Positions 1 through 64,000 of a stretch of 64,000 bases of DNA are shown one piece after another; the first letter of the stretch is position 1, and every line of letters begins with the position of its first letter. Origin of the DNA: an uncultured delta proteobacterium (GTDB taxonomy: Bacteria > Desulfobacterota > RBG-13-43-22). Position numbers and translations under genes: made by a program. Location of the stretch: positions 640,001-704,000 of the forward strand of contig CAWJJC010000028.1 in NCBI GenBank assembly GCA_963843145.1, written 5' to 3'. The notes beneath the pieces were generated by a model. That model saw only the letters and a list, made by a program, of their open reading frames with translations. It was not told the origin of the DNA and searched no databases.

Positions 1-457
1 GGCCATCCGGTCCGAACTTCAAGTCAAAATCAACCTGGCCATTACCGTTTCCTCCCTGGGGGTCATGCACCAGGCTTTGTACAGGGCCAAGGAATATGGC
101 GCGGACGCTGAGGAGGGGGAAAAGCCGCCTCTGGCCTATCAGGAAATTCGGTACCGGCTGGCGGAGATGTTCGCCCTTTACCAGACCGCGCAGCTTCTGG
201 CCTATCGCGCGGCCTGGATGCTGGAGCAGGGGATAGCTGAGGCGAATACGGTAGTGGATTCCGCCAAGGTGTTTATCACCGAAGCGGCCGAGGAGGTGAC
301 CCGCGGGGCCATGCAGATCGCGTCCCTGGACGGTTACCTGGGGAGCAATACCCTGGAAGCGGGTTTTCGGGATGCCCGCTTCGGCCCGGTGGCCGGAGAA
401 TCCTCGGAAGTGCTGCGGATGCGGATTGCAAATGATTGTTTGAGGAAATATGCGTGA
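1..457 (+). CDS. acyl-CoA dehydrogenase, C-terminal part (truncated by window edge)
   Basis: ACAD C-terminal motifs YQEIRYRLAEM, SAKVFITEAA, AMQIASLDGY, FRDARFGPVAGESSEVLR. Confidence 0.85.
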   Translation, partial: AIRSELQVKINLAITVSSLGVMHQALYRAKEYGADAEEGEKPPLAYQEIRYRLAEMFALYQTAQLLAYRAAWMLEQGIAEANTVVDSAKVFITEAAEEVTRGAMQIASLDGYLGSNTLEAGFRDARFGPVAGESSEVLRMRIANDCLRKYA

Positions 458-499
458 AAAAATGAAACCAACCACCGTTCTCGGGCGTATGCTTTTCGT

Positions 500-578
500 T
501 GTCATCCCGGACTCGATCCGGGATCCAGAAAACTCGAAAATCCCGCAGGCCTGGATTCCGGCTTTCGCCGGAATGACG
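500..578. repeat. CGTC/TGTC-type palindromic repeat (REP-like), copy 1
   Basis: gtcatcccggactcgatccgggatccag...ctggattccggctttcgccggaatgac: two hairpins in inverted arrangement, with related copies elsewhere in the window. Confidence 0.85.
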
Positions 579-628
579 GCTCTACGGCCGGCACCAGTTA
601 TTCGATATTGATAAGGGTTCATTAGAAA

Positions 629-2245
629 ATGGAAGTCATCGAAACCAGAATAGATAAGAATTCTACCGAATTCCGGGAAAACGATGAGCACAACCGGAGC
701 TTGGTGGCCAGACTCCAGGAAGCCCTGCGCCAGGCTCGGGAAGAGCGCTCGGAAAAGGCCCTGGTCCGAATGCGTGAGCAGGGAAAGCTTTCGGTCCGGG
801 AACGGCTGGATCTATTATTGGATAAGAATACCCCTTTTCTGGAGATCGCCCCACTGGCCGCTTTTGATATGTATGATAAGAAAGTGCACGCGGCCGGGAT
901 CATCGCCGGGATCGGAGTGGTGGAAGGACGGGAAGTGCTGGTCCATGCCAATGATTCCCTGATCAAAGGCGGGACCATTTATCCCCTGGGGGTCAAGAAG
1001 GGCCTGCGGATCCAGACCATCTGTATGGAAAACCGTTTGCCGGTGGTCAACCTGGTGGACTCCGGCGGGGCCTACCTGCCTCTGCAATCGGAAATTTTTC
1101 CCGATGCCGACGACGGCGGCCGGATTTTCTACAACCAGGCGATCATCTCCAAGATGGGCATTCCCCAGATCTGCGGGGTCATGGGCCTCTGCACAGCCGG
1201 GGCGGCTTACATTCCGGCTATGAGCGATGAGGTGGTCCAGGTCAAAGGAACCGGAGCCATTTTTTTGGGCGGCCCGCCGTTGGTGCTGGCGGCCACCGGG
1301 GAGGAAGTAACGGCCGACGAACTGGGCGGGGCCAATGTCCATTGCCGCCAGTCCGGGGTCTCCGACTATTTTGCCGAGGACGACGCCCACTGCATCGATT
1401 TGATTCGACAGATCGTCAAGAACCTGCCTCCGGCACAAAAAGCGGAGGTCGGGCAGCGGGCGGCGCGGCCCCCGGTCTATGAGCCGAAAGAGTTGTACGG
1501 GATCATTCCCCAGCGGATCAGTACCCCTTATGACGTAAGAGAGGTCATCGCCCGGATGGTGGACGGAAGCGAATTCCTGGAATTCAAGGCCTTGTACGGG
1601 CCGACCCTGGTCTGCGGCTGGGCCTACATCCATGGCTACCCCGTAGGCATCCTCGGCAATAACGGTATTCTTTTTTCCGACAGCGCTCTCAAGGCCACCC
1701 AATTCATCCAGCTTTGCGATAAAAGGGGAATTCCCTTGCTGTTTTTGCAGAACATCGCCGGGTATATCATCGGAAAAGAATACGAACGGATCGGCATCAC
1801 CAAGGACGGGCATAAGATGGTCAACGCCGTAGCCACGGCCACGGTGCCCAAGTTCACGGTAATCCTCGGGGCTTCCTTCGGGGCCGGCAATTACGGCATG
1901 TGCGGCCGGGCCTATTCGCCGCGTTTTTTATGGATGTGGCCGAACGCCCAGATCGGGGTTATGGGCGGAGAACAGGCCGCCGATGTACTGATCACCGTCA
2001 AGAACGACCAGTTGGCCCGGGAAGGGCAGCCGCCCCTGCCGGAGGAAATGGTGGGGCAGATCCGCGGGCCGATCATCGCCTCGGCCTTTCGGGAAGGCAA
2101 CGCCTACTACTCCACGTCCAACCTTTGGGACGACGGAATCCTGGATCCGGCCAAGACCCGGGACGTGCTGGGGCTGGCCATCTCGGCCGCCCTGAATGCC
2201 CCGATTCGCAGTGGGGCCTATGGGTACGGCACTTTTCGGATGTAA
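629..2245 (+). CDS. acyl-CoA carboxylase carboxyltransferase (beta) subunit, methylcrotonyl-/geranyl-CoA carboxylase type
   Basis: 538 aa; KGGTIYP, LVDSGGAYLPLQ, CTAGAAYIPAMSD, GAGNYGMCGRAYSPRFLW. Confidence 0.92.
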   Translation: MEVIETRIDKNSTEFRENDEHNRSLVARLQEALRQAREERSEKALVRMREQGKLSVRERLDLLLDKNTPFLEIAPLAAFDMYDKKVHAAGIIAGIGVVEGREVLVHANDSLIKGGTIYPLGVKKGLRIQTICMENRLPVVNLVDSGGAYLPLQSEIFPDADDGGRIFYNQAIISKMGIPQICGVMGLCTAGAAYIPAMSDEVVQVKGTGAIFLGGPPLVLAATGEEVTADELGGANVHCRQSGVSDYFAEDDAHCIDLIRQIVKNLPPAQKAEVGQRAARPPVYEPKELYGIIPQRISTPYDVREVIARMVDGSEFLEFKALYGPTLVCGWAYIHGYPVGILGNNGILFSDSALKATQFIQLCDKRGIPLLFLQNIAGYIIGKEYERIGITKDGHKMVNAVATATVPKFTVILGASFGAGNYGMCGRAYSPRFLWMWPNAQIGVMGGEQAADVLITVKNDQLAREGQPPLPEEMVGQIRGPIIASAFREGNAYYSTSNLWDDGILDPAKTRDVLGLAISAALNAPIRSGAYGYGTFRM

Positions 2246-2283
2246 AGCTGGGAGGCGTAATGCTCCACTGCCTAGGAAAAGGT

Positions 2284-2372
2284 CGTCATTCCGGACAAGC
2301 GAAGCGGGATCCGGAATCCAGGGCCGTTGGGGCTTCAAATGCCCTGGATCCCGGATCGAGTCCGGGATGACG
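2284..2372. repeat. CGTC-type palindromic repeat, copy 2
   Basis: cgtcattccggacaagcgaagcgggatccggaatccag...ctggatcccggatcgagtccgggatgacg. Confidence 0.85.
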
Positions 2373-2407
2373 GCAAAGACAAATGCCTAAAAAAGGTATG
2401 CAAGGGT

Positions 2408-3896
2408 ATGTTTAAGAAAGTTCTTAATCGCCAATCGCGGGGAAATCGCCGTCCGGATTATCCGCACCTGCCGGGAAATGGGCATCCAAACCGTAGGGGT
2501 TTATTCCGAGGCGGATAAAACGGCCCTCCACGTCCTGGAGGCCGAAGAGGCTGTCGGTCTGGGCTCGGCCGAGCCGATCCTGAGCTACCTGAACATCGAT
2601 CGCCTGCTGGAGGCCGCCCGGCAAACGGGGGCCGAGGCAATTCATCCCGGATACGGCTTTCTAGCTGAAAATCCGGAATTCGCCGAACGCTGTCAGCAAG
2701 CGAACATCGTTTTTATCGGCCCTCCGGCCAGGGCCATCCGTGACTTGGGCAGCAAGACGACGGCCCGAACTATTATGCTTCAGACCGGGGTGCCGGTTAT
2801 ACCCGGCCTGAACCAGACTTCCGTGGACCTGGAGGTCTTTTCCCGGGAGGCCGAGCGATTGGAGTATCCGGTCATTATCAAGGCCGCCGCCGGTGGAGGA
2901 GGCAAGGGGATGCGGACCGTCTACGATCCGGGCGATTTGGCGGAGGCCTTTCAATCTTGTCAAAGCGAAGCGGAAAAGGCTTTCGGAGACGGGTCCCTTT
3001 ATCTGGAGAAACATTTGGAAGGGCCGCGGCACGTGGAGTTTCAGGTCCTGGCCGACTCCTTCGGGAACGTAGTACATCTTTTTGAGCGGGAATGTTCCAT
3101 CCAGCGGCGTCACCAGAAGATCATTGAAGAAACCCCCTCGCCGGCGTTGACGCCGGACCTCCGACGGCAAATGGGGCAGGCGGCGGTGGCTGCCGCCCGG
3201 GCCTCGGGGTACGTCAATGCGGGCACCGTAGAATTCCTACTGGACCGGGAGGGGCGTTTCTACTTTCTGGAAGTGAACACCCGGTTGCAGGTGGAGCACC
3301 CCATTACCGAGGTCACGACCGGCCTCGATCTGGTCCGCTGCCAATTGGAAATCGCCGCCGGGCAGGCCCTGTCTTTCCGGCAGGAAGAGATCCAGCCCAG
3401 GGGCCATGCCATCGAATGCCGGATCTATGCCGAAAACCCGGAGGCCCAATTCTTCCCTTCTCCCGGGAAGATCCTCTATCTTCGGGAACCATCCGGACCC
3501 GGAATCCGGATGGACAGCGGGATCCGGGCCGGGTTCGACGTGCCGATGGAATACGACCCCATATTAGCTAAACTGATCGTCTATGCCGAAAACCGGGAGG
3601 CGGCCCGGAAGCGGATGATCCGGGCACTGGAAAATACCGTTATCCTGGGAATCCAGACCACGATCCCCTTTCTCCTGGAGGTATTTAAAACCACGGAATT
3701 CAAGGAAGGGCGGACCCGGACCGATTTCATCGACCGTCATTTTGAGGGCTGGAAGCCGGATCGGGGGAAAGCCGACCTGGCCAGGATAGCCTTTGCGGTC
3801 CATGACCGGTCCCCGAGGGAAAGCCCGGCCGGAGAAAAACCCTTGGCGCCGGACAGAAGGAGTCCCTGGCAGACTCTGGGGGAATGGAGACTCTAG
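2408..3896 (+). CDS. accC: biotin carboxylase subunit; +1 frameshift near 2425
   Basis: ATG 2408 reads MFKKVL, then IANRGEIAVRIIRTCREMG continues in the next frame; HPGYGFLAEN, GGGGKGMR, ERECSIQRRHQK, EVNTRLQVEH. Confidence 0.9.
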
Positions 3897-3897
3897 A

Positions 3898-4411
3898 ATG
3901 TCCGGGCGCTGCGAATTAAAAATCGGAAATGAGACCAAAACGCTGGAGTGGCTGCCGGGGGAAGATCCGGATGGGGCTCGGATCCGAATTGGCGAAGCGG
4001 AATATATGGTTTTCTTTCAGGCCGTCGATGACCACCAGGTTCTGATGCAAGTGGACGGGCGGACGGTCCGGGCCTTCGTCGCCGGGGACGCGAACAGGAA
4101 ATATGTGTTTATTGAGGGCGAGGTCTTCGGGGTTGAGGAATTGGATCAGGCCCGGAAACGAAAAAAACGGGCGCGCCTGGATGAAAGTCCGGGAGAGGTG
4201 ACCCCCCCCATGCCCGCCGTGGTGGTCCGTATTCTGGTTCAAGATGGGGGAGGAGGTCGTCAAAGGACAGGGCTTGGTGGTGGTCTCGGCCATGAAGATG
4301 GAAACGACCCTGAAGGCCCCGTATAACGGCCTGGTGAAAAAAATAAATACCGCCTTGCAGGCCAAGGTCATGCCGGGAGAGCGATTAGTCGAGATCGAGG
4401 AAAGGGAGTAG
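3898..4411 (+). CDS. biotin carboxyl carrier subunit with N-terminal linker domain; +1 frameshift in the G-run at 4246-4250
   Basis: TPPMPAVVVRILVQDG, then the shifted frame gives EEVVKGQGLVVVSAMKMETTLKAP (MKM biotinylation motif), ending at TAG 4409-4411. Confidence 0.85.
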
Positions 4412-4569
4412 TGACGGACGCGCCTTAAGCCCGTCAGCAGTCCGAGCGCGATTTAGCGCCGGTCTGGGGTGAGGGTGGGACCATTTGAATTCACTTCAAA
4501 TGGCGGGGGAGGGGAAGCCCTTCCCCGCCGAGCAGAAAGTCGTTTTTGGACTTTTTGCGAGGTTATCAA
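4412..4569. mobile_element. MITE-like dispersed element, copy 1
   Basis: Highly similar to 55963-56128; internal hairpins ccatttgaa/ttcaaatgg and ggcgggg/ccccgcc; ends gactttttgcgaggttatca. Confidence 0.75.
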
Positions 4570-4574
4570 TAATC

Positions 4575-5351
4575 ATGAGCGACGATCTCCTCTACGAAGT
4601 CAAAGATCAGACGGCCTTCCTGACCATCAACCGGGAAGACCGCCGAAACGCCATCAGCCAGGAAATGATCTCGATGTTTCACTCCTGCCTGGACCAGGCC
4701 GACCGGGATGAGACGGTTCGGGCTGTCTGTTTGACGGCTAAAGGAGACCGGGCCTTCTGTTCGGGGGCCGATCTAGGCCTCACCCTGGCCGGGGAAGGGG
4801 AAGACCGGTTGGCCGGGGCCAAGAATTATGCGGCTTTGATGAAAAAAATGTCTCGCTTCGGAAAGCCTTCCGTAGCCCGGGTAAACGGAGCCTGTCTGGC
4901 CGGCGGATTGGGGCTGATGCTTTCCTGCGATATCGCCATCGCCCGCCAGGACGTCTCCTTCTGGACCCCGGAGGTCAACGTCGGGATATTCCCCATGATG
5001 GTGGGCGCCCTGCTGATCCGACAGGTGGGCTGGAAAAAGATGATGGATATGGTTTTGACCGGGAGGAAGGTTCCGGCAACGGAAGCGGAGCGGATCGGCC
5101 TGATTTCCCGGGCGGTGGCGCCGGAGCGCCTGGATGAAGAGGTACAGGAGGTATTAAAGGGACTGACGGCCAAGAGCCCGATCGGGTTGCGGATCGGGAA
5201 AGAGGCCTTTCGGACCATGGCCGAGAAGCCCTTCGACGACGCGGTGGACTTTCTCTGCGAAGCGCTGGGCCGGGCCGTTTCCACGGAAGATGCGCTGGAA
5301 GGCATGATGGCCTTTATCGAAAAACGGGAACCGAATTTCAGGGGCCGCTGA
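4575..5351 (+). CDS. enoyl-CoA hydratase/isomerase (methylglutaconyl-CoA hydratase-like)
   Basis: LTINREDRRNAIS, AFCSGADL, ACLAGGLGLMLSCD, PEVNVG; ATG at 4575. Confidence 0.88.
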   Translation: MSDDLLYEVKDQTAFLTINREDRRNAISQEMISMFHSCLDQADRDETVRAVCLTAKGDRAFCSGADLGLTLAGEGEDRLAGAKNYAALMKKMSRFGKPSVARVNGACLAGGLGLMLSCDIAIARQDVSFWTPEVNVGIFPMMVGALLIRQVGWKKMMDMVLTGRKVPATEAERIGLISRAVAPERLDEEVQEVLKGLTAKSPIGLRIGKEAFRTMAEKPFDDAVDFLCEALGRAVSTEDALEGMMAFIEKREPNFRGR

Positions 5352-6164
5352 ATGAATTTTGAATTAGGCCGAGATTATGATAGTCTCCGGATTGGTGACC
5401 GGGCTTCCTTTTCCAAAACGATTACCGAGTCCGATGTCTATCTGTTTGCCGGGATCAGCGGGGATTTTAATCCGCTGCACGTGAATGAGGAATTTGCCAA
5501 ATTGACCCCTTTCCGGACCCGGATCGCCCACGGCGCCCTCCCTCAAAGTCTGATTGCCCCGGTGCTGGGAACTCAACTCCCCGGTTTGGGGACGGTCGCC
5601 GTTGAAATCACCACCCGGTTCAAACGGCCGACATTTTTTGGCGACACCATTACCGCTACGGCGGAAGTGGTGGAGAAAATCGAAGCCGGGAAACGGGTCC
5701 GACTGGTCCTGACCTGGACCAACCAAAAAGGAGAAGTGATTTCCGAGGGAGAGGCGGTGGTTATTCCACCTCCGCGGATGGAAGATTTGATTAGTAAACA
5801 TAATGAGTCAAAAACCAAGAAAGAGGAGGAAACAAAAATGGGTTTTACCAATGTGAAGGAAGTGTTTGCCAAAATGTCGGAGGCCTTTAACGCCAACGCC
5901 GCCCAGGGATTGAACGCGGTTTTTCAGTTCGATATCACCGGCGATGACGGTGGAAAGTGGAACGTGGCGGTCAAGGACGGGGCCTGCGCGGTCAATGAAG
6001 GGGCCAGCGATGCCCCCACCGTCACCCTGACCATGGCGGCGGATACCTGGCTGGCAATGGTCAATAAGGAGTTGAACGGCATGCAGGCCTTTATGAGCGG
6101 CAAGCTGAAGGCTACCGGGGACATCATGCTGGCCCAGCGGTTTGCCACCATTTTCCCGGTATAA
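5352..6164 (+). CDS. MaoC/(R)-enoyl-CoA hydratase in frame with an SCP2 sterol-carrier domain (SCP2 has its own RBS and ATG at 5838)
   Basis: FAGISGDFNPLH...IAHG (MaoC); QFDITGDDGGKW...NGMQAFMSGKLKATGD (SCP2); GAGGAGG at 5823-5829. Confidence 0.85.
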   Translation: MNFELGRDYDSLRIGDRASFSKTITESDVYLFAGISGDFNPLHVNEEFAKLTPFRTRIAHGALPQSLIAPVLGTQLPGLGTVAVEITTRFKRPTFFGDTITATAEVVEKIEAGKRVRLVLTWTNQKGEVISEGEAVVIPPPRMEDLISKHNESKTKKEEETKMGFTNVKEVFAKMSEAFNANAAQGLNAVFQFDITGDDGGKWNVAVKDGACAVNEGASDAPTVTLTMAADTWLAMVNKELNGMQAFMSGKLKATGDIMLAQRFATIFPV

Positions 6165-6211
6165 GCAGCCGCCAAAGCGTATCATTTTAGCAGGGGAGGC
6201 TTCAGTTTTTC

Positions 6212-6338
6212 GTAGGGCAGGCGACCCCGCCTGCCGCCTGGGCGAGGGATAGGGTTCCCTCCACATCCAAGGTCAGGCTCAGGCGGAGGTGGTCAATTCC
6301 GGTTACGCCTAAGGCGTGACGGAGGTCGCCGTCCCTAC
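6212..6338. repeat. inverted pair of GTAG-type REP palindromes (REPIN-like)
   Basis: GTAGggcaggcgaccccgcctgcc on + and GTAGggacggcgacctccgtcacgcc on -. Confidence 0.7.
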
Positions 6339-6346
6339 AAAAGACT

Positions 6347-6404
6347 AACCGCATGATATTAATAATCAATAATCAATTGTTAATTATCAATTGATTATTG
6401 ATTA
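6347..6404. repeat. AT-rich heptamer (aataatc/aattgtt) inverted repeat
   Basis: ctaaccgcatgatattaataatcaat is the reverse complement of 49115-49140; similar tracts at 44435 and 50025. Confidence 0.7.
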
Positions 6405-6460
6405 TTGGCCAGGTTGCAGGTCAAAGAGGCTATTTACATACTAAGGAAGGCCGCCTTCCC

Positions 6461-7600
6461 ATGTCCTATCAGGAATATTTCGGGGAAACCCACCGCTTAG
6501 TGCGGCAAACGGTCCGAAAGTTCGTTGAGAGGGAGATTAACCCTTACGTCAACGAATGGGAAGAACAGGGGGAGTTCCCCCGGGAGTTGTACCGCCGGGC
6601 AGGAGAGGCCGGTATTTTAGGGATCGGCTATCCGGAAGCGTTCGGCGGGAGCGCAGGCGACTTATTTTTAAAGGTGGCTGCCATCGAGGAAATCGCCCGC
6701 TGCGGGTCCGGGGGGGTGGCGGCCGGTCTGGGTTCATTGGATATCGGGCTTCCACCAATACTCCGTTCCGGCCGGGAGAATCTGAAAAAACGTTTGATTC
6801 CGCCGATCCTGGCCGGAGAGAAAATTTGCGCTCTGGCCATTACCGAACCGAATGCCGGATCGGACGTGGGGGCCATCCGAACCCGGGCCGTTCAGGAAGG
6901 GAAGCTGTACCGGGTGAACGGCCGGAAGACCTTTATCACCAGCGGGGCTCGGGCCGATGTCTTGACCTGCGCGGTCCGGACCGGCGGTCCCGGACCCCAT
7001 GGGGTCAGCCTCCTGGTGGTCGAAACCGATACCCCGGGGTTCGAGGTGACTCGGGTCTTAAAAAAGATGGGCTGGTGGGCCTCGGATACGGCCGAGCTGG
7101 TTTTTGAGGATTGCCTGGTGCCGGTGGAAAACTTGCTGGGGGAGGAAGGCCAGGGCTTTTACGGGATCATGGCCAACTTCCAGATGGAACGCCTGCAACT
7201 GGCCCTCCTGGCCAACATGACCGCCCAACTGGCCCTGGAGGAATCGTTAAAGTATGTGAAACAACGGGAGGCCTTCGGCCGGCCCCTGGAAGGCTTTCAG
7301 GTGACCCGCCACAAGCTGGTGGATATGGCCACCTTGATCGAGGCCAGCCGTGAATTCACCTACCGCGTGGCGGCTAAAATCGAGGCCGGGTTGAACCCGG
7401 TCAAGGAAATTTCCATGGCCAAAAATTTTTCCTGTCAGGTCAGCGACCGGGTCACCTATGACGCGGTTCAGATTCACGGGGGCTATGGATATATGCGGGA
7501 ATACCTGGTGGAGCGATTGTACCGGGATAACCGGATCCTGTCCATCGGCGGTGGGACCCAGGAGATTATGAAAGAAATTATCGGCAAGCTGATGTTTTGA
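6461..7600 (+). CDS. acyl-CoA dehydrogenase (AtuD-like subfamily possible)
   Basis: ALAITEPNAGSDV, NGRKTFITSG, KKMGWWASDTAEL, QIHGGYGYMREY, IGGGTQEIMK. Confidence 0.92.
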   Translation: MSYQEYFGETHRLVRQTVRKFVEREINPYVNEWEEQGEFPRELYRRAGEAGILGIGYPEAFGGSAGDLFLKVAAIEEIARCGSGGVAAGLGSLDIGLPPILRSGRENLKKRLIPPILAGEKICALAITEPNAGSDVGAIRTRAVQEGKLYRVNGRKTFITSGARADVLTCAVRTGGPGPHGVSLLVVETDTPGFEVTRVLKKMGWWASDTAELVFEDCLVPVENLLGEEGQGFYGIMANFQMERLQLALLANMTAQLALEESLKYVKQREAFGRPLEGFQVTRHKLVDMATLIEASREFTYRVAAKIEAGLNPVKEISMAKNFSCQVSDRVTYDAVQIHGGYGYMREYLVERLYRDNRILSIGGGTQEIMKEIIGKLMF

Positions 7601-7731
7601 AGCGGGACGTACTCGGTTGGGGTTACGCCTCGAGCAGAGGAGGGAAAATCCCGGCCATCAAAAATATAGACATAGAGGATTTAAAATAAGGATTCTTTTA
7701 GGATCTACTAAAAAATGAAGGAGAAAGAACC

Positions 7732-9555
7732 ATGGGAGTAAATTATTTTAACCGGAATGAAAGAGACACCAAGTTCGTATTGTTTGAGTACCTCAATATA
7801 GCGCAACTGCTGCAATACGAGCGCTACAAGGATTTCAGCCAGGAAGATTTCGAGATGATCATCCAGGAAGGACTCAAGCTGGCCAAGGAAGTACTCGGCC
7901 CAACCATGCAGGATGGCGACCGCGAGGGTTGCCAATATGACGAGGGAAAAGTGACGGTCCCAGAATCCTTTCACCAGTGCTGGAAGGTCATAGCCGAAAA
8001 CGGCTGGGTTTCCATGTCCGGTCCCCCTGAGCGGGGAGGCCAGGGGCTTCCGGCTTCCCTGAGCGGTCTGGTGAGCGAGTTCTTCTTGGGGGCCAACATG
8101 GCCATGATGACCTATCCGGGGCTGACCACGGGCAACGCCGACGTGATCGAACATTTCGGAACCGACCTGGACCGGGAAATGTTTGTGGAAAAGCTCAATA
8201 CGGGCGTATGGACCGGGACCATGTGCCTCACCGAACCCGACGCCGGGTCGGACGCGGGCCATGCGCGGACCAAAGCCGTGCCCGTTTCCGGGTCCAGTGA
8301 CCCGCGGATCTATAACATAGAGGGCAATAAACGCTTTATCACCTGCGGGGACCACAACCTGACCGAGAATATCATTCACCTGGTCCTGGCCCGTATCGAG
8401 GGGGGCCCTCCGGGGACCAAGGGCATCAGCCTGTTTATCGTGCCCAAGGTCTGGGTGAATCCGGACGGTAGCCTCGGCGAACCCAATGATGTCTTCTGCA
8501 CCGGCATCGAGCACAAGATGGGGATCCACGGTTCCACCACCGCCTCCTTGAGCTTTGGGGAAAAAGGCCAATGCCGGGGTATCCTGCTGGGCGAACCCCA
8601 CAGCGGCATGGCCAAGATGTTTCTGATGATGAACGAGGCCCGCATGGGCTGCGGGGTTCAAGCGTTGGGTCTGGCGAGCAGCGCCTATGACGCGGCCCTT
8701 CAGTATGCCAAAGAAAGGGTCCAGGGTCCTCCGTTTACCAACCGGAAAGCGGACCGGGTCCGGATCATCGAACACGAGGACGTCCGTAGGATGCTGATGA
8801 ACCTCAAGGCCGGCAGCGAGGCCATGCGGGCCATGATCGGAAAGCTATATTACCTGATCGACGTGGCCTTGTCCGAGCCCGACGAAGCAAAAAAGAAGCA
8901 GGCCGCCAACCAGGTCGAGCTGCTGACCCCCCTGGTCAAGGCCTACTGTTCCGATTTCGGCTATAATCTCACCCGCGATGCCATGCAGGTCCTGGGCGGG
9001 GTGGGCTACTGCGCCGAGTTTCCGGTGGAACAGTATGCTCGGGACATCAAGATCGTTTCCATCTGGGAGGGAACCAACTATATCCAATCCCTGGACCTGA
9101 TCGGTCGGAAAGTCCCCATGGAGGGTGGGGCCGTTTTCCAGTCCTGGATCCAGAATATCTTCGACTTCACCAAGGAACACAAGGAGGATCCCGATTTCGC
9201 GGCGGATCTAAAGCTGCTTTTCAAGGCGGCCCAGGCCACCGGGGACTACACCCTGCGCTTCATGCAGTATTTCCAAGGGGGGAAGGCGAAGCTCATCCCC
9301 TTGGCCGCCACTCGCTTTTTGGAGTGTTTTTCCGAAGTGCTGATGGCCTTCCTGATGCTGGAGCAGGGTCTGGTCGCCCGGGAAAAGTTGAAGGGTGTGG
9401 AAGCGACCTCGGCCGACGGCTACTTCTATCGGGGCAAAATAGAAACCGTTAAATATTTTTGCCGGAATATCCTGACCAACGTCTTCTCCCGCTATACCAG
9501 CTTTCAGCAGGAAGACACCTCGGCGGTGGATATCCCGGAGGAGGCGTTCGTTTAG
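7732..9555 (+). CDS. long-type acyl-CoA dehydrogenase (FadE5-like, ~600 aa)
   Basis: GTMCLTEPDAGSD, GTKGISLFIVPK, IEHKMGIHGS, QVLGGVGYC, IWEGTNYIQ. Confidence 0.92.
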   Translation: MGVNYFNRNERDTKFVLFEYLNIAQLLQYERYKDFSQEDFEMIIQEGLKLAKEVLGPTMQDGDREGCQYDEGKVTVPESFHQCWKVIAENGWVSMSGPPERGGQGLPASLSGLVSEFFLGANMAMMTYPGLTTGNADVIEHFGTDLDREMFVEKLNTGVWTGTMCLTEPDAGSDAGHARTKAVPVSGSSDPRIYNIEGNKRFITCGDHNLTENIIHLVLARIEGGPPGTKGISLFIVPKVWVNPDGSLGEPNDVFCTGIEHKMGIHGSTTASLSFGEKGQCRGILLGEPHSGMAKMFLMMNEARMGCGVQALGLASSAYDAALQYAKERVQGPPFTNRKADRVRIIEHEDVRRMLMNLKAGSEAMRAMIGKLYYLIDVALSEPDEAKKKQAANQVELLTPLVKAYCSDFGYNLTRDAMQVLGGVGYCAEFPVEQYARDIKIVSIWEGTNYIQSLDLIGRKVPMEGGAVFQSWIQNIFDFTKEHKEDPDFAADLKLLFKAAQATGDYTLRFMQYFQGGKAKLIPLAATRFLECFSEVLMAFLMLEQGLVAREKLKGVEATSADGYFYRGKIETVKYFCRNILTNVFSRYTSFQQEDTSAVDIPEEAFV

Positions 9556-9559
9556 GTTC

Positions 9560-9668
9560 TTGAAATTCGAAGTCTGAGGTTCGAAACGGACGGTAAGGTT
9601 CAAATACCAGGAAGGTTTCTCGAACAAGGCAATCATTCACGATCGGATTTCGAGTTTCGAATTTTAGC
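9560..9668. repeat. tcgaaa/tttcga heptamer inverted-repeat element
   Basis: gaaattcgaagtctgaggttcgaaac...ggatttcgagtttcgaattt; same family as 14892 and 43393. Confidence 0.6.
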
Positions 9669-9710
9669 TTAGAATTAGGTTAGCCCGAATTTTAAAAAGA
9701 GGAGGAATCA

Positions 9711-12128
9711 ATGGGTTTTCAAATAAAAAAAGCCATGGTCATCGGTTCCGGTGTCATGGGCGGGGGAATCGCCGGCCATCTGGCCAATGCGGGGATCCCC
9801 GTTTACCTGGTGGATATCGTCCCCTTCAAGCTGACTCCCGCGGAGGAGGCCAAGGGGCTGACTTTGAAGAGCCCGGGCGTTCGCAACCGGATCGTCAAAC
9901 AGGGAATAGATTTTCTGAAAAAATCCAAACCGCCGGGGTTGTTCAGCCCCACCCGGATGGAGCTGATCACGGTCGGCAATATGGAAGATGATTTCGACTG
10001 GATCAAAGAGGCGGACTGGATCATCGAGGTGGTGGTGGAAAACCTCAAGATCAAGCACGAGGTGATGGCCAAAATCGAAGCGGCCCGCAAACCCGGCAGC
10101 ATCGTCTCCACCAATACCTCCGGTCTGCCCATTTATCAGATTGCCGAAGGGCGGTCGGACGAGTTCAAGGCCCATTTTTTGGGGACCCACTTCTTCAACC
10201 CGGCCCGGTATTTAAAGTTGTTGGAGATCATTCCCACGCCGGAAACCGACCCGAAGCTAACGGCCTTCATGATGCAATTCGGGGAACGCCGGTTAGGCAA
10301 GACCATGGTCCTGTGCAAGGATACCCCGAATTTCATCGCCAACCGGGTGGCCGGCATTACCGGGACTTCGGCCATCAACTACGTGTTGCAGAACGACCTG
10401 ACGGTGGAAGAGGTGGACGCCGTCACCGGTCCGCTGATCGGGCACCCCAAGACCGCCACCTTCCGACTCCAGGACCTGGTCGGACTGGACATCGCCAGCC
10501 ACGTGGCCAACAACCTCTATCCCGCCATCCCGGATGATCCTTTTCGGGAAGTCATCCAGGGGCCGGTCAAGGAACTGACCGGGAAAATGGTGGAAAAAGG
10601 CTGGTTGGGCAACAAGGCCAAACAAGGATTTTACAAAAAAATCAAAAGCCCGGAGGGGAAAAAGGACTATCTCATACTGGACCTCAAGACCCTGGAATAC
10701 CGACCTCAACAGAAACCGAATATTCCCTGGGTGAAACAGGCCAAAGGCATCGAATCCCTGCCGGAGCGGATAAAATTCATCAGCCAGCAGGATGACCGAG
10801 TGGCCAAGATGATCGCCTTCAACACCGCCCAGGCTTTATCCTATTGTGCCTGGCTGATCCCGGAAATTTCGGATGTCCTCTACTCGGTAGATGATGCCGT
10901 CCGGGCCGGTTTCTTCCATGAACTGGGACCCTTTGAGATCTGGGATATCCTGGGGGTCAAGGAAACCGTCGAGCGGATGGAAGCCGAGGGGTTTAAAGTC
11001 GCCGCTTGGGTCAAGGAGATGATCGCCGGCGGCGGCGAGACTTTTTATAAGAAGGACGGGGTTCGGAAGCTGTTTTGGGACCTGTCGAGCCGTTCCTATC
11101 AGCCCATCCCGGTGGACCCCAATTTTATTGTGCTCAAAGACCTGAAGGAAACCAAGGGCGTCCTGAAAAAGAACTTCAGCGCTTCCCTGATCGATCTGGG
11201 GGACGACGTCCTCTGCCTGGAGTTCCATTCCAAGATGAACGCCTTGGATCCGGATATTTTTGCTATGGGCACCCTGGCCCTGGAGGAGTTGGAAAAAGGC
11301 TATGCCGGCTTGGTGATCGGGAACCAGGGAGAAAATTTTTCCGTCGGGGCCAATGTGTTCAATGTGGTCATGGCCGCCGAAAACAAGATGTGGGGTGAAA
11401 TCGAGCAGGGCGTCAAATCCATGCAGGACCTGCTGGTTGGGTTTCGCTACTGCAACAAACCGGTGGTGGCGGCGCCCTTCGGCATGGCTTTGGGGGGCGG
11501 GGCCGAAGTGGCCATGGCCGCCGACCGGATCTGTGCCGCCGGCGAGTCGTATATGGGGCTGGTGGAAGTGGGCGTGGGGTTACTGCCGGCCGGGGGCGGC
11601 TGCCGGGAACTGCTCCGGCGAGTGGTCACACCGGCCATGAAACGGGCCGATTCCGATCCCCTGCCGTTCCTGGGTAAGGTGTTTGAAAACGTCGCCATGG
11701 CCAAGGTCAGCGCCAGCGCCCTGCAGGCCCAGGAAATGGGCTTCCTGACCGACTGCGACCGGATTATCATGAAAGGGGAGCATGTTTTGGCCGAGGCCAA
11801 GCGGGAAGTACTGGCCCTGGCCGCCGCCGGCTATGCCCCGCCGCCGCGGACCAAATCGATCTATGCCCTGGGTCAGCGGGGAGTCGCCGCCCTGACCATC
11901 ATGGTCCAGTCCATGCGCTGGGGGGATTTCATCTCCGAGTACGATATGTTTATCGCCAAAAAGATCGCCTATGTGCTCTCCGGCGGTGATTTAAGCGCTC
12001 CCCAGTGGGTGGACGAACAATATATCCTGGACCTGGAACGGGAGGCCTTCCTTTCCCTCCTGGGACAGGAAAAAACCATTGAACGGATCAAGCATCTGCT
12101 GATGACCGGCAAACCTTTACGGAATTAA
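9711..12128 (+). CDS. fadN: 3-hydroxyacyl-CoA dehydrogenase/enoyl-CoA hydratase fusion (FadN-like)
   Basis: GSGVMGGGIA, IIEVVVENL, STNTSGLP, GTHFFNP, KDTPNFIANR; C-terminal crotonase domain (ALGGGAE, GLVEVGVGLLPAGGG). Confidence 0.9.
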   Translation: MGFQIKKAMVIGSGVMGGGIAGHLANAGIPVYLVDIVPFKLTPAEEAKGLTLKSPGVRNRIVKQGIDFLKKSKPPGLFSPTRMELITVGNMEDDFDWIKEADWIIEVVVENLKIKHEVMAKIEAARKPGSIVSTNTSGLPIYQIAEGRSDEFKAHFLGTHFFNPARYLKLLEIIPTPETDPKLTAFMMQFGERRLGKTMVLCKDTPNFIANRVAGITGTSAINYVLQNDLTVEEVDAVTGPLIGHPKTATFRLQDLVGLDIASHVANNLYPAIPDDPFREVIQGPVKELTGKMVEKGWLGNKAKQGFYKKIKSPEGKKDYLILDLKTLEYRPQQKPNIPWVKQAKGIESLPERIKFISQQDDRVAKMIAFNTAQALSYCAWLIPEISDVLYSVDDAVRAGFFHELGPFEIWDILGVKETVERMEAEGFKVAAWVKEMIAGGGETFYKKDGVRKLFWDLSSRSYQPIPVDPNFIVLKDLKETKGVLKKNFSASLIDLGDDVLCLEFHSKMNALDPDIFAMGTLALEELEKGYAGLVIGNQGENFSVGANVFNVVMAAENKMWGEIEQGVKSMQDLLVGFRYCNKPVVAAPFGMALGGGAEVAMAADRICAAGESYMGLVEVGVGLLPAGGGCRELLRRVVTPAMKRADSDPLPFLGKVFENVAMAKVSASALQAQEMGFLTDCDRIIMKGEHVLAEAKREVLALAAAGYAPPPRTKSIYALGQRGVAALTIMVQSMRWGDFISEYDMFIAKKIAYVLSGGDLSAPQWVDEQYILDLEREAFLSLLGQEKTIERIKHLLMTGKPLRN

Positions 12129-12143
12129 CCAGGAGGAATTTCC

Positions 12144-13322
12144 ATGAAAGATATAGTGATTGTAGCAGCGGCCCGGACGGCCGTCGGCCGCGCCAAGAGA
12201 GGAATTTTAGTCAACGTCCGGCCTGACGATATGGCCGCGCTGGTGTTGAATGAAGTGATCCAGCGCGCTCCCGGGGTAAAAAAAGAAGATGTGGAAGACG
12301 TGGTCATCGGCTGTGCCTTCCCGGAAAATACCCAGGGGTTGAATATGGGTCGTCTGGCGGTGATGAAAGCCGGGTTTCCCTATACCACCTCGGGCCAGAC
12401 CGTAAACCGGTTTTGCTCTTCCGGACTCCAGGCTATCGCCATTGGCGCCCAGCAGATCATGGCCGGCATGTGCGAAATCGTTGCGGCCGGCGGGGCGGAG
12501 TCCATGAGTCAGGTTCCCATGACCGGCTTCTATTTTGCCCCCAATCCGGGTCTGGTGGAGGAATATCCGGAAGCCTACATCGGCATGGGCCTGACCGCCG
12601 AAGGCGTGGCTGAAAGGTACAATGTCACCCGTGAAGATCAGGATCGGTTCGGGCTGAAGAGCAACGAGAAGGCCCTGGCGGCCATCGCGGATGGAAAGTT
12701 TCGGGAAGAGATCGTTCCGCTGGAAGTCAAGACCGTGGCGGTCAATGAAGCCGGGAAGCGCGTGGAAAAAGTAAAGAAATTCGACGTGGATGAAGGCCCG
12801 CGGCAGACCACGATAGAGCAGATGGCTTCTCTGAAGCCGCCCTTTAAGAAAGGCGGATCGGTTACGGCCGGCAACTCCTCCCAGATGAGTGACGGCGCCG
12901 CCGCGGTGCTGCTGATGACCGCGGAGAAGGCCGCCGCCCTGCGGCTCAATCCGCTGGCCCGCTATGTGGGCTTTGCCGTAGCCGGGGTGCCGCCGGAAAT
13001 CATGGGGGTCGGTCCCATGTATGCCATCCCTCAGCTCATGAAGGTGACCGGGAGGAAACTAAAGGAAATCGACCTGTTTGAAATAAACGAGGCCTTCGCC
13101 TCTCAGGCGCTGGCCTCTGTCCGGGAACTGGGCATCGATCCGGAGAAGGTCAACGTCAACGGCGGAGCCATCGCCCTGGGCCATCCCCTGGGCTGCACCG
13201 GGGCCAAGTTGACCGTGCAGCTCATTCACGAAATGAAACGGCGCGGCTCCCGGTACGGCGTGGTCTCCATGTGCATCGGCGGCGGCATGGGTGCGGCCGG
13301 GATTTTTGAAAACCTAACCTGA
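12144..13322 (+). CDS. fadA: acetyl-CoA C-acyltransferase (thiolase)
   Basis: [33 protein letters not shown]. Confidence 0.93.
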
Positions 13323-13356
13323 TCCAACTAATTCTAAATCCGATTTACCGTGTGTT

Positions 13357-13395
13357 TCCCCCCTCACCCGAAGTGTGAAAACGGGTGAGGGGGGA
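13357..13395. repeat. 14-bp perfect hairpin after the thiolase (terminator or ccctcaccc-family repeat)
   Basis: tcccccctcacccg / cgggtgagggggga. Confidence 0.6.
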
Positions 13396-13505
13396 CCCGT
13401 TCCAACCCAATCAGTGTTTCCTTGGTGAGCGTTCAACCCTGGCCGGAGAAAGCTATGGAAGTTGAAGCACTCCTCTCTACCCCTCAAAATCGAATTCAAT
13501 CCGTT

Positions 13506-13567
13506 CGGAATCCAGACCCCGGCTCAGATTCGAAGACCCTGGATGCCGGATCAAGTCCGGCATGACG
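13506..13567. repeat. CGTC-type palindromic repeat, copy 3 (left arm partial)
   Basis: cggaatccag...ctggatgccggatcaagtccggcatgacg. Confidence 0.8.
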
Positions 13568-13631
13568 AATGAAAACAAACGCCTAAAAGCGGTGTTCGAC
13601 TTTATTTACATTCCAAACCAAGGAGAAAAGC

Positions 13632-14855
13632 ATGTTTGATTTTTTATTGAGTGAAGAAGAAAGGGCTTTCCGGGATGAAGTCCGGGATTTTGTAAAAACC
13701 GTCCCCAGCCAACTCCTGCGAGATATGGATAACAGCAAAATAGAGACCGGTCGACCGTTCATCGAAATGGCGGCGGCCCGGAATCTTCTGGGGGCCCGTT
13801 TCCCGAAGGAGTACGGCGGCCGGGGGCTCAACTGGACGGCCGAAGTGGCGGCCGTGGAAGAGGTGGGGGTTTTAGGCAATTCCTTGTCCTGCGCTTACGT
13901 CATGCCCAGTATCGTGGGAGAGGCGGTCAACCTCTTTGGAACGGAAGAGCAGAAACGAAAGTACCTGGCGCCGACTCTGGCCGGGAAACTTTACAGCGCG
14001 GAGGCCTTGACCGAACCTCGGGGGGGATCCGATTTTTTCGGGGCCACCACCACGGCGGTTGAGGAAGGCGGTTGCTTCATACTCAATGGGGAAAAGAGGT
14101 TTGTGGTGGGCGCCCAGGATTCGGACTGGTTCCTGGTGTATGCCAAATCGGCCCCCCAGGCCCCGCCCCATAAATCGATCAGTTGTTTTATCGTGGAGCG
14201 GTCCTTCGGAGTGGAGGTTCAGAATATCTACCAATTGTTGGGAACCCGGGGCGGAGGGACCGGCCGCCTGGTTTTCAAGGATGTGCGGGTCCCCCGGGAA
14301 AATGTGGTGGGCGAATTGCACAATGCCTATGCCATTTTTAATCGCATGATGATTCCCGAACGGTTGTTGAGCGGGGCTGGTTGCGTCGGGGCCGGCCGGG
14401 CGGCCCTGGAGGTGGCGGCCCGGTATTCAACGCGGCGCAAGGCCTTCGGCCAGACCATTGATAAATTCCAGGCCGTCAATTTTATGCTGGCCGATTCCGT
14501 TGGCGCCCTGGACGCCGCCTGCTCCCTGGTCTATACGGCGGCCAGGTTGGTCGATTCCGGTGCGGACGGCCGACGTCTGGTTTCCGAGGCCAAGAAGGTG
14601 GGCACCGAAACGGCCTGGCAGGTGATCAACAACGCCATGCAAATCATGGGCGGAATCGGCTATACCACGGTCTATCCCATCGAGCGACTTTTGCGCGACT
14701 GCCGACTGGCCATGATCTGGACCGGGACCAACCAGGTAATGAACATGCTGGTCCAGCATGAATACTACAAGGAGCTCAAGCGCCGGGAAGGACTGGCCCG
14801 GGACATCGAGGGCGACGCCCAGACTCCGGATGAGGTGGAGAAACATTATGGATGA
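13632..14855 (+). CDS. acyl-CoA dehydrogenase
   Basis: EALTEPRGGSD, NGEKRF, RKAFGQ, QIMGGIGYT, IWTGTNQV. Confidence 0.92.
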   Translation: MFDFLLSEEERAFRDEVRDFVKTVPSQLLRDMDNSKIETGRPFIEMAAARNLLGARFPKEYGGRGLNWTAEVAAVEEVGVLGNSLSCAYVMPSIVGEAVNLFGTEEQKRKYLAPTLAGKLYSAEALTEPRGGSDFFGATTTAVEEGGCFILNGEKRFVVGAQDSDWFLVYAKSAPQAPPHKSISCFIVERSFGVEVQNIYQLLGTRGGGTGRLVFKDVRVPRENVVGELHNAYAIFNRMMIPERLLSGAGCVGAGRAALEVAARYSTRRKAFGQTIDKFQAVNFMLADSVGALDAACSLVYTAARLVDSGADGRRLVSEAKKVGTETAWQVINNAMQIMGGIGYTTVYPIERLLRDCRLAMIWTGTNQVMNMLVQHEYYKELKRREGLARDIEGDAQTPDEVEKHYG

Positions 14856-14891
14856 AAGTCTTTATGAAGATGGGATGATATCCAGCATCTC

Positions 14892-15016
14892 AAACTCGAA
14901 ACTCGAAATCCGAAACAAGCACTAAGGTCCAAAATTCAAATGATCAAAACATCCTCTATTCCTTGAATTGGGTCATTTGAATTTGTTTCGGATTTCGTGT
15001 TTCGGATTGCGAATTT
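14892..15016. repeat. tcgaaa/tttcgg heptamer inverted-repeat element
   Basis: aaactcgaaactcgaaatccgaaacaa...ttgtttcggatttcgtgtttcggattgcgaattt; arms closely match 43393-43522. Confidence 0.75.
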
Positions 15017-15078
15017 ACCCTGCCAGGAATCAATACTGTGCAATGGGTCGAATTAACCCAAAGAAGAAGGAGGAGTAA

Positions 15079-15948
15079 GTGGCTCTAAAGACTGTTATTA
15101 CCTGCGCCTTGACCGGCGTTTTGACCAACCCGGCCGTTCACCACGTCCCGGTGACACCGGAGGAAATGGCCGAGCAGACACAGCAGGCCTACGATGCCGG
15201 GGCCTCTACAGTCCATGTTCATTTCCGGAATCAGGGTCCGGGGCTGGGGCATCTGCCCACCTGGGATCTGGAAACGGTTGGCGCCATCCTGGAGGCCGTC
15301 AAGACCCGGGTCCCGGAAATCATTATCTGTATGAGCACGGGGGTAATGGGGCCGGACATATCCGCTCCGGCGGCCTGCCTGGAAAAATTCAAACCGGAGA
15401 TGGCCGCCTGTAACGCCGGATCGCTCAATTATTTGAAGTTAAAGAGCGACGGAACCTGGGCCTGGCCGCCGACCTTGTTCGACAATCCGGTGGACAAGGT
15501 GGAACGGTTTCTACAGGTGATGAAGACCAACGGTGTGGTCCCTGAGTTCGAATGTTTTGACAGCGGGATCGTGCGGAGCGTCGGGCTGTACCAGCGTAAC
15601 GGGATGTTCGCCGGGCCGGCCCATATCTCCCTGGTCATGGGGGTGGCCAGCGGGATGCCGGCCAAGTCGGAATGGCTTCCGTTGTTGATGGAAGAGATGC
15701 CCGCGGGCGCCCTTTGGCAGGTGATTGCCATCGGGCGTCAGGATGTCTGGCCGCTCCACCGTCGGTGCGTGGAACTGGGTGGAAACGTTCGAACCGGCCT
15801 GGAGGATACCTTCTATCTGCCCAACGGGGGAAAGGCCCCTCACAATGGCGCCTTAATCGAGGCTTTGGGTAAGGTGGTTCAGGAGGCGGGAGGGGAGATT
15901 GCCAGTCCGGCCGAGGCCCGGGAAATACTGGGGCTGCCTGAGCGGTGA
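15079..15948 (+). CDS. beta-keto acid cleavage enzyme (BKACE/Kce, DUF849 family)
   Basis: ITCALTG, PVTPEEMA, HVHFR, PEFECFD, GGNVRTGLED; GTG start with AGGAGG RBS. Confidence 0.9.
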   Translation: MALKTVITCALTGVLTNPAVHHVPVTPEEMAEQTQQAYDAGASTVHVHFRNQGPGLGHLPTWDLETVGAILEAVKTRVPEIIICMSTGVMGPDISAPAACLEKFKPEMAACNAGSLNYLKLKSDGTWAWPPTLFDNPVDKVERFLQVMKTNGVVPEFECFDSGIVRSVGLYQRNGMFAGPAHISLVMGVASGMPAKSEWLPLLMEEMPAGALWQVIAIGRQDVWPLHRRCVELGGNVRTGLEDTFYLPNGGKAPHNGALIEALGKVVQEAGGEIASPAEAREILGLPER

Positions 15949-16032
15949 GACTATCGGATTCTTACGTAGTGGAGGCTTCCCCCACCCCCCCAACCCCATA
16001 CGCGCTAACTTAAGAGGCGGGGGCTTCTATGT

Positions 16033-16060
16033 TGTCATTCCGGCGAAAGCCAGAATCCAG
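16033..16060. repeat. half of a CGTC/TGTC palindromic repeat directly upstream of the GIY-YIG remnant
   Basis: tgtcattccggcgaaagccagaatccag. Confidence 0.8.
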
Positions 16061-16070
16061 GGAGGCACTA

Positions 16071-16341
16071 CTGGATAAACACCCTGTGGTATACATTTTG
16101 GCAAGCCAAAGAAATGAGACCCTTTATGTTGGTGTGACTTCAGGCCTTGCTAATAAGGATCTGGGAACACAAAAACAACCTAGTCGAAGGGTTTACCAAA
16201 CGCTACGGAGTCCATCGACTGGTTTGGTATGAACTGCACGAGAGCATGGAATCCGCTATTAATCGGGAGAGGCAGATAAAAGAATTGAAACGAAAATGTA
16301 AACTGGTATTAATTGAAGGTATGAATCGAAATGAGGTATGA
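16071..16341 (+). pseudogene. small stand-alone GIY-YIG nuclease, decayed
   Basis: VYILASQRNETLYVGVTS (frameshift ~16146) LIRIWEHKNNLVEGFTKRYGVHRLVWYE..AINRERQIK; CTG in place of the start ATG; C-terminus appears truncated. Confidence 0.85.
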
Positions 16342-17171
16342 ATATGGAGAGCGTAAATAATCAGGAATTGGTCACCTACCATCGGGAGGGGCACTTGGGT
16401 TTTATCACCCTGAACCGTCCCGAGAAACGTAACGCCATGAACTGGGCCTTGTGGCTGGCGTTGGAGCAGGCCGTTCTACAAGCCGAAGCGGATAAGGAAG
16501 CCCGGGTGGTCATTGTGAAAGGGGAGGGGAAAACGTTTTGTGCGGGGCTGGATCTCGGACCGGAAAACGAACTCCTCCAGGCCATCGGGGCCACGCCCGG
16601 CGCCACTCAGAAACTGGATTTCTACCGGCTGGCCCGGAGGGGGCAGGATATCTTTACGAGGCTGGAACGCCTCCCCCAGCCGACGATCGCCCTCATTCAG
16701 GCCCACTGCCTGGGAGCCGGGCTGGAAATGGTCCTCTGCTGCGATATGCGTTTCTGCTCAGCCGAGACCCTGTTTGGCCTTCCCGAGCCGACGCTGGCCA
16801 TCATCACCGATGCCGGCGGCCTGCAGCGCCTGCCCCGGGTGGTGGGAAGAGGGCACGCCCGGGAGATCGCCTTCCGTGGCCACCGCTTTAATGCCGAGCG
16901 GGCCCGGGCCATCAACCTGGTCAATGACGTTTTCCCGGACCAAGAAAGTCTGGATTCTAAAGTAATGGAAATCGCCGCGGAAATCGCATCCAACCCTCCC
17001 CTGGCCGTCCAGGGGGCCAAGGAAGCCTTGCTCTTTAATGAAGAGGCCGATCTGCAGGAGTCGTTGGAATACACGGCCGCCCGCTCCAGCATGATCCTGC
17101 CCTCCGAAGACCTTTACGAAGCCATCGCGGCCTACATGGAAAAAAAGAAGGGGAAATACAAAGGGGCCTAA
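16338..17171 (+). CDS. enoyl-CoA hydratase/isomerase family protein (dienoyl-CoA isomerase-like)
   Basis: ITLNRPEKRNAM, FCAGLDL, CLGAGLE, DAGGLQRLP. Confidence 0.88.
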   Translation: MNMESVNNQELVTYHREGHLGFITLNRPEKRNAMNWALWLALEQAVLQAEADKEARVVIVKGEGKTFCAGLDLGPENELLQAIGATPGATQKLDFYRLARRGQDIFTRLERLPQPTIALIQAHCLGAGLEMVLCCDMRFCSAETLFGLPEPTLAIITDAGGLQRLPRVVGRGHAREIAFRGHRFNAERARAINLVNDVFPDQESLDSKVMEIAAEIASNPPLAVQGAKEALLFNEEADLQESLEYTAARSSMILPSEDLYEAIAAYMEKKKGKYKGA

Positions 17172-17181
17172 CCGGGAGACA

Positions 17182-17211
17182 GGCCAGCCCGGTGGCGGTA
17201 CCGGGCTGGCC
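17182..17211. terminator. hairpin between convergent genes
   Basis: ggccagcccggt-ggcggt-accgggctggcc, 12-bp stem. Confidence 0.6.
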
Positions 17212-17225
17212 CGGGTAAGGAATGA

Positions 17226-17645
17226 TTAAATGGATTTTTCCCAGCCCTGCCCGAAGTCGGCCAGCGGCCTTATCTCCAGCACCTCAAAGGTAACGGCCGC
17301 CTGGATCATCTTGGAGGCATTTTCTCCGGCTTTTTCGGCAATGGCTTTGCGGACCTGTTCCAGCTTGTTCCCTTCCAGGTCGATTTCGGTGGCTTTTAAA
17401 TAGAGGCGAACTCCTTTCCATTCCGGCAGGGTGTTGCCCGGCTCCATAATCATGTAGGCAGCCCAGGGGTTTTCCTTCAGGTTGGCCAGGGTCCGGTTAT
17501 TTCCCAAACCCATAAATACGGTCTTGGGATCGGTCATTCGAGGGGAGCCGAAATAGGCCACGTTGACTTTCCCATCCTTGCCGGCGGTGCTCAAGGTGCC
17601 GAGGCGGGGTTGCTTGTTGAAGTATTCCATCAGTTTTTCGTTCAT
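17226..17645 (-). CDS. pyridoxamine 5'-phosphate oxidase family FMN-binding protein
   Basis: LSTAGKDGKVNVA, RTLANLKENP, GVRLYL. Confidence 0.8.
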   Translation of the reverse strand: MNEKLMEYFNKQPRLGTLSTAGKDGKVNVAYFGSPRMTDPKTVFMGLGNNRTLANLKENPWAAYMIMEPGNTLPEWKGVRLYLKATEIDLEGNKLEQVRKAIAEKAGENASKMIQAAVTFEVLEIRPLADFGQGWEKSI

Positions 17646-17679
17646 GACTTCTCCTTTTTCGTATTAGTTAACCCCGGAA

Positions 17680-17838
17680 TCAAATCCGGGTGTGGAACAT
17701 CTGAGCCGGTTTTAATCCGGCCCGCTTGGCGGCTTCGGCCACGGCACGGATTTCGGCTGTGCCTCGGTCGGTCAGGGACCGATCGGGATCTTCCTTTTCC
17801 GCTTTGGCTTCACCGTGCTGGACGAGGTACAGTCTCAT
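17680..17838 (-). pseudogene. sixA: truncated phosphohistidine phosphatase SixA (52-aa N-terminal fragment)
   Basis: Manual translation MRLYLVQHGEAKAEKEDPDRSLTDRG...MFHTRI*; the reading frame ends inside a palindrome remnant. Confidence 0.8.
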
Positions 17839-18304
17839 TTTTAGGCCCTTCTGCAGAATTTATGGGCGCTGAATCGGTGCCTGCCAGACTCCGTTTCCAA
17901 TCCTGCAAGAGAGATAGGCGTGTACGAGTAGGGCGCCACCCCTCCGCTCCACTACTCTTTTGCCAGGTTTCGCTGCCAGGCAACAAGCATTCCCGGAGAC
18001 ATCAAGGTTCGCCGCCGCGTGGGGTTCCGTACTCGTACACTTACTCGTACACGCAAATCTTCCCTGCAATGACCTGAATATCTCAATTGCAGGGATAAAC
18101 TATTCCCCTTCTCAATCAATTTCCGCCACCTGCCTACATCAAAACATTCTGTTCGGGCTGCAGAGCCTCCCAAACTTGCCCAAAGATTCCGCGGATGAGC
18201 CCTTTTTTCTGCCTAGACGTTTTGTATGTATTATCTTAGATGAAAACAGACGATCTGTCAATGGAGGTCCTGTTTCGAGGAATTTCAAAGAGGAGAAGGG
18301 AGTC

Positions 18305-18916
18305 CTATCGGGCGATGTCTCGGCGGGCGATTACCTTAACTGAAAGCTCTTTCCCGGGTTCCTCTGAGAGAACGGTTAGCAAATTCCGGTAGGCTATTTC
18401 AAATCCGTCTCCATCCCGGATTCGGCATTCATCCGCCAGCTTGGATTCGTTGCACCGCAAGAAGTCCAACAGTTTCGATTCCTCGATCATAAATCCATTC
18501 TCCAAGATTCGTGGGCCGAAGTCCTTGAGCAGGATGTTGAAAAGTTTGACGACGATCGAACCTTTTTGAGCTCCTTGAAAATCGGGACCACCTTGGAAGG
18601 TAATCGAGTCGCGGAGAGTAGAATAGAACCCACCGCGCCGCATGGTGGCGCCTACCAACCCCGGCAAGGCCCCGGAAAGGGCCAGGGAGGCCCCATCCGT
18701 CAAAAGGGCCTTGGATGGATCATCCACCGCCTTACCGTTAAAAAAAATGGTCTGTATTTTTTCGTCGATAATTTCCGGATTCAGTCCCAAGTTCCGGACC
18801 AGAAAATCCTGGATGCTGCCTCCCAGCGGGGTTTCTATTTGCAGTCCCTGCTGAAGGAGAAAATGGAAGATCCTTAACTTCGAGGGAGCCACGTTAAAGA
18901 GGAAATCGGGTTTCAT
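18305..18916 (-). CDS. hypothetical protein with possible ThiS/MoaD-like segment
   Basis: 203 aa; IQTIFFNGKAVDD...LALSGALPGLVG; co-oriented downstream of the AOR gene. Confidence 0.65.
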   Translation of the reverse strand: MKPDFLFNVAPSKLRIFHFLLQQGLQIETPLGGSIQDFLVRNLGLNPEIIDEKIQTIFFNGKAVDDPSKALLTDGASLALSGALPGLVGATMRRGGFYSTLRDSITFQGGPDFQGAQKGSIVVKLFNILLKDFGPRILENGFMIEESKLLDFLRCNESKLADECRIRDGDGFEIAYRNLLTVLSEEPGKELSVKVIARRDIAR

Positions 18917-18950
18917 GGGCCTGGTTTCGGATTTTGTGTGTCGAATTAAA

Positions 18951-18971
18951 GGGGGGGCCGAAAGCCCCCCC
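18951..18971 (-). terminator. intrinsic terminator-like hairpin after AOR
   Basis: ggggggg-ccgaaag-ccccccc stem flanked by A/T runs. Confidence 0.6.
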
Positions 18972-19000
18972 GAAAAAAGGTTGTCAGAAAAGTGGACGGG

Positions 19001-20737
19001 TTACCAGTTAAAGACTTTGTCCAAATCTTCATCCTTAACCTGGAAGGTTACGTTATGGGGCGGGAAGGATTCTTTCTTGAAGTAATCCGGCAGGCGATCC
19101 TGTTTGGAAGTGAAACCGGCTCGGGCATTGAAGTCCCGTTCATTTTTTAAGACGGATTTTCCCAGGGCCACCACGTCATCGGCGGTGAGATTCAAGCCGT
19201 AAAAGGCGTTAATGGAATCGATCAAGGCCTGGAAGGTCTCCGGTTGATCCAGCACGGCGAAGGCTACGAAGAGGCACATGCCGGTGGAATCCACGGCGGC
19301 CGTGGCGATCTGCAGGTTTCGAGAAAGTTCGATCTGGCCTTCGGGTTTGAGGGGATCCACGGTTCCGCCCACATTCAGGATGTTGGCCGTCACCGCGTAA
19401 CCGGCGGTGTGATCCGCCCCCATCGGGGTGGTGGCGTAGGTCACCCCCATGCCCTGTACGGCCCGGGGATCATAGGCCGGCATGGCCTGGCCCTTGACCA
19501 CCGGGACCCGTTCCACGCCGAAGACTTTACCGGTCACGGCGGCGCCGTTACCCAGGATCCGCCCCAGGTGCGACCCTTTGCCTACCTCTTTGACCAGGTT
19601 GATGGCCCCTTGACCGTCCCCAAACTTAATCAATCCGGCATCCATGGCCACGGCTATGGCGGCGCCCATCTCGATGGTGTCCACGCCATAGTTGTCATCC
19701 AGGAAATCCAGCATGGCGATCGTGTCCAGGTCGTCGATGCCGCAGTTCCCCCCGTGGGCCCAGACCGTTTCGTATTCGGGTTGCTTGGTCAGGAAATGGC
19801 CATCCTTATCGTTGTAGGTGCCTGAACAACGGATGACGCAGCCCCGGTGACAGCCGTGGGTAGCCAACCCACCCCGGCTGGTCTCCAATTCAGCCTGGGC
19901 CTCGCCGCTGATCTTAGCGGCTCCGTCGAAACGGCCCTGCTTGAAATTGTAGGTCGGGTACCCGCCGGCCTCGTTGAGGACATTGGTCAAGACATTGGTC
20001 CCGTAGGCGGGGAGCCCCTGGCCGGTGACCGGGTGTTTCTTCAGACCATCGACCCATATCCGGGTCGCCTCCTTGAACTTTTCCGGGTCCTTGGGCGAGC
20101 GCATGGCCTTGCCGGTGTCGTCGAGGATGATCACCTTGACCCCCTTGGAGCCCATGACGGCGCCGACGCCGCCGCGCCCGGCGTGTCGGGTGGGGCGTTG
20201 CTCCATGTCGGTGAAGGCGATGGAGGCGGCCGAGAGCTTCATCTCTCCGGCCGGACCGATGGAAATAAAGGCGGCTTTTTCCCCGTATTCCTGTTTCATT
20301 TTTTCAATCAGGTCGTAGTTGGGGAGGAGCTTCAGGCCGTTATCGGCCCAGATCTTCACCCCGTCCTTATTGATCAGAATCCGGTAAAGGCTGTCGTCTT
20401 TCGGTCTTCCTTCCAGGACGATGGCCGCATAGCCCAACCGGGCCAAAACCTGGGAGGCCTGACCGCCGGCATTGGCCTCTTTAATCCCCCCGGTCAAGGG
20501 GCTTTTGCAGCCTACCGAGATCCTGCCGGACATGGCTGCGGTAGTCCCGCTCAGTAAACCCGGTGCGATCACCAGTTTATTGTCCTCGCTCAGGGGATGA
20601 CAGAGGGGGGGCACCTCCTTGGAGACCACGGCTGAGGTGAACGCCCGGCCGCCCAGACCGGCATAATCTCCCACCGGGACTTCCTGAAAAGTTGGGCCAC
20701 CCGCGGCCCCCATATTCACCCGCAAAATTTTATCCAT
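19001..20737 (-). CDS. aor: aldehyde:ferredoxin oxidoreductase (AOR family, W/Mo-pterin)
   Basis: KSPLTGGIKEANAGG, AGRGGVGAVMGSKG, CHRGCVIRC, PEYET, PAYDPR, GADHTAG. Confidence 0.92.
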   Translation of the reverse strand: MDKILRVNMGAAGGPTFQEVPVGDYAGLGGRAFTSAVVSKEVPPLCHPLSEDNKLVIAPGLLSGTTAAMSGRISVGCKSPLTGGIKEANAGGQASQVLARLGYAAIVLEGRPKDDSLYRILINKDGVKIWADNGLKLLPNYDLIEKMKQEYGEKAAFISIGPAGEMKLSAASIAFTDMEQRPTRHAGRGGVGAVMGSKGVKVIILDDTGKAMRSPKDPEKFKEATRIWVDGLKKHPVTGQGLPAYGTNVLTNVLNEAGGYPTYNFKQGRFDGAAKISGEAQAELETSRGGLATHGCHRGCVIRCSGTYNDKDGHFLTKQPEYETVWAHGGNCGIDDLDTIAMLDFLDDNYGVDTIEMGAAIAVAMDAGLIKFGDGQGAINLVKEVGKGSHLGRILGNGAAVTGKVFGVERVPVVKGQAMPAYDPRAVQGMGVTYATTPMGADHTAGYAVTANILNVGGTVDPLKPEGQIELSRNLQIATAAVDSTGMCLFVAFAVLDQPETFQALIDSINAFYGLNLTADDVVALGKSVLKNERDFNARAGFTSKQDRLPDYFKKESFPPHNVTFQVKDEDLDKVFNW

Positions 20738-20883
20738 CGGATACTCCTTTCTGTAAGAATGCTCTTTTTAAGAAAGAGTTGGAGATTGAGATTAATTCCT
20801 GATGAATATTTTCGCTCATTGGGTTGGAAAGTCAAGGATAAATTATGTAAAATTAATTAGTTATGTCATTTTTGACATAATGC

Positions 20884-21123
20884 CTACCCCCCGGCTAAAG
20901 GGGGGAACATACCCAGTCGGTCACCCTCATTCAGTATGGCCTCCAGCGGGGCATGGGAACCGTTTATAAAGATGATCCGGGGAGTGTCGAGCGGGATGTG
21001 AAGTTGTTCGATCAATTGCTTAATGGTTGTTCCCACAGGGAGTTCGATGAGATTAGGATTACCCCGGGCTCTATCGGGCAGGTACTCGGCCAGAGAGGCA
21101 TAAAGATTTAAAATGATTTTCAT
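20884..21123 (-). CDS. MoaD/ThiS family sulfur carrier
   Basis: 79 aa ending LNEGDRLGMFPPLAGG (C-terminal Gly-Gly). Confidence 0.9.
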   Translation of the reverse strand: MKIILNLYASLAEYLPDRARGNPNLIELPVGTTIKQLIEQLHIPLDTPRIIFINGSHAPLEAILNEGDRLGMFPPLAGG

Positions 21124-21558
21124 AACTCTTCACTCCACCAACCTTTTCAATTCAAAGTTATTGTCTCACACCTCGCCCGAATATTCAATGCCGGTGGTCA
21201 GACCAGCAAATGCCAGCCTGCCGTGAATGCTGCCGGCGGCGCTGCTTTTTTCGCAGGCGAGCCGCCACTAAAGGCGGTAGCCAGGCGTGCGGCACCGAAC
21301 GCAGTTTTCGTTTGGGCAATAGGGTCCATCCGTCAACCATCGTGCGGCCGCAGGAGAAGTATCCAATTGTAGGCCGGGGTTAGAGAATAACCTAAAGAAC
21401 GTTTAAATTCATTGACTTCCGCCTTGGAATAATCAATCTAATTTTTCTCGGAAGGTTTCTTCGAAAAATTTACTTTTCATCTCCAAATTTTTCGCTTTCA
21501 CCAACAAGTCCGTTATTTCTATAGATTTGCAATTTATTGATTACCATTTAAAAGCAGC

Positions 21559-21805
21559 AAAAAAGGCCGGGCTGATGTGGAAGGATCCTTGACCCTGCTT
21601 GTGTCAACCCGCACGTTTGCTCGAATCCCTATCGGAGCATTAGTCAGGGAACTTAGTGCTTCCAGTTACCCTTTCGCGTGGATCTTTCTATGCCGGAACA
21701 GAAGAGGGGCTGGGATGGCCTGTTTACCTACGTCGATTCCAGGATTCCGCCCAACCTCTGAGCTGATGAAAGTCCTCTCGGGGCAAGAGATCGAAAGCCC
21801 GGTTT
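21559..21805 (-). ncRNA. candidate large structured ncRNA, raiA-motif-like
   Basis: Closing stem (21565-21573 with 21796-21804) followed by a U-tract on the - strand; several internal helices; ordered motifs UCGAC..CAGGC..GAUCCACG..UAAGUUCCCUG..GUGCGGGUU..CAGGGUCAA. Confidence 0.55.
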
Positions 21806-22134
21806 AAATCGTCCAGAGGAGCACTGCGGACCCGGGAGAGAAAATCGCCCCGAACGGGTTTTAAATTTACGTGATCTAATTCCTCCTGGGTAAACAAATC
21901 GGTCTACGTTTTTTGATGGAATTGAGGGTTTGCCGGGTGGAGCAGAGTATAAGATAAGCCTAGGGAGATGGGGTAGTGGATCCGACTCGCTTGACCCACC
22001 ACCCCAGGACTATTGTTTCACCCTTTTGGAAGGGTGCCCTTAATATCTGGCCTGACCACCGGGCTTCTCGGAAAAGGATTTCCAAAGGCTATCCGGGCTC
22101 TGAACTCGGGCCTCCCTCGAGTTCTGGATATTGG

Positions 22135-24597
22135 TTATTTCAGGATGAGGGGCAAATACAGGTTATGTCCTTCTTTAAGCCCCGGTGCACCCTGGTGGAT
22201 GATGGTGCCATCCGCCTTCAAGTCGTCGTCCCCTCGCTGGCCGTCAACGAAATGCAGCGTAATGACGTTTCCTGAAATGACGGCCCCGGTCTGGCCGTCA
22301 TACAGAAATTCATACCAGTGGGGGGTAGTGTTGTCCGGGGTGGGGCCATATTGGTAATAGGTGTTCGGAGGGGCTCCGGCCGGGAGATAAAGCGTCACGG
22401 TGGTGGCTCCTCCCGGAGTCAGGCCGTTCACAGTAAAATTAAAGAACCCAGAGGAAAATGACACCCCGGATGGCGAATTGCCGGGCGAGGGATTATCGTT
22501 TGCTTGGGCATTAGTCAGCATTGTGCCATTCGGAGAGGCCAGGGTGACTAAATTCAGCCCGATAAAGGTATTCAGATTGGCCATATTCGGTTGTTGGTTA
22601 TCCGGTATGCCGTCTCCATTTCCATCATATGTATAACTCACAACGAACACTCCGCCCTTTGTTCCCGCATAGAGGGTGGTCGGCGTCGCCGGGTCAATCG
22701 CCAAAGCGTAAACAGTGGTATTGATCAGGCCGATGTTGACCAGGCTCCAGCTAGCGCCGCCGTTCGCACCTTGTACAACGCCGCCGCCGGATGTTCCCGC
22801 ATAGAGGGTGGTCGGCGTCGCTGGGTCTATCGCCAGGGAGAGAACACCTGTATTGGTCAGGCTGGTATTGTCCGCGCTCCAGTTCCCACCACCATTCGTA
22901 CTTTTGAACACGCCGGCCCCAGAGGTCGAGCTTTTGATCCCGCCGCCATTATTCGAGCTTTTGAGCGTGCCAGATGCTCCCGCATAGAGAGTGGTCGGCG
23001 TCGCCGGATCAATCGCCAGGGAATTAACTTTGGTAGAGGGTTGGAAAGGATAGACAGGGCTCCAGTTCCCGCCAGCGTCCGTGCTTTTGAACACACCGCT
23101 ACTTGTTCCCGCATAGAGGGTGGTCGGCGTTGCCGGATCAATCGCCAGGGTGTTGACAGGGGGACCCAAATTGACCGTGGTCCAGTTCCCCCCGCCATTC
23201 GTGCTTTTGTACGTGTAAAGTCCTGTTCCCGCATAGAGGGTGGTCGGCGTCGCCGGGTCGATCGCCAGGGTGTTGATTTGGCTATTGGCCATGTCAGGAT
23301 TGTTGACCGGGCTCCAGTTCCCGCCGCCGTTTGTGCTTTTGAACACGCCGCTGGTATTTGTTCCCGCATAGAGGGTAGTCGGCGTCGTCGGATCAATCGC
23401 CAGTGTGTTTATTTGGGCACTGTCCAGGCCGGTATTGACCGGGTTCCAATTCCCACCACCGTTTGTGCTTTTGAACACGCAAACTACTGTCCCCGCATAG
23501 AGGATGGTCGGTGTCTCCGGATCAATCGTCAAGGAGTAAATTTGGGCGGCGGTCAGGCCGGTATTGACCGGGCTCCAGTTCCCGCCACTGTTCGTGCTTT
23601 TGAAGAGGCCGAAAAATGTTCCTGTATAGAGAATGGTTGGCGTCGCCGGATCAATCGCCAGGGAATAAACTTTTTTACTATAGGTCAGGTCGGTATTGAC
23701 CGGGCTCCAGTTTCCGCCGCCGTTCGTGCTTTTGAACACGCCGCTATTTAACAACAGGTCGCTGCCGTCTGTTCCCGCATAGAGGGTGGTCGGCGTCCTC
23801 GGGTCAATCAGCAGGGAGGTAACAGAGAGATCTGTCAGGCTGGTTTTGGCCGGGCTCCAGTTTCCGCCGCCGTTTGTGCTTTTGTATACCCCACCAAATC
23901 CTCCGGCATAAAGGGTGGTTGGCGTCGCCGGATCAATCGCCAGGGAATTAACAGGTTGCAGGATCAAGCCGGTCTTGGCCGGGCTCCAGTTCCCCCCGCC
24001 GTCCGTGCTTTTGTATACCCCATCAACTCCTCCGGCATAAAGGGTGGTCGGCGTCGCCGGATCAATCGCCAGGGAGTTAACATCGAAGATGGTCAGGCCG
24101 TTATTGGCCATGCTCCAGTTCCCCCCGCCGTCCGTGCTTTTGTATGCCCCGCCATTCCCTCCGGCATAGAGGGTGGTCGGCGTCGCCGGATCAATCGCCA
24201 GGGAGTATACTTGGGCAGCGGTCAGGCCGGTGTTGACCGCGCTCCAGTTCTCCCCGCCGTCCGTGCTTTTGAACACGCCGGCAATTGTCCCCGCATAGAG
24301 GGTGGTCGGCGTCACCGGGTCAATCGCCAGGGAGTTAACTTGGCTATTGGTCAGGCCGGTGTTGACCGCGCTCCAGTTCTCCCCGCCGTCCGTGCTTTTG
24401 AACACGCCGCCATATGTCCCCGCATAGAGGGTGGTCGGCGTCACCGGGTCAATCGCCAGGGATAAAATGATTCCACCTTCAGGCCCAATGCGTGTCCAGA
24501 CATTGGGCCCGGCAGAAACTGTACTTGCCTGGCTGGCGCTTATCATGACCAGAAAGATGATGAGTAACCATTTTCGAGGTGCGTTTGAAGATAGCAT
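22135..24597 (-). CDS. secreted Asp-box/BNR repeat beta-propeller protein (14 repeats) with C-terminal choice-of-anchor-U-like domain and YLPLILK tail
   Basis: AGGAG RBS before ATG 24597; signal-peptide-like N-terminus; 14 x LAIDPxTPTTLYAG...KSTxGGxNW; DGNGDGIPD; YYQYGPTPDNTTPHWYEF...DGQRGDDD. Confidence 0.85.
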   Translation of the reverse strand: MLSSNAPRKWLLIIFLVMISASQASTVSAGPNVWTRIGPEGGIILSLAIDPVTPTTLYAGTYGGVFKSTDGGENWSAVNTGLTNSQVNSLAIDPVTPTTLYAGTIAGVFKSTDGGENWSAVNTGLTAAQVYSLAIDPATPTTLYAGGNGGAYKSTDGGGNWSMANNGLTIFDVNSLAIDPATPTTLYAGGVDGVYKSTDGGGNWSPAKTGLILQPVNSLAIDPATPTTLYAGGFGGVYKSTNGGGNWSPAKTSLTDLSVTSLLIDPRTPTTLYAGTDGSDLLLNSGVFKSTNGGGNWSPVNTDLTYSKKVYSLAIDPATPTILYTGTFFGLFKSTNSGGNWSPVNTGLTAAQIYSLTIDPETPTILYAGTVVCVFKSTNGGGNWNPVNTGLDSAQINTLAIDPTTPTTLYAGTNTSGVFKSTNGGGNWSPVNNPDMANSQINTLAIDPATPTTLYAGTGLYTYKSTNGGGNWTTVNLGPPVNTLAIDPATPTTLYAGTSSGVFKSTDAGGNWSPVYPFQPSTKVNSLAIDPATPTTLYAGASGTLKSSNNGGGIKSSTSGAGVFKSTNGGGNWSADNTSLTNTGVLSLAIDPATPTTLYAGTSGGGVVQGANGGASWSLVNIGLINTTVYALAIDPATPTTLYAGTKGGVFVVSYTYDGNGDGIPDNQQPNMANLNTFIGLNLVTLASPNGTMLTNAQANDNPSPGNSPSGVSFSSGFFNFTVNGLTPGGATTVTLYLPAGAPPNTYYQYGPTPDNTTPHWYEFLYDGQTGAVISGNVITLHFVDGQRGDDDLKADGTIIHQGAPGLKEGHNLYLPLILK
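22640..24470 (-). repeat. intragenic ~129-bp tandem repeat array (14 units)
   Basis: Recurring cccgcatagagggtggtcggcgtcgccggatcaatcgccaggg on the + strand. Confidence 0.9.
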
Positions 24598-25348
24598 GAT
24601 AAATCTCCTTTTTGCTGATGAGAAATTTGGCTCTCCCCCCTTTAGCGAGAAAATTTTCCCTATTCCACTACTCTCCCATTGGAACTCCTCATTCTTGAAG
24701 ATAACCGACAAAAAACCATGAACATTTTGCCAAAGATTCCTGGCCTATAATGAAGGGACAAAGTCAATAAACATTAAATTCCTTTTCTTTTGTCGGATTT
24801 TAGGACTGTGCCCCTTCCTAATTTCCACCATTCTCCATAAAAACAAAATACCCCATCTTTCATACGAGAAATAGGGTATTTTTAACTTCCTCCGCATGGT
24901 TGCACCCTTTGGGGTAAAGTGGCGAAATAGGAAGAAGGGTTACCTTATTAATCTGTTCTTGGAATAGCTGAATGATACACGATTTTGGGAAAAACAAATA
25001 GAATAAATTGAGGGCCGGGGGCAAAAGTTCTGGGGGAAGGAAGTAACGATTTACTACTGAAATCTTCCTGAATGGCCAAATCATCAAAAACAAGACTTCA
25101 GGAAGCTACTCGTTATCTGAAAGCTGGGCCGCCAACCAATAGAATAGTAACAAGATTTCGAGTGGAAATCAAAAAATCCTCTACTGTTTTTTCTCCTCAG
25201 CTTCTTTTCCTTATGTTATTCTTAGCCTCCCGAGACCAATGAAATTGTCTCCTCAGCTTTACCTCCAGGTCTCTTTCAAACAGACCCTGGCGGTTGTAGC
25301 CAAAGGGGAGGGGAGGCCTTGGGAAAATCAACTGAGAGCTGGAAGTAT

Positions 25349-26824
25349 ATGAGCAGCCAGAAAAAGGATGAAGTGATTGGCCCGGCCCAATTTTCCGAAG
25401 ACAACTATCCCCCGGCCTGGCAGGCCTGGATGATCTGGGGGTTGGGGGCCCTTTTTTATCTGTCGGGATTTTATTTGCGGGTGGCCCCGGCGGTTATGAC
25501 TTCGGAACTTATGGCCGATTTTGCCGTGGGGGCGACCGGGCTGGGGAATCTTTCCGCCTTTTATTATTATACCTACGTGGGGATGCAGCTTCCCACCGGG
25601 GTCCTGGCCGACCTTTGGGGGCCCCGAAGGCTGCTAGCCACCGGGGCTTTAGTGGCCGGCTTGGGGACCCTTCTTTTTGCCTGGGCTCCAAACCTGGTTT
25701 GGGCCAGTTTGGGGCGGGGCCTGATCGGCGGATCGGTGGCCGTGGCCTTCGTAGCGCTGCTTAAAGTGGCCGCCCACTGGTTTCCACCCCGCCGGTTTGC
25801 TCTGGTTTCGGGGATGGCCTTGTTCTGCGGCGTATTGGGCGCGGTTACCGCCGGGGTTCCCCTGCGTTATCTGATCGATGGGTTCGGCTGGAGACCCATC
25901 ATGGCCGCCTCCGGGGTGTTCCTGCTGGCAATTTCCCTGGCCTGCCGGCGGTTTATCCGGGATGACCCTTCCCAAAAAGGATATCAGAGTTACTGCCCGG
26001 AAAACCCGAAGGGGGACACGACTCAGGAAAGGTTCAGGCCCCTGGTCGGGCTGGGGAAGGTCTTTTCCTTTCGCAATAGTTGGCTCCTGTTTTGGGCTCC
26101 GGGGGGAATGGTGGGGCCCATGTTGAGCTTTGCCGGTCTTTGGGGGGTTCCTTTTCTCCAGGCCCGGTACGGGATGGGGACCAATTCGGCGGCGGCCGTC
26201 GCCTCCTTGATGATGATCTGCTGGGCCGTGGGCGGCCCTTTGATGGGCGCCCTTTCCGATCGCCTGGGCCGGCGAAAGCCCCTTTACCTGGCCGGGGCGG
26301 TGGTTTCCGCGTTGGGCTGGTCGGGTATGATCTTCTGGCCCGGTCTCCCGGTCAAGGGGTTTCTGGTTTTAGCCGCCTTAACCGGCCTGGCCACCGGCGG
26401 GATGATCATCGGTTTTGCCTTCAGCAAGGAATCGGTCCCCTCCCGCTATTCCGGCACGGTAGCCGGGGCGATCAATATGGGGGTCATGATCGGTCCCACC
26501 TTTCTCCAACCGGCCATCGGTTGGGTCCTGGATCTGATGTGGAAAGGGCAAATGAAAGGGCAAATCCGCCTCTATGACCTGGAGGCTTTTCGCGTGGGTT
26601 TTTCCCTGATGATCGGCTGGGCGTTCCTGGCCTGCCTGCTGATCGCCCTGACCAAAGAGACCTATTGCCGGCCATTTTCCGACAAAAAAAAGCTCTCCCA
26701 TCACGAGGAGAGCTTTTTAATGCCCAATAAAGCGCAGGTCCTACAGCTTGCGAACTTTCTCCGCGGCCGGACCTTTAGGCCCCGCGACCACTTCGAAGCT
26801 CACCCGATCCCCTTCGGCCAGTGA
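25349..26824 (+). CDS. MFS transporter (C-terminus runs into the neighbouring csp terminator and gene)
   Basis: [23 protein letters not shown], about 12 hydrophobic segments. Confidence 0.88.
26684..26718 (-). terminator. bidirectional intrinsic terminator (csp/MFS)
   Basis: aaaaaaaagctctcc-catcacga-ggagagcttttt. Confidence 0.75.
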
Positions 26825-26941
26825 CTTGAACCCCTCGGCCTGGATGGCGGAATGATGCACGAAAACGTCCTTGCCTCCGTCCTGTTCGATAAAGCCAAAT
26901 CCTTTTGAGTCATTAAACCATTTAACCGTTCCTTCTGCCAT
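26741..26941 (-). CDS. csp: cold-shock protein
   Basis: [18 protein letters not shown]...[10 protein letters not shown] (RNP1/RNP2 motifs). Confidence 0.96.
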
Positions 26942-26949
26942 CTTTGCCA

Positions 26950-27150
26950 CTCCTTTTGTGTTGGGTTCCTTCAGGGAACCGTTTAAAATTTTGCCGATTT
27001 ATTCGGCTGGCAATCTTTTTGTATGAACAAAAAGACTGCACTTTCCATTACTGGGTCTGGCGCGATCGACTCTTCCGTGGTTTAATGACAAAAAAATCCC
27101 ACACCGGACCTAATTTGAAATTTTATATATGAATCTTGGTGAAAAAGCAA
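26950..27150 (-). promoter_or_regulatory. csp promoter and long structured 5' leader
   Basis: TTGCTT-17-TATAAA on - (27150-27122); leader hairpin gcagtctttttgt/acaaaaagattgc at ~27009-27039. Confidence 0.5.
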
Positions 27151-27241
27151 GGGTTTTTTATAAGCCGGTCCCTCTCTTTTTTCCTCAGGTGAACCTGGTG
27201 GGAGAGGGGGTGCAATAGTCGTGGAGCAGGCGGCCTGTTTA

Positions 27242-27934
27242 TTATTTTTTTTCCTGTGTATATAATACAGCCAGTATTCTGGCCGGCTGGTCCCCATAAC
27301 AACGGACCAGATGGGGGAGGGTGGAATCATAATAAATGGAATCCTCCGGCTGGAGACGTTCCCGTTTCTCTCCCAATTGGACCTCGATCATTCCTTCCAG
27401 GACATAGATAAACTCCTCCCCGTCGTGGGTGGAGGGGGCCTCTTCTTCGGTGCGGGGTTCCAGGGTCACCAGAAAGGGCTCCATGTTGCGGTCCCTTTTT
27501 TCCGGGGCCAGAGACTCATAGGAGTAGCCGTAGCGGATGGTCTTTTGAGAGGCATAACGAGAGATCGCCTTGCGATCCTGCTTCCGTACCAGATCGTAGG
27601 CTTTGGCTTTGCCATGCACCAGGAGATAGCCCATCTTCATATCCAACGCTCGGGCTAATTTCACCAGATCCCCCAGCGGAGGCAGCACCTCGCCGGACTC
27701 GATTTGGCTGACCAGGTCCTCCCTGAAACCGGTTCGCTGAGCGATATCCGACCAGGAGAGTCCCTTCATTTCCCGAATGGTTTTTACCCGAAGGCCCACC
27801 GACTGGGCCAGGGGCACCTCTTCGGTTATCCCGGAAGACCGGGTTACTCCTTCGAGGAAATCCGCTTCCGCCGAAGAAGTGTAATCGGTCATATTCTCCA
27901 TCAGATCACTGTAGCCTTTTTTAGGATCGCTCAT
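27242..27934 (-). CDS. XRE-family HTH + cupin transcriptional regulator
   Basis: RVKTIREMKGLSWSDIAQRTG...SQIESG; YSYESLA, MEPFLVTL, HDGEEFIYVLEG. Confidence 0.9.
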   Translation of the reverse strand: MSDPKKGYSDLMENMTDYTSSAEADFLEGVTRSSGITEEVPLAQSVGLRVKTIREMKGLSWSDIAQRTGFREDLVSQIESGEVLPPLGDLVKLARALDMKMGYLLVHGKAKAYDLVRKQDRKAISRYASQKTIRYGYSYESLAPEKRDRNMEPFLVTLEPRTEEEAPSTHDGEEFIYVLEGMIEVQLGEKRERLQPEDSIYYDSTLPHLVRCYGDQPARILAVLYTQEKK

Positions 27935-28058
27935 GAACCTTCTCCTCTGCCTAGGTAGCGTTGGGACGAACCGGAATGAAATATAACAAACAATCCCCGG
28001 AGTGACAAGGGATTTCCCGTTTGACAAAATCTCAATAAAGTGGAAAACTAATTAAATC

Positions 28059-28086
28059 TTGACAGAATTCCGGCTTTAGTTATAAT
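28059..28086 (+). promoter_or_regulatory. consensus sigma70 promoter for the liv/hdr run
   Basis: TTGACA (28059-28064), 16-nt spacer, TATAAT (28081-28086). Confidence 0.7.
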
Positions 28087-28310
28087 ATAGCCATTTAAAG
28101 TGATTTATCTTATAATATCAAATAGTTGCCAAATAATCCCAACCAGTCCAGGACCTGAGTTCTCAATTTAGGTTAAGAGGGGATACTGCTTAATTGACTC
28201 GGTAAGAAATTATTCAGGGAAAGGGGGGAGAGGATTCAAGAAGACGGAATGAATCATCGAGGCCGGATGCATGTTTTCCAAATAATCAACCTTCATAAAG
28301 GGAGAGAATC

Positions 28311-29531
28311 ATGAGGAGAGCGATAAAGAAAAAAAGCTTGTTGCTTGTTTCAGTTACCATTCTTTTAAGCTTATGCTGTTTTGGAGCCCTTTGGGCCGCG
28401 GAACCGATCAAGATCGGGTTTGTGGCCTCCATTACCGGAGGAGCTTCATTCCTTGGTGAACCGGAGAAAAATACCGCGGTGATGCTCCAGGAATGGGTAA
28501 ATAAAGCGGGCGGGATCAACGGGACCCCGCTGGAAATCATCATCGAGGATTCCAAGACCGACCCCAGCCAAGCCGTACTGGCCACCAAGAAACTGATCGA
28601 ACGGGACAAAGTGACGGCCATTATCGGATCCTCAACTTCGGGTGAATCCATGGCTATGGCCCCTATTTGTGAAAAGGCCCAGATTCCTATGGTTTCCATG
28701 GCGGCCGCTTCGCAGATCGTAACTCCAGCCGACGAGTATAAAAGAATTATGGAAAGCCCCAAGGCGGCCACGGAAGTTCCCAAAGTGCAGCGGCCCTGGA
28801 TTTTCAAGACTCCGCAGACCGATACCTCCGCCGTTGAGGCCATTTATCACTACATGAAGAAAAAGGGGCTGACCAAGGTGGGGATCATCACCGTCAGTGA
28901 TGGGTTTGGGGATTCCGGGCGGAAGGAACTTAAACGTCTGGCGCCCAAGTACGGAATGAACATCGTGGCCGATGAAGTCTACGGCCCCAAAGATTCGGAT
29001 ATGACCGCCCAACTTACCAAAATCAAGGGCAGCGGCGCTCAGGCGGTCATCAACTGGTCGGTCGGCCCGACCCAGGTCGTGGTGACCAAGAACTGGAAGG
29101 CCCTGGCCATGGGAATGCCCCTCTATCAAAGCCACGGTTTCGGCAGCAAAAAGAATATCGAACTGGCCGGCGGGGCGGCTGAAGGAGTCCTCTGTCCTCT
29201 GGGACGTCTGGTTATTTGGGAAAAACTTTCCAAATCCAATCCCCAGTACCCTGTCCTTTCCAAGTATGCCACCGAATACGAGAAAAAGTTTAAATCCGAA
29301 GTCTCGACCTTTGGCGGCCATGCCTATGACGCCATCATGATGGTTGAGGCGGCCTTGAAGAAGGAAGGCCCCGACAAGGCGAAGATTCGGAATTTTCTGG
29401 AAAACAACATCAAAAATTGGCCGGGTACCGGCGGGATATTCAACATGTCGGCGTCCGATCACACCGGGCTGGACCTGACCGCCTTCGATATGATCCAGGT
29501 GGCCAAGGGCGACTGGGAGATCGCCAAGTAA
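28311..29531 (+). CDS. livK: LIV-type ABC transporter substrate-binding protein
   Basis: Signal peptide; PIKIG...TGGASFLG, NKAGGING, DMTAQLTKIK. Confidence 0.88.
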   Translation: MRRAIKKKSLLLVSVTILLSLCCFGALWAAEPIKIGFVASITGGASFLGEPEKNTAVMLQEWVNKAGGINGTPLEIIIEDSKTDPSQAVLATKKLIERDKVTAIIGSSTSGESMAMAPICEKAQIPMVSMAAASQIVTPADEYKRIMESPKAATEVPKVQRPWIFKTPQTDTSAVEAIYHYMKKKGLTKVGIITVSDGFGDSGRKELKRLAPKYGMNIVADEVYGPKDSDMTAQLTKIKGSGAQAVINWSVGPTQVVVTKNWKALAMGMPLYQSHGFGSKKNIELAGGAAEGVLCPLGRLVIWEKLSKSNPQYPVLSKYATEYEKKFKSEVSTFGGHAYDAIMMVEAALKKEGPDKAKIRNFLENNIKNWPGTGGIFNMSASDHTGLDLTAFDMIQVAKGDWEIAK

Positions 29532-29548
29532 TCAAAACAAATGGAAAA

Positions 29549-29598
29549 CCCAAAGGGCCTGTCCAAGGAGGATGGTTTCTTGGACAGGTCCCTTGGGC
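29549..29598 (+). terminator. long hairpin after the binding-protein gene
   Basis: cccaaagggcctgtccaag...cttggacaggtcccttggg. Confidence 0.55.
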
Positions 29599-29646
29599 CT
29601 TAATACGAAAATAATATCAGGCACCACACTGGGCCTTTGTTTTTGC

Positions 29647-29763
29647 CGTCATGCCGGACGCGATAAGCCTGCCCCGGCAGGTAGTAAGCCGGGGGCATCC
29701 AGGGTAGTTGAGGCTTAGCCGAATCCTGGATTCCGGATCGCGCTTCGTTTGTCCGGAATGACG
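29647..29763. repeat. CGTC-type palindromic repeat, copy 5
   Basis: cgtcatgccggacgcgat...gcatccag...ctggattccggatcgcgcttcgtttgtccggaatgacg. Confidence 0.8.
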
Positions 29764-29871
29764 AGCTGACTCGACCCGTTTAAAGCCTATTTTCATGCTT
29801 CGCGGGTACCTGATGGTGCCCGGGTTGTTATCGTAACCTATGAATTTTCCAAACCAGCAAAAAGCCTGACC

Positions 29872-30765
29872 ATGGATCTACAAAGCCAGATCGTTCAATA
29901 TTTGGTGACCGGATTGACCTTGGGCAGTATCTACGCCATGGTAGCCCTGGGATTTACCATTATTTATAACGCCACCAGCATCATCAACTTGGCCCAGGGG
30001 GAGTTCGTGATGTTCGGCGGGCTGATCATGGTTTTTCTGACCACGACCCTCCACCTGCCCCTGGTGGCCGGGTTTATCCTCACTCTGCTCATTGTTACCG
30101 GTATTGGCGCTTTGTATGAACGGCTCTTTATCAATCCCTCCAAAAATGCCCCCTTGATGACCCTGCTGATCATTACCGTGGCGGTTTCCATCTTTTTTCG
30201 GGGCATCGCCATGTTCATCTGGGGGAAGGATTCCTATAGCTTGCCTTCATTCTCTTCGGGTAAACCGATCATAATCTTTGGCGCTGCGGTGCTGCCCCAG
30301 GTGTTTTGGGTCCTGGGGTTATCCCTCCTGGCGGTTATTCTGATGAACCTATTCTTTAACCGGACCATCACCGGCAAGGCCATGAGCGCCTGCGCCGGGA
30401 ACCGTCTGGCCGCCAGTCTGGTCGGAATCAATGTCTCCAAGATGGTCCTTCTTTCCTTTGCCTTGAGCGCCACCCTGGGGGCCCTGGCCGGGGCGGCCAT
30501 CACTCCGATTACCCTGATGGAGTACGACCGCGGGCCGCTGCTGGCTTTAAAAGGTTTCTGCGCCGCCGTTCTGGGAGGACTGGGTTTTGGAACCGGCGCC
30601 GTGGTGGCCGGTTTTATCATCGGTATCATTGAATCTTTCTCGGCGGGTTACATCTCCTCGGGGTTTAAAGACGCCATCGCTCTGGTTATCCTGATTCTGG
30701 TGCTCTTCGTCAAACCCAGCGGGCTCTTCGGCAGCCGGGAAGTGGGTAAGATCAAAAAAATCTAG
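29872..30765 (+). CDS. livH: LIV-type ABC transporter permease
   Basis: GSIYAMVALGFTIIY, INLAQGE, AAVLGGLG, KPSGLFG. Confidence 0.9.
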   Translation: MDLQSQIVQYLVTGLTLGSIYAMVALGFTIIYNATSIINLAQGEFVMFGGLIMVFLTTTLHLPLVAGFILTLLIVTGIGALYERLFINPSKNAPLMTLLIITVAVSIFFRGIAMFIWGKDSYSLPSFSSGKPIIIFGAAVLPQVFWVLGLSLLAVILMNLFFNRTITGKAMSACAGNRLAASLVGINVSKMVLLSFALSATLGALAGAAITPITLMEYDRGPLLALKGFCAAVLGGLGFGTGAVVAGFIIGIIESFSAGYISSGFKDAIALVILILVLFVKPSGLFGSREVGKIKKI

Positions 30766-30792
30766 TCAATCCGAATTACTCAAGGATTTTTA

Positions 30793-31743
30793 ATGGGCAA
30801 GCAGAATTATCTGAAACTCTTGGGGCTGAGCATTGTGATGGCCTTGATTCCCCTGGTTATCCGGGGGGATTATTACCTGACGGTTTTCATTTTCATGGGC
30901 ATCAACAGCCTGGTAGTGATCGGATTAAGTCTGCTAATGGGGTATGCCGGCCAGATTTCCCTGGGGCATGCTGCCTTTTACGGCATAGGGGCCTATGCCA
31001 CCGGTATTTTGACTACGCATTATCACTTTTCCATTTTCAGCGCTTTTTTCATGGGGATTGTTTTATCCATAATAACCGCCATTATTATTGGGATCCCCGC
31101 CTTGCGGTTGTCCGGCCATTATCTGGCGGTGGCCACGCTGGGCATCGGGGAAATCGTCTTTATTATTTTTAACGAGTTGGCCGAATTGACCGGAGGTCCT
31201 TTGGGCCTCTCCAATATTCCCGGGATCCAGATCTTCGGGTTTAAGTTCAACACCAGTTTTAGGTTTTACTACCTGGTCTGGGCCGTCCTCATCCTGGTCC
31301 TCTGGTTTACCTTGAACCTGATTTACTCGCGGGTGGGGCGGGCCCTGCGCTCCATGCACGGCAGCGAGGTGGCGGCCAATGCCATGGGGGTCAACCTGAC
31401 CATGCTGAAGATCCAGGTCTTTGTGTTGAGCGCCGTCTACGCCTCCATTGCCGGGAGCCTGTATGCCCATTTCGTCACCTATATCGCCCCCACAAACTTC
31501 GGCCTTATGGTCTCCATCATGTTTTTGATGATGGGGGTTATCGGCGGGATCCAAACCCTCTGGGGTTCCCTTTTGGGGGCCAGTCTGCTGACCTACCTTC
31601 CGGAATATCTCCGGATCTTTAATGAATATGATATCCTGATCTATGGGGCCATTCTTTTGGGCATCCTCCTCTTTATGCCGGAAGGTTTTCTGGAAGGGAT
31701 TCCCAGGCTTTTCAGAAAAATGCTGAAGCGAGGCAGGGCCTGA
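30793..31743 (+). CDS. livM: LIV-type ABC transporter permease
   Basis: GYAGQISLGHAAFYGIGAY, LRLSGHYLAVATLG, SRVGRAL. Confidence 0.9.
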   Translation: MGKQNYLKLLGLSIVMALIPLVIRGDYYLTVFIFMGINSLVVIGLSLLMGYAGQISLGHAAFYGIGAYATGILTTHYHFSIFSAFFMGIVLSIITAIIIGIPALRLSGHYLAVATLGIGEIVFIIFNELAELTGGPLGLSNIPGIQIFGFKFNTSFRFYYLVWAVLILVLWFTLNLIYSRVGRALRSMHGSEVAANAMGVNLTMLKIQVFVLSAVYASIAGSLYAHFVTYIAPTNFGLMVSIMFLMMGVIGGIQTLWGSLLGASLLTYLPEYLRIFNEYDILIYGAILLGILLFMPEGFLEGIPRLFRKMLKRGRA

Positions 31744-31745
31744 TC

Positions 31746-32522
31746 TTGGCAGAAACCTTATTAAAAGTGGATAACGTCAAGAAGGTCTTCGGCGGGCTGA
31801 TGGCTATCGCCGATCTTTCTTTTGAGGTAAAAACCGGGCAGATCAAGTCGGTGATCGGCCCGAACGGGGCCGGGAAGACGACCCTGTTTAATTTGATCAC
31901 CGGAGTCCATCCCGCGACCAACGGGGAGATTATCTTCCAAAACCGCCGCATAGACCGACTCAAACCCTACGAGATTGCTTCCCTGGGGATTTCCCGGACC
32001 TTTCAAACGGTCGAATTGTTTGGAAACATGACTGTTCTGGAAAACGTCATGGTGGGCTGCCATCCCCGTACCCGTTCCGGGATCTTGGCGGCTGGTCTCC
32101 GTTGGCCTAAGATGAAAAAAGAGGAAGCCTGGACCAGAGAAGAGTCCCTGAAAAAACTGGACCTGGGGGGGTTGAAAGAGAAAGCGCATCTGCCTTCGAC
32201 CAGCCTGCCGCTGGGTGAGCAAAAGACTTTGGAGGTCCTGCGGGCCCTGGCCACTCAGCCCAAGCTGATTCTGCTCGATGAACCGGCCGCCGGACTGAAT
32301 GAATCGGAGACCCAGCAGATGTCCGCCTTGATTTATACCATACGGGAGAGCGGAATAACCATCCTGCTGGTTGAACACGATATGACCCTGGTAATGAAGG
32401 TTTCCGATGAGATTGTGGTGATCAACTACGGTCAAAAGATCGCGGAAGGGACCCCCGAGGAGATACAAAGCAATCCCCTGGTGATCGAGGCCTACCTGGG
32501 CGGAGATATTGACTATGCTTGA
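31746..32522 (+). CDS. livG: LIV-type ABC transporter ATP-binding protein
   Basis: GPNGAGKTT, LLDEPAAG, VEHDM; TTG start. Confidence 0.9.
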   Translation: MAETLLKVDNVKKVFGGLMAIADLSFEVKTGQIKSVIGPNGAGKTTLFNLITGVHPATNGEIIFQNRRIDRLKPYEIASLGISRTFQTVELFGNMTVLENVMVGCHPRTRSGILAAGLRWPKMKKEEAWTREESLKKLDLGGLKEKAHLPSTSLPLGEQKTLEVLRALATQPKLILLDEPAAGLNESETQQMSALIYTIRESGITILLVEHDMTLVMKVSDEIVVINYGQKIAEGTPEEIQSNPLVIEAYLGGDIDYA

Positions 32523-33228
32523 TCTGCGCGGGATCAACGCCTACTATGGGAGCATCCAGGCCCTGAAAAATGTCTTCCTGAAGGTTTCGACCGGGGATAT
32601 TGTGACGATAATCGGGGCCAACGGGGCCGGAAAGTCCACCCTGCTGAAAACGATCTCCGGGGTGATCCAGTCGAAAGGCGGGGCAGTCTGGTACGAGGAT
32701 ACGGACATTACCCGTTTTTCACCGGTTAAAATAGTGGCCCTGGGAATTTCTCAGGTACCGGAAGGCCGGCAGCTCTTCGCTCATCTCCCCGTCCTGGATA
32801 ACCTGCAACTGGGCGCCTATCTGTATCAAAACCGGAAATTCAAAAAGGAAATTCAAGAAAAGCTGGATTGGATTTATCAGGTATTCCCCATCCTGCGAAA
32901 AAGGTCCAAGCAGTTAGCCGGGACCCTGAGCGGCGGAGAGCAGCAGATGGTGGCCATTGCCCGGGCCTTGATGTCCCGTCCGAAACTCCTGCTTCTCGAC
33001 GAACCCTCCATGGGGCTGGCCCCCTTGATTGTCCAGGAGATCTTCCGGGTAATCCGTCAATTGAATGATCAGGGCACCACCATTCTGCTGGTGGAACAAA
33101 ACGCCCGCGCCGCTCTGCAGATTGCCAATTACGGCTATGTCCTGGAGACCGGTTCCATTGCCCTTGAAGGGCCGGCCCATGATCTTTTGGCGGATGAGAA
33201 AGTGCGCCACGCTTACTTGGGCAAATAA
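32515..33228 (+). CDS. livF: LIV-type ABC transporter ATP-binding protein
   Basis: GANGAGKST, VPEGR, LSGGEQQM, LLDEPSMGLAP. Confidence 0.92.
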   Translation: MLDLRGINAYYGSIQALKNVFLKVSTGDIVTIIGANGAGKSTLLKTISGVIQSKGGAVWYEDTDITRFSPVKIVALGISQVPEGRQLFAHLPVLDNLQLGAYLYQNRKFKKEIQEKLDWIYQVFPILRKRSKQLAGTLSGGEQQMVAIARALMSRPKLLLLDEPSMGLAPLIVQEIFRVIRQLNDQGTTILLVEQNARAALQIANYGYVLETGSIALEGPAHDLLADEKVRHAYLGK

Positions 33229-33267
33229 GGTGGATCGGGCGGTATTCAGCCAAAGCCGTAGACTCCC

Positions 33268-36200
33268 ATGAACCACGAAGCAACCGCGAAAATCGGGGCC
33301 GTTCTGGTCGTTGGGGCCGGTATCTCCGGGATGCAGTCGGCCCTGGACCTGGCCAATGCCGGCTTCAAGGTCTATCTGGCGGACCGCAACGTGAGCATCG
33401 GCGGGGTCATGGCCCAGTTGGACAAGACCTTTCCCACCAACGACTGCTCCACCTGCATGATTTCTCCCAAACTGATCGAAGTGTCCGGCAATCCCAATAT
33501 CGAACTCATCACCCGGGCCCGCCTGGAACACCTTTCCGGGGAACCCGGAAATTTCAAGGCCGAGATTTACCAGGAACCTCGGTTCATCAAGGAGGAAGTC
33601 TGCACCGGCTGCGGGGAGTGCATCCAGGTCTGCCCCGTGGAAGTTCCGGCCGATTTCAACCTGGGATTGAATCGCCGCAAAGCGATCTATCGCCATTTCC
33701 CCCAGGCCGTGCCTTCCACCTTTGCCATCGATCGACGGGGGACTTCCCCCTGCAAAGCGGCCTGCCCGGCCCATATCAGCGTTCAGGGGTACGTGGCCCT
33801 GATCGCCCAGGGGAAGTTTGAGGAAGCCTTGGGATTGATCCGCCGGGAAAATCCGCTGCCTTTCGTCTGCGGGTACGTCTGCACCCACCCCTGTGAGGGG
33901 GTCTGTAAAAGAGCGGAAGTGGAAGAAGCTATCGCCATTCGGGACCTGAAAAGGTTCGTGGCCGACTATGAGGCGAAAACCGGACCGGTCAAACTTCCGG
34001 CCCCGGAGGAAAAGCATATCCAGCGGGTAGCCATAATCGGGTCCGGGCCGGCAGGGTTGACCTGCGCCTATTATCTGGCCCGGCAGGGATACCCGGTCAC
34101 TATTTTTGAAGCGCTGCCCAAAGCCGGCGGTATGCTGACCGTAGGAATCCCCAACTACCGCTTGCCTCAGCAGGTGGTCGACCGAGAGATCGAGGCCATC
34201 AAGAGCTTGGGCGTGTCCATCGAGTTGAACAGCCCCATCGGGTCGGAACGGACTCTGGAGCAACTTAAGGAAGAGGGGTTTGAGGCCGTTTTCACAGCCA
34301 TTGGGGCCCACCAGGGGATTCGACTGGGGGTGGCCGGGGAAGACCTGCCGGGGGTCATGGCCGGGGTGGACCTCCTGCGGCAGTCGGCCCTCGGACAGCC
34401 GGTCCAGGTTGGAAAACGGGTGGCCGTCATCGGGGGCGGAAACGTGGCTATCGATGCCGTACGGTCCGCCCTGCGGCTGGGGTCCGAGGAGGGTCTGGTG
34501 ATCTACCGGCGAACCCGGGAAGAAATGCCGGCTTATGCCGAGGAAATCGAAGAAGCCCTGGAAGAGGGGGTTCGGATCGAATATCTGACGGCCCCGGTTC
34601 GATTTTTGGGGGATGAAAAAGGCAAGCTGAGGGCCTTGGAATGCCTGAAGATGGAACTGGGGGAGCCCGATGAGTCGGGACGACGTCGGCCCGTACCGGT
34701 AGCCGGTTCGGAATTTGAGATACCGGTGGATACGGTGATCACAGCCATCAGCCAGCAGCCGGATTTGGCTAAAATTAAGGTCCCCCAGGGCGTAGCGGTT
34801 TCAAAAAACGGAACCTTTGAGGTGGATCCGATTACCCTGCAGTCCGCGCTTCCCTGGCTGTTTGCCGGCGGGGACGCGGTGCTGGGTCCCCGGACGGTCA
34901 TCGAGGCCATTGCCCAGGGCAAGGAAGCCGCGCTTTCCATAGACCGCTATTTACAGGGCGGGGACCTGTTCGCCGGCCGGGAAAAGGCTTTCGAGATTGC
35001 TGAACCGGAAATTACCGGTGTCCTGAAGGAACCGCGATTCCGACCGCGGCTGCGGGCTCCCGGGGAGCGGCGGCGGGACTTCAGGGAAGTGGTGGAGGTC
35101 ATGACGCCGGAAGAAGCCCGGGCGGAGGCCTCCCGCTGCCTGGCCTGCGGGATCTGCTCGGAATGCTACCAGTGTCTGGAGGCCTGCCAGGCCGGGGCCA
35201 TCGACCACGCCATGGTTGGCGAAAAAATCACCCTACAGGTCGGAGCGGTGATCGCTTCACCGGGGTTTGAGATCTTCGATGCCCGCCTGAAGGAAGAATA
35301 CGGGTACGGGCGCTATCCCAACGTGTTGACCAGCCTGGAATTCGAACGGGTCCTGTCCGCTTCGGGTCCCTTCGGGGGCCATGTCCAGCGGCCCTCCGAC
35401 GGCCGGGAGCCCAAGAGAGTGGCCTGGATACAATGCGTCGGGTCCCGGGATGCTTCAATCAACCGGGAATATTGTTCCTATGTCTGCTGCATGTACGCCA
35501 CCAAGCAGGCTATCATCGCCAAGGAGCATCTGGCGGGCCTGGAGCCCACCATATTTTTTATCGATATCCGGGCCCAGGGAAAGGGCTTTGACCGTTATTA
35601 TGAGCGGGCCAGAGGGGAGCACGGGGTCCGGTATGTCCGCAGTCTGATCTCCCGGGTGGCCCAAGACCCGCAAACCCGGGACCTGCAGATTTCTTATATC
35701 GATGAGGACAACCGGTTTCAGACTGAGGAATTCGACTTGGTCATTTTGTCCGTGGGACTGACTCCCCATTCGCAGTCGGGCCCGCTGGCCAAATGCCTGG
35801 AGATCCGGACGGATCGTTTCGGTTTTTGCGTGAACCCGCCTCTGGATACGGTGGGCACGACCCGACCGGGAATCTTTGTGGGCGGGGTGTTCCAGAACCC
35901 CAAGGACATCCCGGAGACCGTCACCCAGGCCAGCGGGGCCGCGGCGGCCGCTGCCGCCTTGCTGACCGAGGCGCGGGGTACTCAAATCAAAGAGGTTTTT
36001 TTCCCCGAGGAAAGGTCCGTTCAGGCGGAGGAAGCCCGCATCGGGGTCTTTATCTGCCATTGCGGGATCAACATCGCCGGGATTGTGGACGTAGCTCAGG
36101 TTTCCGAATACGCCCGGACGCTGCCCGGGGTGGTTTATACCGATCACCTGCTGTTCACCTGTTCCACCGACAGTCAGGAGCGGATGCTCCAGTTGATCAA

Positions 36201-37690
36201 GGAACAACGGGCTGAACCGGGTGGTGGTGGCCTCCTGCTCGCCGCGCACCCATGAAGGCCTCTTCCGGAATACCCTGCGGAAAGCGGGTTTGAACAAATA
36301 CCTGTTCGAGATGGCCAACATCCGGGATCAATGCTCCTGGGTCCACCAGGCCGATCCCGCTGTCGCCACAGAAAAGGCCGAGGACCTGGTGCGCATGGCC
36401 GTGGCCCGGGCCGGTTTACTGGAACCCTTGTACGAGATCCCCTATGAGGTGAATCAGCGGGCCCTGGTAGTGGGCGGCGGAATCGCCGGCATGACGGCCG
36501 CCCTGAACCTGGCCGATCAGGGTTTTGAGACCTTCCTGATCGAACGTGCCGCTCAATTGGGAGGCATAGCCCGACGTATCCACCGGACCTTGGAAGGGGT
36601 GGATGTCCAGCAGTATCTCCAAGAGACCATTCACCGAGTGGTCGGCCATCCCCGTATCCGGCTTTTTATCGACACCGAACTGCTGGAGACCACCGGGACC
36701 GTGGGTCAATTCAGCAGCGTCTTTTCCCACCGGGGGGAAAAGGGGACTTTGAAACACGGGGCCGTGGTGGTGGCCGCCGGCGGGTTGGAGTACCGGCCGA
36801 CGGAGTACCATTATGGCGACCATCCCCGGATCCTGACCCAACTGGAACTTCAGGAAAGACTGTTTGCCGATCCGGAGGGAATAGGGAAACCCGGGTCGGT
36901 GGTCATGATCCAGTGCGTCGGTTCCCGGGACGAGGACCACCCCTACTGCAGTCGGGTTTGTTGTTCCACGGCCGTCCATAACGCCTTACGGATCAAGGAA
37001 ATCAGTCCGCAGACCGAGGTGGTGGTTCTTTACCGGGATATCCGCACCTATGCGCAGAAGGAACTGTATTACAAACAGGCCCGGGAGGCCGGGGTACGCT
37101 TCGTCCGCTTTGAACCGGAAAAGCGGCCGGAAGTGGATCTGGTGGAGGGGAATCTCGAAGTCCGGGTCTTTGACCAGAACCTGAAGGCCGGACTGCGTCT
37201 GCGTCCCGAGTGGATCGCCCTGTCGGCGGCTATCCGGCCGGCGGTGGAAAGCCGGTCTTTGGCGCAGACGCTGAAGCTGCCTTTTGACGCCGACGGCTTT
37301 TTTCTGGAGGCCCACATCAAGTTGCGGCCCCTGGATTTCGCCAACGCCGGGATGTTCCTTTGCGGCCTGGGACACGGTCCGAAGTTCCTGGAAGAGAGCA
37401 TCGCCCAGGCCAAGGGAGCGGCGGCTCGGGCGGCCACGGTGCTGGCCCAGAAACAAACCATGGTGGGCGGGCCGGTGGCCGAAGTCAACGAAGAGCTGTG
37501 CGTCGCCTGTCTGACCTGCCTGCGGGTCTGCCCCTTCGGGGTACCCCGGATCAACGAACGGCATTTCGCCCAGATCGACCCGGCCGCCTGCCGGGGCTGC
37601 GGGAACTGCGCCAGCGCTTGCCCCCAGGGAGCGATCCAGGTCGGCCACTACCTGGACGATCAGTATGTGGCCCTGTTGGAGGCGTGTTAG
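33268..37690 (+). CDS. hdrA: large HdrA-family flavoprotein with inserted GltD/NAD(P)H-binding module (HdrL-like); +1 frameshift near 36210
   Basis: GGVMAQLDKTFPTNDCSTC; ferredoxin CxxCxxC motifs; GltD-like CKAACPAH...GSGPAG...GGGNVAID; WIQCVGSRD; the frame switch restores GLNRVVVASCSPRTHE. Confidence 0.88.
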
Positions 37691-37851
37691 GGCGCAAAGC
37701 GCAAAGCGTAAGGCGTGAGTCGTAAGGCGTAAGGGGTAAAGGCATTGAAAATAACGGATTACTAATACGATCGTTTTTGAAAGGGCTAAACCGGAAGGAG
37801 CAAAGCCGTCTGGTTTTTTAACGACTTGCGCCTTACGACTTGCGCCTCGCG
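37691..37851. repeat. aggcgca/aggcgta heptamer inverted-repeat element
   Basis: ggcgcaaagcgcaaagcgtaaggcgtgagtcgtaaggcg...cgacttgcgccttacgacttgcgcc. Confidence 0.7.
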
Positions 37852-37863
37852 AGTTTTCTTAGA

Positions 37864-38295
37864 TTGGAATCATTCGAACCCAAACTCATCGCCATGGTCT
37901 GCACTTATTGCACCTATACGGCTGCGGATATGGCCGGTTCCCTGCGGCTTCAATATCCGCACAACGTGCGGATCATTAAATACCTTTGCACCGGCAAGGT
38001 GGATATCCAGCATATGCTGAAGGCCTTTGAGGGTGGGGCCGATGCCCTGCTGGTGGGCGGCTGAGCCATCGGGGACTGCCATTTCCTGGAAGGAAATCTC
38101 AGAGCCAAGGAGCGGGTGGAGTACACCAAAACCCTGTTAACGGAAATCGGCCTGGAACCCGAACGGCTGGAAATGTTTCATATCGGGGCCTCCGATGCCC
38201 CGCAGTGGGCCCAGGCGGTGACCGAGATGACGGAGCGGGCCAGGGGGTTGGGTCCGAATCCATTGAAAAAGTTAAAAGTTCAAAATGCGGAGTAG
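37864..38295 (+). CDS. mvhD: MvhD/FlpD iron-sulfur subunit, selenoprotein (in-frame TGA at 38062-38064)
   Basis: FEPKLIAMVCTYC..AAD, YP..VRIIKYLCTGKVD, GADALLVGG-U-AIGDCHFLEGN..GLEPERL; the frame stays open for 76 codons after the TGA; TTG start inferred. Confidence 0.9.
38081..38097 (+). promoter_or_regulatory. putative bacterial SECIS hairpin
   Basis: atttcct-gga-aggaaat stem-loop starting 16 nt after the UGA, with G in the apical loop. Confidence 0.65.
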
Positions 38296-38355
38296 AGTCT
38301 TTTTGAAAGGAATGGTGACTCAAGCAAGGAGGAGTTCTTAAATGGGAATTATAAA

Positions 38356-39039
38356 ATGATCGTCGCCCAACGCAAACCCTTTGCTGAAATCAAAAGGGCT
38401 TTAGCCCCTTATACGAATATCCTGGTGGCCGGGTGCGGGACCTGTGTGGCGGTCTGCCTGGCCGGGGGGAAAAAAGAGGTGGGTCTCTTGGCCAGCCAGC
38501 TCCGGATGAGTTTCGGCCTGGAGAAGAAGGAAGTGAAGATCTCCGAAGTGACCCTGGAACGGCAGTGCGATCGGGAGTTCCTGGAGATGGCCGGGAAAGA
38601 AGTGGAAGAGGCCGAGGCCGTGCTCTCCCTGGCCTGCGGGGCCGGGATCCAGTTCCTGGCTGAAGTCTATCCCCAACGGCCCGTGTATCCGGGGGTGAAT
38701 ACCACCTTCATCGGCGTGGCTGAGGCCGCCGGTCTCTGGACCGAGCGTTGCCGGGCCTGCGGAGATTGCCTGCTGGCGGAGACCGGCGGGATCTGCCCGA
38801 GGACCATCTGCGCCAAGGGGCTCAATAACGGGCCCTGCGGGGGCATGCTGGACGGGAAATGCGAGGTGGATCCGGAACGCCCCTGTGCCTGGGTGCTGAT
38901 TCATGATCGGCTGAGCCGGGAGGGGCGTTTGGCAGACTTGGAAGCGGTCAGGCCCCCCACGGACTTTGCCCGGCAAACCCAGCCCGGGAAAGTGACTCAC
39001 GCGGCTTATTTGCGGAGGTATCATGGCGACTCCAAGTAA
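38356..39039 (+). CDS. metV: methylene-THF reductase small subunit MetV
   Basis: GCGTCVAVC, ERQCD, ACGAG, ERCRACGDC...CPRTICAKGLNNGPCGG...CEV...CAW. Confidence 0.88.
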   Translation: MIVAQRKPFAEIKRALAPYTNILVAGCGTCVAVCLAGGKKEVGLLASQLRMSFGLEKKEVKISEVTLERQCDREFLEMAGKEVEEAEAVLSLACGAGIQFLAEVYPQRPVYPGVNTTFIGVAEAAGLWTERCRACGDCLLAETGGICPRTICAKGLNNGPCGGMLDGKCEVDPERPCAWVLIHDRLSREGRLADLEAVRPPTDFARQTQPGKVTHAAYLRRYHGDSK

Positions 39040-39901
39040 ATTTGCCCAAGACTTGGCCTCGGAGGAGTTCATCCTCACCGCTGAACTCGACCCTCCCAAG
39101 GGAGCGGACCCGGCGGTAGTTCAAAAAAAGATAGCCGCGCTTAAAGAGAAGGTCCAGGCCGTGGTGGTCTCGGATAACCACTCGGCCCGGATGCGCATGG
39201 CCCCGCTGGGTATCTGCCGAACCCTCCTTGATCAGGGACTGGAGCCGATCCTGACCCTGACCGGCCGGGACCGCAACCGTCTGGCCCTGCAATCCGATCT
39301 GCTGGCCGCCTTCAGTCTGGGAATTCAAAATGTATTGGCCGTAACCGGGGATCACACCTCCTGGGGGGACCATCCCCAGGCCAAGCCGGTGTATGATCTG
39401 GATTCGGTGCAACTTCTGAAGACCCTGAGCGCCTTGAATCGAGGCCAGGACCTTTCCGAAAATCCTTTGGAGGGCGCCCCGCCCCATTTTACGGTGGGAG
39501 CGGTAGTTCCCCTGGCGGCCAATCCCTTGGAACCGGTGATCATGAAGTTTCGCAAAAAAGCGGCCCAAGGCGTGGATTTTTTTATCAGTCACCCCCTTTT
39601 CGATTTAAAAAACGCGGATGAATTTTTTAAGCAGACCCCTGAGATCAAGACACCGCTTCTGGCTACCGTCTGTCTGCTGAAGTGGGATCAAATTGTCGGT
39701 TACCGCCCCGGGAACCTCCCGGGAATCTTTCTCCCCGAGGCGGTGTCGGAACAGTTTAAATCCTGGAAAGAGGAGACCTACGAGTCCAGGACCTGGGAGG
39801 TCGCCGGGAAGCTGATAGCAGCCGTGAAAAAAGACGGCCGGTTTCGAGGGGTGCATTTGATGCTGTCCGGAGAGGAAGAACGGGTAGGAGATCTGGTTTA
39901 G
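39023..39901 (+). CDS. metF: 5,10-methylenetetrahydrofolate reductase MetF
   Basis: TAELDPPKG, RDRNRLALQSDL, TGDH, VYDLDS. Confidence 0.88.
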   Translation: MATPSKFAQDLASEEFILTAELDPPKGADPAVVQKKIAALKEKVQAVVVSDNHSARMRMAPLGICRTLLDQGLEPILTLTGRDRNRLALQSDLLAAFSLGIQNVLAVTGDHTSWGDHPQAKPVYDLDSVQLLKTLSALNRGQDLSENPLEGAPPHFTVGAVVPLAANPLEPVIMKFRKKAAQGVDFFISHPLFDLKNADEFFKQTPEIKTPLLATVCLLKWDQIVGYRPGNLPGIFLPEAVSEQFKSWKEETYESRTWEVAGKLIAAVKKDGRFRGVHLMLSGEEERVGDLV

Positions 39902-39963
39902 AATAGTGGATGTATTTTTATTCTTCACGGGTCACGCTCTGAACTTGGCGGTTCAATAACGAA

Positions 39964-41031
39964 ATGAACCTGCAGAATCCAAAAGTACTGATCCTTGGCG
40001 GCGGGATCGCCGGACTGACAGCGGCATTGGCCTTGAACCGGTTGGGCGTATCCCTGGAGCTGCTGGAGAAAACCGCCGTCCTGGGCGGCGCGGCCCGGAA
40101 TTTCTGCTGTAAAGCAACCGATGTCTGCCGCCAGTGCGGGGCCTGTCTGGTAAACGATGCCCTCCGGGCCCTGATGCCGGCCGCACTGGCCGAGGCGCCT
40201 TCGCTGAGGATCCGGTTGAGATCCGAATTAACGGAAATTAGCCGGGAGGCCAAGGAATTTCTCTATAGCTATCGCGGCCCTGAAGGGGCCGGGGAAGGCC
40301 GGGCCGAGGCGCTGCTTCTGGCCACCGGCTTCACCCCCTTCAGGGCGGAAGACAAACCTCAATACGGCTACGGCCGTCTGCCCAATGTCCTCACCGGTTT
40401 GGACCTGGAAAAACAAATCAAAGAAACCGGTGCGGTGGTAAGACCCTCCGACCTTCAGACTCCCCAGTCCATCGCCTTCATTCAATGCGTTGGTAGTCGT
40501 GACCTGCATCTGGGACACCCGTTCTGCTCCCAGGTTTGTTGCGGATACGCGCTGCGTCTGGCCGGCCTGATTCGCCACCGTACCCCTGGAACGGCGGTGA
40601 CGATTTTCTACATGGACATCCAGAACTTTGGGAAAGATTTTTCCCGGTTTCTGGATGAGGCTCGGCAGCAGATGCGTTTTATTCGCTCCATCCCGGGAGA
40701 TATTCAGGGAGGGGAAAACGATCGGCTCCTGCTGACCTATCAACAGGATGACGGCCTGCCGAGTCAAAAGGAAACCTTCGACCTGGTGGTCCTTTCGATC
40801 GGTTTAATGCCGGGAGCCGATTTGATCGGGCTTAGTCAAAAGATCAATCTTCCGCTGAACGCCGACGGGTTTTTAACAAAAGATGGAGACCGGTTTTCCC
40901 TTTCTCCGGCCGAAGGGGTATTTTTTGCAGGGACCGTTTCCGGTCCCAAAAGCATTTCCCGATCGGTTTCCCAGGCCCAACAAGCCTCCGAAGAGCTGGT
41001 CCAATTTTTGAAGGGGAGGGGCCTATCGTGA
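39964..41031 (+). CDS. short HdrA-like flavoprotein (QmoA-like architecture)
   Basis: GGGIAG; CCKATDVCRQCGAC; YGYGRLPNV; FIQCVGSRD..CSQVCC. Confidence 0.8.
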   Translation: MNLQNPKVLILGGGIAGLTAALALNRLGVSLELLEKTAVLGGAARNFCCKATDVCRQCGACLVNDALRALMPAALAEAPSLRIRLRSELTEISREAKEFLYSYRGPEGAGEGRAEALLLATGFTPFRAEDKPQYGYGRLPNVLTGLDLEKQIKETGAVVRPSDLQTPQSIAFIQCVGSRDLHLGHPFCSQVCCGYALRLAGLIRHRTPGTAVTIFYMDIQNFGKDFSRFLDEARQQMRFIRSIPGDIQGGENDRLLLTYQQDDGLPSQKETFDLVVLSIGLMPGADLIGLSQKINLPLNADGFLTKDGDRFSLSPAEGVFFAGTVSGPKSISRSVSQAQQASEELVQFLKGRGLS

Positions 41032-42764
41032 TTCCCCTCGCGGAATTTCAGAAAAGGCCCAGGGTTTTAGTCGTGGGGGGGGGATTGACGGCCCTGGAAG
41101 CCGCCAGCCGATTGATCGCTTTCGGGTATGAGGTGCTGGTCGCTTATCCGGAGGCGGAACTTCGGACGGTGAAATCCTTGCTCCCGGAAGACCGGAAAAT
41201 GCCGGGTTACGCGCGGGATCTGCTGGATAGAATGAAAACCCAAGAGCGGGTTTCTTTTTATCCGGAAACCCTGGTGGGGTCGATTTCCGGGTTTGCTGGG
41301 GATTTCGAGGTGCAAATCCAGTCGCCCCAAAAAGAATGGCTTGAGCCGGTGGGGGCGATCGTCCTGGCCCCGGAGTTGGTTTCAACCGGAACGTCTTTTC
41401 CCGATCCCTTGAGTTCTTCCGGGCAAATAGTCCTCCTGGATCAATTGGTGGAGGAATTAAGCGCACCTTCCGGTACCTCCCGGGGTATTTATTCGTTGAA
41501 TTCCGCTTCCTACGCGGCTTTTCTGATCGGGCTGAACGGCGCCGGGGGAACGGCCGCCATGGCCCAGGCCTTGGAGTCGGCGATCATCCTCCGGAAAAAA
41601 TTCGAGGTCCAGGTTTATTTTTTTACCGGAAATGTCAAGGTGGCCGAGGAGGGACTGGAGCGGCTCTACCTGGAAGCCCGTGACGCGGGGGTGGTTTTTT
41701 TTAAACTGGAGGCTGAAAAACTGGAATTTCTGAAAAAGGGCGACCAGGTTACGCTCCAGTTCATTGATCCCCTGCTGGGGCAGCCCTTTGAATTGCTGCC
41801 GGACCTGCTGGTCGTCGATTCGCGGCCGCTTCTTCCCGCCGACGTGCAGTCCCTGGCGCTATCGACCCAATTGGGATTGGATCCCGCCGGTTACCTGCAA
41901 TCGGGCAACGTGCACCTCTGGCCCCAGGGGTTGGACCGGACCGGCATCTTTGCCGCCGGTCCCGGGAAAGGCCCGTTGATGGTCGCAGCCGCCATCGAGG
42001 AAGGGCGGGGAGCGGCCTTGTCGGTCCACCAATTTTTCGAGGGGCGCCCTGCGGAACCCCTGGACCGCGAGGTGGTGGTCGATAAGGGCCTGTGCACCGT
42101 CTGCCTGACCTGTCTGCGCTTTTGCCCTCACCAGGCCATCGGCTGGACCCATCGGATATTCATCCACCCCCTGGCCTGCCGGCGCTGCGGCATCTGCGCC
42201 AGCGAGTGCCCTATGGATGCCATTCAGATCGCCGGGTACTCCGATTCGGAGGTGGAACAACGGCTGCTGGAAATCAGCCGGCAGTGGGAAGAGAGGAGGG
42301 CCGGGGATCCCCGGATCCTCGTTTTCGGCTGCCGACGGTCGGCCGGGATGGCCTGGGACGAAATGACGCAAGGCGCCAGTCGTAAGGCGCAAGGCGAAAA
42401 AAAAGAAATTCCGACAAGCTGTTCCTGGGATCAGGGATCGGTGGAATTTATCGGGTTGCCGTGCGCCGGGAAGCTGGACCCGGATTTTCTGCTGAAAGCT
42501 CTGTCCCTGGGCGCTGATGGGGTGCTGGTCCTGGCCTGTCCGGAAGAGAATTGCCGATCCAACCACGGCAACACCTATGCCCGAGATCGATTAGCGGAAG
42601 CCTCGGATTATTTGGAAGAAGCGGGCCTTGATCGCCGGCGCCTCCGGTTTGAGCATATTTCCAGCAACCGGGTATTTCTTTTGGATGAGGTCCTTCAAGA
42701 CCTTATTAAAGGTATAAAAGGGTTGGAGGGGAGGGCACCCGCGGAGCATGAAAATAAGGATTGA
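41028..42764 (+). CDS. HdrA-fragment/ferredoxin/MvhD fusion (QmoB-like architecture)
   Basis: VVGGGLTA; CTVCLTCLRFCP and CRRCGICASECP; C-terminal MvhD domain FGCRRS, LPCAGK, GADGVLVLAC..NC. Confidence 0.82.
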   Translation: MIPLAEFQKRPRVLVVGGGLTALEAASRLIAFGYEVLVAYPEAELRTVKSLLPEDRKMPGYARDLLDRMKTQERVSFYPETLVGSISGFAGDFEVQIQSPQKEWLEPVGAIVLAPELVSTGTSFPDPLSSSGQIVLLDQLVEELSAPSGTSRGIYSLNSASYAAFLIGLNGAGGTAAMAQALESAIILRKKFEVQVYFFTGNVKVAEEGLERLYLEARDAGVVFFKLEAEKLEFLKKGDQVTLQFIDPLLGQPFELLPDLLVVDSRPLLPADVQSLALSTQLGLDPAGYLQSGNVHLWPQGLDRTGIFAAGPGKGPLMVAAAIEEGRGAALSVHQFFEGRPAEPLDREVVVDKGLCTVCLTCLRFCPHQAIGWTHRIFIHPLACRRCGICASECPMDAIQIAGYSDSEVEQRLLEISRQWEERRAGDPRILVFGCRRSAGMAWDEMTQGASRKAQGEKKEIPTSCSWDQGSVEFIGLPCAGKLDPDFLLKALSLGADGVLVLACPEENCRSNHGNTYARDRLAEASDYLEEAGLDRRRLRFEHISSNRVFLLDEVLQDLIKGIKGLEGRAPAEHENKD

Positions 42765-42772
42765 CCAGGATT

Positions 42773-42861
42773 CGTCATTCCGGACAAGCGAAGCGCGATC
42801 CGGAATCCAGCCTCGGATAAGCTCTGGAGGGCCTGGATACCGGATCAAGTCCGGTATGACG
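42773..42861. repeat. CGTC-type palindromic repeat, copy 6
   Basis: cgtcattccggacaagcgaagcgcgatccggaatccag...ctggataccggatcaagtccggtatgacg. Confidence 0.85.
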
Positions 42862-42907
42862 AAAAAAAGCCTGAAAAAGCGGTGATAGATTCTATTTTCG
42901 TACTAAT

Positions 42908-43384
42908 ATGGAACGTATTGATCTCAGAAAACTTGACCCGGATTTCAAGCATCGGCTGGCCCGGGAACTGGGCGGGGAGCATATCCGCAATTGCTATGCC
43001 TGCGGGGTCTGTTCGGCCCGGTGTCCCATCGAAAAGATCGAACCGGAATTCAACCCCCGGAAGATGATTCGGATGATTCTCCTGGGAATGGAGGAGGACC
43101 TGCTTAAACAGGATCTTCTCTGGCATTGCTCCAACTGCTACACCTGCCAGGAGAGCTGTCCGGAAAAAGTGAATTTCACCGAAGTGATTTTTGCTTTGAG
43201 AAATATGGCCGTTCGCCAGGGCCTGGCCCCCCCGGGTATGGGTGCGGCCCAGAACCTCCTCGGTCAGCAGGGGCGGATGTATGAAGTGGGCGAATTCGAA
43301 AATGAAAAGCGGCAGGAACTGGGGTTGCCGAAGATTAAGATGGATACCGTAAGCATTAGAAAAATATTGGAAGATAAAGAATAA
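42908..43384 (+). CDS. hdrC: heterodisulfide reductase subunit C
   Basis: CYACGVCSARCP, NPRKMIR, WHCSNCYTCQESCP. Confidence 0.9.
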   Translation: MERIDLRKLDPDFKHRLARELGGEHIRNCYACGVCSARCPIEKIEPEFNPRKMIRMILLGMEEDLLKQDLLWHCSNCYTCQESCPEKVNFTEVIFALRNMAVRQGLAPPGMGAAQNLLGQQGRMYEVGEFENEKRQELGLPKIKMDTVSIRKILEDKE

Positions 43385-43392
43385 CGGAGGTT

Positions 43393-43522
43393 AAACTCGA
43401 AACTCGAAATCCGAAACAAATTCAAATGACCAAATATCAAAATTCGAAACCTTCCCGTTTTAATCATTTGAATTTTGGAAATTCGTGCTTGTTTCGGATT
43501 TCGTGCTTCGAATTTCGGATTT
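43393..43522. repeat. tcgaaa/tttcgg heptamer inverted-repeat element
   Basis: aaactcgaaactcgaaatccgaaacaa...ttgtttcggatttcgtgcttcgaatttcggattt. Confidence 0.75.
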
Positions 43523-43539
43523 AGGGTTTTGCCATATTT

Positions 43540-44421
43540 ATGCGATACGCCTTTTTCCTGGGCTGCACCGTCCCGGTGCGCAACTTAAATTATGAATTGG
43601 CCTCTCGCCGGGTGGCTGAAAGGCTGGAGCTCGAGCTGGTGGACCTGGAAGAATTCCAGTGCTGCGGATTTCCCCTGAAGTCTATCAGTTTTATCGATTC
43701 CCTGGTCGTCGCCGCCCGCAATCTGGCCCTGGCCGAGCAGGCCGGACTCCCGGTCTGTACCCTCTGCAGCGCCTGCGGCGGGTCTTTGAGTGAGGCTCAT
43801 CATCTGCTGGAACAGCATCCGGAACTCAAGGCCCAGGTCAATGAGCGCTTGCGTGTCTTGGGTCTGGAATATAAGGGTTCTTCCGAGGTCAAGCATTTTG
43901 TCCGGGTTTTATATGAGGAAGTGGGCCTGGGAAAGATAGCCGAGAAAATCAGTCGCCCCCTGACCGGTTTTTCTTTTGCCCCCCATTACGGGTGCCATTA
44001 TATCAAACCGGCCGAAGCAACGGGGGGGCTGGACCCGGTGGAAGATCCGATCACCCTGACCCGGCTGATCGAGGTCACCGGGGCCTCCGCGACCGTGTAT
44101 CCTTCACTGCTTCAGTGCTGCGGTGGAGGCGTCCTAGGGGCCAAAGAGGACCTGGCCAACACCCTGGCAGGTGAAAAATTGGGGGAATTGAATCAGTTAG
44201 GCACTACCGGGCTGGTGGTGATCTGCCCCTTTTGCAACGTTATGTTTGAGGGACAGCAAAAGAAAATCGAGAAGAAACTGGATCAGAAACTGAAGGTGCC
44301 GGTACTCTATTACCCGCAACTGTTGGGTCTGGCTATGGGGTTCACCCCGGATCAACTGGGTTTCAAGTTGAACCGGGTTAAGGACAAGGAGTTCCTTAAA
44401 AAGATGGAGGCGGCTAAATGA
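43540..44421 (+). CDS. hdrB: heterodisulfide reductase subunit B
   Basis: YAFFLGC, QCCG, CSAC, HYGCH, QCCGG, CPFC, YYPQLLGLA. Confidence 0.92.
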   Translation: MRYAFFLGCTVPVRNLNYELASRRVAERLELELVDLEEFQCCGFPLKSISFIDSLVVAARNLALAEQAGLPVCTLCSACGGSLSEAHHLLEQHPELKAQVNERLRVLGLEYKGSSEVKHFVRVLYEEVGLGKIAEKISRPLTGFSFAPHYGCHYIKPAEATGGLDPVEDPITLTRLIEVTGASATVYPSLLQCCGGGVLGAKEDLANTLAGEKLGELNQLGTTGLVVICPFCNVMFEGQQKKIEKKLDQKLKVPVLYYPQLLGLAMGFTPDQLGFKLNRVKDKEFLKKMEAAK

Positions 44422-44434
44422 AGGAGGGATTGCA

Positions 44435-44475
44435 ACAATAATTAATAATCAATTGTTAATTATTAATTATTAAAA
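44435..44475. repeat. AT-rich heptamer inverted repeat
   Basis: acaataattaataatcaattgttaattattaattatt. Confidence 0.6.
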
Positions 44476-44584
44476 TCATCAGGTTATGGCTTCAGCTCAT
44501 CCGTTTTAAATTCATTTATCGCGGGTGCCCACCCCGGGCAGCGCGGTTTAGCCAATAAATCCAGAGGAATAAAGGAGGAGCGTC

Positions 44585-45016
44585 ATGGAGATCGAAGGGT
44601 ATGATTTTCCCGATGAATTATGGTATGATAAGAACCACTTCTGGGCCCGGATCGAAGGGGATACGGTCGTCATGGGTACCACCGACTTTGCCCAGAAACT
44701 GGCCGGCGAAATCGGATATGTGGAACTGCCGGAAGCCGGACAAAAAGTGACCCAGGGCAAGCCTTTCGGTTCCATCGAATCCGGTAAATGGGTGGGACGG
44801 ATTTATGCGGTCCTTTCCGGTCAGGTGACGGAGGTCAACGAGGCCTTGGAGGACGAACCGGAATTGATTAATAACTCGGCGTATGATCAAGGCTGGATCT
44901 GCAAGCTTTCTCCTGAAAACCTGGACGCGGAAAAAGCCAACCTGATGACGGCCGCTGATCTGAAGCCCTTTATCGAAGCCGAGGTGGCTCGGGTGAAGGA
45001 ATTGATGAATAAATAA
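44585..45016 (+). CDS. GcvH-family lipoyl carrier, LbpA-like (ESGKWVG)
   Basis: FPDELWY..H.W, GTTDFAQKLAG, lipoyl lysine in SIESGKWVG, PELIN..Y..GWI. Confidence 0.88.
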   Translation: MEIEGYDFPDELWYDKNHFWARIEGDTVVMGTTDFAQKLAGEIGYVELPEAGQKVTQGKPFGSIESGKWVGRIYAVLSGQVTEVNEALEDEPELINNSAYDQGWICKLSPENLDAEKANLMTAADLKPFIEAEVARVKELMNK

Positions 45017-45132
45017 AATCAAGAAAAAAGGTTAAAGGATAAAGGAAAAAGGATAGAGGACAAGCAGGGACCAACAAGGTTTGGGTGTTTTTTCTCGTTT
45101 CTCGATCCTCGATCCTTGAGGAAGGAGTCTTT

Positions 45133-47715
45133 ATGGGTTATATTGATGAATTGAAACAGGTGCTGGGTCCGGAAAACGTCAATACCGGGGAAATCGATTG
45201 CTTTAGTGTTTCCCGGGATCTCTCGGTACACGAAGGGTTTCCGGAGGTCATCGTCTTTGCCCGCAGTACCGAGGAAGTGGTGGGCGTGGTCAAAGTCGCG
45301 GCAGCCCATAAAATCCCGGTGACGGCCCGGGGGGCTGGAACCAGCGCGACCGGGGCGGCCCTGGCCTCCAAGGGCGGTATTCTGCTCGATCTCTCCCACA
45401 TGAATAAGATCAAAGAATTGAATAAGAACGACCGGTACGTCAGCGTGGAACCGGGGATCATCTGCAACGCCTTGAACGCCCAGTTGGAACCGACCCATTT
45501 TTTCCCTCCGGACCCCGGCAGCGCTCCTATCTGCACTATCGGTGGGATGATTGCTTGCAACGCCAGCGGGGTCCGGGCCGTGAAATACGGGACCACCCGG
45601 GACTATGTCATGGGGTTGGAGGTAGTCCTGGCCGACGGCCGGCTTATTCATACCGGATCGCTGGCTCCCAAAACCGCGGCCGGATATGATCTGACGCACC
45701 TCTTCGCCTCATCGGAAGGGACCTTGGGCATTATTACCTCCGCCACGTTGAAGATTCTACCCAAACCTCCCTATATCGCTTTTGCCAAAGCTTCCTTCCC
45801 TTCCATCGAAACGGCCGGCCGAACCGTGGAAAAGATCCTCTCTTCCGGGATCCGCCTGTCTTCGTGTGAAATCCTGGACGATATGTCGATCGAGGTGGTC
45901 AAAAAGGCCATGAAGCTCGACTTTCCGCCCGAAGTGAAATGCGTCCTCTTCATGGAAATCGACGGCCACAAGCTGGAAGTCCAGGATTACATTTCCCGGA
46001 TCAACGCCCTCTGTAAAGAAATGGGGGGCATAGAAAACGAATGGTCGGACGACCCGGCCCAACGATTGGCCATGTGGTCGGCCCGACAAGGTCTGACTCC
46101 CGCCTTGTCCAGGATCAAACCGGGTTACCGGTTGATACCGATCGTGGAAGATTTCGGAATGCCCATCAGCCAAATCCCGGCCACGATCACCGCGATCCAG
46201 GACGTGGGGAAGCGGCATAATTTCCCGATCGCCACCTTCGGCCATATCGGGGATGGAAATTTACACGCCGTCATTGTCATGGATGTGCGCAAAAAGGAAG
46301 AGTGGGAAACCTTGCGCAAGATCGCTCAGGATTTCATCGACCTCACCCTCAAATTCCGCGGCACTTTGACGGCGGAACATGGCCTGGGTATGGCCAAGTC
46401 GCCCTATATTAAGGCCGAACTGGGAAACGCCCTGGAGGTCATGGAACAAATTAAGAAGACCCTGGATCCGGACAACATCTTCAATCCGGGGAAGATGGGC
46501 TTTGCGGACAGCCCCCAAGACATTCTGGGACAGTTCGCCTTCGCCTATCTTCTGGAACATCCGGAAGACCGCCAAAGCTTCGGGGAAAAGATTGATAACG
46601 AGCTCCTGGCTTGCATCCAGTGCGGGTTCTGCCGGGCTGGTTGTCCCACGTACACCCAGACCGGCCTGGAGTCCATGAATGCTCGAGGCCGGGTCCTGCT
46701 GGCTTTTAATTTGATGAGCGGTCGTCTTAAACCCTCGGCCGAAATGGCAACCCGACTCTACCAGTGCACCAACTGCCTGAACTGCAAATACACCTGCCCT
46801 TCCCGGGTGGAGGTGGCGGATATCGTCCAGGCCGCCCGTAAGCGTCTGGCGGAAAACGGCTTTTTGCCCGAGGTCTTTCAAGCCGGCAGTAAGAGTATTA
46901 TCCAGTACGGGAATCCTTTCGGAGAACCCCGGGAAAAGCGGACCGACACCTTCCCGACCGGATTTCAGCCGGCGCAAAAGGGGGCCGAGGTGCTGCTCTT
47001 TGGCGGCTGCGTGGGGTCCTATCAGGATGTCAACCTGATACCCAACCTGATGGCTATTTTAGACAAGGCCGGAATCTCCTATACGGCCCTGGGGCAGGAA
47101 GAGGACTGTTGCGGGTATCTGAGTTACCTGATCGGGCGGGAAGAGGATTTCCGGACTTGCGTGGCCGGTAATACCCGAAAATTTGCCGAGTTGGGCGTTA
47201 AAGAAATCGTTACCAGTTGCCCCGGCTGCTACCGGACTTTGAGTAAACTTTACCCCGCCTACGGGGGCAGTTCGGCGATCAAGGTCCATCATGTCACTAC
47301 CTTCCTGAACGACTTGCTGAGCCAGGGGAAAATCCCGCTGAAGGGCAACGGCGCTCAGAAGATTGCCTATCATGACCCCTGCGACCTGGGCCGCCACATG
47401 AACATCTTTGAGGAGCCGCGTAATGTGTTGAAAAGCCTGCCCGGCGTGGAGTTGACCGAGTTTAAACTCAACCGTCTGCTGGCCAAGTGCTGCGGCAGCG
47501 GGGGAGGAGTGAAAGGTTTTGACAACCCCCTCAGTCAGGACATCGCCTACCAGCGCGTCCTCCAGGCCCTGGAAGTGGGGGCCGAGGTGATCGTTTCCGC
47601 CTGCCCCTCCTGCAAGAGTAACCTGACCCAAGGGGCGGCCCGGGTACGGAAGGAAAAGAAAGGAAAGATCAAAGTCAAGGATATTACCGAGGTCGTGGCG
47701 GCGGCTTTGGCTTAA
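45133..47715 (+). CDS. FAD-linked 2-hydroxyacid dehydrogenase (GlcD/Dld) fused to an Fe-S/CCG (GlcF/HdrD-like) domain
   Basis: RGAGTS, PPDPGS, KYGTTRDYV, SEGTLG, GHIGDGNLH, AEHGLG; CIQCGFCRAGCP, CTNCLNC; two CCG motifs; YHDPCDLGR. Confidence 0.9.
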   Translation: MGYIDELKQVLGPENVNTGEIDCFSVSRDLSVHEGFPEVIVFARSTEEVVGVVKVAAAHKIPVTARGAGTSATGAALASKGGILLDLSHMNKIKELNKNDRYVSVEPGIICNALNAQLEPTHFFPPDPGSAPICTIGGMIACNASGVRAVKYGTTRDYVMGLEVVLADGRLIHTGSLAPKTAAGYDLTHLFASSEGTLGIITSATLKILPKPPYIAFAKASFPSIETAGRTVEKILSSGIRLSSCEILDDMSIEVVKKAMKLDFPPEVKCVLFMEIDGHKLEVQDYISRINALCKEMGGIENEWSDDPAQRLAMWSARQGLTPALSRIKPGYRLIPIVEDFGMPISQIPATITAIQDVGKRHNFPIATFGHIGDGNLHAVIVMDVRKKEEWETLRKIAQDFIDLTLKFRGTLTAEHGLGMAKSPYIKAELGNALEVMEQIKKTLDPDNIFNPGKMGFADSPQDILGQFAFAYLLEHPEDRQSFGEKIDNELLACIQCGFCRAGCPTYTQTGLESMNARGRVLLAFNLMSGRLKPSAEMATRLYQCTNCLNCKYTCPSRVEVADIVQAARKRLAENGFLPEVFQAGSKSIIQYGNPFGEPREKRTDTFPTGFQPAQKGAEVLLFGGCVGSYQDVNLIPNLMAILDKAGISYTALGQEEDCCGYLSYLIGREEDFRTCVAGNTRKFAELGVKEIVTSCPGCYRTLSKLYPAYGGSSAIKVHHVTTFLNDLLSQGKIPLKGNGAQKIAYHDPCDLGRHMNIFEEPRNVLKSLPGVELTEFKLNRLLAKCCGSGGGVKGFDNPLSQDIAYQRVLQALEVGAEVIVSACPSCKSNLTQGAARVRKEKKGKIKVKDITEVVAAALA

Positions 47716-47746
47716 AGACAACTCGTAATGCCTAGAGGAACATAAG

Positions 47747-48967
47747 ATGAAGGCGATTCAGTCTGCCAAAATAATGAAAAAGATCATGGCCGATCACTTC
47801 CTGAATCTCGACCGGGCTGCCCGGGCGGGAAAACCCAAGGTGGCCTGGTGCACCAGCGTGGGACCGGCCGAACTGCTGCGGGGGATGGGTTTCCTGGTCT
47901 ATTTCCCCGAAAATCACGGGGCCATGCTGGGCGCCACCCGAATGGCCACGGAATTCATCCCCGTGGCCAATGCCAGGGGCTACTCGCCGGAGATCTGTTC
48001 TTACCTGACCAGCGATGTGGGATCCTACTTGAAAAAAACGACGCCTCTGACGAAAGCCTACGGGCTGGAGTCCGTTCCCCGGCCCGACGTGCTGGTCTTT
48101 AATACCAACCAGTGCCGGGATGTGAAGGATTGGTTTTCCTGGTACTCACGGGAACTGCAGGTGCCGGTGTTGGGAATCCATTCCTATCGCAATATCGGGA
48201 CCATCACCGAGCATGAAATACGGGATATTGCGGAACAGATCAAAGGCTTGATACCCACCCTGGAGGAGGTTAGCGGGGAAAAATTCGACCTGGACCGCTT
48301 CCGGGAGGCGGTGGGTCTCTCCCGGGATACCTCCCGGCTTTGGCGGGCCGTACTGGAGACCGCCGCCACCATTCCCTCTCCCTGGACCTTTTTTGACGCC
48401 ACCATTCATATGGGTCCGGCCGTGGTGGCCAGGGGCACCCGGGAGGCGGTGGATTACTATCGGATACTGCTAACGGAGCTCCAGCAACGGGTTAAAGACG
48501 GTGTGGCCGCCATCGAGGGGGAAAAGCACCGCCTGTACTGGGAGGGCATGCCCATCTGGGGGAAATTGCGTCCTTTGTCGGACCTACTGGAATCTCTCCG
48601 TACCTGTGTGGTGGCCTCCACCTACTGCAACAGTTGGATCTTCGATCAATTAGACCCCGACGATCCCTTCGATAGCATGGCCCGGGCCTATACCGAACTG
48701 TTTATCGTGCGGGATGAAAGCTACAAAGAGCAGTATATCCAGAATTGTTTTGAACGATTCAAATTTGACGGAATCCTCTTCCATGACGCCCGGACCTGCC
48801 CCAATAATTCCAACAGCCGCTATGGGATGCCGGAACGGCTGGCCCGCAAATTAGGGATATCCACGGTAACCATTAACGGGGATCTCAATGATTTGCGTTG
48901 TTACTCCGAAGAGCAGGCCAGGACCCAGATCGAAGCCTTTGTGGAACAGTTGGAGGAAAAGCGCTGA
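47747..48967 (+). CDS. 2-hydroxyacyl-CoA dehydratase / benzoyl-CoA reductase B-C family subunit (HGD-D)
   Basis: VAWCTS..PAELL, YFPEN, GYSPEICSY, NQC, RLYWEGMP, RTC, IEAF. Confidence 0.85.
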   Translation: MKAIQSAKIMKKIMADHFLNLDRAARAGKPKVAWCTSVGPAELLRGMGFLVYFPENHGAMLGATRMATEFIPVANARGYSPEICSYLTSDVGSYLKKTTPLTKAYGLESVPRPDVLVFNTNQCRDVKDWFSWYSRELQVPVLGIHSYRNIGTITEHEIRDIAEQIKGLIPTLEEVSGEKFDLDRFREAVGLSRDTSRLWRAVLETAATIPSPWTFFDATIHMGPAVVARGTREAVDYYRILLTELQQRVKDGVAAIEGEKHRLYWEGMPIWGKLRPLSDLLESLRTCVVASTYCNSWIFDQLDPDDPFDSMARAYTELFIVRDESYKEQYIQNCFERFKFDGILFHDARTCPNNSNSRYGMPERLARKLGISTVTINGDLNDLRCYSEEQARTQIEAFVEQLEEKR

Positions 48968-49084
48968 GCGCCCGGCGTATAGCGCCGAGCGCTAAATCCA
49001 AGACCAAAAGGGTTTAGGGAGTAAGCGTGCGGGTATGGGGGTTAGTACGTAAATAGACTCAATGAGTCTGCAACCCAGCGAAGC

Positions 49085-49211
49085 CAATAATCAATAATCA
49101 ATGGTTAATGATAAATTGATTATTAATATCATGCGGTTAGTAAGTTTCCGCATCCCTATTATTTTCATGCTTCGGGGTAACCCCCGGCGAGGCATGAGGG
49201 CTTAATACGAA
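49085..49211. repeat. composite AT-rich repeat element
   Basis: caataatcaataatcaat...attaatatcatgcggttag (reverse complement of 6347-6372), followed by tattttcatgcttcg...cttaatacgaaa, shared with 29600-29610 and 29788-29802. Confidence 0.6.
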
Positions 49212-49231
49212 AAGAACAAAACGAATATTAT

Positions 49232-50020
49232 ATGCCTAAAAACGAGATCTTCGCCGGTGTGGATGTAGGCTCATCGACTACCAAGGTGGTCTTGATCGAT
49301 GGGGAAAAGAATCTACTGGGTTGGGCGGTGCGAAAGTCGGGGACCGACCTGGCCAATATGGCTGAGCTTTGCCTCCGGGAGGCCCTGACCGCGGCCGGAA
49401 TCGAGGAGCGGCCCCATTACTTGAGGACGATCGCCACAGGGTATGGTCGAAAAAACGTCCCCTATCGGGAGGGGGACAAAACCGAGATCAGTTGCCACGC
49501 GAAAGGGTGCTATTTTTATTTTCCCGAGGCGATCACCGTGATTGATATCGGCGGGCAGGACAACAAGGTCATCCAACTGGATGAAAAAGGCCGGGGGATC
49601 AATTTTAAGATGAACCGGAAATGCGCGGCCGGGACCGGGGCCTTCTTAGAGGAAATGGCCCTGCGTCTGGATATCCCACTGGCCGAAATGAATCGATTGG
49701 CGGTTCAGTCCACCGACCTGGTGGAACTGGGAAGCTTCTGTACGGTTTTCTCGGCCACGGAAGTCCTGGAAAAGATCCGTCAGGGAAAGCTGGTCAGCGA
49801 TATCGTCAAGGGACTTTTTTTATCCGTGCTGAAAAGGGTTTTGGAAATGGACCTTTTGACCGAGCAGGTGGTCATGACCGGCGGGGTGGTGGCCTATAAC
49901 CCTTATTTGGTGGCCATGATGGCGGAATTAATCGAGCGGCCGATCAGGGTGCCGGAGCATCCCCAGCTCACCGGTGCCCTGGGGGCGGCCCTGTTTGCGG
50001 CGGAGGGGGCTTCAGCCTGA
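49232..50020 (+). CDS. acyl-CoA dehydratase activase (BadF/BadG/BcrA/BcrD ATPase, HgdC-like)
   Basis: GVDVGSSTTK, TGYGR, TEISCHAKG, IDIGGQDNK, MNRKCAAGTG, CTVF. Confidence 0.92.
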   Translation: MPKNEIFAGVDVGSSTTKVVLIDGEKNLLGWAVRKSGTDLANMAELCLREALTAAGIEERPHYLRTIATGYGRKNVPYREGDKTEISCHAKGCYFYFPEAITVIDIGGQDNKVIQLDEKGRGINFKMNRKCAAGTGAFLEEMALRLDIPLAEMNRLAVQSTDLVELGSFCTVFSATEVLEKIRQGKLVSDIVKGLFLSVLKRVLEMDLLTEQVVMTGGVVAYNPYLVAMMAELIERPIRVPEHPQLTGALGAALFAAEGASA

Positions 50021-50024
50021 AAAG

Positions 50025-50070
50025 AATAACAATTAATAATCAACAATCAATTGTTAATTATTAATTGTTA
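50025..50070. repeat. AT-rich heptamer inverted repeat
   Basis: taacaattaataatcaacaatcaattgttaattattaattgtta. Confidence 0.6.
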
Positions 50071-50190
50071 AGGTAAGAACAACCGGTTCGAGGTCCCTCG
50101 CGGGGAGGGATGGGGTGAGGGAGCCAAGGTCAGTAAAAGCTATTTACCTACTACAGGTTTAGAACATTACATAAAGAGGAGGAAGCAAAC

Positions 50191-51774
50191 ATGCTGAAAA
50201 CCCGATGGATCCATATGGGGACGGCGCTGAAAATGAACGCCATCAATTATCCGGATAAACTGGGCTGGCAGGACAAAAGCAAGGAATTCACCTTTAAAGA
50301 GTGGAACGAGCGATCCTGCCGGATGGCCCATGCGCTACGGAAAATGGGCGTTAACTACAAGGACCGGTTCGCCATCCTGGCTTTCAACCGGGGGGAATGG
50401 ATGGACATCTATGCCGCCTGCGCCAAGGGCGGGCAGATTGCCGTGCCGCTCATGTTTCGCCTGGCTCCACCGGATATCGAGTATATTGTCAACCATTCGG
50501 GTTGTCAGGCTTTTATCGTGGAAGAATCTTTTGTCTCGATGATCAACGAGATTAAGAGCAAACTTCCCGTTCCCGCCGGAAATTATATCTATTTGGGCGA
50601 GGGCCCGGCGCCCGAGGGGTATATCGGCTATGAGGACTGGCTGGCCCAGGCCTCTCCGAACGAACAGGATTACCTGGTGGATGCCGCCGATCCCTGGACC
50701 TTCATGTACACCTCCGGGACCACCGGAAGGCCCAAGGGCGTGGTGCGTTCCCACGAGGCCAATATGTCCATGTATTATCTGAACAACATCAATATGGGCG
50801 TTCAACCCACGGACAAGGTCATGCTGGTCATGCCCATGTGTCATGTGAACTCTATTTTCTATTCCTTTCCCTATACCTTGGTCAGCGCGCCGGTCTTTGT
50901 CTATAATCTGGTTTCTTTTGATCCGGTGGATCTGCTCCAGACCATCGAAAAATACCAGATTACCTTTACCTCCCTGGTACCCACCCACTACATCATGATT
51001 CTGTCTTTGCCGGAAGAGGTGAAAAATACCTACGATGTTTCCGCCATGCGGCAACTGCTGATTTCTTCGGCCCCGGCCCGCAAGGACCTGAAACTGGCCA
51101 TCATGCAGTATTTCAAGAATGCCGAGCTCTGGGAGGCTTACGGCTCCACCGAAGGCGGTCTGGTGACGCTGCTGCGACCCGAGGATCAGTTCAAGAAGCT
51201 GGGTTCCATCGGCCGGGAAATTTTCGGGACCGACCGGATCAAGGTTTTGGATGAAAACCGGCAGCCCGTTCCGGATGGTCAGGTGGGCGAACTCTTTTAC
51301 CGGACTCCGCACCTCTTCACCGAGTACTGGCAGGCCCCGGAAAAGACCCTGGAGGCGTTTGAGGGAGAATGGTCCACGGCCGGAGATATGGTCCGACGGG
51401 ATGAAGACGGCTATTATGTGCTGGTGGACCGCAAGGCCAACATGATCATCACCGGCGGCGAGAATGTCTATCCTTCCGAGGTGGAGAATGTGGTCGGCGG
51501 CCATCCGGCGGTAAAGGATGTGGCCATCATCGGAATCCCCGACGCCAAATGGGGCGAGGCCATCAAGGCGATAGTCATCCTGAACGAAGGCTACCAGGCA
51601 TCTCCGGAATTGCAGAAGGATATCATGAATTTTTGCAGCGGGAAGATTGCCGGGTACAAAAAGCCCAAGACCATTGATTTTATCAAGGATGATGAGATGC
51701 CGCGGACGGGTACCGGGAAAATCCTGCACCGCATGCTCCGCGAAAAATACGGCACCTGGAGCGACCAGCGTTAA
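50191..51774 (+). CDS. AMP-dependent acyl-CoA synthetase
   Basis: YTSGTTGRPKG, YGSTE, TAGD, DRKANMIITGGENVYP, PRTGTGK. Confidence 0.92.
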   Translation: MLKTRWIHMGTALKMNAINYPDKLGWQDKSKEFTFKEWNERSCRMAHALRKMGVNYKDRFAILAFNRGEWMDIYAACAKGGQIAVPLMFRLAPPDIEYIVNHSGCQAFIVEESFVSMINEIKSKLPVPAGNYIYLGEGPAPEGYIGYEDWLAQASPNEQDYLVDAADPWTFMYTSGTTGRPKGVVRSHEANMSMYYLNNINMGVQPTDKVMLVMPMCHVNSIFYSFPYTLVSAPVFVYNLVSFDPVDLLQTIEKYQITFTSLVPTHYIMILSLPEEVKNTYDVSAMRQLLISSAPARKDLKLAIMQYFKNAELWEAYGSTEGGLVTLLRPEDQFKKLGSIGREIFGTDRIKVLDENRQPVPDGQVGELFYRTPHLFTEYWQAPEKTLEAFEGEWSTAGDMVRRDEDGYYVLVDRKANMIITGGENVYPSEVENVVGGHPAVKDVAIIGIPDAKWGEAIKAIVILNEGYQASPELQKDIMNFCSGKIAGYKKPKTIDFIKDDEMPRTGTGKILHRMLREKYGTWSDQR

Positions 51775-51830
51775 ATTCTGACCTCCATTGTTCTGAGAAT
51801 TTGTCTCTAACAATGGCGGTCAGAATTTAA
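51772..51830. terminator. long hairpin between convergent genes
   Basis: ttaaattctgacctccattgtt...aacaatggcggtcagaatttaa. Confidence 0.6.
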
Positions 51831-51847
51831 AGAAAAAGACGTTTTGG

Positions 51848-53065
51848 CTAGATATATTTCGCCAAATTCAAAGCGCTTCGGGAAACGCCGAGTTGCACCT
51901 GGGGTTGGACCAGTTCCTGGGGGGTCCAAAAAAAAGGAATGAAAAGCAGGTCCGTCCGGCACCCTTCCGCCAGGGAGTCCGAAATCAGATCCGGAAGGGC
52001 CTCAGGATCCCTGGTCAGCGTGGACCAGATCAGGGGGACCACTTCACGGGCCTCTTCGGCCGGGAGCGTGACCGGGTGGAAAGAGCCCGGCAAGCGGGGG
52101 AGTTCAACGGGCAGGCCCGCGGTTTGGGCCTGAGACATTCTTTTTCCTAAAAGAAAAAAGAGCCGGGGGGCTATTTTGAAAGCCGGCAGCCAATAAACAG
52201 GGAAAGGGCCCCCCTGTTGCATAATCTTATAAGCCATCGTCCCGGGCAAGAGGGTGAACCTCCAGAAGGGTAAATAGAAAAGACCTTCGGGAATACCCGG
52301 GGCCTTGATGACCTCGTAGCCGATCTTCTTAAAGCCCTTTCCGCCGGGTTCCCAGGCCGAATCGCATTGAGGGCAGAAGAGGATACAGCTTTCATTTTCC
52401 GCCTCCAGATCCCATCCGCAATCGGGGCAGACCACCGGCAGAAAAGAGACCTTCCAGGAATAGTCACCATCGATGAGGGGCTGGGCAAAGAAGGGTTCCT
52501 TCTCTGCCGGTTGAATCGGTTGGTTCAAAACCGCATCGAACCAGTGGGACGACCTCCGGTAAAAAGGGGCGTAGATTACACTTTTCACCTCGCCGACATA
52601 GGCCCGGTCCTCAATAGCGGATGTCCGGGAAAAGGGTAGGGAAGAGGGTAGGGAAGATGATCCCGTCAGTACCGGAAAGCGTTGGAAGTCGAAAATATCC
52701 TGGTCGGCAGTCAGGCATCTTTCCCCTCGATTGAAGAGGGCCGGGCGCAGGTGCATTGCTTGGGGGCGCATTCCGAGTGAGCAGGGGAAAGGAATCTTCT
52801 TCAGGGCGAGAAAATTGTGGTCTATTACTTTGGAATCGACGGTCGGCCAGAGAAGATGGAAGAACATTCCTCGAAGTCGACCATAAGGCACAAAGAGAAT
52901 CTGGTCCGAGTCCGCTAAACGGGGATCCGGGGAAAGGCAGTAGCGAAAGTAGTCTTCCGGAACCAGGCAATTGCTGACCCGGCAGTAAGGGCAGGTCAAA
53001 ATCCGATCGGTTTCATTGATAACGGTCGGGGCGCCGCACTGGGGACAGGAATAGTCAATTTTCAT
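51848..53065 (-). CDS. hypothetical zinc-ribbon protein
   Basis: CPQCGAP..CPYC at the N-terminus; CPDCGWDL..CPQC internally; YLPFW. Confidence 0.75.
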   Translation of the reverse strand: MKIDYSCPQCGAPTVINETDRILTCPYCRVSNCLVPEDYFRYCLSPDPRLADSDQILFVPYGRLRGMFFHLLWPTVDSKVIDHNFLALKKIPFPCSLGMRPQAMHLRPALFNRGERCLTADQDIFDFQRFPVLTGSSSLPSSLPFSRTSAIEDRAYVGEVKSVIYAPFYRRSSHWFDAVLNQPIQPAEKEPFFAQPLIDGDYSWKVSFLPVVCPDCGWDLEAENESCILFCPQCDSAWEPGGKGFKKIGYEVIKAPGIPEGLFYLPFWRFTLLPGTMAYKIMQQGGPFPVYWLPAFKIAPRLFFLLGKRMSQAQTAGLPVELPRLPGSFHPVTLPAEEAREVVPLIWSTLTRDPEALPDLISDSLAEGCRTDLLFIPFFWTPQELVQPQVQLGVSRSALNLAKYI

Positions 53066-53110
53066 TTGAATATCCAATATCCAAGTGGGATTCAGGTTCA
53101 GCTCCACTTT

Positions 53111-53311
53111 CTAAGGGTTTAGGGAAATTTTTTCCCCGCACTGATTGCAGTGAACGGATCCCGGTAGATTTTCAGCCTGACAATGGGGACATTTCAATGG
53201 CCCCGGGGGAGTATCGACCGGTTGGCCGCAGCGGGGACAAAAGCGGTCTTGGGGGGTCAAGTTCTTAAAGCAGTGCGGGCACTGCTGAAGGACCAACATT
53301 GGAGAATTCAT
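53111..53311 (-). CDS. small double zinc-ribbon protein
   Basis: CPHC..FCPRCG..CPHC..HCNQCG. Confidence 0.7.
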   Translation of the reverse strand: MNSPMLVLQQCPHCFKNLTPQDRFCPRCGQPVDTPPGPLKCPHCQAENLPGSVHCNQCGEKISLNP

Positions 53312-53644
53312 CGGTTTTAAGGGTCCAGGTCTTTAACGGTGGTTGCCTGAGGCGGTTCCCCCTAGGGGGCTTCTAGGGTCGGACTGGGAGGCATCAGCAT
53401 CTGAGGACTGTGGTATTGTTTTAAATAATATTAGCAAGTTAGGCTCGAATTCGAACTCCGGACCATCTTGGGAAAACCGGTCGCCGAGACCCGGCGGCCA
53501 GATCAGATTAGCGGGGATACCCATCCTAAAAGGGCGGACAACATTAATACGATATCGATCGCTCGCGGTCTTGACGTCGGTAATGAGGCGCTGGTGGGGG
53601 ACCATTAAATGTCCGCTGTTGCCGGACAGAAGATAAAAATAAAC

Positions 53645-53673
53645 TTGCCAAAAAAGTTATAATGACGTAAAAT
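53645..53673 (+). promoter_or_regulatory. sigma70 promoter of rpsB
   Basis: TTGCCA-17-TAAAAT. Confidence 0.6.
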
Positions 53674-53693
53674 ATAAAATTTATTATATTTCT

Positions 53694-53752
53694 CACGCTT
53701 TTTCCCGCCCCGAGGGTGCTTAAAATAGGGGGAAAACCGGGAAAAGCGGCGG
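53694..53752 (+). promoter_or_regulatory. rpsB 5' leader (S2 autoregulatory/t44-like hairpin)
   Basis: cgctttttccc...GGGTGC...gggaaaagcg stem upstream of the AGGAGG RBS. Confidence 0.55.
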
Positions 53753-53775
53753 AAAAAACCCTAAAGGAGGAATCG

Positions 53776-54630
53776 ATGTCGTATCTGTCCATGAAGCAAT
53801 TGCTGGAGGCCGGGGTCCACTTTGGTCATCAAACCAAACGCTGGAACCCCAAGATGAAACCTTATATTTACGGGGCCCGGAATGGGATCTATATTATTGA
53901 TCTCCAAAAAACGGTCAACCTTTTTAAAACCGCCTATGAATTCATCGCGGATTGCGTGGCCCAGGGCGGGTCGGTTATTTTCGTCGGGACCAAGAAACAG
54001 GCGCAGGAATCGATTAAGGAGGAGACCGAGCGCTGCGCGATGTTTTATGTCAATCACCGCTGGTTGGGGGGCACCTTAACCAATTTTGTTACCATTCGCA
54101 AAGGGATCGAACGCTTGAAATACCTGGAAGGGATCATCGCCGACGGCAGCGTGCAGAAATTTACCAAAAAGGAAGCCTTGAACCTGGACCGGGAGCGGGA
54201 AAAACTGGAACGTAACTTGGGGGGCATCAAAGAGATGCAGGTCCTGCCTAAAGCCATGTTTGTCATCGATCCCCACAAGGAACGGATCGCGGTGCTGGAA
54301 GCTCGGAAATTAGGTATCCCTTTGGTGTCCATCGTGGATACCAACTGCGATCCCGATGAAATTGATTATATTATTCCGGGCAATGACGATGCCATTCGAG
54401 CGATTCGCCTGGTTACCGCCAAAATGGCCGATGCCTGTCTGGAAGGTAAGAAACGAATGGAAGAAAACCTCCAAGCCCAGATCGACAAGGAGGGTTTAGA
54501 GAAGGAGGAGTTACCTGAACCCGAGACGAAAATCCCGGAACCCGAAATCCGCAAGGAAGCCGGTGGTCCCGAGGTGATTATCATCCGCCGCTTGGAAGAG
54601 ACTACGAATCAGGGAGGTACGGAAAGTTGA
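53776..54630 (+). CDS. rpsB: 30S ribosomal protein S2
   Basis: [46 protein letters not shown]. Confidence 0.98.
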
Positions 54631-55226
54631 ACATTACACCAGAATTAGTCAAAACCCTGCGGGAGAAGACCCAGGCCGGGATCATGGACTGCAAAGCGGC
54701 CTTGAAGGAGGCCGAAGGCGATATGGAAAAAGCGGTGGAGCACCTGCGCAAGAAAGGTTTGGCCACCGCGCAGAAACGGGCCGGCCGGGCCACTTCCCAG
54801 GGGCAAATCGGCGCCTACATCCATGCCGGAGGGAAGATGGGGGTCATGGTGGAGGTGAACTGCGAAACCGATTTTGTGGGCCGCACCGACCAATTCGGTG
54901 AATTCGTGCATAACATCGCCATGCATATCGCCGCCGCCAACCCGGTTTGTGTCCGCCGGGAAGAAATGCCGTCTGCGGTAGTCGAAAAGGAAAAGGAAAT
55001 CTACCGAGCCCAAGCCCAGGAGACCGGCAAACCGGAGAAGGTGATTGAAAAGATCGTGGAGGGCAAGGTAGATAAATTTTTTAAGGACTCCTGTTTGCTG
55101 GAGCAGGCCTATGTCAAGAATCCGGATATTACCATTACGGATTACCTCAATGACACGATTGCCCAGACCGGTGAAAGTATCACCATCCGCCGCTTCGCCC
55201 GATTCGTTTTGGGGGAAGAAGCTTAA
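54627..55226 (+). CDS. tsf: elongation factor Ts (short form)
   Basis: [31 protein letters not shown]; TTG start. Confidence 0.97.
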
Positions 55227-55235
55227 GGAGTGTCC

Positions 55236-55958
55236 ATGGCCGGGACCCGGAAAAAATTTACACGAGTGCTTTTGAAGATGAGCGGTGAAGCCCTGGCCGG
55301 TGATCGGGGTTACGGACTTGACGTCCGGGTGGTGAATAAGATCGCGCAAGAGATCAAGGAAGTGACGGCTCTGGGGACCCGTTTAGGCATCGTGGTCGGC
55401 GGGGGAAATATCTTTCGGGGGGTGGCGGCCAGTGCCCGGGGGATGGATCGGATTCAGGCCGATTACCTGGGCATGCTGGCTACCCTCTTTAACGCGGTAG
55501 CCATCCGGGAGACATTGCTGACCTTTAAGGTGCCGGCGATCGTCCTGTCTTCTCTGCCCATCCCGGCCCTGGCCGAGACCTACTACCCTCAGGTTGGCCG
55601 GGCGGAATTGGATCAAGGCAAGGTTTTGCTGCTGGCCGCCGGAACGGGCAATCCTTATTTTACTACCGACACGGCAGCGGCCTTACGAGCGGCCGAATTG
55701 GGGGCTCAGGTCATCCTGAAAGCCACGCAGGTGGACGGTGTCTATGACGACGATCCCCGGATCAACCCCCAGGCCAAGCTGTATCAGGAAATGAATTATG
55801 ACCGGTATCTCCAGGGACGACTGGAGGTGATGGACGCTACGGCCGTTTCCCTGGCCCGTGAAAACCGGATACCCATAATCGTGTTTAACGGGATGGTCAA
55901 GGGAAACTTGAAAAAAATCATCACCGGCGCTAAAGTCGGGACCATCATCAAGGGGTGA
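55236..55958 (+). CDS. pyrH: UMP kinase
   Basis: RVLLKMSGEAL, GGGNIFRG, GTGNPYFTTD, VDGVY. Confidence 0.97.
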   Translation: MAGTRKKFTRVLLKMSGEALAGDRGYGLDVRVVNKIAQEIKEVTALGTRLGIVVGGGNIFRGVAASARGMDRIQADYLGMLATLFNAVAIRETLLTFKVPAIVLSSLPIPALAETYYPQVGRAELDQGKVLLLAAGTGNPYFTTDTAAALRAAELGAQVILKATQVDGVYDDDPRINPQAKLYQEMNYDRYLQGRLEVMDATAVSLARENRIPIIVFNGMVKGNLKKIITGAKVGTIIKG

Positions 55959-55962
55959 AGGC

Positions 55963-56128
55963 TGATGGACTCGCCAAGAGTCGGTCAGCAGCCCGAGCGC
56001 GAATGAGCGCCGGGCTGGGGTGGGGGTGGAACCATTTGAATTCACTTCCAATGGCGGGGGAGTCACGCCTTAGGCGTGATCCCCCGCCGAGCAGAAAGTC
56101 GTTTTTTGACTTTTTGCGAGGTTATCAA
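55963..56128. mobile_element. MITE-like dispersed element, copy 2
   Basis: Imperfect 20-bp terminal inverted repeats tgatggactcgccaagagtc / gactttttgcgaggttatca; matches 4412-4569. Confidence 0.78.
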
Positions 56129-56130
56129 AT

Positions 56131-56688
56131 ATGATCGAAAAAGTATACCAAGAGACCAGGGATAAAATGGAAAAGGCCCTGGAGGCCCTGAAAAAAGAGT
56201 TAAACCGGGTTCGAACCGGCCGGGCCACACCGGCCATTTTGGATGGGATTCGGGTGGTCTATTACGGGAGCCCGGTTCCGCTGAATCAAGTGGCTTCCGT
56301 GGCGGTGCCGGACAGCCGTCAGATTACCATTCAGCCTTGGGACCTCAAGGCCATCGGGGATATTGAAAAAGCTATTCTCAAATCGGAGTTGGGGTTGAAC
56401 CCGATCAATGACGGTAAAATCATCCGGATCAATATCCCCAGTCTGACCGAGGAACGCCGGCGGGATCTGGTTAAAGTGACCAAAAAGATGACTGAAGAAG
56501 CCCGTGTGGTTTCGCGCAATATCCGGCGGGAGGCCAACGAAGCCCTAAAGTCCTTGAAGAAGGACAAGGCCATTTCTGAAGACGACCTTTTTAAGGCGCA
56601 GGATGAGGTGCAAAAAATCACCAAAGAAACTATTGAACGGGTCGATAAGATCGGGGAAGAGAAAGAAAAAGAGATCATGCAGTTTTAA
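56131..56688 (+). CDS. frr: ribosome recycling factor
   Basis: [30 protein letters not shown]. Confidence 0.97.
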
Positions 56689-56715
56689 TTTCTTTCCGAG
56701 TGGGGTGTTCCTTCC

Positions 56716-57477
56716 TTGCCAAAGATCGATCCGGAAAAATTGCCCAGACACATTGCCGTCATCATGGACGGTAATGGACGCTGGGCCCAACAACGTGCTC
56801 TGCCCAGGATAGCCGGCCACCGGGCCGGGGTGGAGGCCGTACGCCAGACCGTCGAGACCTGCCGGGAATTAGGTGTTTCGGTTTTGACCCTGTACGCTTT
56901 TTCCAGGGAAAACTGGCAGCGCCCCAAGTGGGAAGTCAAGGCCCTCATGGGACTCCTCTCTCAATACCTGCGTTCCGAAATAAAAAAACTGAAGCAAAAC
57001 GACATTTCTTTGAGGGCCATCGGGAATCTGAGCCAGCTTCCCGACAAGGTCCGCGAGCTCCTGGCCCGGGCGGGCGAGCAAACCGCGGCCTGTCGGACTA
57101 TGGTTTTGAATCTGGCCCTCAGTTACAGCGGGCGCTCGGAAATCATCCAGGCGGTCCGGAACCTGGTCCAGGATGTGCGGCTGGGAAAGGTGGATGCCGA
57201 GGAGATCGACGAAGTGCTATTTGAAAAGTACCTTTACACCCGGGGGTTGCCCGATCCGGACCTGTTGATCCGAACCAGCGGGGAATACCGACTCAGCGAT
57301 TTTCTGATCTATCAACTGGCCTATGCCGAAATTTACGTCACCAAAACCCTCTGGCCCGATTTCCGGAAAAAGGACCTGGTAGCCGCGATCAGCGAATACC
57401 AAAACCGGGAACGAAGATTCGGGTTGACCGGAGAACAAATTCGACGGCAGAATAATCTCTCCGCCATACGGTCCTGA
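56716..57477 (+). CDS. uppS: undecaprenyl diphosphate synthase
   Basis: HIAVIMDGNGRWA, YAFSRENW.RP, DLLIRTSGE.RLSDF. Confidence 0.96.
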   Translation: MPKIDPEKLPRHIAVIMDGNGRWAQQRALPRIAGHRAGVEAVRQTVETCRELGVSVLTLYAFSRENWQRPKWEVKALMGLLSQYLRSEIKKLKQNDISLRAIGNLSQLPDKVRELLARAGEQTAACRTMVLNLALSYSGRSEIIQAVRNLVQDVRLGKVDAEEIDEVLFEKYLYTRGLPDPDLLIRTSGEYRLSDFLIYQLAYAEIYVTKTLWPDFRKKDLVAAISEYQNRERRFGLTGEQIRRQNNLSAIRS

Positions 57478-57487
57478 GGGAACGGTT

Positions 57488-58306
57488 TTGGGCGCCTCCC
57501 TTTCGTCCCACTTTCAGCGCTTTCTCACCGCTGCCATCATCATCCCTTTCCTCTTCGCCTATATCGTCTGGGGTGGACCGCTGCTTTTCGCCCTGCTGAT
57601 TTGGGTCGGCTTGCTGGTGGGGACCTATGAATACGTCCATCTGATGGGGGCGGGGTGGAAATACCGGGAGGTCGGCTTGCACGGGATCCTGGGAACTATC
57701 GCTTTGACAGGCGCCTATTTCCTCGGGTTGGAAGGTCTTTTCGGGGCCTTGATTTTCAATTTTATGGTCCTGATTATTTATCTCGTCCTGACTTTCAAGG
57801 AAAGCGATCTGTTTTTTGACCATCTGGGAAGACAGCTTTTCGCATTATGTTATCTGCCCCTCTTTCTTCCTTTCTTTATCCTCCTGCGAGGAGGCCCGCA
57901 GGGGATCCACTGGATTTTTTTTCTGCTGGCGGTGAATTATGCCGGTGATACGGCCGCCTATTACACGGGCCGGACCTTTGGCCGGAATAAATTGGCCCCG
58001 GCGGTCAGTCCCAAAAAAACCAGGGAAGGATCCATCGGCGGATTGGCTGCCAATGTTTTGGTGGCCTGGATTTTCCAGCAGACGCTTTTTAATTCGCTTC
58101 CCGCCGGAGAGATGATTCTGCTGGGCCTGACCGTGGGGATACTCAGCCAGTTCGGCGATTTGCTGGAATCCATGATCAAAAGGTCTTCCAGGGTCAAGGA
58201 CTCCGGAAATCTTTTTCCGGGGCATGGAGGGTTATTGGACCGAGTGGACAGCCTGCTCTTGCCGGCCCCCGTGATTTATTTTTTTCTTCGAGTCTGGCAC
58301 GGATGA
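57488..58306 (+). CDS. cdsA: phosphatidate cytidylyltransferase
   Basis: DTAAYYTG, SPKKT.EG, GDLLESMIKR...KDSG..FPGHGGLLDRVDS. Confidence 0.95.
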   Translation: MGASLSSHFQRFLTAAIIIPFLFAYIVWGGPLLFALLIWVGLLVGTYEYVHLMGAGWKYREVGLHGILGTIALTGAYFLGLEGLFGALIFNFMVLIIYLVLTFKESDLFFDHLGRQLFALCYLPLFLPFFILLRGGPQGIHWIFFLLAVNYAGDTAAYYTGRTFGRNKLAPAVSPKKTREGSIGGLAANVLVAWIFQQTLFNSLPAGEMILLGLTVGILSQFGDLLESMIKRSSRVKDSGNLFPGHGGLLDRVDSLLLPAPVIYFFLRVWHG

Positions 58307-59490
58307 GCTATCCGATGAACGCTCCCAAGATCATCGCCCTGTTAGGCAGCACCGGTTCTATCGGAACCCAAGCATTGGAATTGGTTAAACAATTTCCTGA
58401 AAGATTTTCGGTTTGCGGATTAGTGGCCGGGAGAAATGTCTCCCTGCTCCAAAAACAAATCGAAATCTTCAGACCCCGCTGGGTTTCGGTGGCCACCGAG
58501 GAGGAAGCCCTTGCCCTGCATCAGGGCCGGGACCTTGGCTACACCCCGGATCGGATTTTGTGGGGTTTGGAAGGACATGATCAAATCGCTTCCATGGAGG
58601 AGGCTGAATTGGTTGTGTCGGCCCTGGTAGGGTCCGTGGGCCTGCGGCCCACTCTGGCGGCTATTCAGGCCGGGAAGGACGTGGCCTTGGCCAACAAGGA
58701 AACCCTGGTCATGGCCGGTCCCCTGGTCATGGCCGAAGCGCGTCGACAGGGAGTCCGGATACTGCCGGTGGACAGTGAACACAGCGCGATTTTTCAGGTG
58801 CTCCAGGGGCAGCGGCGGGAATTGGTCAAGCGAATCATTTTGACGGCTTCCGGCGGTCCCTTTCGGGACCGTCCGCCGGAACAAATGGATCGGATCACCC
58901 GGGAAGAGGCCTTGCGGCATCCGAATTGGAAGATGGGGCCTAAAATTTCCATCGATTCGGCCACCCTGATGAACAAGGGACTGGAAGTCATGGAGGCCCA
59001 ATGGTTGTTCGGTGTTCCCTTGGAACAAGTGGCCATTACCATCCATCCCCAGAGCATCATTCACTCGCTGGTGGAGTTTCGGGATGGGTCGATTCTGGCC
59101 CAAATGGGACTTCCGAACATGCGGGTGCCGATCGCCTATGCCTTAGCCTATCCTGATCGATTGCCGCTAAACCAGGACTCGCTCGATATGACCCAACTGG
59201 CCGGTTTGACTTTTTTTGACCCGGACCCGGATAGATTTCCGTGCCTGGGACTGGCCCTCAGGGCGGCCAGGACCGGGCAAAGCCTGCCGATTGTCTTGAA
59301 TGCCGCCAACGAGGTGGCGGTGGAGGCCTTCCTGCGGGGGGAGTTGCCTTTTTCGGGGATCCCGGAAGTTATTCGCCGAATTATGGATGAGCATGTTATA
59401 ATTGCCCCGGAAGGGCTGGAAGAGATCTTAGCCGTCGATCTTCGGACTCGAGGGGAAACGGCCGCCTGTATTTCAAGCTTAAGAGAATAA
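58303..59490 (+). CDS. dxr: 1-deoxy-D-xylulose 5-phosphate reductoisomerase
   Basis: LGSTGSIG, LANKE, PVDSEHSA, HPNWKMG.KI, NKGLE, NAANE. Confidence 0.97.
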   Translation: MSYPMNAPKIIALLGSTGSIGTQALELVKQFPERFSVCGLVAGRNVSLLQKQIEIFRPRWVSVATEEEALALHQGRDLGYTPDRILWGLEGHDQIASMEEAELVVSALVGSVGLRPTLAAIQAGKDVALANKETLVMAGPLVMAEARRQGVRILPVDSEHSAIFQVLQGQRRELVKRIILTASGGPFRDRPPEQMDRITREEALRHPNWKMGPKISIDSATLMNKGLEVMEAQWLFGVPLEQVAITIHPQSIIHSLVEFRDGSILAQMGLPNMRVPIAYALAYPDRLPLNQDSLDMTQLAGLTFFDPDPDRFPCLGLALRAARTGQSLPIVLNAANEVAVEAFLRGELPFSGIPEVIRRIMDEHVIIAPEGLEEILAVDLRTRGETAACISSLRE

Positions 59491-59508
59491 AATTCCTAGG
59501 AATCGAGA

Positions 59509-60666
59509 GTGGAGTTTATGGAATCTTTTTTAGTGTTTTTAAGTGGATCGGCATCCGTCCTGGCCGGCGCCGTGCCGGTGGCGGGATGGGGGCAGTCTTT
59601 CCTGTTGAAAATCATCCCCTTTATCATCGTCCTGGGTCTCCTCATTTTTTGCCATGAACTGGGTCATTTCCTGGCCGCCAAAGCATTTGGAGTCAAGGTG
59701 ATTCGTTTTTCCTTCGGCCTGGGCCCGCGGCTGGTGGGGTTTAAATGGGGCGAAACCGATTATTGCCTTTCCGCCTTTCCCTTGGGCGGATTCGTCAAGA
59801 TGGTCGGAGAGGGGACCGATGAGGAGGTTTCTCCGGAAGAAGAGGAGCGCTCCTTTGCTCAAAAACCGATCTGGCAGAGAATAATCATCGTCTTCTGCGG
59901 TCCGTTGTTTAATTTTCTATTTGCTTTCATGGTGTTCTTTCTGGTTTTTCTGGCTATGGGGCAGATGTCGTTGACCAATGAAATCGGTGAGGTCAAGAAA
60001 GGGTATCCCGCTGAGCAGGCCGGATTGCGCCCCGGGGACAAGATCGTTCAAATCGCCGGAAAGCCGATCAGCGGTTGGAAAGAACTGCCGGAAACGATTC
60101 GAAAACACCCCCAACAGCCCCTCGCGGTCGTTTATGAACGAGGAAATCAGCGGTTTGAAGTCACTGTCACCCCCATTAAAAGTCCGGTAAAAAATATTTT
60201 TGGCGAGGAGGTCCAGGAGGCGGTCATCGGGATAACCCCGGCCGGGAAAATGATTAACCAGCACTTGACGCTTTTCGAATCCCTCCGGGATGGCGGGATC
60301 CAAACCTGGAATATCTCCAAATTGACCGTTACCAGCCTGGTCATGCTGGTTCAGCGGCGATTGCCTTTGGAAACCCTGGGCGGGCCCATTTTCATTGCCC
60401 AGTTAGCCGGCCAACAGGCCCAGGAAGGTTGGGTCAATCTGATTTTTTTTACGGCCTTACTGAGTATCAATTTGGGGATTTTGAATCTGTTGCCTATTCC
60501 CATATTGGATGGCGGTCACATTTTCTTCTTTCTAGTGGAATCCATTCTTCGCCGGCCATTGAGCCTGAAGTCCAGGGAGGTCGCCCAGCAGGTGGGGATG
60601 TTCGTCTTGATCCTGCTCATGGTCTTCGTGTTCTATAATGACTTGATCCGTCTTTTTAATAAATGA
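59509..60666 (+). CDS. rseP: RIP metalloprotease RseP
   Basis: HELGH, PLGGFV, PDZ domain, NLLPIPILDGG. Confidence 0.95.
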   Translation: MEFMESFLVFLSGSASVLAGAVPVAGWGQSFLLKIIPFIIVLGLLIFCHELGHFLAAKAFGVKVIRFSFGLGPRLVGFKWGETDYCLSAFPLGGFVKMVGEGTDEEVSPEEEERSFAQKPIWQRIIIVFCGPLFNFLFAFMVFFLVFLAMGQMSLTNEIGEVKKGYPAEQAGLRPGDKIVQIAGKPISGWKELPETIRKHPQQPLAVVYERGNQRFEVTVTPIKSPVKNIFGEEVQEAVIGITPAGKMINQHLTLFESLRDGGIQTWNISKLTVTSLVMLVQRRLPLETLGGPIFIAQLAGQQAQEGWVNLIFFTALLSINLGILNLLPIPILDGGHIFFFLVESILRRPLSLKSREVAQQVGMFVLILLMVFVFYNDLIRLFNK

Positions 60667-61373
60667 GAGTTCTGGCCCTCGACACCGCCAGCGAAATGGG
60701 GGCGATCGCCCTGGTGAAAGAGGATAGGCTCTTGGCCGAGATCCGGCTTCGGGTCGAAAAGACCCATTCTCGAAACCTTTGGAGAACCATTCATTTTCTC
60801 TTGGCGGAAACCGGCTGGGGATTGGAGCAGGTTGACCTCTGGGCCGTTTCCACCGGACCGGGAAGTTTCACCGGGGTACGGATCGGTCTGGCGACCGTCA
60901 AGGGACTGGCCTGGGTAACCCAAAAACCGGTGATCGGGGTTTCGACCTTGGACGTCCTGGCTTGGTCCGCGACCCCTACCCCTTATTTGATCTGCCCGAT
61001 CCTGGATGCGCGCCGCCAGGAAGTATATTTTGCCTTTTATCGCGCTACTCCGACGGGAGCGGTACTGATGGTCCGGGAACCGGGGCATTTAAAGCCCCTG
61101 GCTTTGGTGCAGGAGATTCAGGAACCGACCGTTTTTTTAGGGAACGGGGTGCGGCGCTATCGGGAAATATTGAGAGAACACCTAGGACCTCGGGCCCGGC
61201 TGGCGGAGGTCTGGAGCCATCCTCGTTCCGGCTTTGCCCTGGCGGCGATCGCGCAAAGACGGTTCCTGGGGGGGGAAGGCCAAAGTGCCGGGGAAATCAC
61301 CCCTTTCTACCTTCGTTCCGCCGATGCGGTCTTGAAGCCCAAGGAATCGCCTGGTAAAAAACCATGCGTCTGA
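60663..61373 (+). CDS. tsaB: tRNA threonylcarbamoyladenosine biosynthesis protein TsaB
   Basis: LALDTA, GPGSFTGVRIG, DARRQEVY, P.YLR. Confidence 0.94.
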   Translation: MRVLALDTASEMGAIALVKEDRLLAEIRLRVEKTHSRNLWRTIHFLLAETGWGLEQVDLWAVSTGPGSFTGVRIGLATVKGLAWVTQKPVIGVSTLDVLAWSATPTPYLICPILDARRQEVYFAFYRATPTGAVLMVREPGHLKPLALVQEIQEPTVFLGNGVRRYREILREHLGPRARLAEVWSHPRSGFALAAIAQRRFLGGEGQSAGEITPFYLRSADAVLKPKESPGKKPCV

Positions 61374-63142
61374 AAGTCGGCCACAAGCTGATTCTGATCT
61401 ATTTAGTTTCCCTCTGTCTGGCCCTTTCGGCGGTCCTGATTACCGCCCAATCCATTATTTCTCAGCAAGTTCAACGGCGGCACCAAAAAAAATTAGACGC
61501 CCTGGCCCAAAGCGTTTTTTTTCGATTGGATAAAGAAAAGGACCAGATTCGGCTGCTGATCCGGGCCATCGCCCATCTGGGCCAAATGGGTTATTGGGTG
61601 GACCAGGCCGAAGTCAAGGAGATCAAGCGGTTGGTCTACCCGGTCTTTAAGGATTCCGCTCTGGATATACTGTACATCGTCAGCCATCAACGGGGCGTAT
61701 TGGTCCAGTTTCAATCGGACCGCTTCACGCGTCTGGGCCGGCAGGATATACCCTTGATCCGCAAAGCGATCCTGGGGGATTATCGGCTGCGGCTGAGTCG
61801 TTGGGAAGGGGGGATTTTTCTGACCGGAAGCGCCCCCATTTTTATTGAAGAAACCGGTATCGGTCAGGTCTACGCCGGGATCCTGTTGAACAGCGACTTT
61901 GTCAGGGAGTTGGCCAAAGATACCGATGCCTTCATGGCCATCATCAAAGAGGGCAACGTGATCGCCAGCACCTTTTCCCAAAAAGGTGGGGAATCGGAAG
62001 AACTGGAGTTTTCGGAGGAGTTGCTTCAGGATATCAAGGCCCTCAAAGGGCAAACGCTGCCGGTGGACGTGGAAGACAACTTATACACCCTGAAGTCTCT
62101 CCCCTTGCGGGACGAGGACGGAAACCTTTTGGGTCTCCTGGCGATCGGTCTATCCCGCAGTGAATTCAACCAGACCGCCAATTCGCTGACGCACAATATC
62201 CTGCTGATCGGGGCCGTGGCAGCCGGGTTCGGGGTCCTTTTAACCTTTCTCCTGACCCATGGTCTACGGAAACAGATCAATTATTTATCCCAGGGGACGG
62301 AACGGATCAGTACCGGGACCTTAACCGGGGATATACCCGTGATCAGCCATGACGAATTGGGAAACCTGGCCCAGTCCTTTAACCAGATGGTGGATACCCT
62401 GAAGGAACGGGACCGGGGTCTGGAAGAAGAAAAAGAGAAGATTTTGGGCAACGTGGATTTTTTGTCCATGATGGTCCACGATGTGAAAGCCCCGATTGCC
62501 GGCATTCGCTTGATGACGGATATCCTTTTGGAAGAAGAGCAGCCCGGGGAGATCAGACCTCGGCTCTTGGGAATGCGGGAAAGCATTGAAGAACTGCTGG
62601 CCCATCTGCAAAATGTCCTATCCATTTCTCAGATTGAAAAAGGTCCTTTTACCTTGATTAAGGAAGAGGTTTCATTGAATTCCACCACCGCTTTCATCCG
62701 TTCCCAATGTCAAATTATGGCCGAAAGCAAGGGGATTCATTGGTTGGAGGAATACGATTCCTCCCTGCCCGATATGCCGGCCGACGAGTTTTATCTGGAG
62801 CGACTCATCTATAATCTCTTGATCAATGCCCTGCATTGGGCCCCGCGGGGCGGCTGGGTCCGCATCCGGACCGGGCGGCTGGAGGCCTCGGGGACCGAGG
62901 GAGTTTATTTAGAGGTCAGCGATAACGGCCCCGGGGTTTCCCCGGAGCAGAAGCCGCAACTATTCCAAAAATACAACTTCCAGCGCGGCAAAGGGGACAG
63001 TGCGGCGGCCCATTCCGGATTGGGATTGTATATCGCTCAATTGATTGCCAAGGCGCACCAGGGGTGGATCGAAGAGCAGGGCCGGGCGGGAGAGGGCGCC
63101 CGCTTTATTTTTTCCTTCCCCTTCCAGCCCCGGGGGGAATAG
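61364..63142 (+). CDS. membrane sensor histidine kinase (periplasmic domain, HAMP, HisKA, HATPase)
   Basis: Two TM segments; DELGNLAQSFNQM; HDVKAP; NLLINA; DNGPG; GLGL. Confidence 0.92.
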   Translation: MRLKVGHKLILIYLVSLCLALSAVLITAQSIISQQVQRRHQKKLDALAQSVFFRLDKEKDQIRLLIRAIAHLGQMGYWVDQAEVKEIKRLVYPVFKDSALDILYIVSHQRGVLVQFQSDRFTRLGRQDIPLIRKAILGDYRLRLSRWEGGIFLTGSAPIFIEETGIGQVYAGILLNSDFVRELAKDTDAFMAIIKEGNVIASTFSQKGGESEELEFSEELLQDIKALKGQTLPVDVEDNLYTLKSLPLRDEDGNLLGLLAIGLSRSEFNQTANSLTHNILLIGAVAAGFGVLLTFLLTHGLRKQINYLSQGTERISTGTLTGDIPVISHDELGNLAQSFNQMVDTLKERDRGLEEEKEKILGNVDFLSMMVHDVKAPIAGIRLMTDILLEEEQPGEIRPRLLGMRESIEELLAHLQNVLSISQIEKGPFTLIKEEVSLNSTTAFIRSQCQIMAESKGIHWLEEYDSSLPDMPADEFYLERLIYNLLINALHWAPRGGWVRIRTGRLEASGTEGVYLEVSDNGPGVSPEQKPQLFQKYNFQRGKGDSAAAHSGLGLYIAQLIAKAHQGWIEEQGRAGEGARFIFSFPFQPRGE

Positions 63143-63145
63143 ACG

Positions 63146-64000
63146 ATGGCCAGCATTCTGGTAGTGGATGATGATCTGAATACCTGTCAGGCCCTACAGT
63201 TGATGTTGGGCAAGGAGGGCCATGATCTCCTGGAAACCCATACCGGCAAGGAGGCCCTGGAAAGGATTCGGGGCGAAGCGGTGGATCTGGCCATCATCGA
63301 TTATAAGATGCCGGGAATGAACGGGCTGGAATTTTTTCAGGCCCTGAAGGCCCTCCGCCCGGAAGTCGTCGGGCTGATGATCTCCGCTCATGCCACGGTG
63401 GACCTGGCGGTCAGTGCCATCAAGGGCGGGGTTTTTGATTTTATCACCAAACCGTTTCGGATGGGGGATATCAAAAAGGCCATCGCCCGGGCCCTGGAGG
63501 CCCAGGCCTTGGTGATGGAAAACCGGCGCTTGCGTCAGGCCCTGAAAGAAAAGGCTTCTTTCTCCAGCATTGTCGGCAAAAGTCCGGCTTTTGTGCGGGT
63601 TATGGATCTAGTGGCCAAGATCGCACCGACCCGCAGTACCGTGCTGCTCACCGGAGAGAGCGGGACCGGGAAGGAGATTATCGCTGAGGCCCTTCATTTT
63701 GCAAGCACTCGGGAAGACCAGCCCCTGGTTAAGGTCAATTGCGGAGCACTTAATGAGAGTCTCTTGGAGTCCGAATTGTTTGGGCATGAAAAAGGGGCTT
63801 TCACCGGGGCCTTTCAACAACGCCTCGGCCGCTTTGAGTCGGCGGATAGAGGGACCATTTTTTTGGATGAAATCGGGGAAATGAGCCCGGGGATGCAGGT
63901 AAAAATGCTGCGGGTTCTCCAGGACGGGTTTCTGGAAAGGGTGGGCAGCAGCCGATCGATTGGAGTCGATGTACGGATCCTGGCCGCCACCAACCGGAAC
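63146..64000 (+). CDS. sigma54-dependent response regulator (NtrC/AtoC family), truncated by window edge
   Basis: [49 protein letters not shown]. Confidence 0.93.

Follow-up and report, generated by a model that had tools for sequence, protein, structure and literature searches.

A GKW-type H-protein as a possible lipoyl carrier for CCG-domain enzymes in an HdrABC-MvhD-MetVF cluster of an uncultured Desulfobacterota bacterium

The window, a stretch of 64,000 nucleotides from an uncultured delta proteobacterium, harbors a co-oriented run of genes in which Hdr-, MvhD- and MetVF-type subunits are followed by an H-protein and by a GlcD-type dehydrogenase that is fused to CCG domains. The host appears as a sulfite-reducer-like soil bacterium. 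The original prediction had named an hdr-mvhD-metVF-hdrCB-gcvH-like-glcD/glcF run, and all of these genes are present on the + strand between 33268 and 47715. The conserved cluster extends further, to 51774, adding an HGD-D protein, an activase and an acyl-CoA ligase. The features are as follows.

33268..36255, + strand: hdrL, first part; GltD/NfnB-like NAD(P)H-binding FeS flavoprotein module, then an HdrA-like stretch
36208..36208, + strand: one additional base, absent in three relatives, by which hdrL is broken into two ORFs
36221..37690, + strand: hdrL, second part; HdrA core, FAD site, C-terminal 2x[4Fe-4S] ferredoxin domain
37894..38295, + strand: mvhD with an in-frame TGA (38062-38064) for selenocysteine; exact start uncertain
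38356..39039, + strand: metV (MTHFR small subunit, DUF5981; Pfam PF12225, E 2.9e-35)
39023..39901, + strand: metF (methylenetetrahydrofolate reductase; Pfam PF02219, E 3.9e-18)
39964..41031, + strand: second HdrA, N-terminal, FAD-binding half (Pfam Pyr_redox_2; NCBIfam HdrA2 model positions 318-561)
41028..42764, + strand: second HdrA, C-terminal half fused to an MvhD domain (Pfam Fer4, FlpD/MvhD)
42908..43384, + strand: hdrC (Pfam Fer4_8; TIGR03290 E 2.3e-29, below cut-off)
43540..44421, + strand: hdrB with two CCG domains (Pfam CCG twice; TIGR03288 260.5 bits, below the cut-off of 345)
44585..45016, + strand: GKW-type H-protein, putative lipoyl carrier, 143 aa (Pfam GCV_H E 2.3e-39; Lys68 in ESGKWVGR)
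45085..47715, + strand: GlcD/LDHD-type D-2-hydroxyacid dehydrogenase fused to FeS and two CCG domains (HdrD/GlcF-like)
47747..48967, + strand: HGD-D family (HadB-like) protein (Pfam PF06050 E 3.3e-64; PDB 3o3m E 2.5e-55)
49232..50020, + strand: acyl-CoA dehydratase activase (BcrAD/BadFG ATPase; TIGR00241 197 bits, over cut-off)
50191..51774, + strand: ANL-family acyl-CoA ligase (Pfam AMP-binding; closest structures FadD5 and FadD13)

The first part of hdrL contains Pfam Fer4_20 and Pyr_redox_2 domains, exceeds the cut-off of NCBIfam PRK12771 (565.7 bits), matches the HdrA2 model over residues 614-901, and ends in an out-of-frame tail of ~14 residues. The second part carries Pfam Pyr_redox_2, FAD_oxidored and Fer4 domains and matches NCBIfam HdrA2, HdrA and hdrA_Methbact (E 1.5e-124 to 2.6e-91, all below the respective cut-offs). 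In the three relatives that lack the base at 36208, the HdrL and HdrA parts are contiguous in a single frame and constitute one gene. The same base is left out by one independent metagenome contig that is identical over 36132-36283 (a single contig, depth 2.3). Judged from these alignments, the one-base indel at ~36208 is probably an assembly error, or else a strain variant. The predicted selenocysteine in MvhD is well founded: the translation around it reads GG-TGA-AIGDCH, the in-frame TGA is retained in 10/10 orthologues (at least 72% identity), the same column holds a Cys codon in 21 of the 26 remaining homologue rows, and a tRNA-SeC is encoded in the genome. MetF also matches the MTHFR part of NCBIfam PRK08645 (E 1.6e-56), and the C-terminal half of the second HdrA carries Fer4 at residues 349-400 and FlpD/MvhD at residues 471-566 (E 6.8e-24).

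HdrB contains two CCG motifs of five cysteines each, as needed for a non-cubane [4Fe-4S] cluster, and all ten (C9, C41, C42, C76, C79 and C152, C193, C194, C229, C232) are invariant among 42 orthologues. The GlcD-CCG fusion is composed of FAD_binding_4, FAD-oxidase_C, Fer4_8 and two CCG domains, and its closest solved structures are those of LDHD (8jdc, E 3.3e-85) and LctD (7qh2, E 4e-73). It keeps GHIGDGNLH and EHGLG, aligned to the same motifs of LDHD, which we take to be a His/His/Glu metal site. The ATG at 45133 is its probable start; most of the relatives' alignments begin at query residues 9-23, and three begin at 1-6. The HGD-D protein is closest to the alpha subunit of 2-hydroxyisocaproyl-CoA dehydratase, and no gene for a second dehydratase subunit lies beside it. 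Further upstream, the window encodes a Liv transporter and a set of leucine-type degradation enzymes. The window was said to lack gcvP, gcvT, gcvL, dsrC and hydrogenase genes, and it does: a tblastn search with the genome's own proteins gave no match to gcvT, gcvPA, gcvPB or Lpd, the three DsrC-family matches in the genome are all on other contigs, and 46 window ORFs scanned against Pfam contain no hydrogenase, DsrE, TusA or rhodanese.

By sequence score alone, the H-protein classifies as GcvH, as it exceeds the cut-offs of both TIGR00527 (121.6 vs 115.85) and PRK01202 (140.9 vs 117). Its AF2 model (pLDDT 95) has the H-protein fold, superimposing on the Thermus, pea and E. coli H-proteins (1onl, 1htp, 3ab9) with a TM of 0.85-0.88 and an rmsd of ~1 A, and places K68 in a hairpin between strands 60-66 and 70-74. 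K68 is invariant in 42/42 relatives and in 20/20 proteins of a broader set. The motif around this lysine reads ESGKWVG, as had been noted, and not the form that is typical of GcvH; when the query and its 120 listed homologues are counted together, ESGKWVG occurs in 119 and ETGKWVG in the other 2. These scores raise the possibility of an additional glycine-cleavage or glycine-synthase H-protein, exchanging C1 units with methylene-THF, which would explain the proximity to MetVF. There are precedents for such proximity: metV-metF directly precede gcvT-gcvH-gcvPA-gcvPB in two genomes of the phylum (L123, L130), and extracts of two papers describe clostridial Wood-Ljungdahl clusters in which an H-protein gene and lpdA lie near metVF, as here without gcvP or gcvT and with no function explained, but, unlike here, with no Hdr genes in the clusters as excerpted (PMC4600107, PMC5039349).

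Nevertheless, several observations make this explanation improbable. All of 200 bootstrap trees place the 45 GKW rows and the 22 canonical rows on different sides of a single branch, whose support is 73/82 in the careful tree and SH-aLRT 98 in the quick one. A canonical gcvT-H-PA-PB operon is found elsewhere in the genome, on contigs C18/C19, and a further gcvH lies next to Lpd on C22, whereas the window has neither gcvT nor gcvP. Position 19 is F/Y in 42/42 rows of the narrow clade and E in 12/20 canonical rows; K+1 is W in 61/62 GKW rows and A/T/S in canonical ones; and K+4 is R/K in 57/62 GKW rows (R in 42/42 of the narrow clade) and D/E in 19/20 canonical rows. The HEW-motif Glu at position 19 and the Asp/Glu at K+4 presumably hold the aminomethyl-lipoyl arm, as in the pea H-protein structures, and their replacement here argues further against a role in glycine cleavage. 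The protein encoded at 44585-45016 thus belongs to a distinct “GKW” branch of the H family and is not a glycine-cleavage H-protein, in line with the separation originally predicted.

The neighborhood of this branch was compared across 80 related loci, each from a different species genome. A CCG protein (HdrB, GlcD-FeS-CCG or HdrD-like) is encoded within 300 bp of the H-protein gene in 47/80 loci, within 1 kb in 58/80 and within 10 kb in 66/80; of the 46 loci flanked by 5 kb or more in each direction, 41 have one. HdrB itself lies within 1 kb in 42/80, and in several relatives the H-protein gene begins 2 bases after the end of hdrB. Around canonical gcvH, an HdrB-like neighbor within ~4 kb was found at only 1 of 20 loci. 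MetF, however, lies within 10 kb in only 10/80 loci, so that the neighborhood tracks CCG proteins rather than MetVF, which again disfavors C1 exchange. The window's gene order, with metV-metF, hdrA, mvhD, hdrC and hdrB, is kept in L010, L012-L015 and L018-L022, and the MetVF association is, by this comparison of gene order, lineage-specific. The conservation that had been anticipated therefore holds for the HdrCB and GlcD-CCG neighbors and not for MetVF, whose link to the H-protein stands within the window's own family and fails beyond it. At the thresholds used, 14/80 loci have no CCG protein in the DNA covered; three of these have a divergent or broken HdrB, and the full-length loci L026 and L071 have a formate-dehydrogenase-like/Mrp cluster in its place. 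For GKW proteins that are further removed (40-53% identity), 17 of the 20 loci examined encode an adjacent CCG protein. Desulfocarbo indianensis (L074) is a cultured carrier of a GKW protein.

In sulfate reducers, the disulfide on which Hdr-like enzymes act is commonly taken to be DsrC, and the Hdr modules of this cluster might act on DsrC or another thiol, leaving the H-protein with no direct role at CCG sites and reoxidized, for example, only by Lpd. The genome provides the components for such an arrangement, as dsrAB lies outside the window, three DsrC-family genes are present, and there is an Lpd with its own gcvH. The lack of dsrC that had been noted concerns the window and does not extend to the genome. 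We consider this explanation unlikely, as there is no dsrC in the window and the H-protein is retained beside three kinds of CCG protein across classes. Furthermore, the H-protein and its HdrB are lost together: the five genomes of the window's family that lack the H-protein also lack an orthologous HdrB (best matches 34-40% identity) and have no intact GlcD-CCG orthologue, with broken pieces in one.

The genes downstream raise another alternative, in which the lipoyl arm carries acyl or other groups, either from a 2-oxoacid E1-type enzyme or to CoA chemistry, or in which Lys68 bears an acyl group other than lipoate. At locus L097, E1 alpha and beta genes are followed by the GKW gene and then by an ANL ligase, with no E2, and in the window the HadB-like protein, the activase and the acyl-CoA ligase downstream, as well as the leucine-type degradation set and Liv transporter upstream, would suit such a function. 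An ANL ligase lies within 10 kb in 58/80 loci, and a close orthologue is present in 39/39 carrier genomes; it is also found in 87 genomes without the H-protein, however, and is therefore not carrier-specific. The HGD-D protein accompanies the H-protein in just 17/80 loci and the activase in 16/80, whereas the CCG domain is the one constant partner, and the known chemistry of this domain is disulfide cleavage. Acyl transfer by the GKW protein is, on this balance, hard to credit.

Lipoylation machinery, for which the genome had been proposed to be searched, is present in the form of two assembly routes, LipB-like/LipA and sLpl-LipT-LipS1/LipS2. LipS1, an sLpl-like ligase, LipT and LipS2 are encoded at C28:228753-233287; LipT scores above its own NCBIfam cut-off, and LipS1, LipS2 and the ligase score below theirs. 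No E2 of a 2-oxoacid dehydrogenase was found in the genome (97.9% complete), and consequently H-type proteins are the sole lipoylation targets seen. In an unselected sample of 401 genomes of the phylum, LipS1 is present in 36/39 genomes with a GKW carrier (at least 55% identity) as compared to 35/362 others, counts that overstate independence since related genomes are kin. This co-occurrence is compatible with a different idea, namely that the GKW protein is a scaffold on which sLpl and LipS1/S2 build lipoate that is then passed on, with no redox role at Hdr. The GcvH of Bacillus subtilis is an established scaffold in a lipoyl relay and provides a precedent. The distant GKW proteins head operons with sLpl, LipT, LipS1 and LipS2; sLpl and/or LipS genes lie alongside in 15/20 of these loci, a biased count as 16/20 were chosen for a nearby LipS1. 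We nevertheless regard a scaffold function as rather improbable for the protein in the window. No E2 acceptor turned up in the genome, nor did any obvious amidotransferase, and just two LplA/LipB-type catalytic domains were detected; the gene lies inside the Hdr cluster, 410 kb from the sLpl-LipS assembly genes; and the constant CCG neighbor would be left unexplained.

The closest precedent for a lipoyl protein that works with Hdr-type enzymes is the sHdr-LbpA system of sulfur oxidizers such as Hyphomicrobium denitrificans, Thioalkalivibrio and Aquifex (Tanabe et al. 2023 PMC10332631; extracts of Cao et al. 2018 PMC6067878 and Kumpel et al. 2026 10.64898/2026.10.01.755906), for which LbpA is described as essential (PMC6067878, in extract). 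The locus resembles that system in encoding a single-domain protein of GcvH type, a putative lipoyl carrier, next to CCG proteins of Hdr type, in the strictly conserved lipoyl-lysine (K68, 42/42), and in a second lipoate route, sLpl-LipT-LipS1/LipS2, beside LipA in the genome. The marks of LbpA, as given in extracts of these papers, are two conserved cysteines, one per terminus (PMC6067878; 10.64898/2026.10.01.755906), and a basic interaction surface with a pI above ~4.5 (10.64898/2026.10.01.755906). By its terminal residues and its pI, the GKW H-protein shows neither. The terminal cysteines had been reported as missing, and a Cys within the first or last 12 residues is indeed found in 0/42 relatives, and in 0 and 1 of 20 in the broader set; the pI is 4.36 (clade median 4.35; canonical 4.05). 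Furthermore, the place of sHdrC1B1AHC2B2 is taken here by an HdrABC/MvhD-type module that comes with MetVF and a GlcD fusion, no sulfur transferases were seen among the scanned window ORFs, the host carries dsrAB, and the lipoate assembly genes are distant. No LbpA was among the PDB matches of the H-protein and no LbpA NCBIfam model was matched. The proposed likeness to LbpA is thus one of context, lysine and lipoate route, and the published marks set the protein apart. The plasmid H-protein matches examined were canonical gcvH or OsmC-linked gcvH.

The MetFV-HdrABC-MvhD methylene-THF reductase complex of Moorella thermoacetica, reportedly described by Mock et al. in 2014, similarly has metV and metF clustered with hdrA, mvhD, hdrC and hdrB. 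The present cluster differs in its selenocysteine MvhD and in having two HdrA-type units, one of them fused to a GltD-like NAD(P)H module; it further includes the GlcD-CCG fusion and an H-type protein as putative dedicated lipoyl carrier. The lactate dehydrogenase-type half of that fusion has its closest solved relatives in the GlcD-type FAD domains of Acetobacterium woodii LctBCD (7qh2) and mammalian LDHD (8jdc). Lactate oxidation by LctBCD needs reduced ferredoxin as co-donor; its electrons exit via Etf, whereas here they would leave via the fused FeS and CCG module. A pairing of H-protein and HdrB has been suggested before, also from genomics: in excerpts of Kohtz et al. 2022 (PMC9723716), the lipoyl group of GcvH is put forward as the disulfide carrier for HdrB in the Ehe/Ehd HdrB-linked clusters of the non-methanogenic Culexarchaeia. 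As excerpted, those clusters are archaeal, stand in a membrane hydrogenase context and have no MetVF or GlcD fusion, and the H-protein is not subjected to a family analysis as it is here.

Taken together, we estimate a probability of roughly 0.55 that the GKW H-protein serves CCG active sites as their dedicated lipoyl dithiol/disulfide carrier. Lys68 would be lipoylated, most likely via the sLpl-LipT-LipS1/LipS2 route, and HdrB and the GlcD-FeS-CCG fusion may use their non-cubane FeS sites to take the dithiolane from disulfide to dithiol and back; the protein would thus fill the role that CoM-S-S-CoB has in methanogens. HdrC and the HdrA flavin would link the redox state of the carrier to ferredoxin, to NAD(P)H by way of the GltD-like module in HdrL and, where MetVF is present as in this lineage alone, to methyl-/methylene-THF. 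Through the GlcD fusion, the interconversion of D-2-hydroxyacids and 2-oxoacids would draw on the same carrier pool, with the lipoyl group perhaps shuttling between the CCG sites of HdrB and GlcD. Oxidation of 2-hydroxyacids occurs at about -190 mV and lipoamide stands at about -290 mV, so that hydroxyacid oxidation alone cannot reduce lipoamide, and electrons would need either to move in reverse or to be driven by reduced ferredoxin. At such a potential, lipoamide is also a poor high-potential acceptor for bifurcation from NADH. The original interpretation is, overall, partly supported.

The substrate of HdrB-type enzymes outside methanogens is a long-standing gap that bears on how acetogens, syntrophs and sulfate reducers bifurcate electrons, an instance being the second electron acceptor of the Moorella MetFV-HdrABC-MvhD complex, which is given as unknown in extracts of PMC5039349. 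The archaeal suggestion of 2022, as it stands in extracts of PMC9723716, limits the novelty of pairing an H-protein with HdrB. The present analysis adds the MetVF context and its extent, shows that the protein and LipS1 co-occur across the phylum, identifies residues that mark the GKW branch, and finds that the adjoining acyl-CoA ligase is not carrier-specific. Annotation pipelines name the GKW protein “glycine cleavage system protein GcvH”, a label that could cause errors when glycine and C1 metabolism are reconstructed. Being small, expressible and putatively lipoylatable, and accompanying CCG enzymes of three kinds, the protein is a concrete candidate for the partner of HdrB. More tentatively, and at less than even odds in our judgment, HdrB-type CCG sites of non-methanogenic anaerobes might have GKW H-proteins, built by their own sLpl-LipS1/S2 pathway, as their physiological dithiol/disulfide substrate; in this lineage, the protein would then be the missing partner of MetVF-HdrABC-MvhD, with a D-2-hydroxyacid dehydrogenase that feeds or drains the pool.

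The source genome (5.35 Mb in 32 contigs, 97.9% complete, 6.9% contaminated) of the window, C28:640001-704000, encodes the co-oriented run of hdr, mvhD, met, H-protein and glcD genes that the original prediction described, and every gene in it could be identified:

Genes of the run, all co-oriented
33268-36255, HdrL-type protein (GltD-like NAD(P)H module, then an HdrA part)
36221-37690, HdrA core, after the HdrL-type ORF
37894-38295, MvhD
38356-39039, MetV
39023-39901, MetF
39964-41031, second HdrA, N-terminal part
41028-42764, second HdrA, C-terminal part fused to MvhD
42908-43384, HdrC
43540-44421, HdrB
44585-45016, GCV_H protein
45085-47715, fusion of a GlcD-type FAD enzyme with an FeS and double CCG module

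The selenocysteine proposed for MvhD holds: the TGA at 38062-38064 is kept in 10/10 orthologues, 21 of 26 other homologue rows encode Cys there, and the genome has a tRNA-SeC. The two hdrL ORFs correspond to a single gene in relatives. An extra base at ~36208 creates the two overlapping ORFs; it is absent from three relatives and from one otherwise identical metagenome contig (depth 2.3, weak evidence), and is probably an assembly indel. The 7 sequencing runs listed as matches, from 4 studies, are all DNA with small word shares, and none is RNA. Downstream, HdrB keeps its ten CCG cysteines without exception among 42 sequences, and the GlcD domain of the fusion retains LDHD-type motifs.

Three further genes, for a HadB-like HGD-D protein, for an activase and for an acyl-CoA ligase, carry the conserved cluster on to 51774. 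The gene for the HadB-like protein (47747-48967) has the activase but no gene for a second dehydratase subunit beside it, and its product may be a homomeric double-cubane-type reductase rather than a dehydratase, although it scores only 57 bits against the NCBIfam double_cubane model. Directly after the cluster, a 419-aa ORF on the minus strand (51848-53107) matches no Pfam or NCBIfam family. The upstream regions 629-17171 and 28311-33228 hold a leucine/isovalerate-type degradation set (carboxyltransferase, biotin carboxylase, enoyl-CoA hydratases, three acyl-CoA dehydrogenases, thiolase and BKACE) and a LivJHMGF-type ABC transporter, the latter directly 5' of hdrL. A tungsten-type aldehyde:ferredoxin oxidoreductase is encoded on the minus strand at 19001-20737.

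The product of 44585-45016, a 143-aa protein here called the GKW protein, is predicted to adopt the H-protein fold (pLDDT 95; TM 0.85-0.88 to H-proteins of Thermus, pea and E. coli), and the model puts Lys68 at a hairpin tip. The lysine motif was read correctly at the outset: it is ESGKWVG in the query and in 118 of the 120 homologues listed, and ETGKWVG in the other two. The window copy is one of seven GCV_H-family matches in the genome. Two near-identical canonical gcvH copies belong to gcvT-H-PA-PB operons, one on each of the duplicate contigs C18 and C19, whose gcvT-gcvH-gcvPA(-PB) stretches are themselves near-identical and whose H-proteins differ at two residues; this duplication suggests strain heterogeneity or redundant assembly, consistent with the 6.9% contamination. 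A further copy adjoins a true Lpd, and the remaining members are one lysine-less and two divergent proteins. Among such paralogues, C22:337706-338149 lacks the lipoyl-lysine (IEAQLSV) and carries a poly-Glu tail, and C9:24675-25649 encodes 324 residues with a Cys-rich N-terminal half followed by the GCV_H domain. At C22:129530-130057, a divergent 175-aa GcvH-related protein with the lysine motif IITGKIKY is encoded, and a DsrC-family gene (C22:130495-130782) follows ~440 bp downstream, so that here too an H-like protein has a thiol/disulfide protein as its partner in the gene order.

For the tree, 69 rows were used: 25 close relatives, 20 distant GKW proteins, 20 canonical-type proteins of the same phylum (ten of them encoded beside gcvT or gcvP) and four paralogues from the window genome. 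The 45 GKW rows and 22 canonical rows were split in 100% of 200 bootstrap trees, and the separating branch received support of 73/82 in the careful tree and an SH-aLRT of 98 in the quick tree. The comparison with GcvH proposed in the original prediction thus places the GKW protein outside the canonical side. Four free-standing H-proteins from other genomes (L117-L120), with the lysine in EARKTVA(E/D)LYA and neither gcvT nor gcvP within 4 kb, fall on the canonical side and may be a further subtype. Five positions, numbered in part from the lysine (K), distinguish the two groups:

Signature residues of GKW-type and canonical H-proteins
Position 19: F/Y in the GKW type, E in canonical
Position K-1: G in the GKW type, V/A/R in canonical
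Position K+1: W in the GKW type (61/62), A/T/S in canonical
Position K+3: G in the GKW type, S/A in canonical
Position K+4: R/K in the GKW type (57/62), D/E in canonical (19/20)

The canonical Glu and Asp are the residues that keep the aminomethyl arm in place in the pea H-protein.

With one genome taken per species, the neighbourhood survey yielded 214 relatives, and the window's proteins were run by tblastn against the 80 best loci. Nearly every named record is an uncultured Thermodesulfobacteriota-type MAG that carries the label Desulfarculia, Syntrophaceae, Syntrophobacterales, Desulfomonile or Syntrophorhabdus; a few bear no finer label than Pseudomonadota, Proteobacteria or "uncultured bacterium", and one isolate, Desulfocarbo indianensis, is included. 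Across these best 80 of 214 loci, a CCG-domain protein of any kind lies within 300 bp of the H-protein in 47, within 1 kb in 58 and within 10 kb in 66. Within the same 10 kb are HdrB (44/80), the full GlcD-CCG fusion (44/80), a free-standing HdrD-like protein (14/80), the acyl-CoA ligase (58/80) and MetF (10/80). The HGD-D protein and its activase, considered as core members, were rejected as such, since their presence in only 17 and 16 of the 80 loci makes them lineage-specific context. Of the 14 loci in which no CCG protein was found under the thresholds used, three have a divergent or fragmented HdrB and several are short contigs, while two full-length loci carry a formate-dehydrogenase-like/Mrp cluster in its place. 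Where at least 5 kb of DNA flanks the H-protein on both sides, a CCG-domain protein is present in 41 of 46 loci, indicating that the core pairing is that of the H-protein with a CCG protein; in a rough control, an HdrB-like neighbour was seen at 1/20 canonical gcvH loci (~4 kb each side). The conserved gene order that had been proposed therefore holds for the CCG-protein neighbours but not for MetVF, whose link is confined to the window's own family. In the five sampled genomes of that family without the GKW protein, orthologous HdrB is missing (best identity 34-40%), as is an intact GlcD-CCG orthologue. One of them, G229, has a GlcD-CCG orthologue (70-74% identity) in pieces with in-frame stops at C53:15399-17404, adjoining an intact acyl-CoA ligase copy, which reflects either decay or poor assembly.

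The best-supported reading, to which we give slightly better than even odds (about 0.55), is that lipoyl-Lys68 is a dithiol/disulfide that would serve as substrate at the CCG sites of both HdrB and the GlcD fusion. That the GKW protein is instead a spare H-protein of glycine cleavage is improbable: it does pass the GcvH model cut-offs, and in two other genomes of the phylum (L123 and L130) a canonical gcvT-gcvH-gcvPA-gcvPB operon follows directly on metV-metF, an MTHFR/H-protein association different from that in the window, but this reading is at odds with the tree and the signature residues as well as with the neighbourhood statistics.

A lipoyl carrier calls for lipoylation machinery, and two routes were found in the genome. 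LipA adjoins a LipB-like gene, and a LipS1 - sLpl-like ligase - LipT - LipS2 cluster is located on the window's contig at C28:228753-233287; LipT scores above its NCBIfam cut-off and the other three below theirs, so the cluster is related, if divergent. A search for a 2-oxoacid dehydrogenase E2 found none in this 97.9% complete genome, which leaves H-type proteins as the sole lipoylation targets seen. Among 401 genomes sampled evenly across the phylum, LipS1 is present in 36 of 39 genomes encoding a GKW protein at ≥55% identity (carrier genomes) as against 35 of 362 others, and most of these 35 encode a GKW protein of 40-53% identity. Among 20 distant GKW loci, sLpl and/or LipS genes lie alongside in 15 and a CCG protein is adjacent in 17, counts that are biased because 16 of the loci were selected for nearby LipS1 coordinates; the typical order is H-protein - HdrD-like - sLpl - LipT - LipS1 - LipS2. 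One locus in another genome (L097:333-16462) begins with Lpd - LipB::LipA fusion - E1 alpha - E1 beta, without E2, and continues with multihaem cytochrome::NarI-like membrane protein - GKW H-protein - ANL ligase - HdrD-like - sLpl - LipT - LipS1 - LipS2; this super-cluster also includes a glyoxalase-like protein. Operons shared with LipS genes could mean that the GKW protein is a scaffold on which lipoate is assembled, but with E2 not found in the genome, and with the constant CCG neighbour left unaccounted for, this is unlikely, if a shade less so than a role in glycine cleavage.

The ANL ligase was considered as a dedicated partner, for example as an activator of octanoate or lipoate, and was rejected as a specific link: close orthologues occur in 39/39 carrier genomes but also in 87 non-carriers, with identities between families that reach 76%, and at L026, a locus in another genome, it adjoins secDF and rplM. 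It looks like a conserved housekeeping neighbour. The same wide distribution weakens the proposal that the GKW protein is an acyl carrier, or is otherwise modified through this ligase.

A redox role for lipoyl-Lys68 invites comparison with LbpA, the lipoate-binding protein of sulfur oxidisers, whose association with sHdr is an experimental precedent (PMC6067878). The marks of LbpA set out in PMC6067878 and 10.64898/2026.10.01.755906 are a conserved lysine, two conserved near-terminal cysteines, basic surfaces, hdr-like neighbours and the sLpl-LipS1/S2 route. The GKW protein shares the lysine, the hdr-like neighbours and the assembly route, but near-terminal cysteines are present in 0/42 relatives and its pI of 4.36 does not match the charge expected of LbpA. 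The LbpA-like carrier originally proposed thus stands by context and not by these two marks; the GKW protein resembles an LbpA by context, yet is not filed as one, in a comparison made by published marks rather than LbpA sequences. The 14 H-proteins listed by a PDB sequence search include no LbpA, and the matching ESM Atlas clusters are all named GcvH. A tblastn search of plasmids gave 167 records; of the two inspected, the one from Aliiroseovarius is a canonical gcvTHP and the one from Priestia a gcvH surrounded by OsmC/thioredoxin genes. For a GcvH-like protein together with heterodisulfide reductase, the literature found consisted only of Dahl-group papers, and no description was found of the GKW branch or of an Hdr/GcvH pairing in Desulfobacterota or syntrophs. 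GcvH was proposed in 2022 as an HdrB disulfide carrier in Culexarchaeia (PMC9723716), and the presence of gcvH and lpdA in clostridial Wood-Ljungdahl clusters is a puzzle already recognised (PMC4600107 and PMC5039349).

The genome also encodes dsrAB and three DsrC-family genes outside the window, and it is possible that DsrC is the true Hdr substrate. A binding prediction for HdrB with the H-protein, folded without controls, scored 0.01 against a mark of 0.32, a value that weighs neither for nor against such contact. If lipoyl-Lys68 is the substrate, the direction of electron flow can be judged from textbook potentials of about -290 mV for lipoamide, -320 mV for NAD, -190 mV for lactate/pyruvate, -200 mV for methylene-/methyl-THF and about -450 mV for ferredoxin. 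These argue against a simple flow from hydroxyacid to carrier, and the earlier idea that hydroxyacid oxidation simply feeds the carrier is disfavoured. Two schemes are feasible: confurcation, in which reduced ferredoxin and a second donor, either methyl-THF or a hydroxyacid, would jointly reduce the carrier or NAD(P)+, and the reverse direction, in which the reduced carrier would reduce 2-oxoacids. The Liv-type transporter, the leucine-type set and the HadB-like neighbour provide contextual hints that the substrates are branched-chain 2-hydroxy/2-oxoacids.
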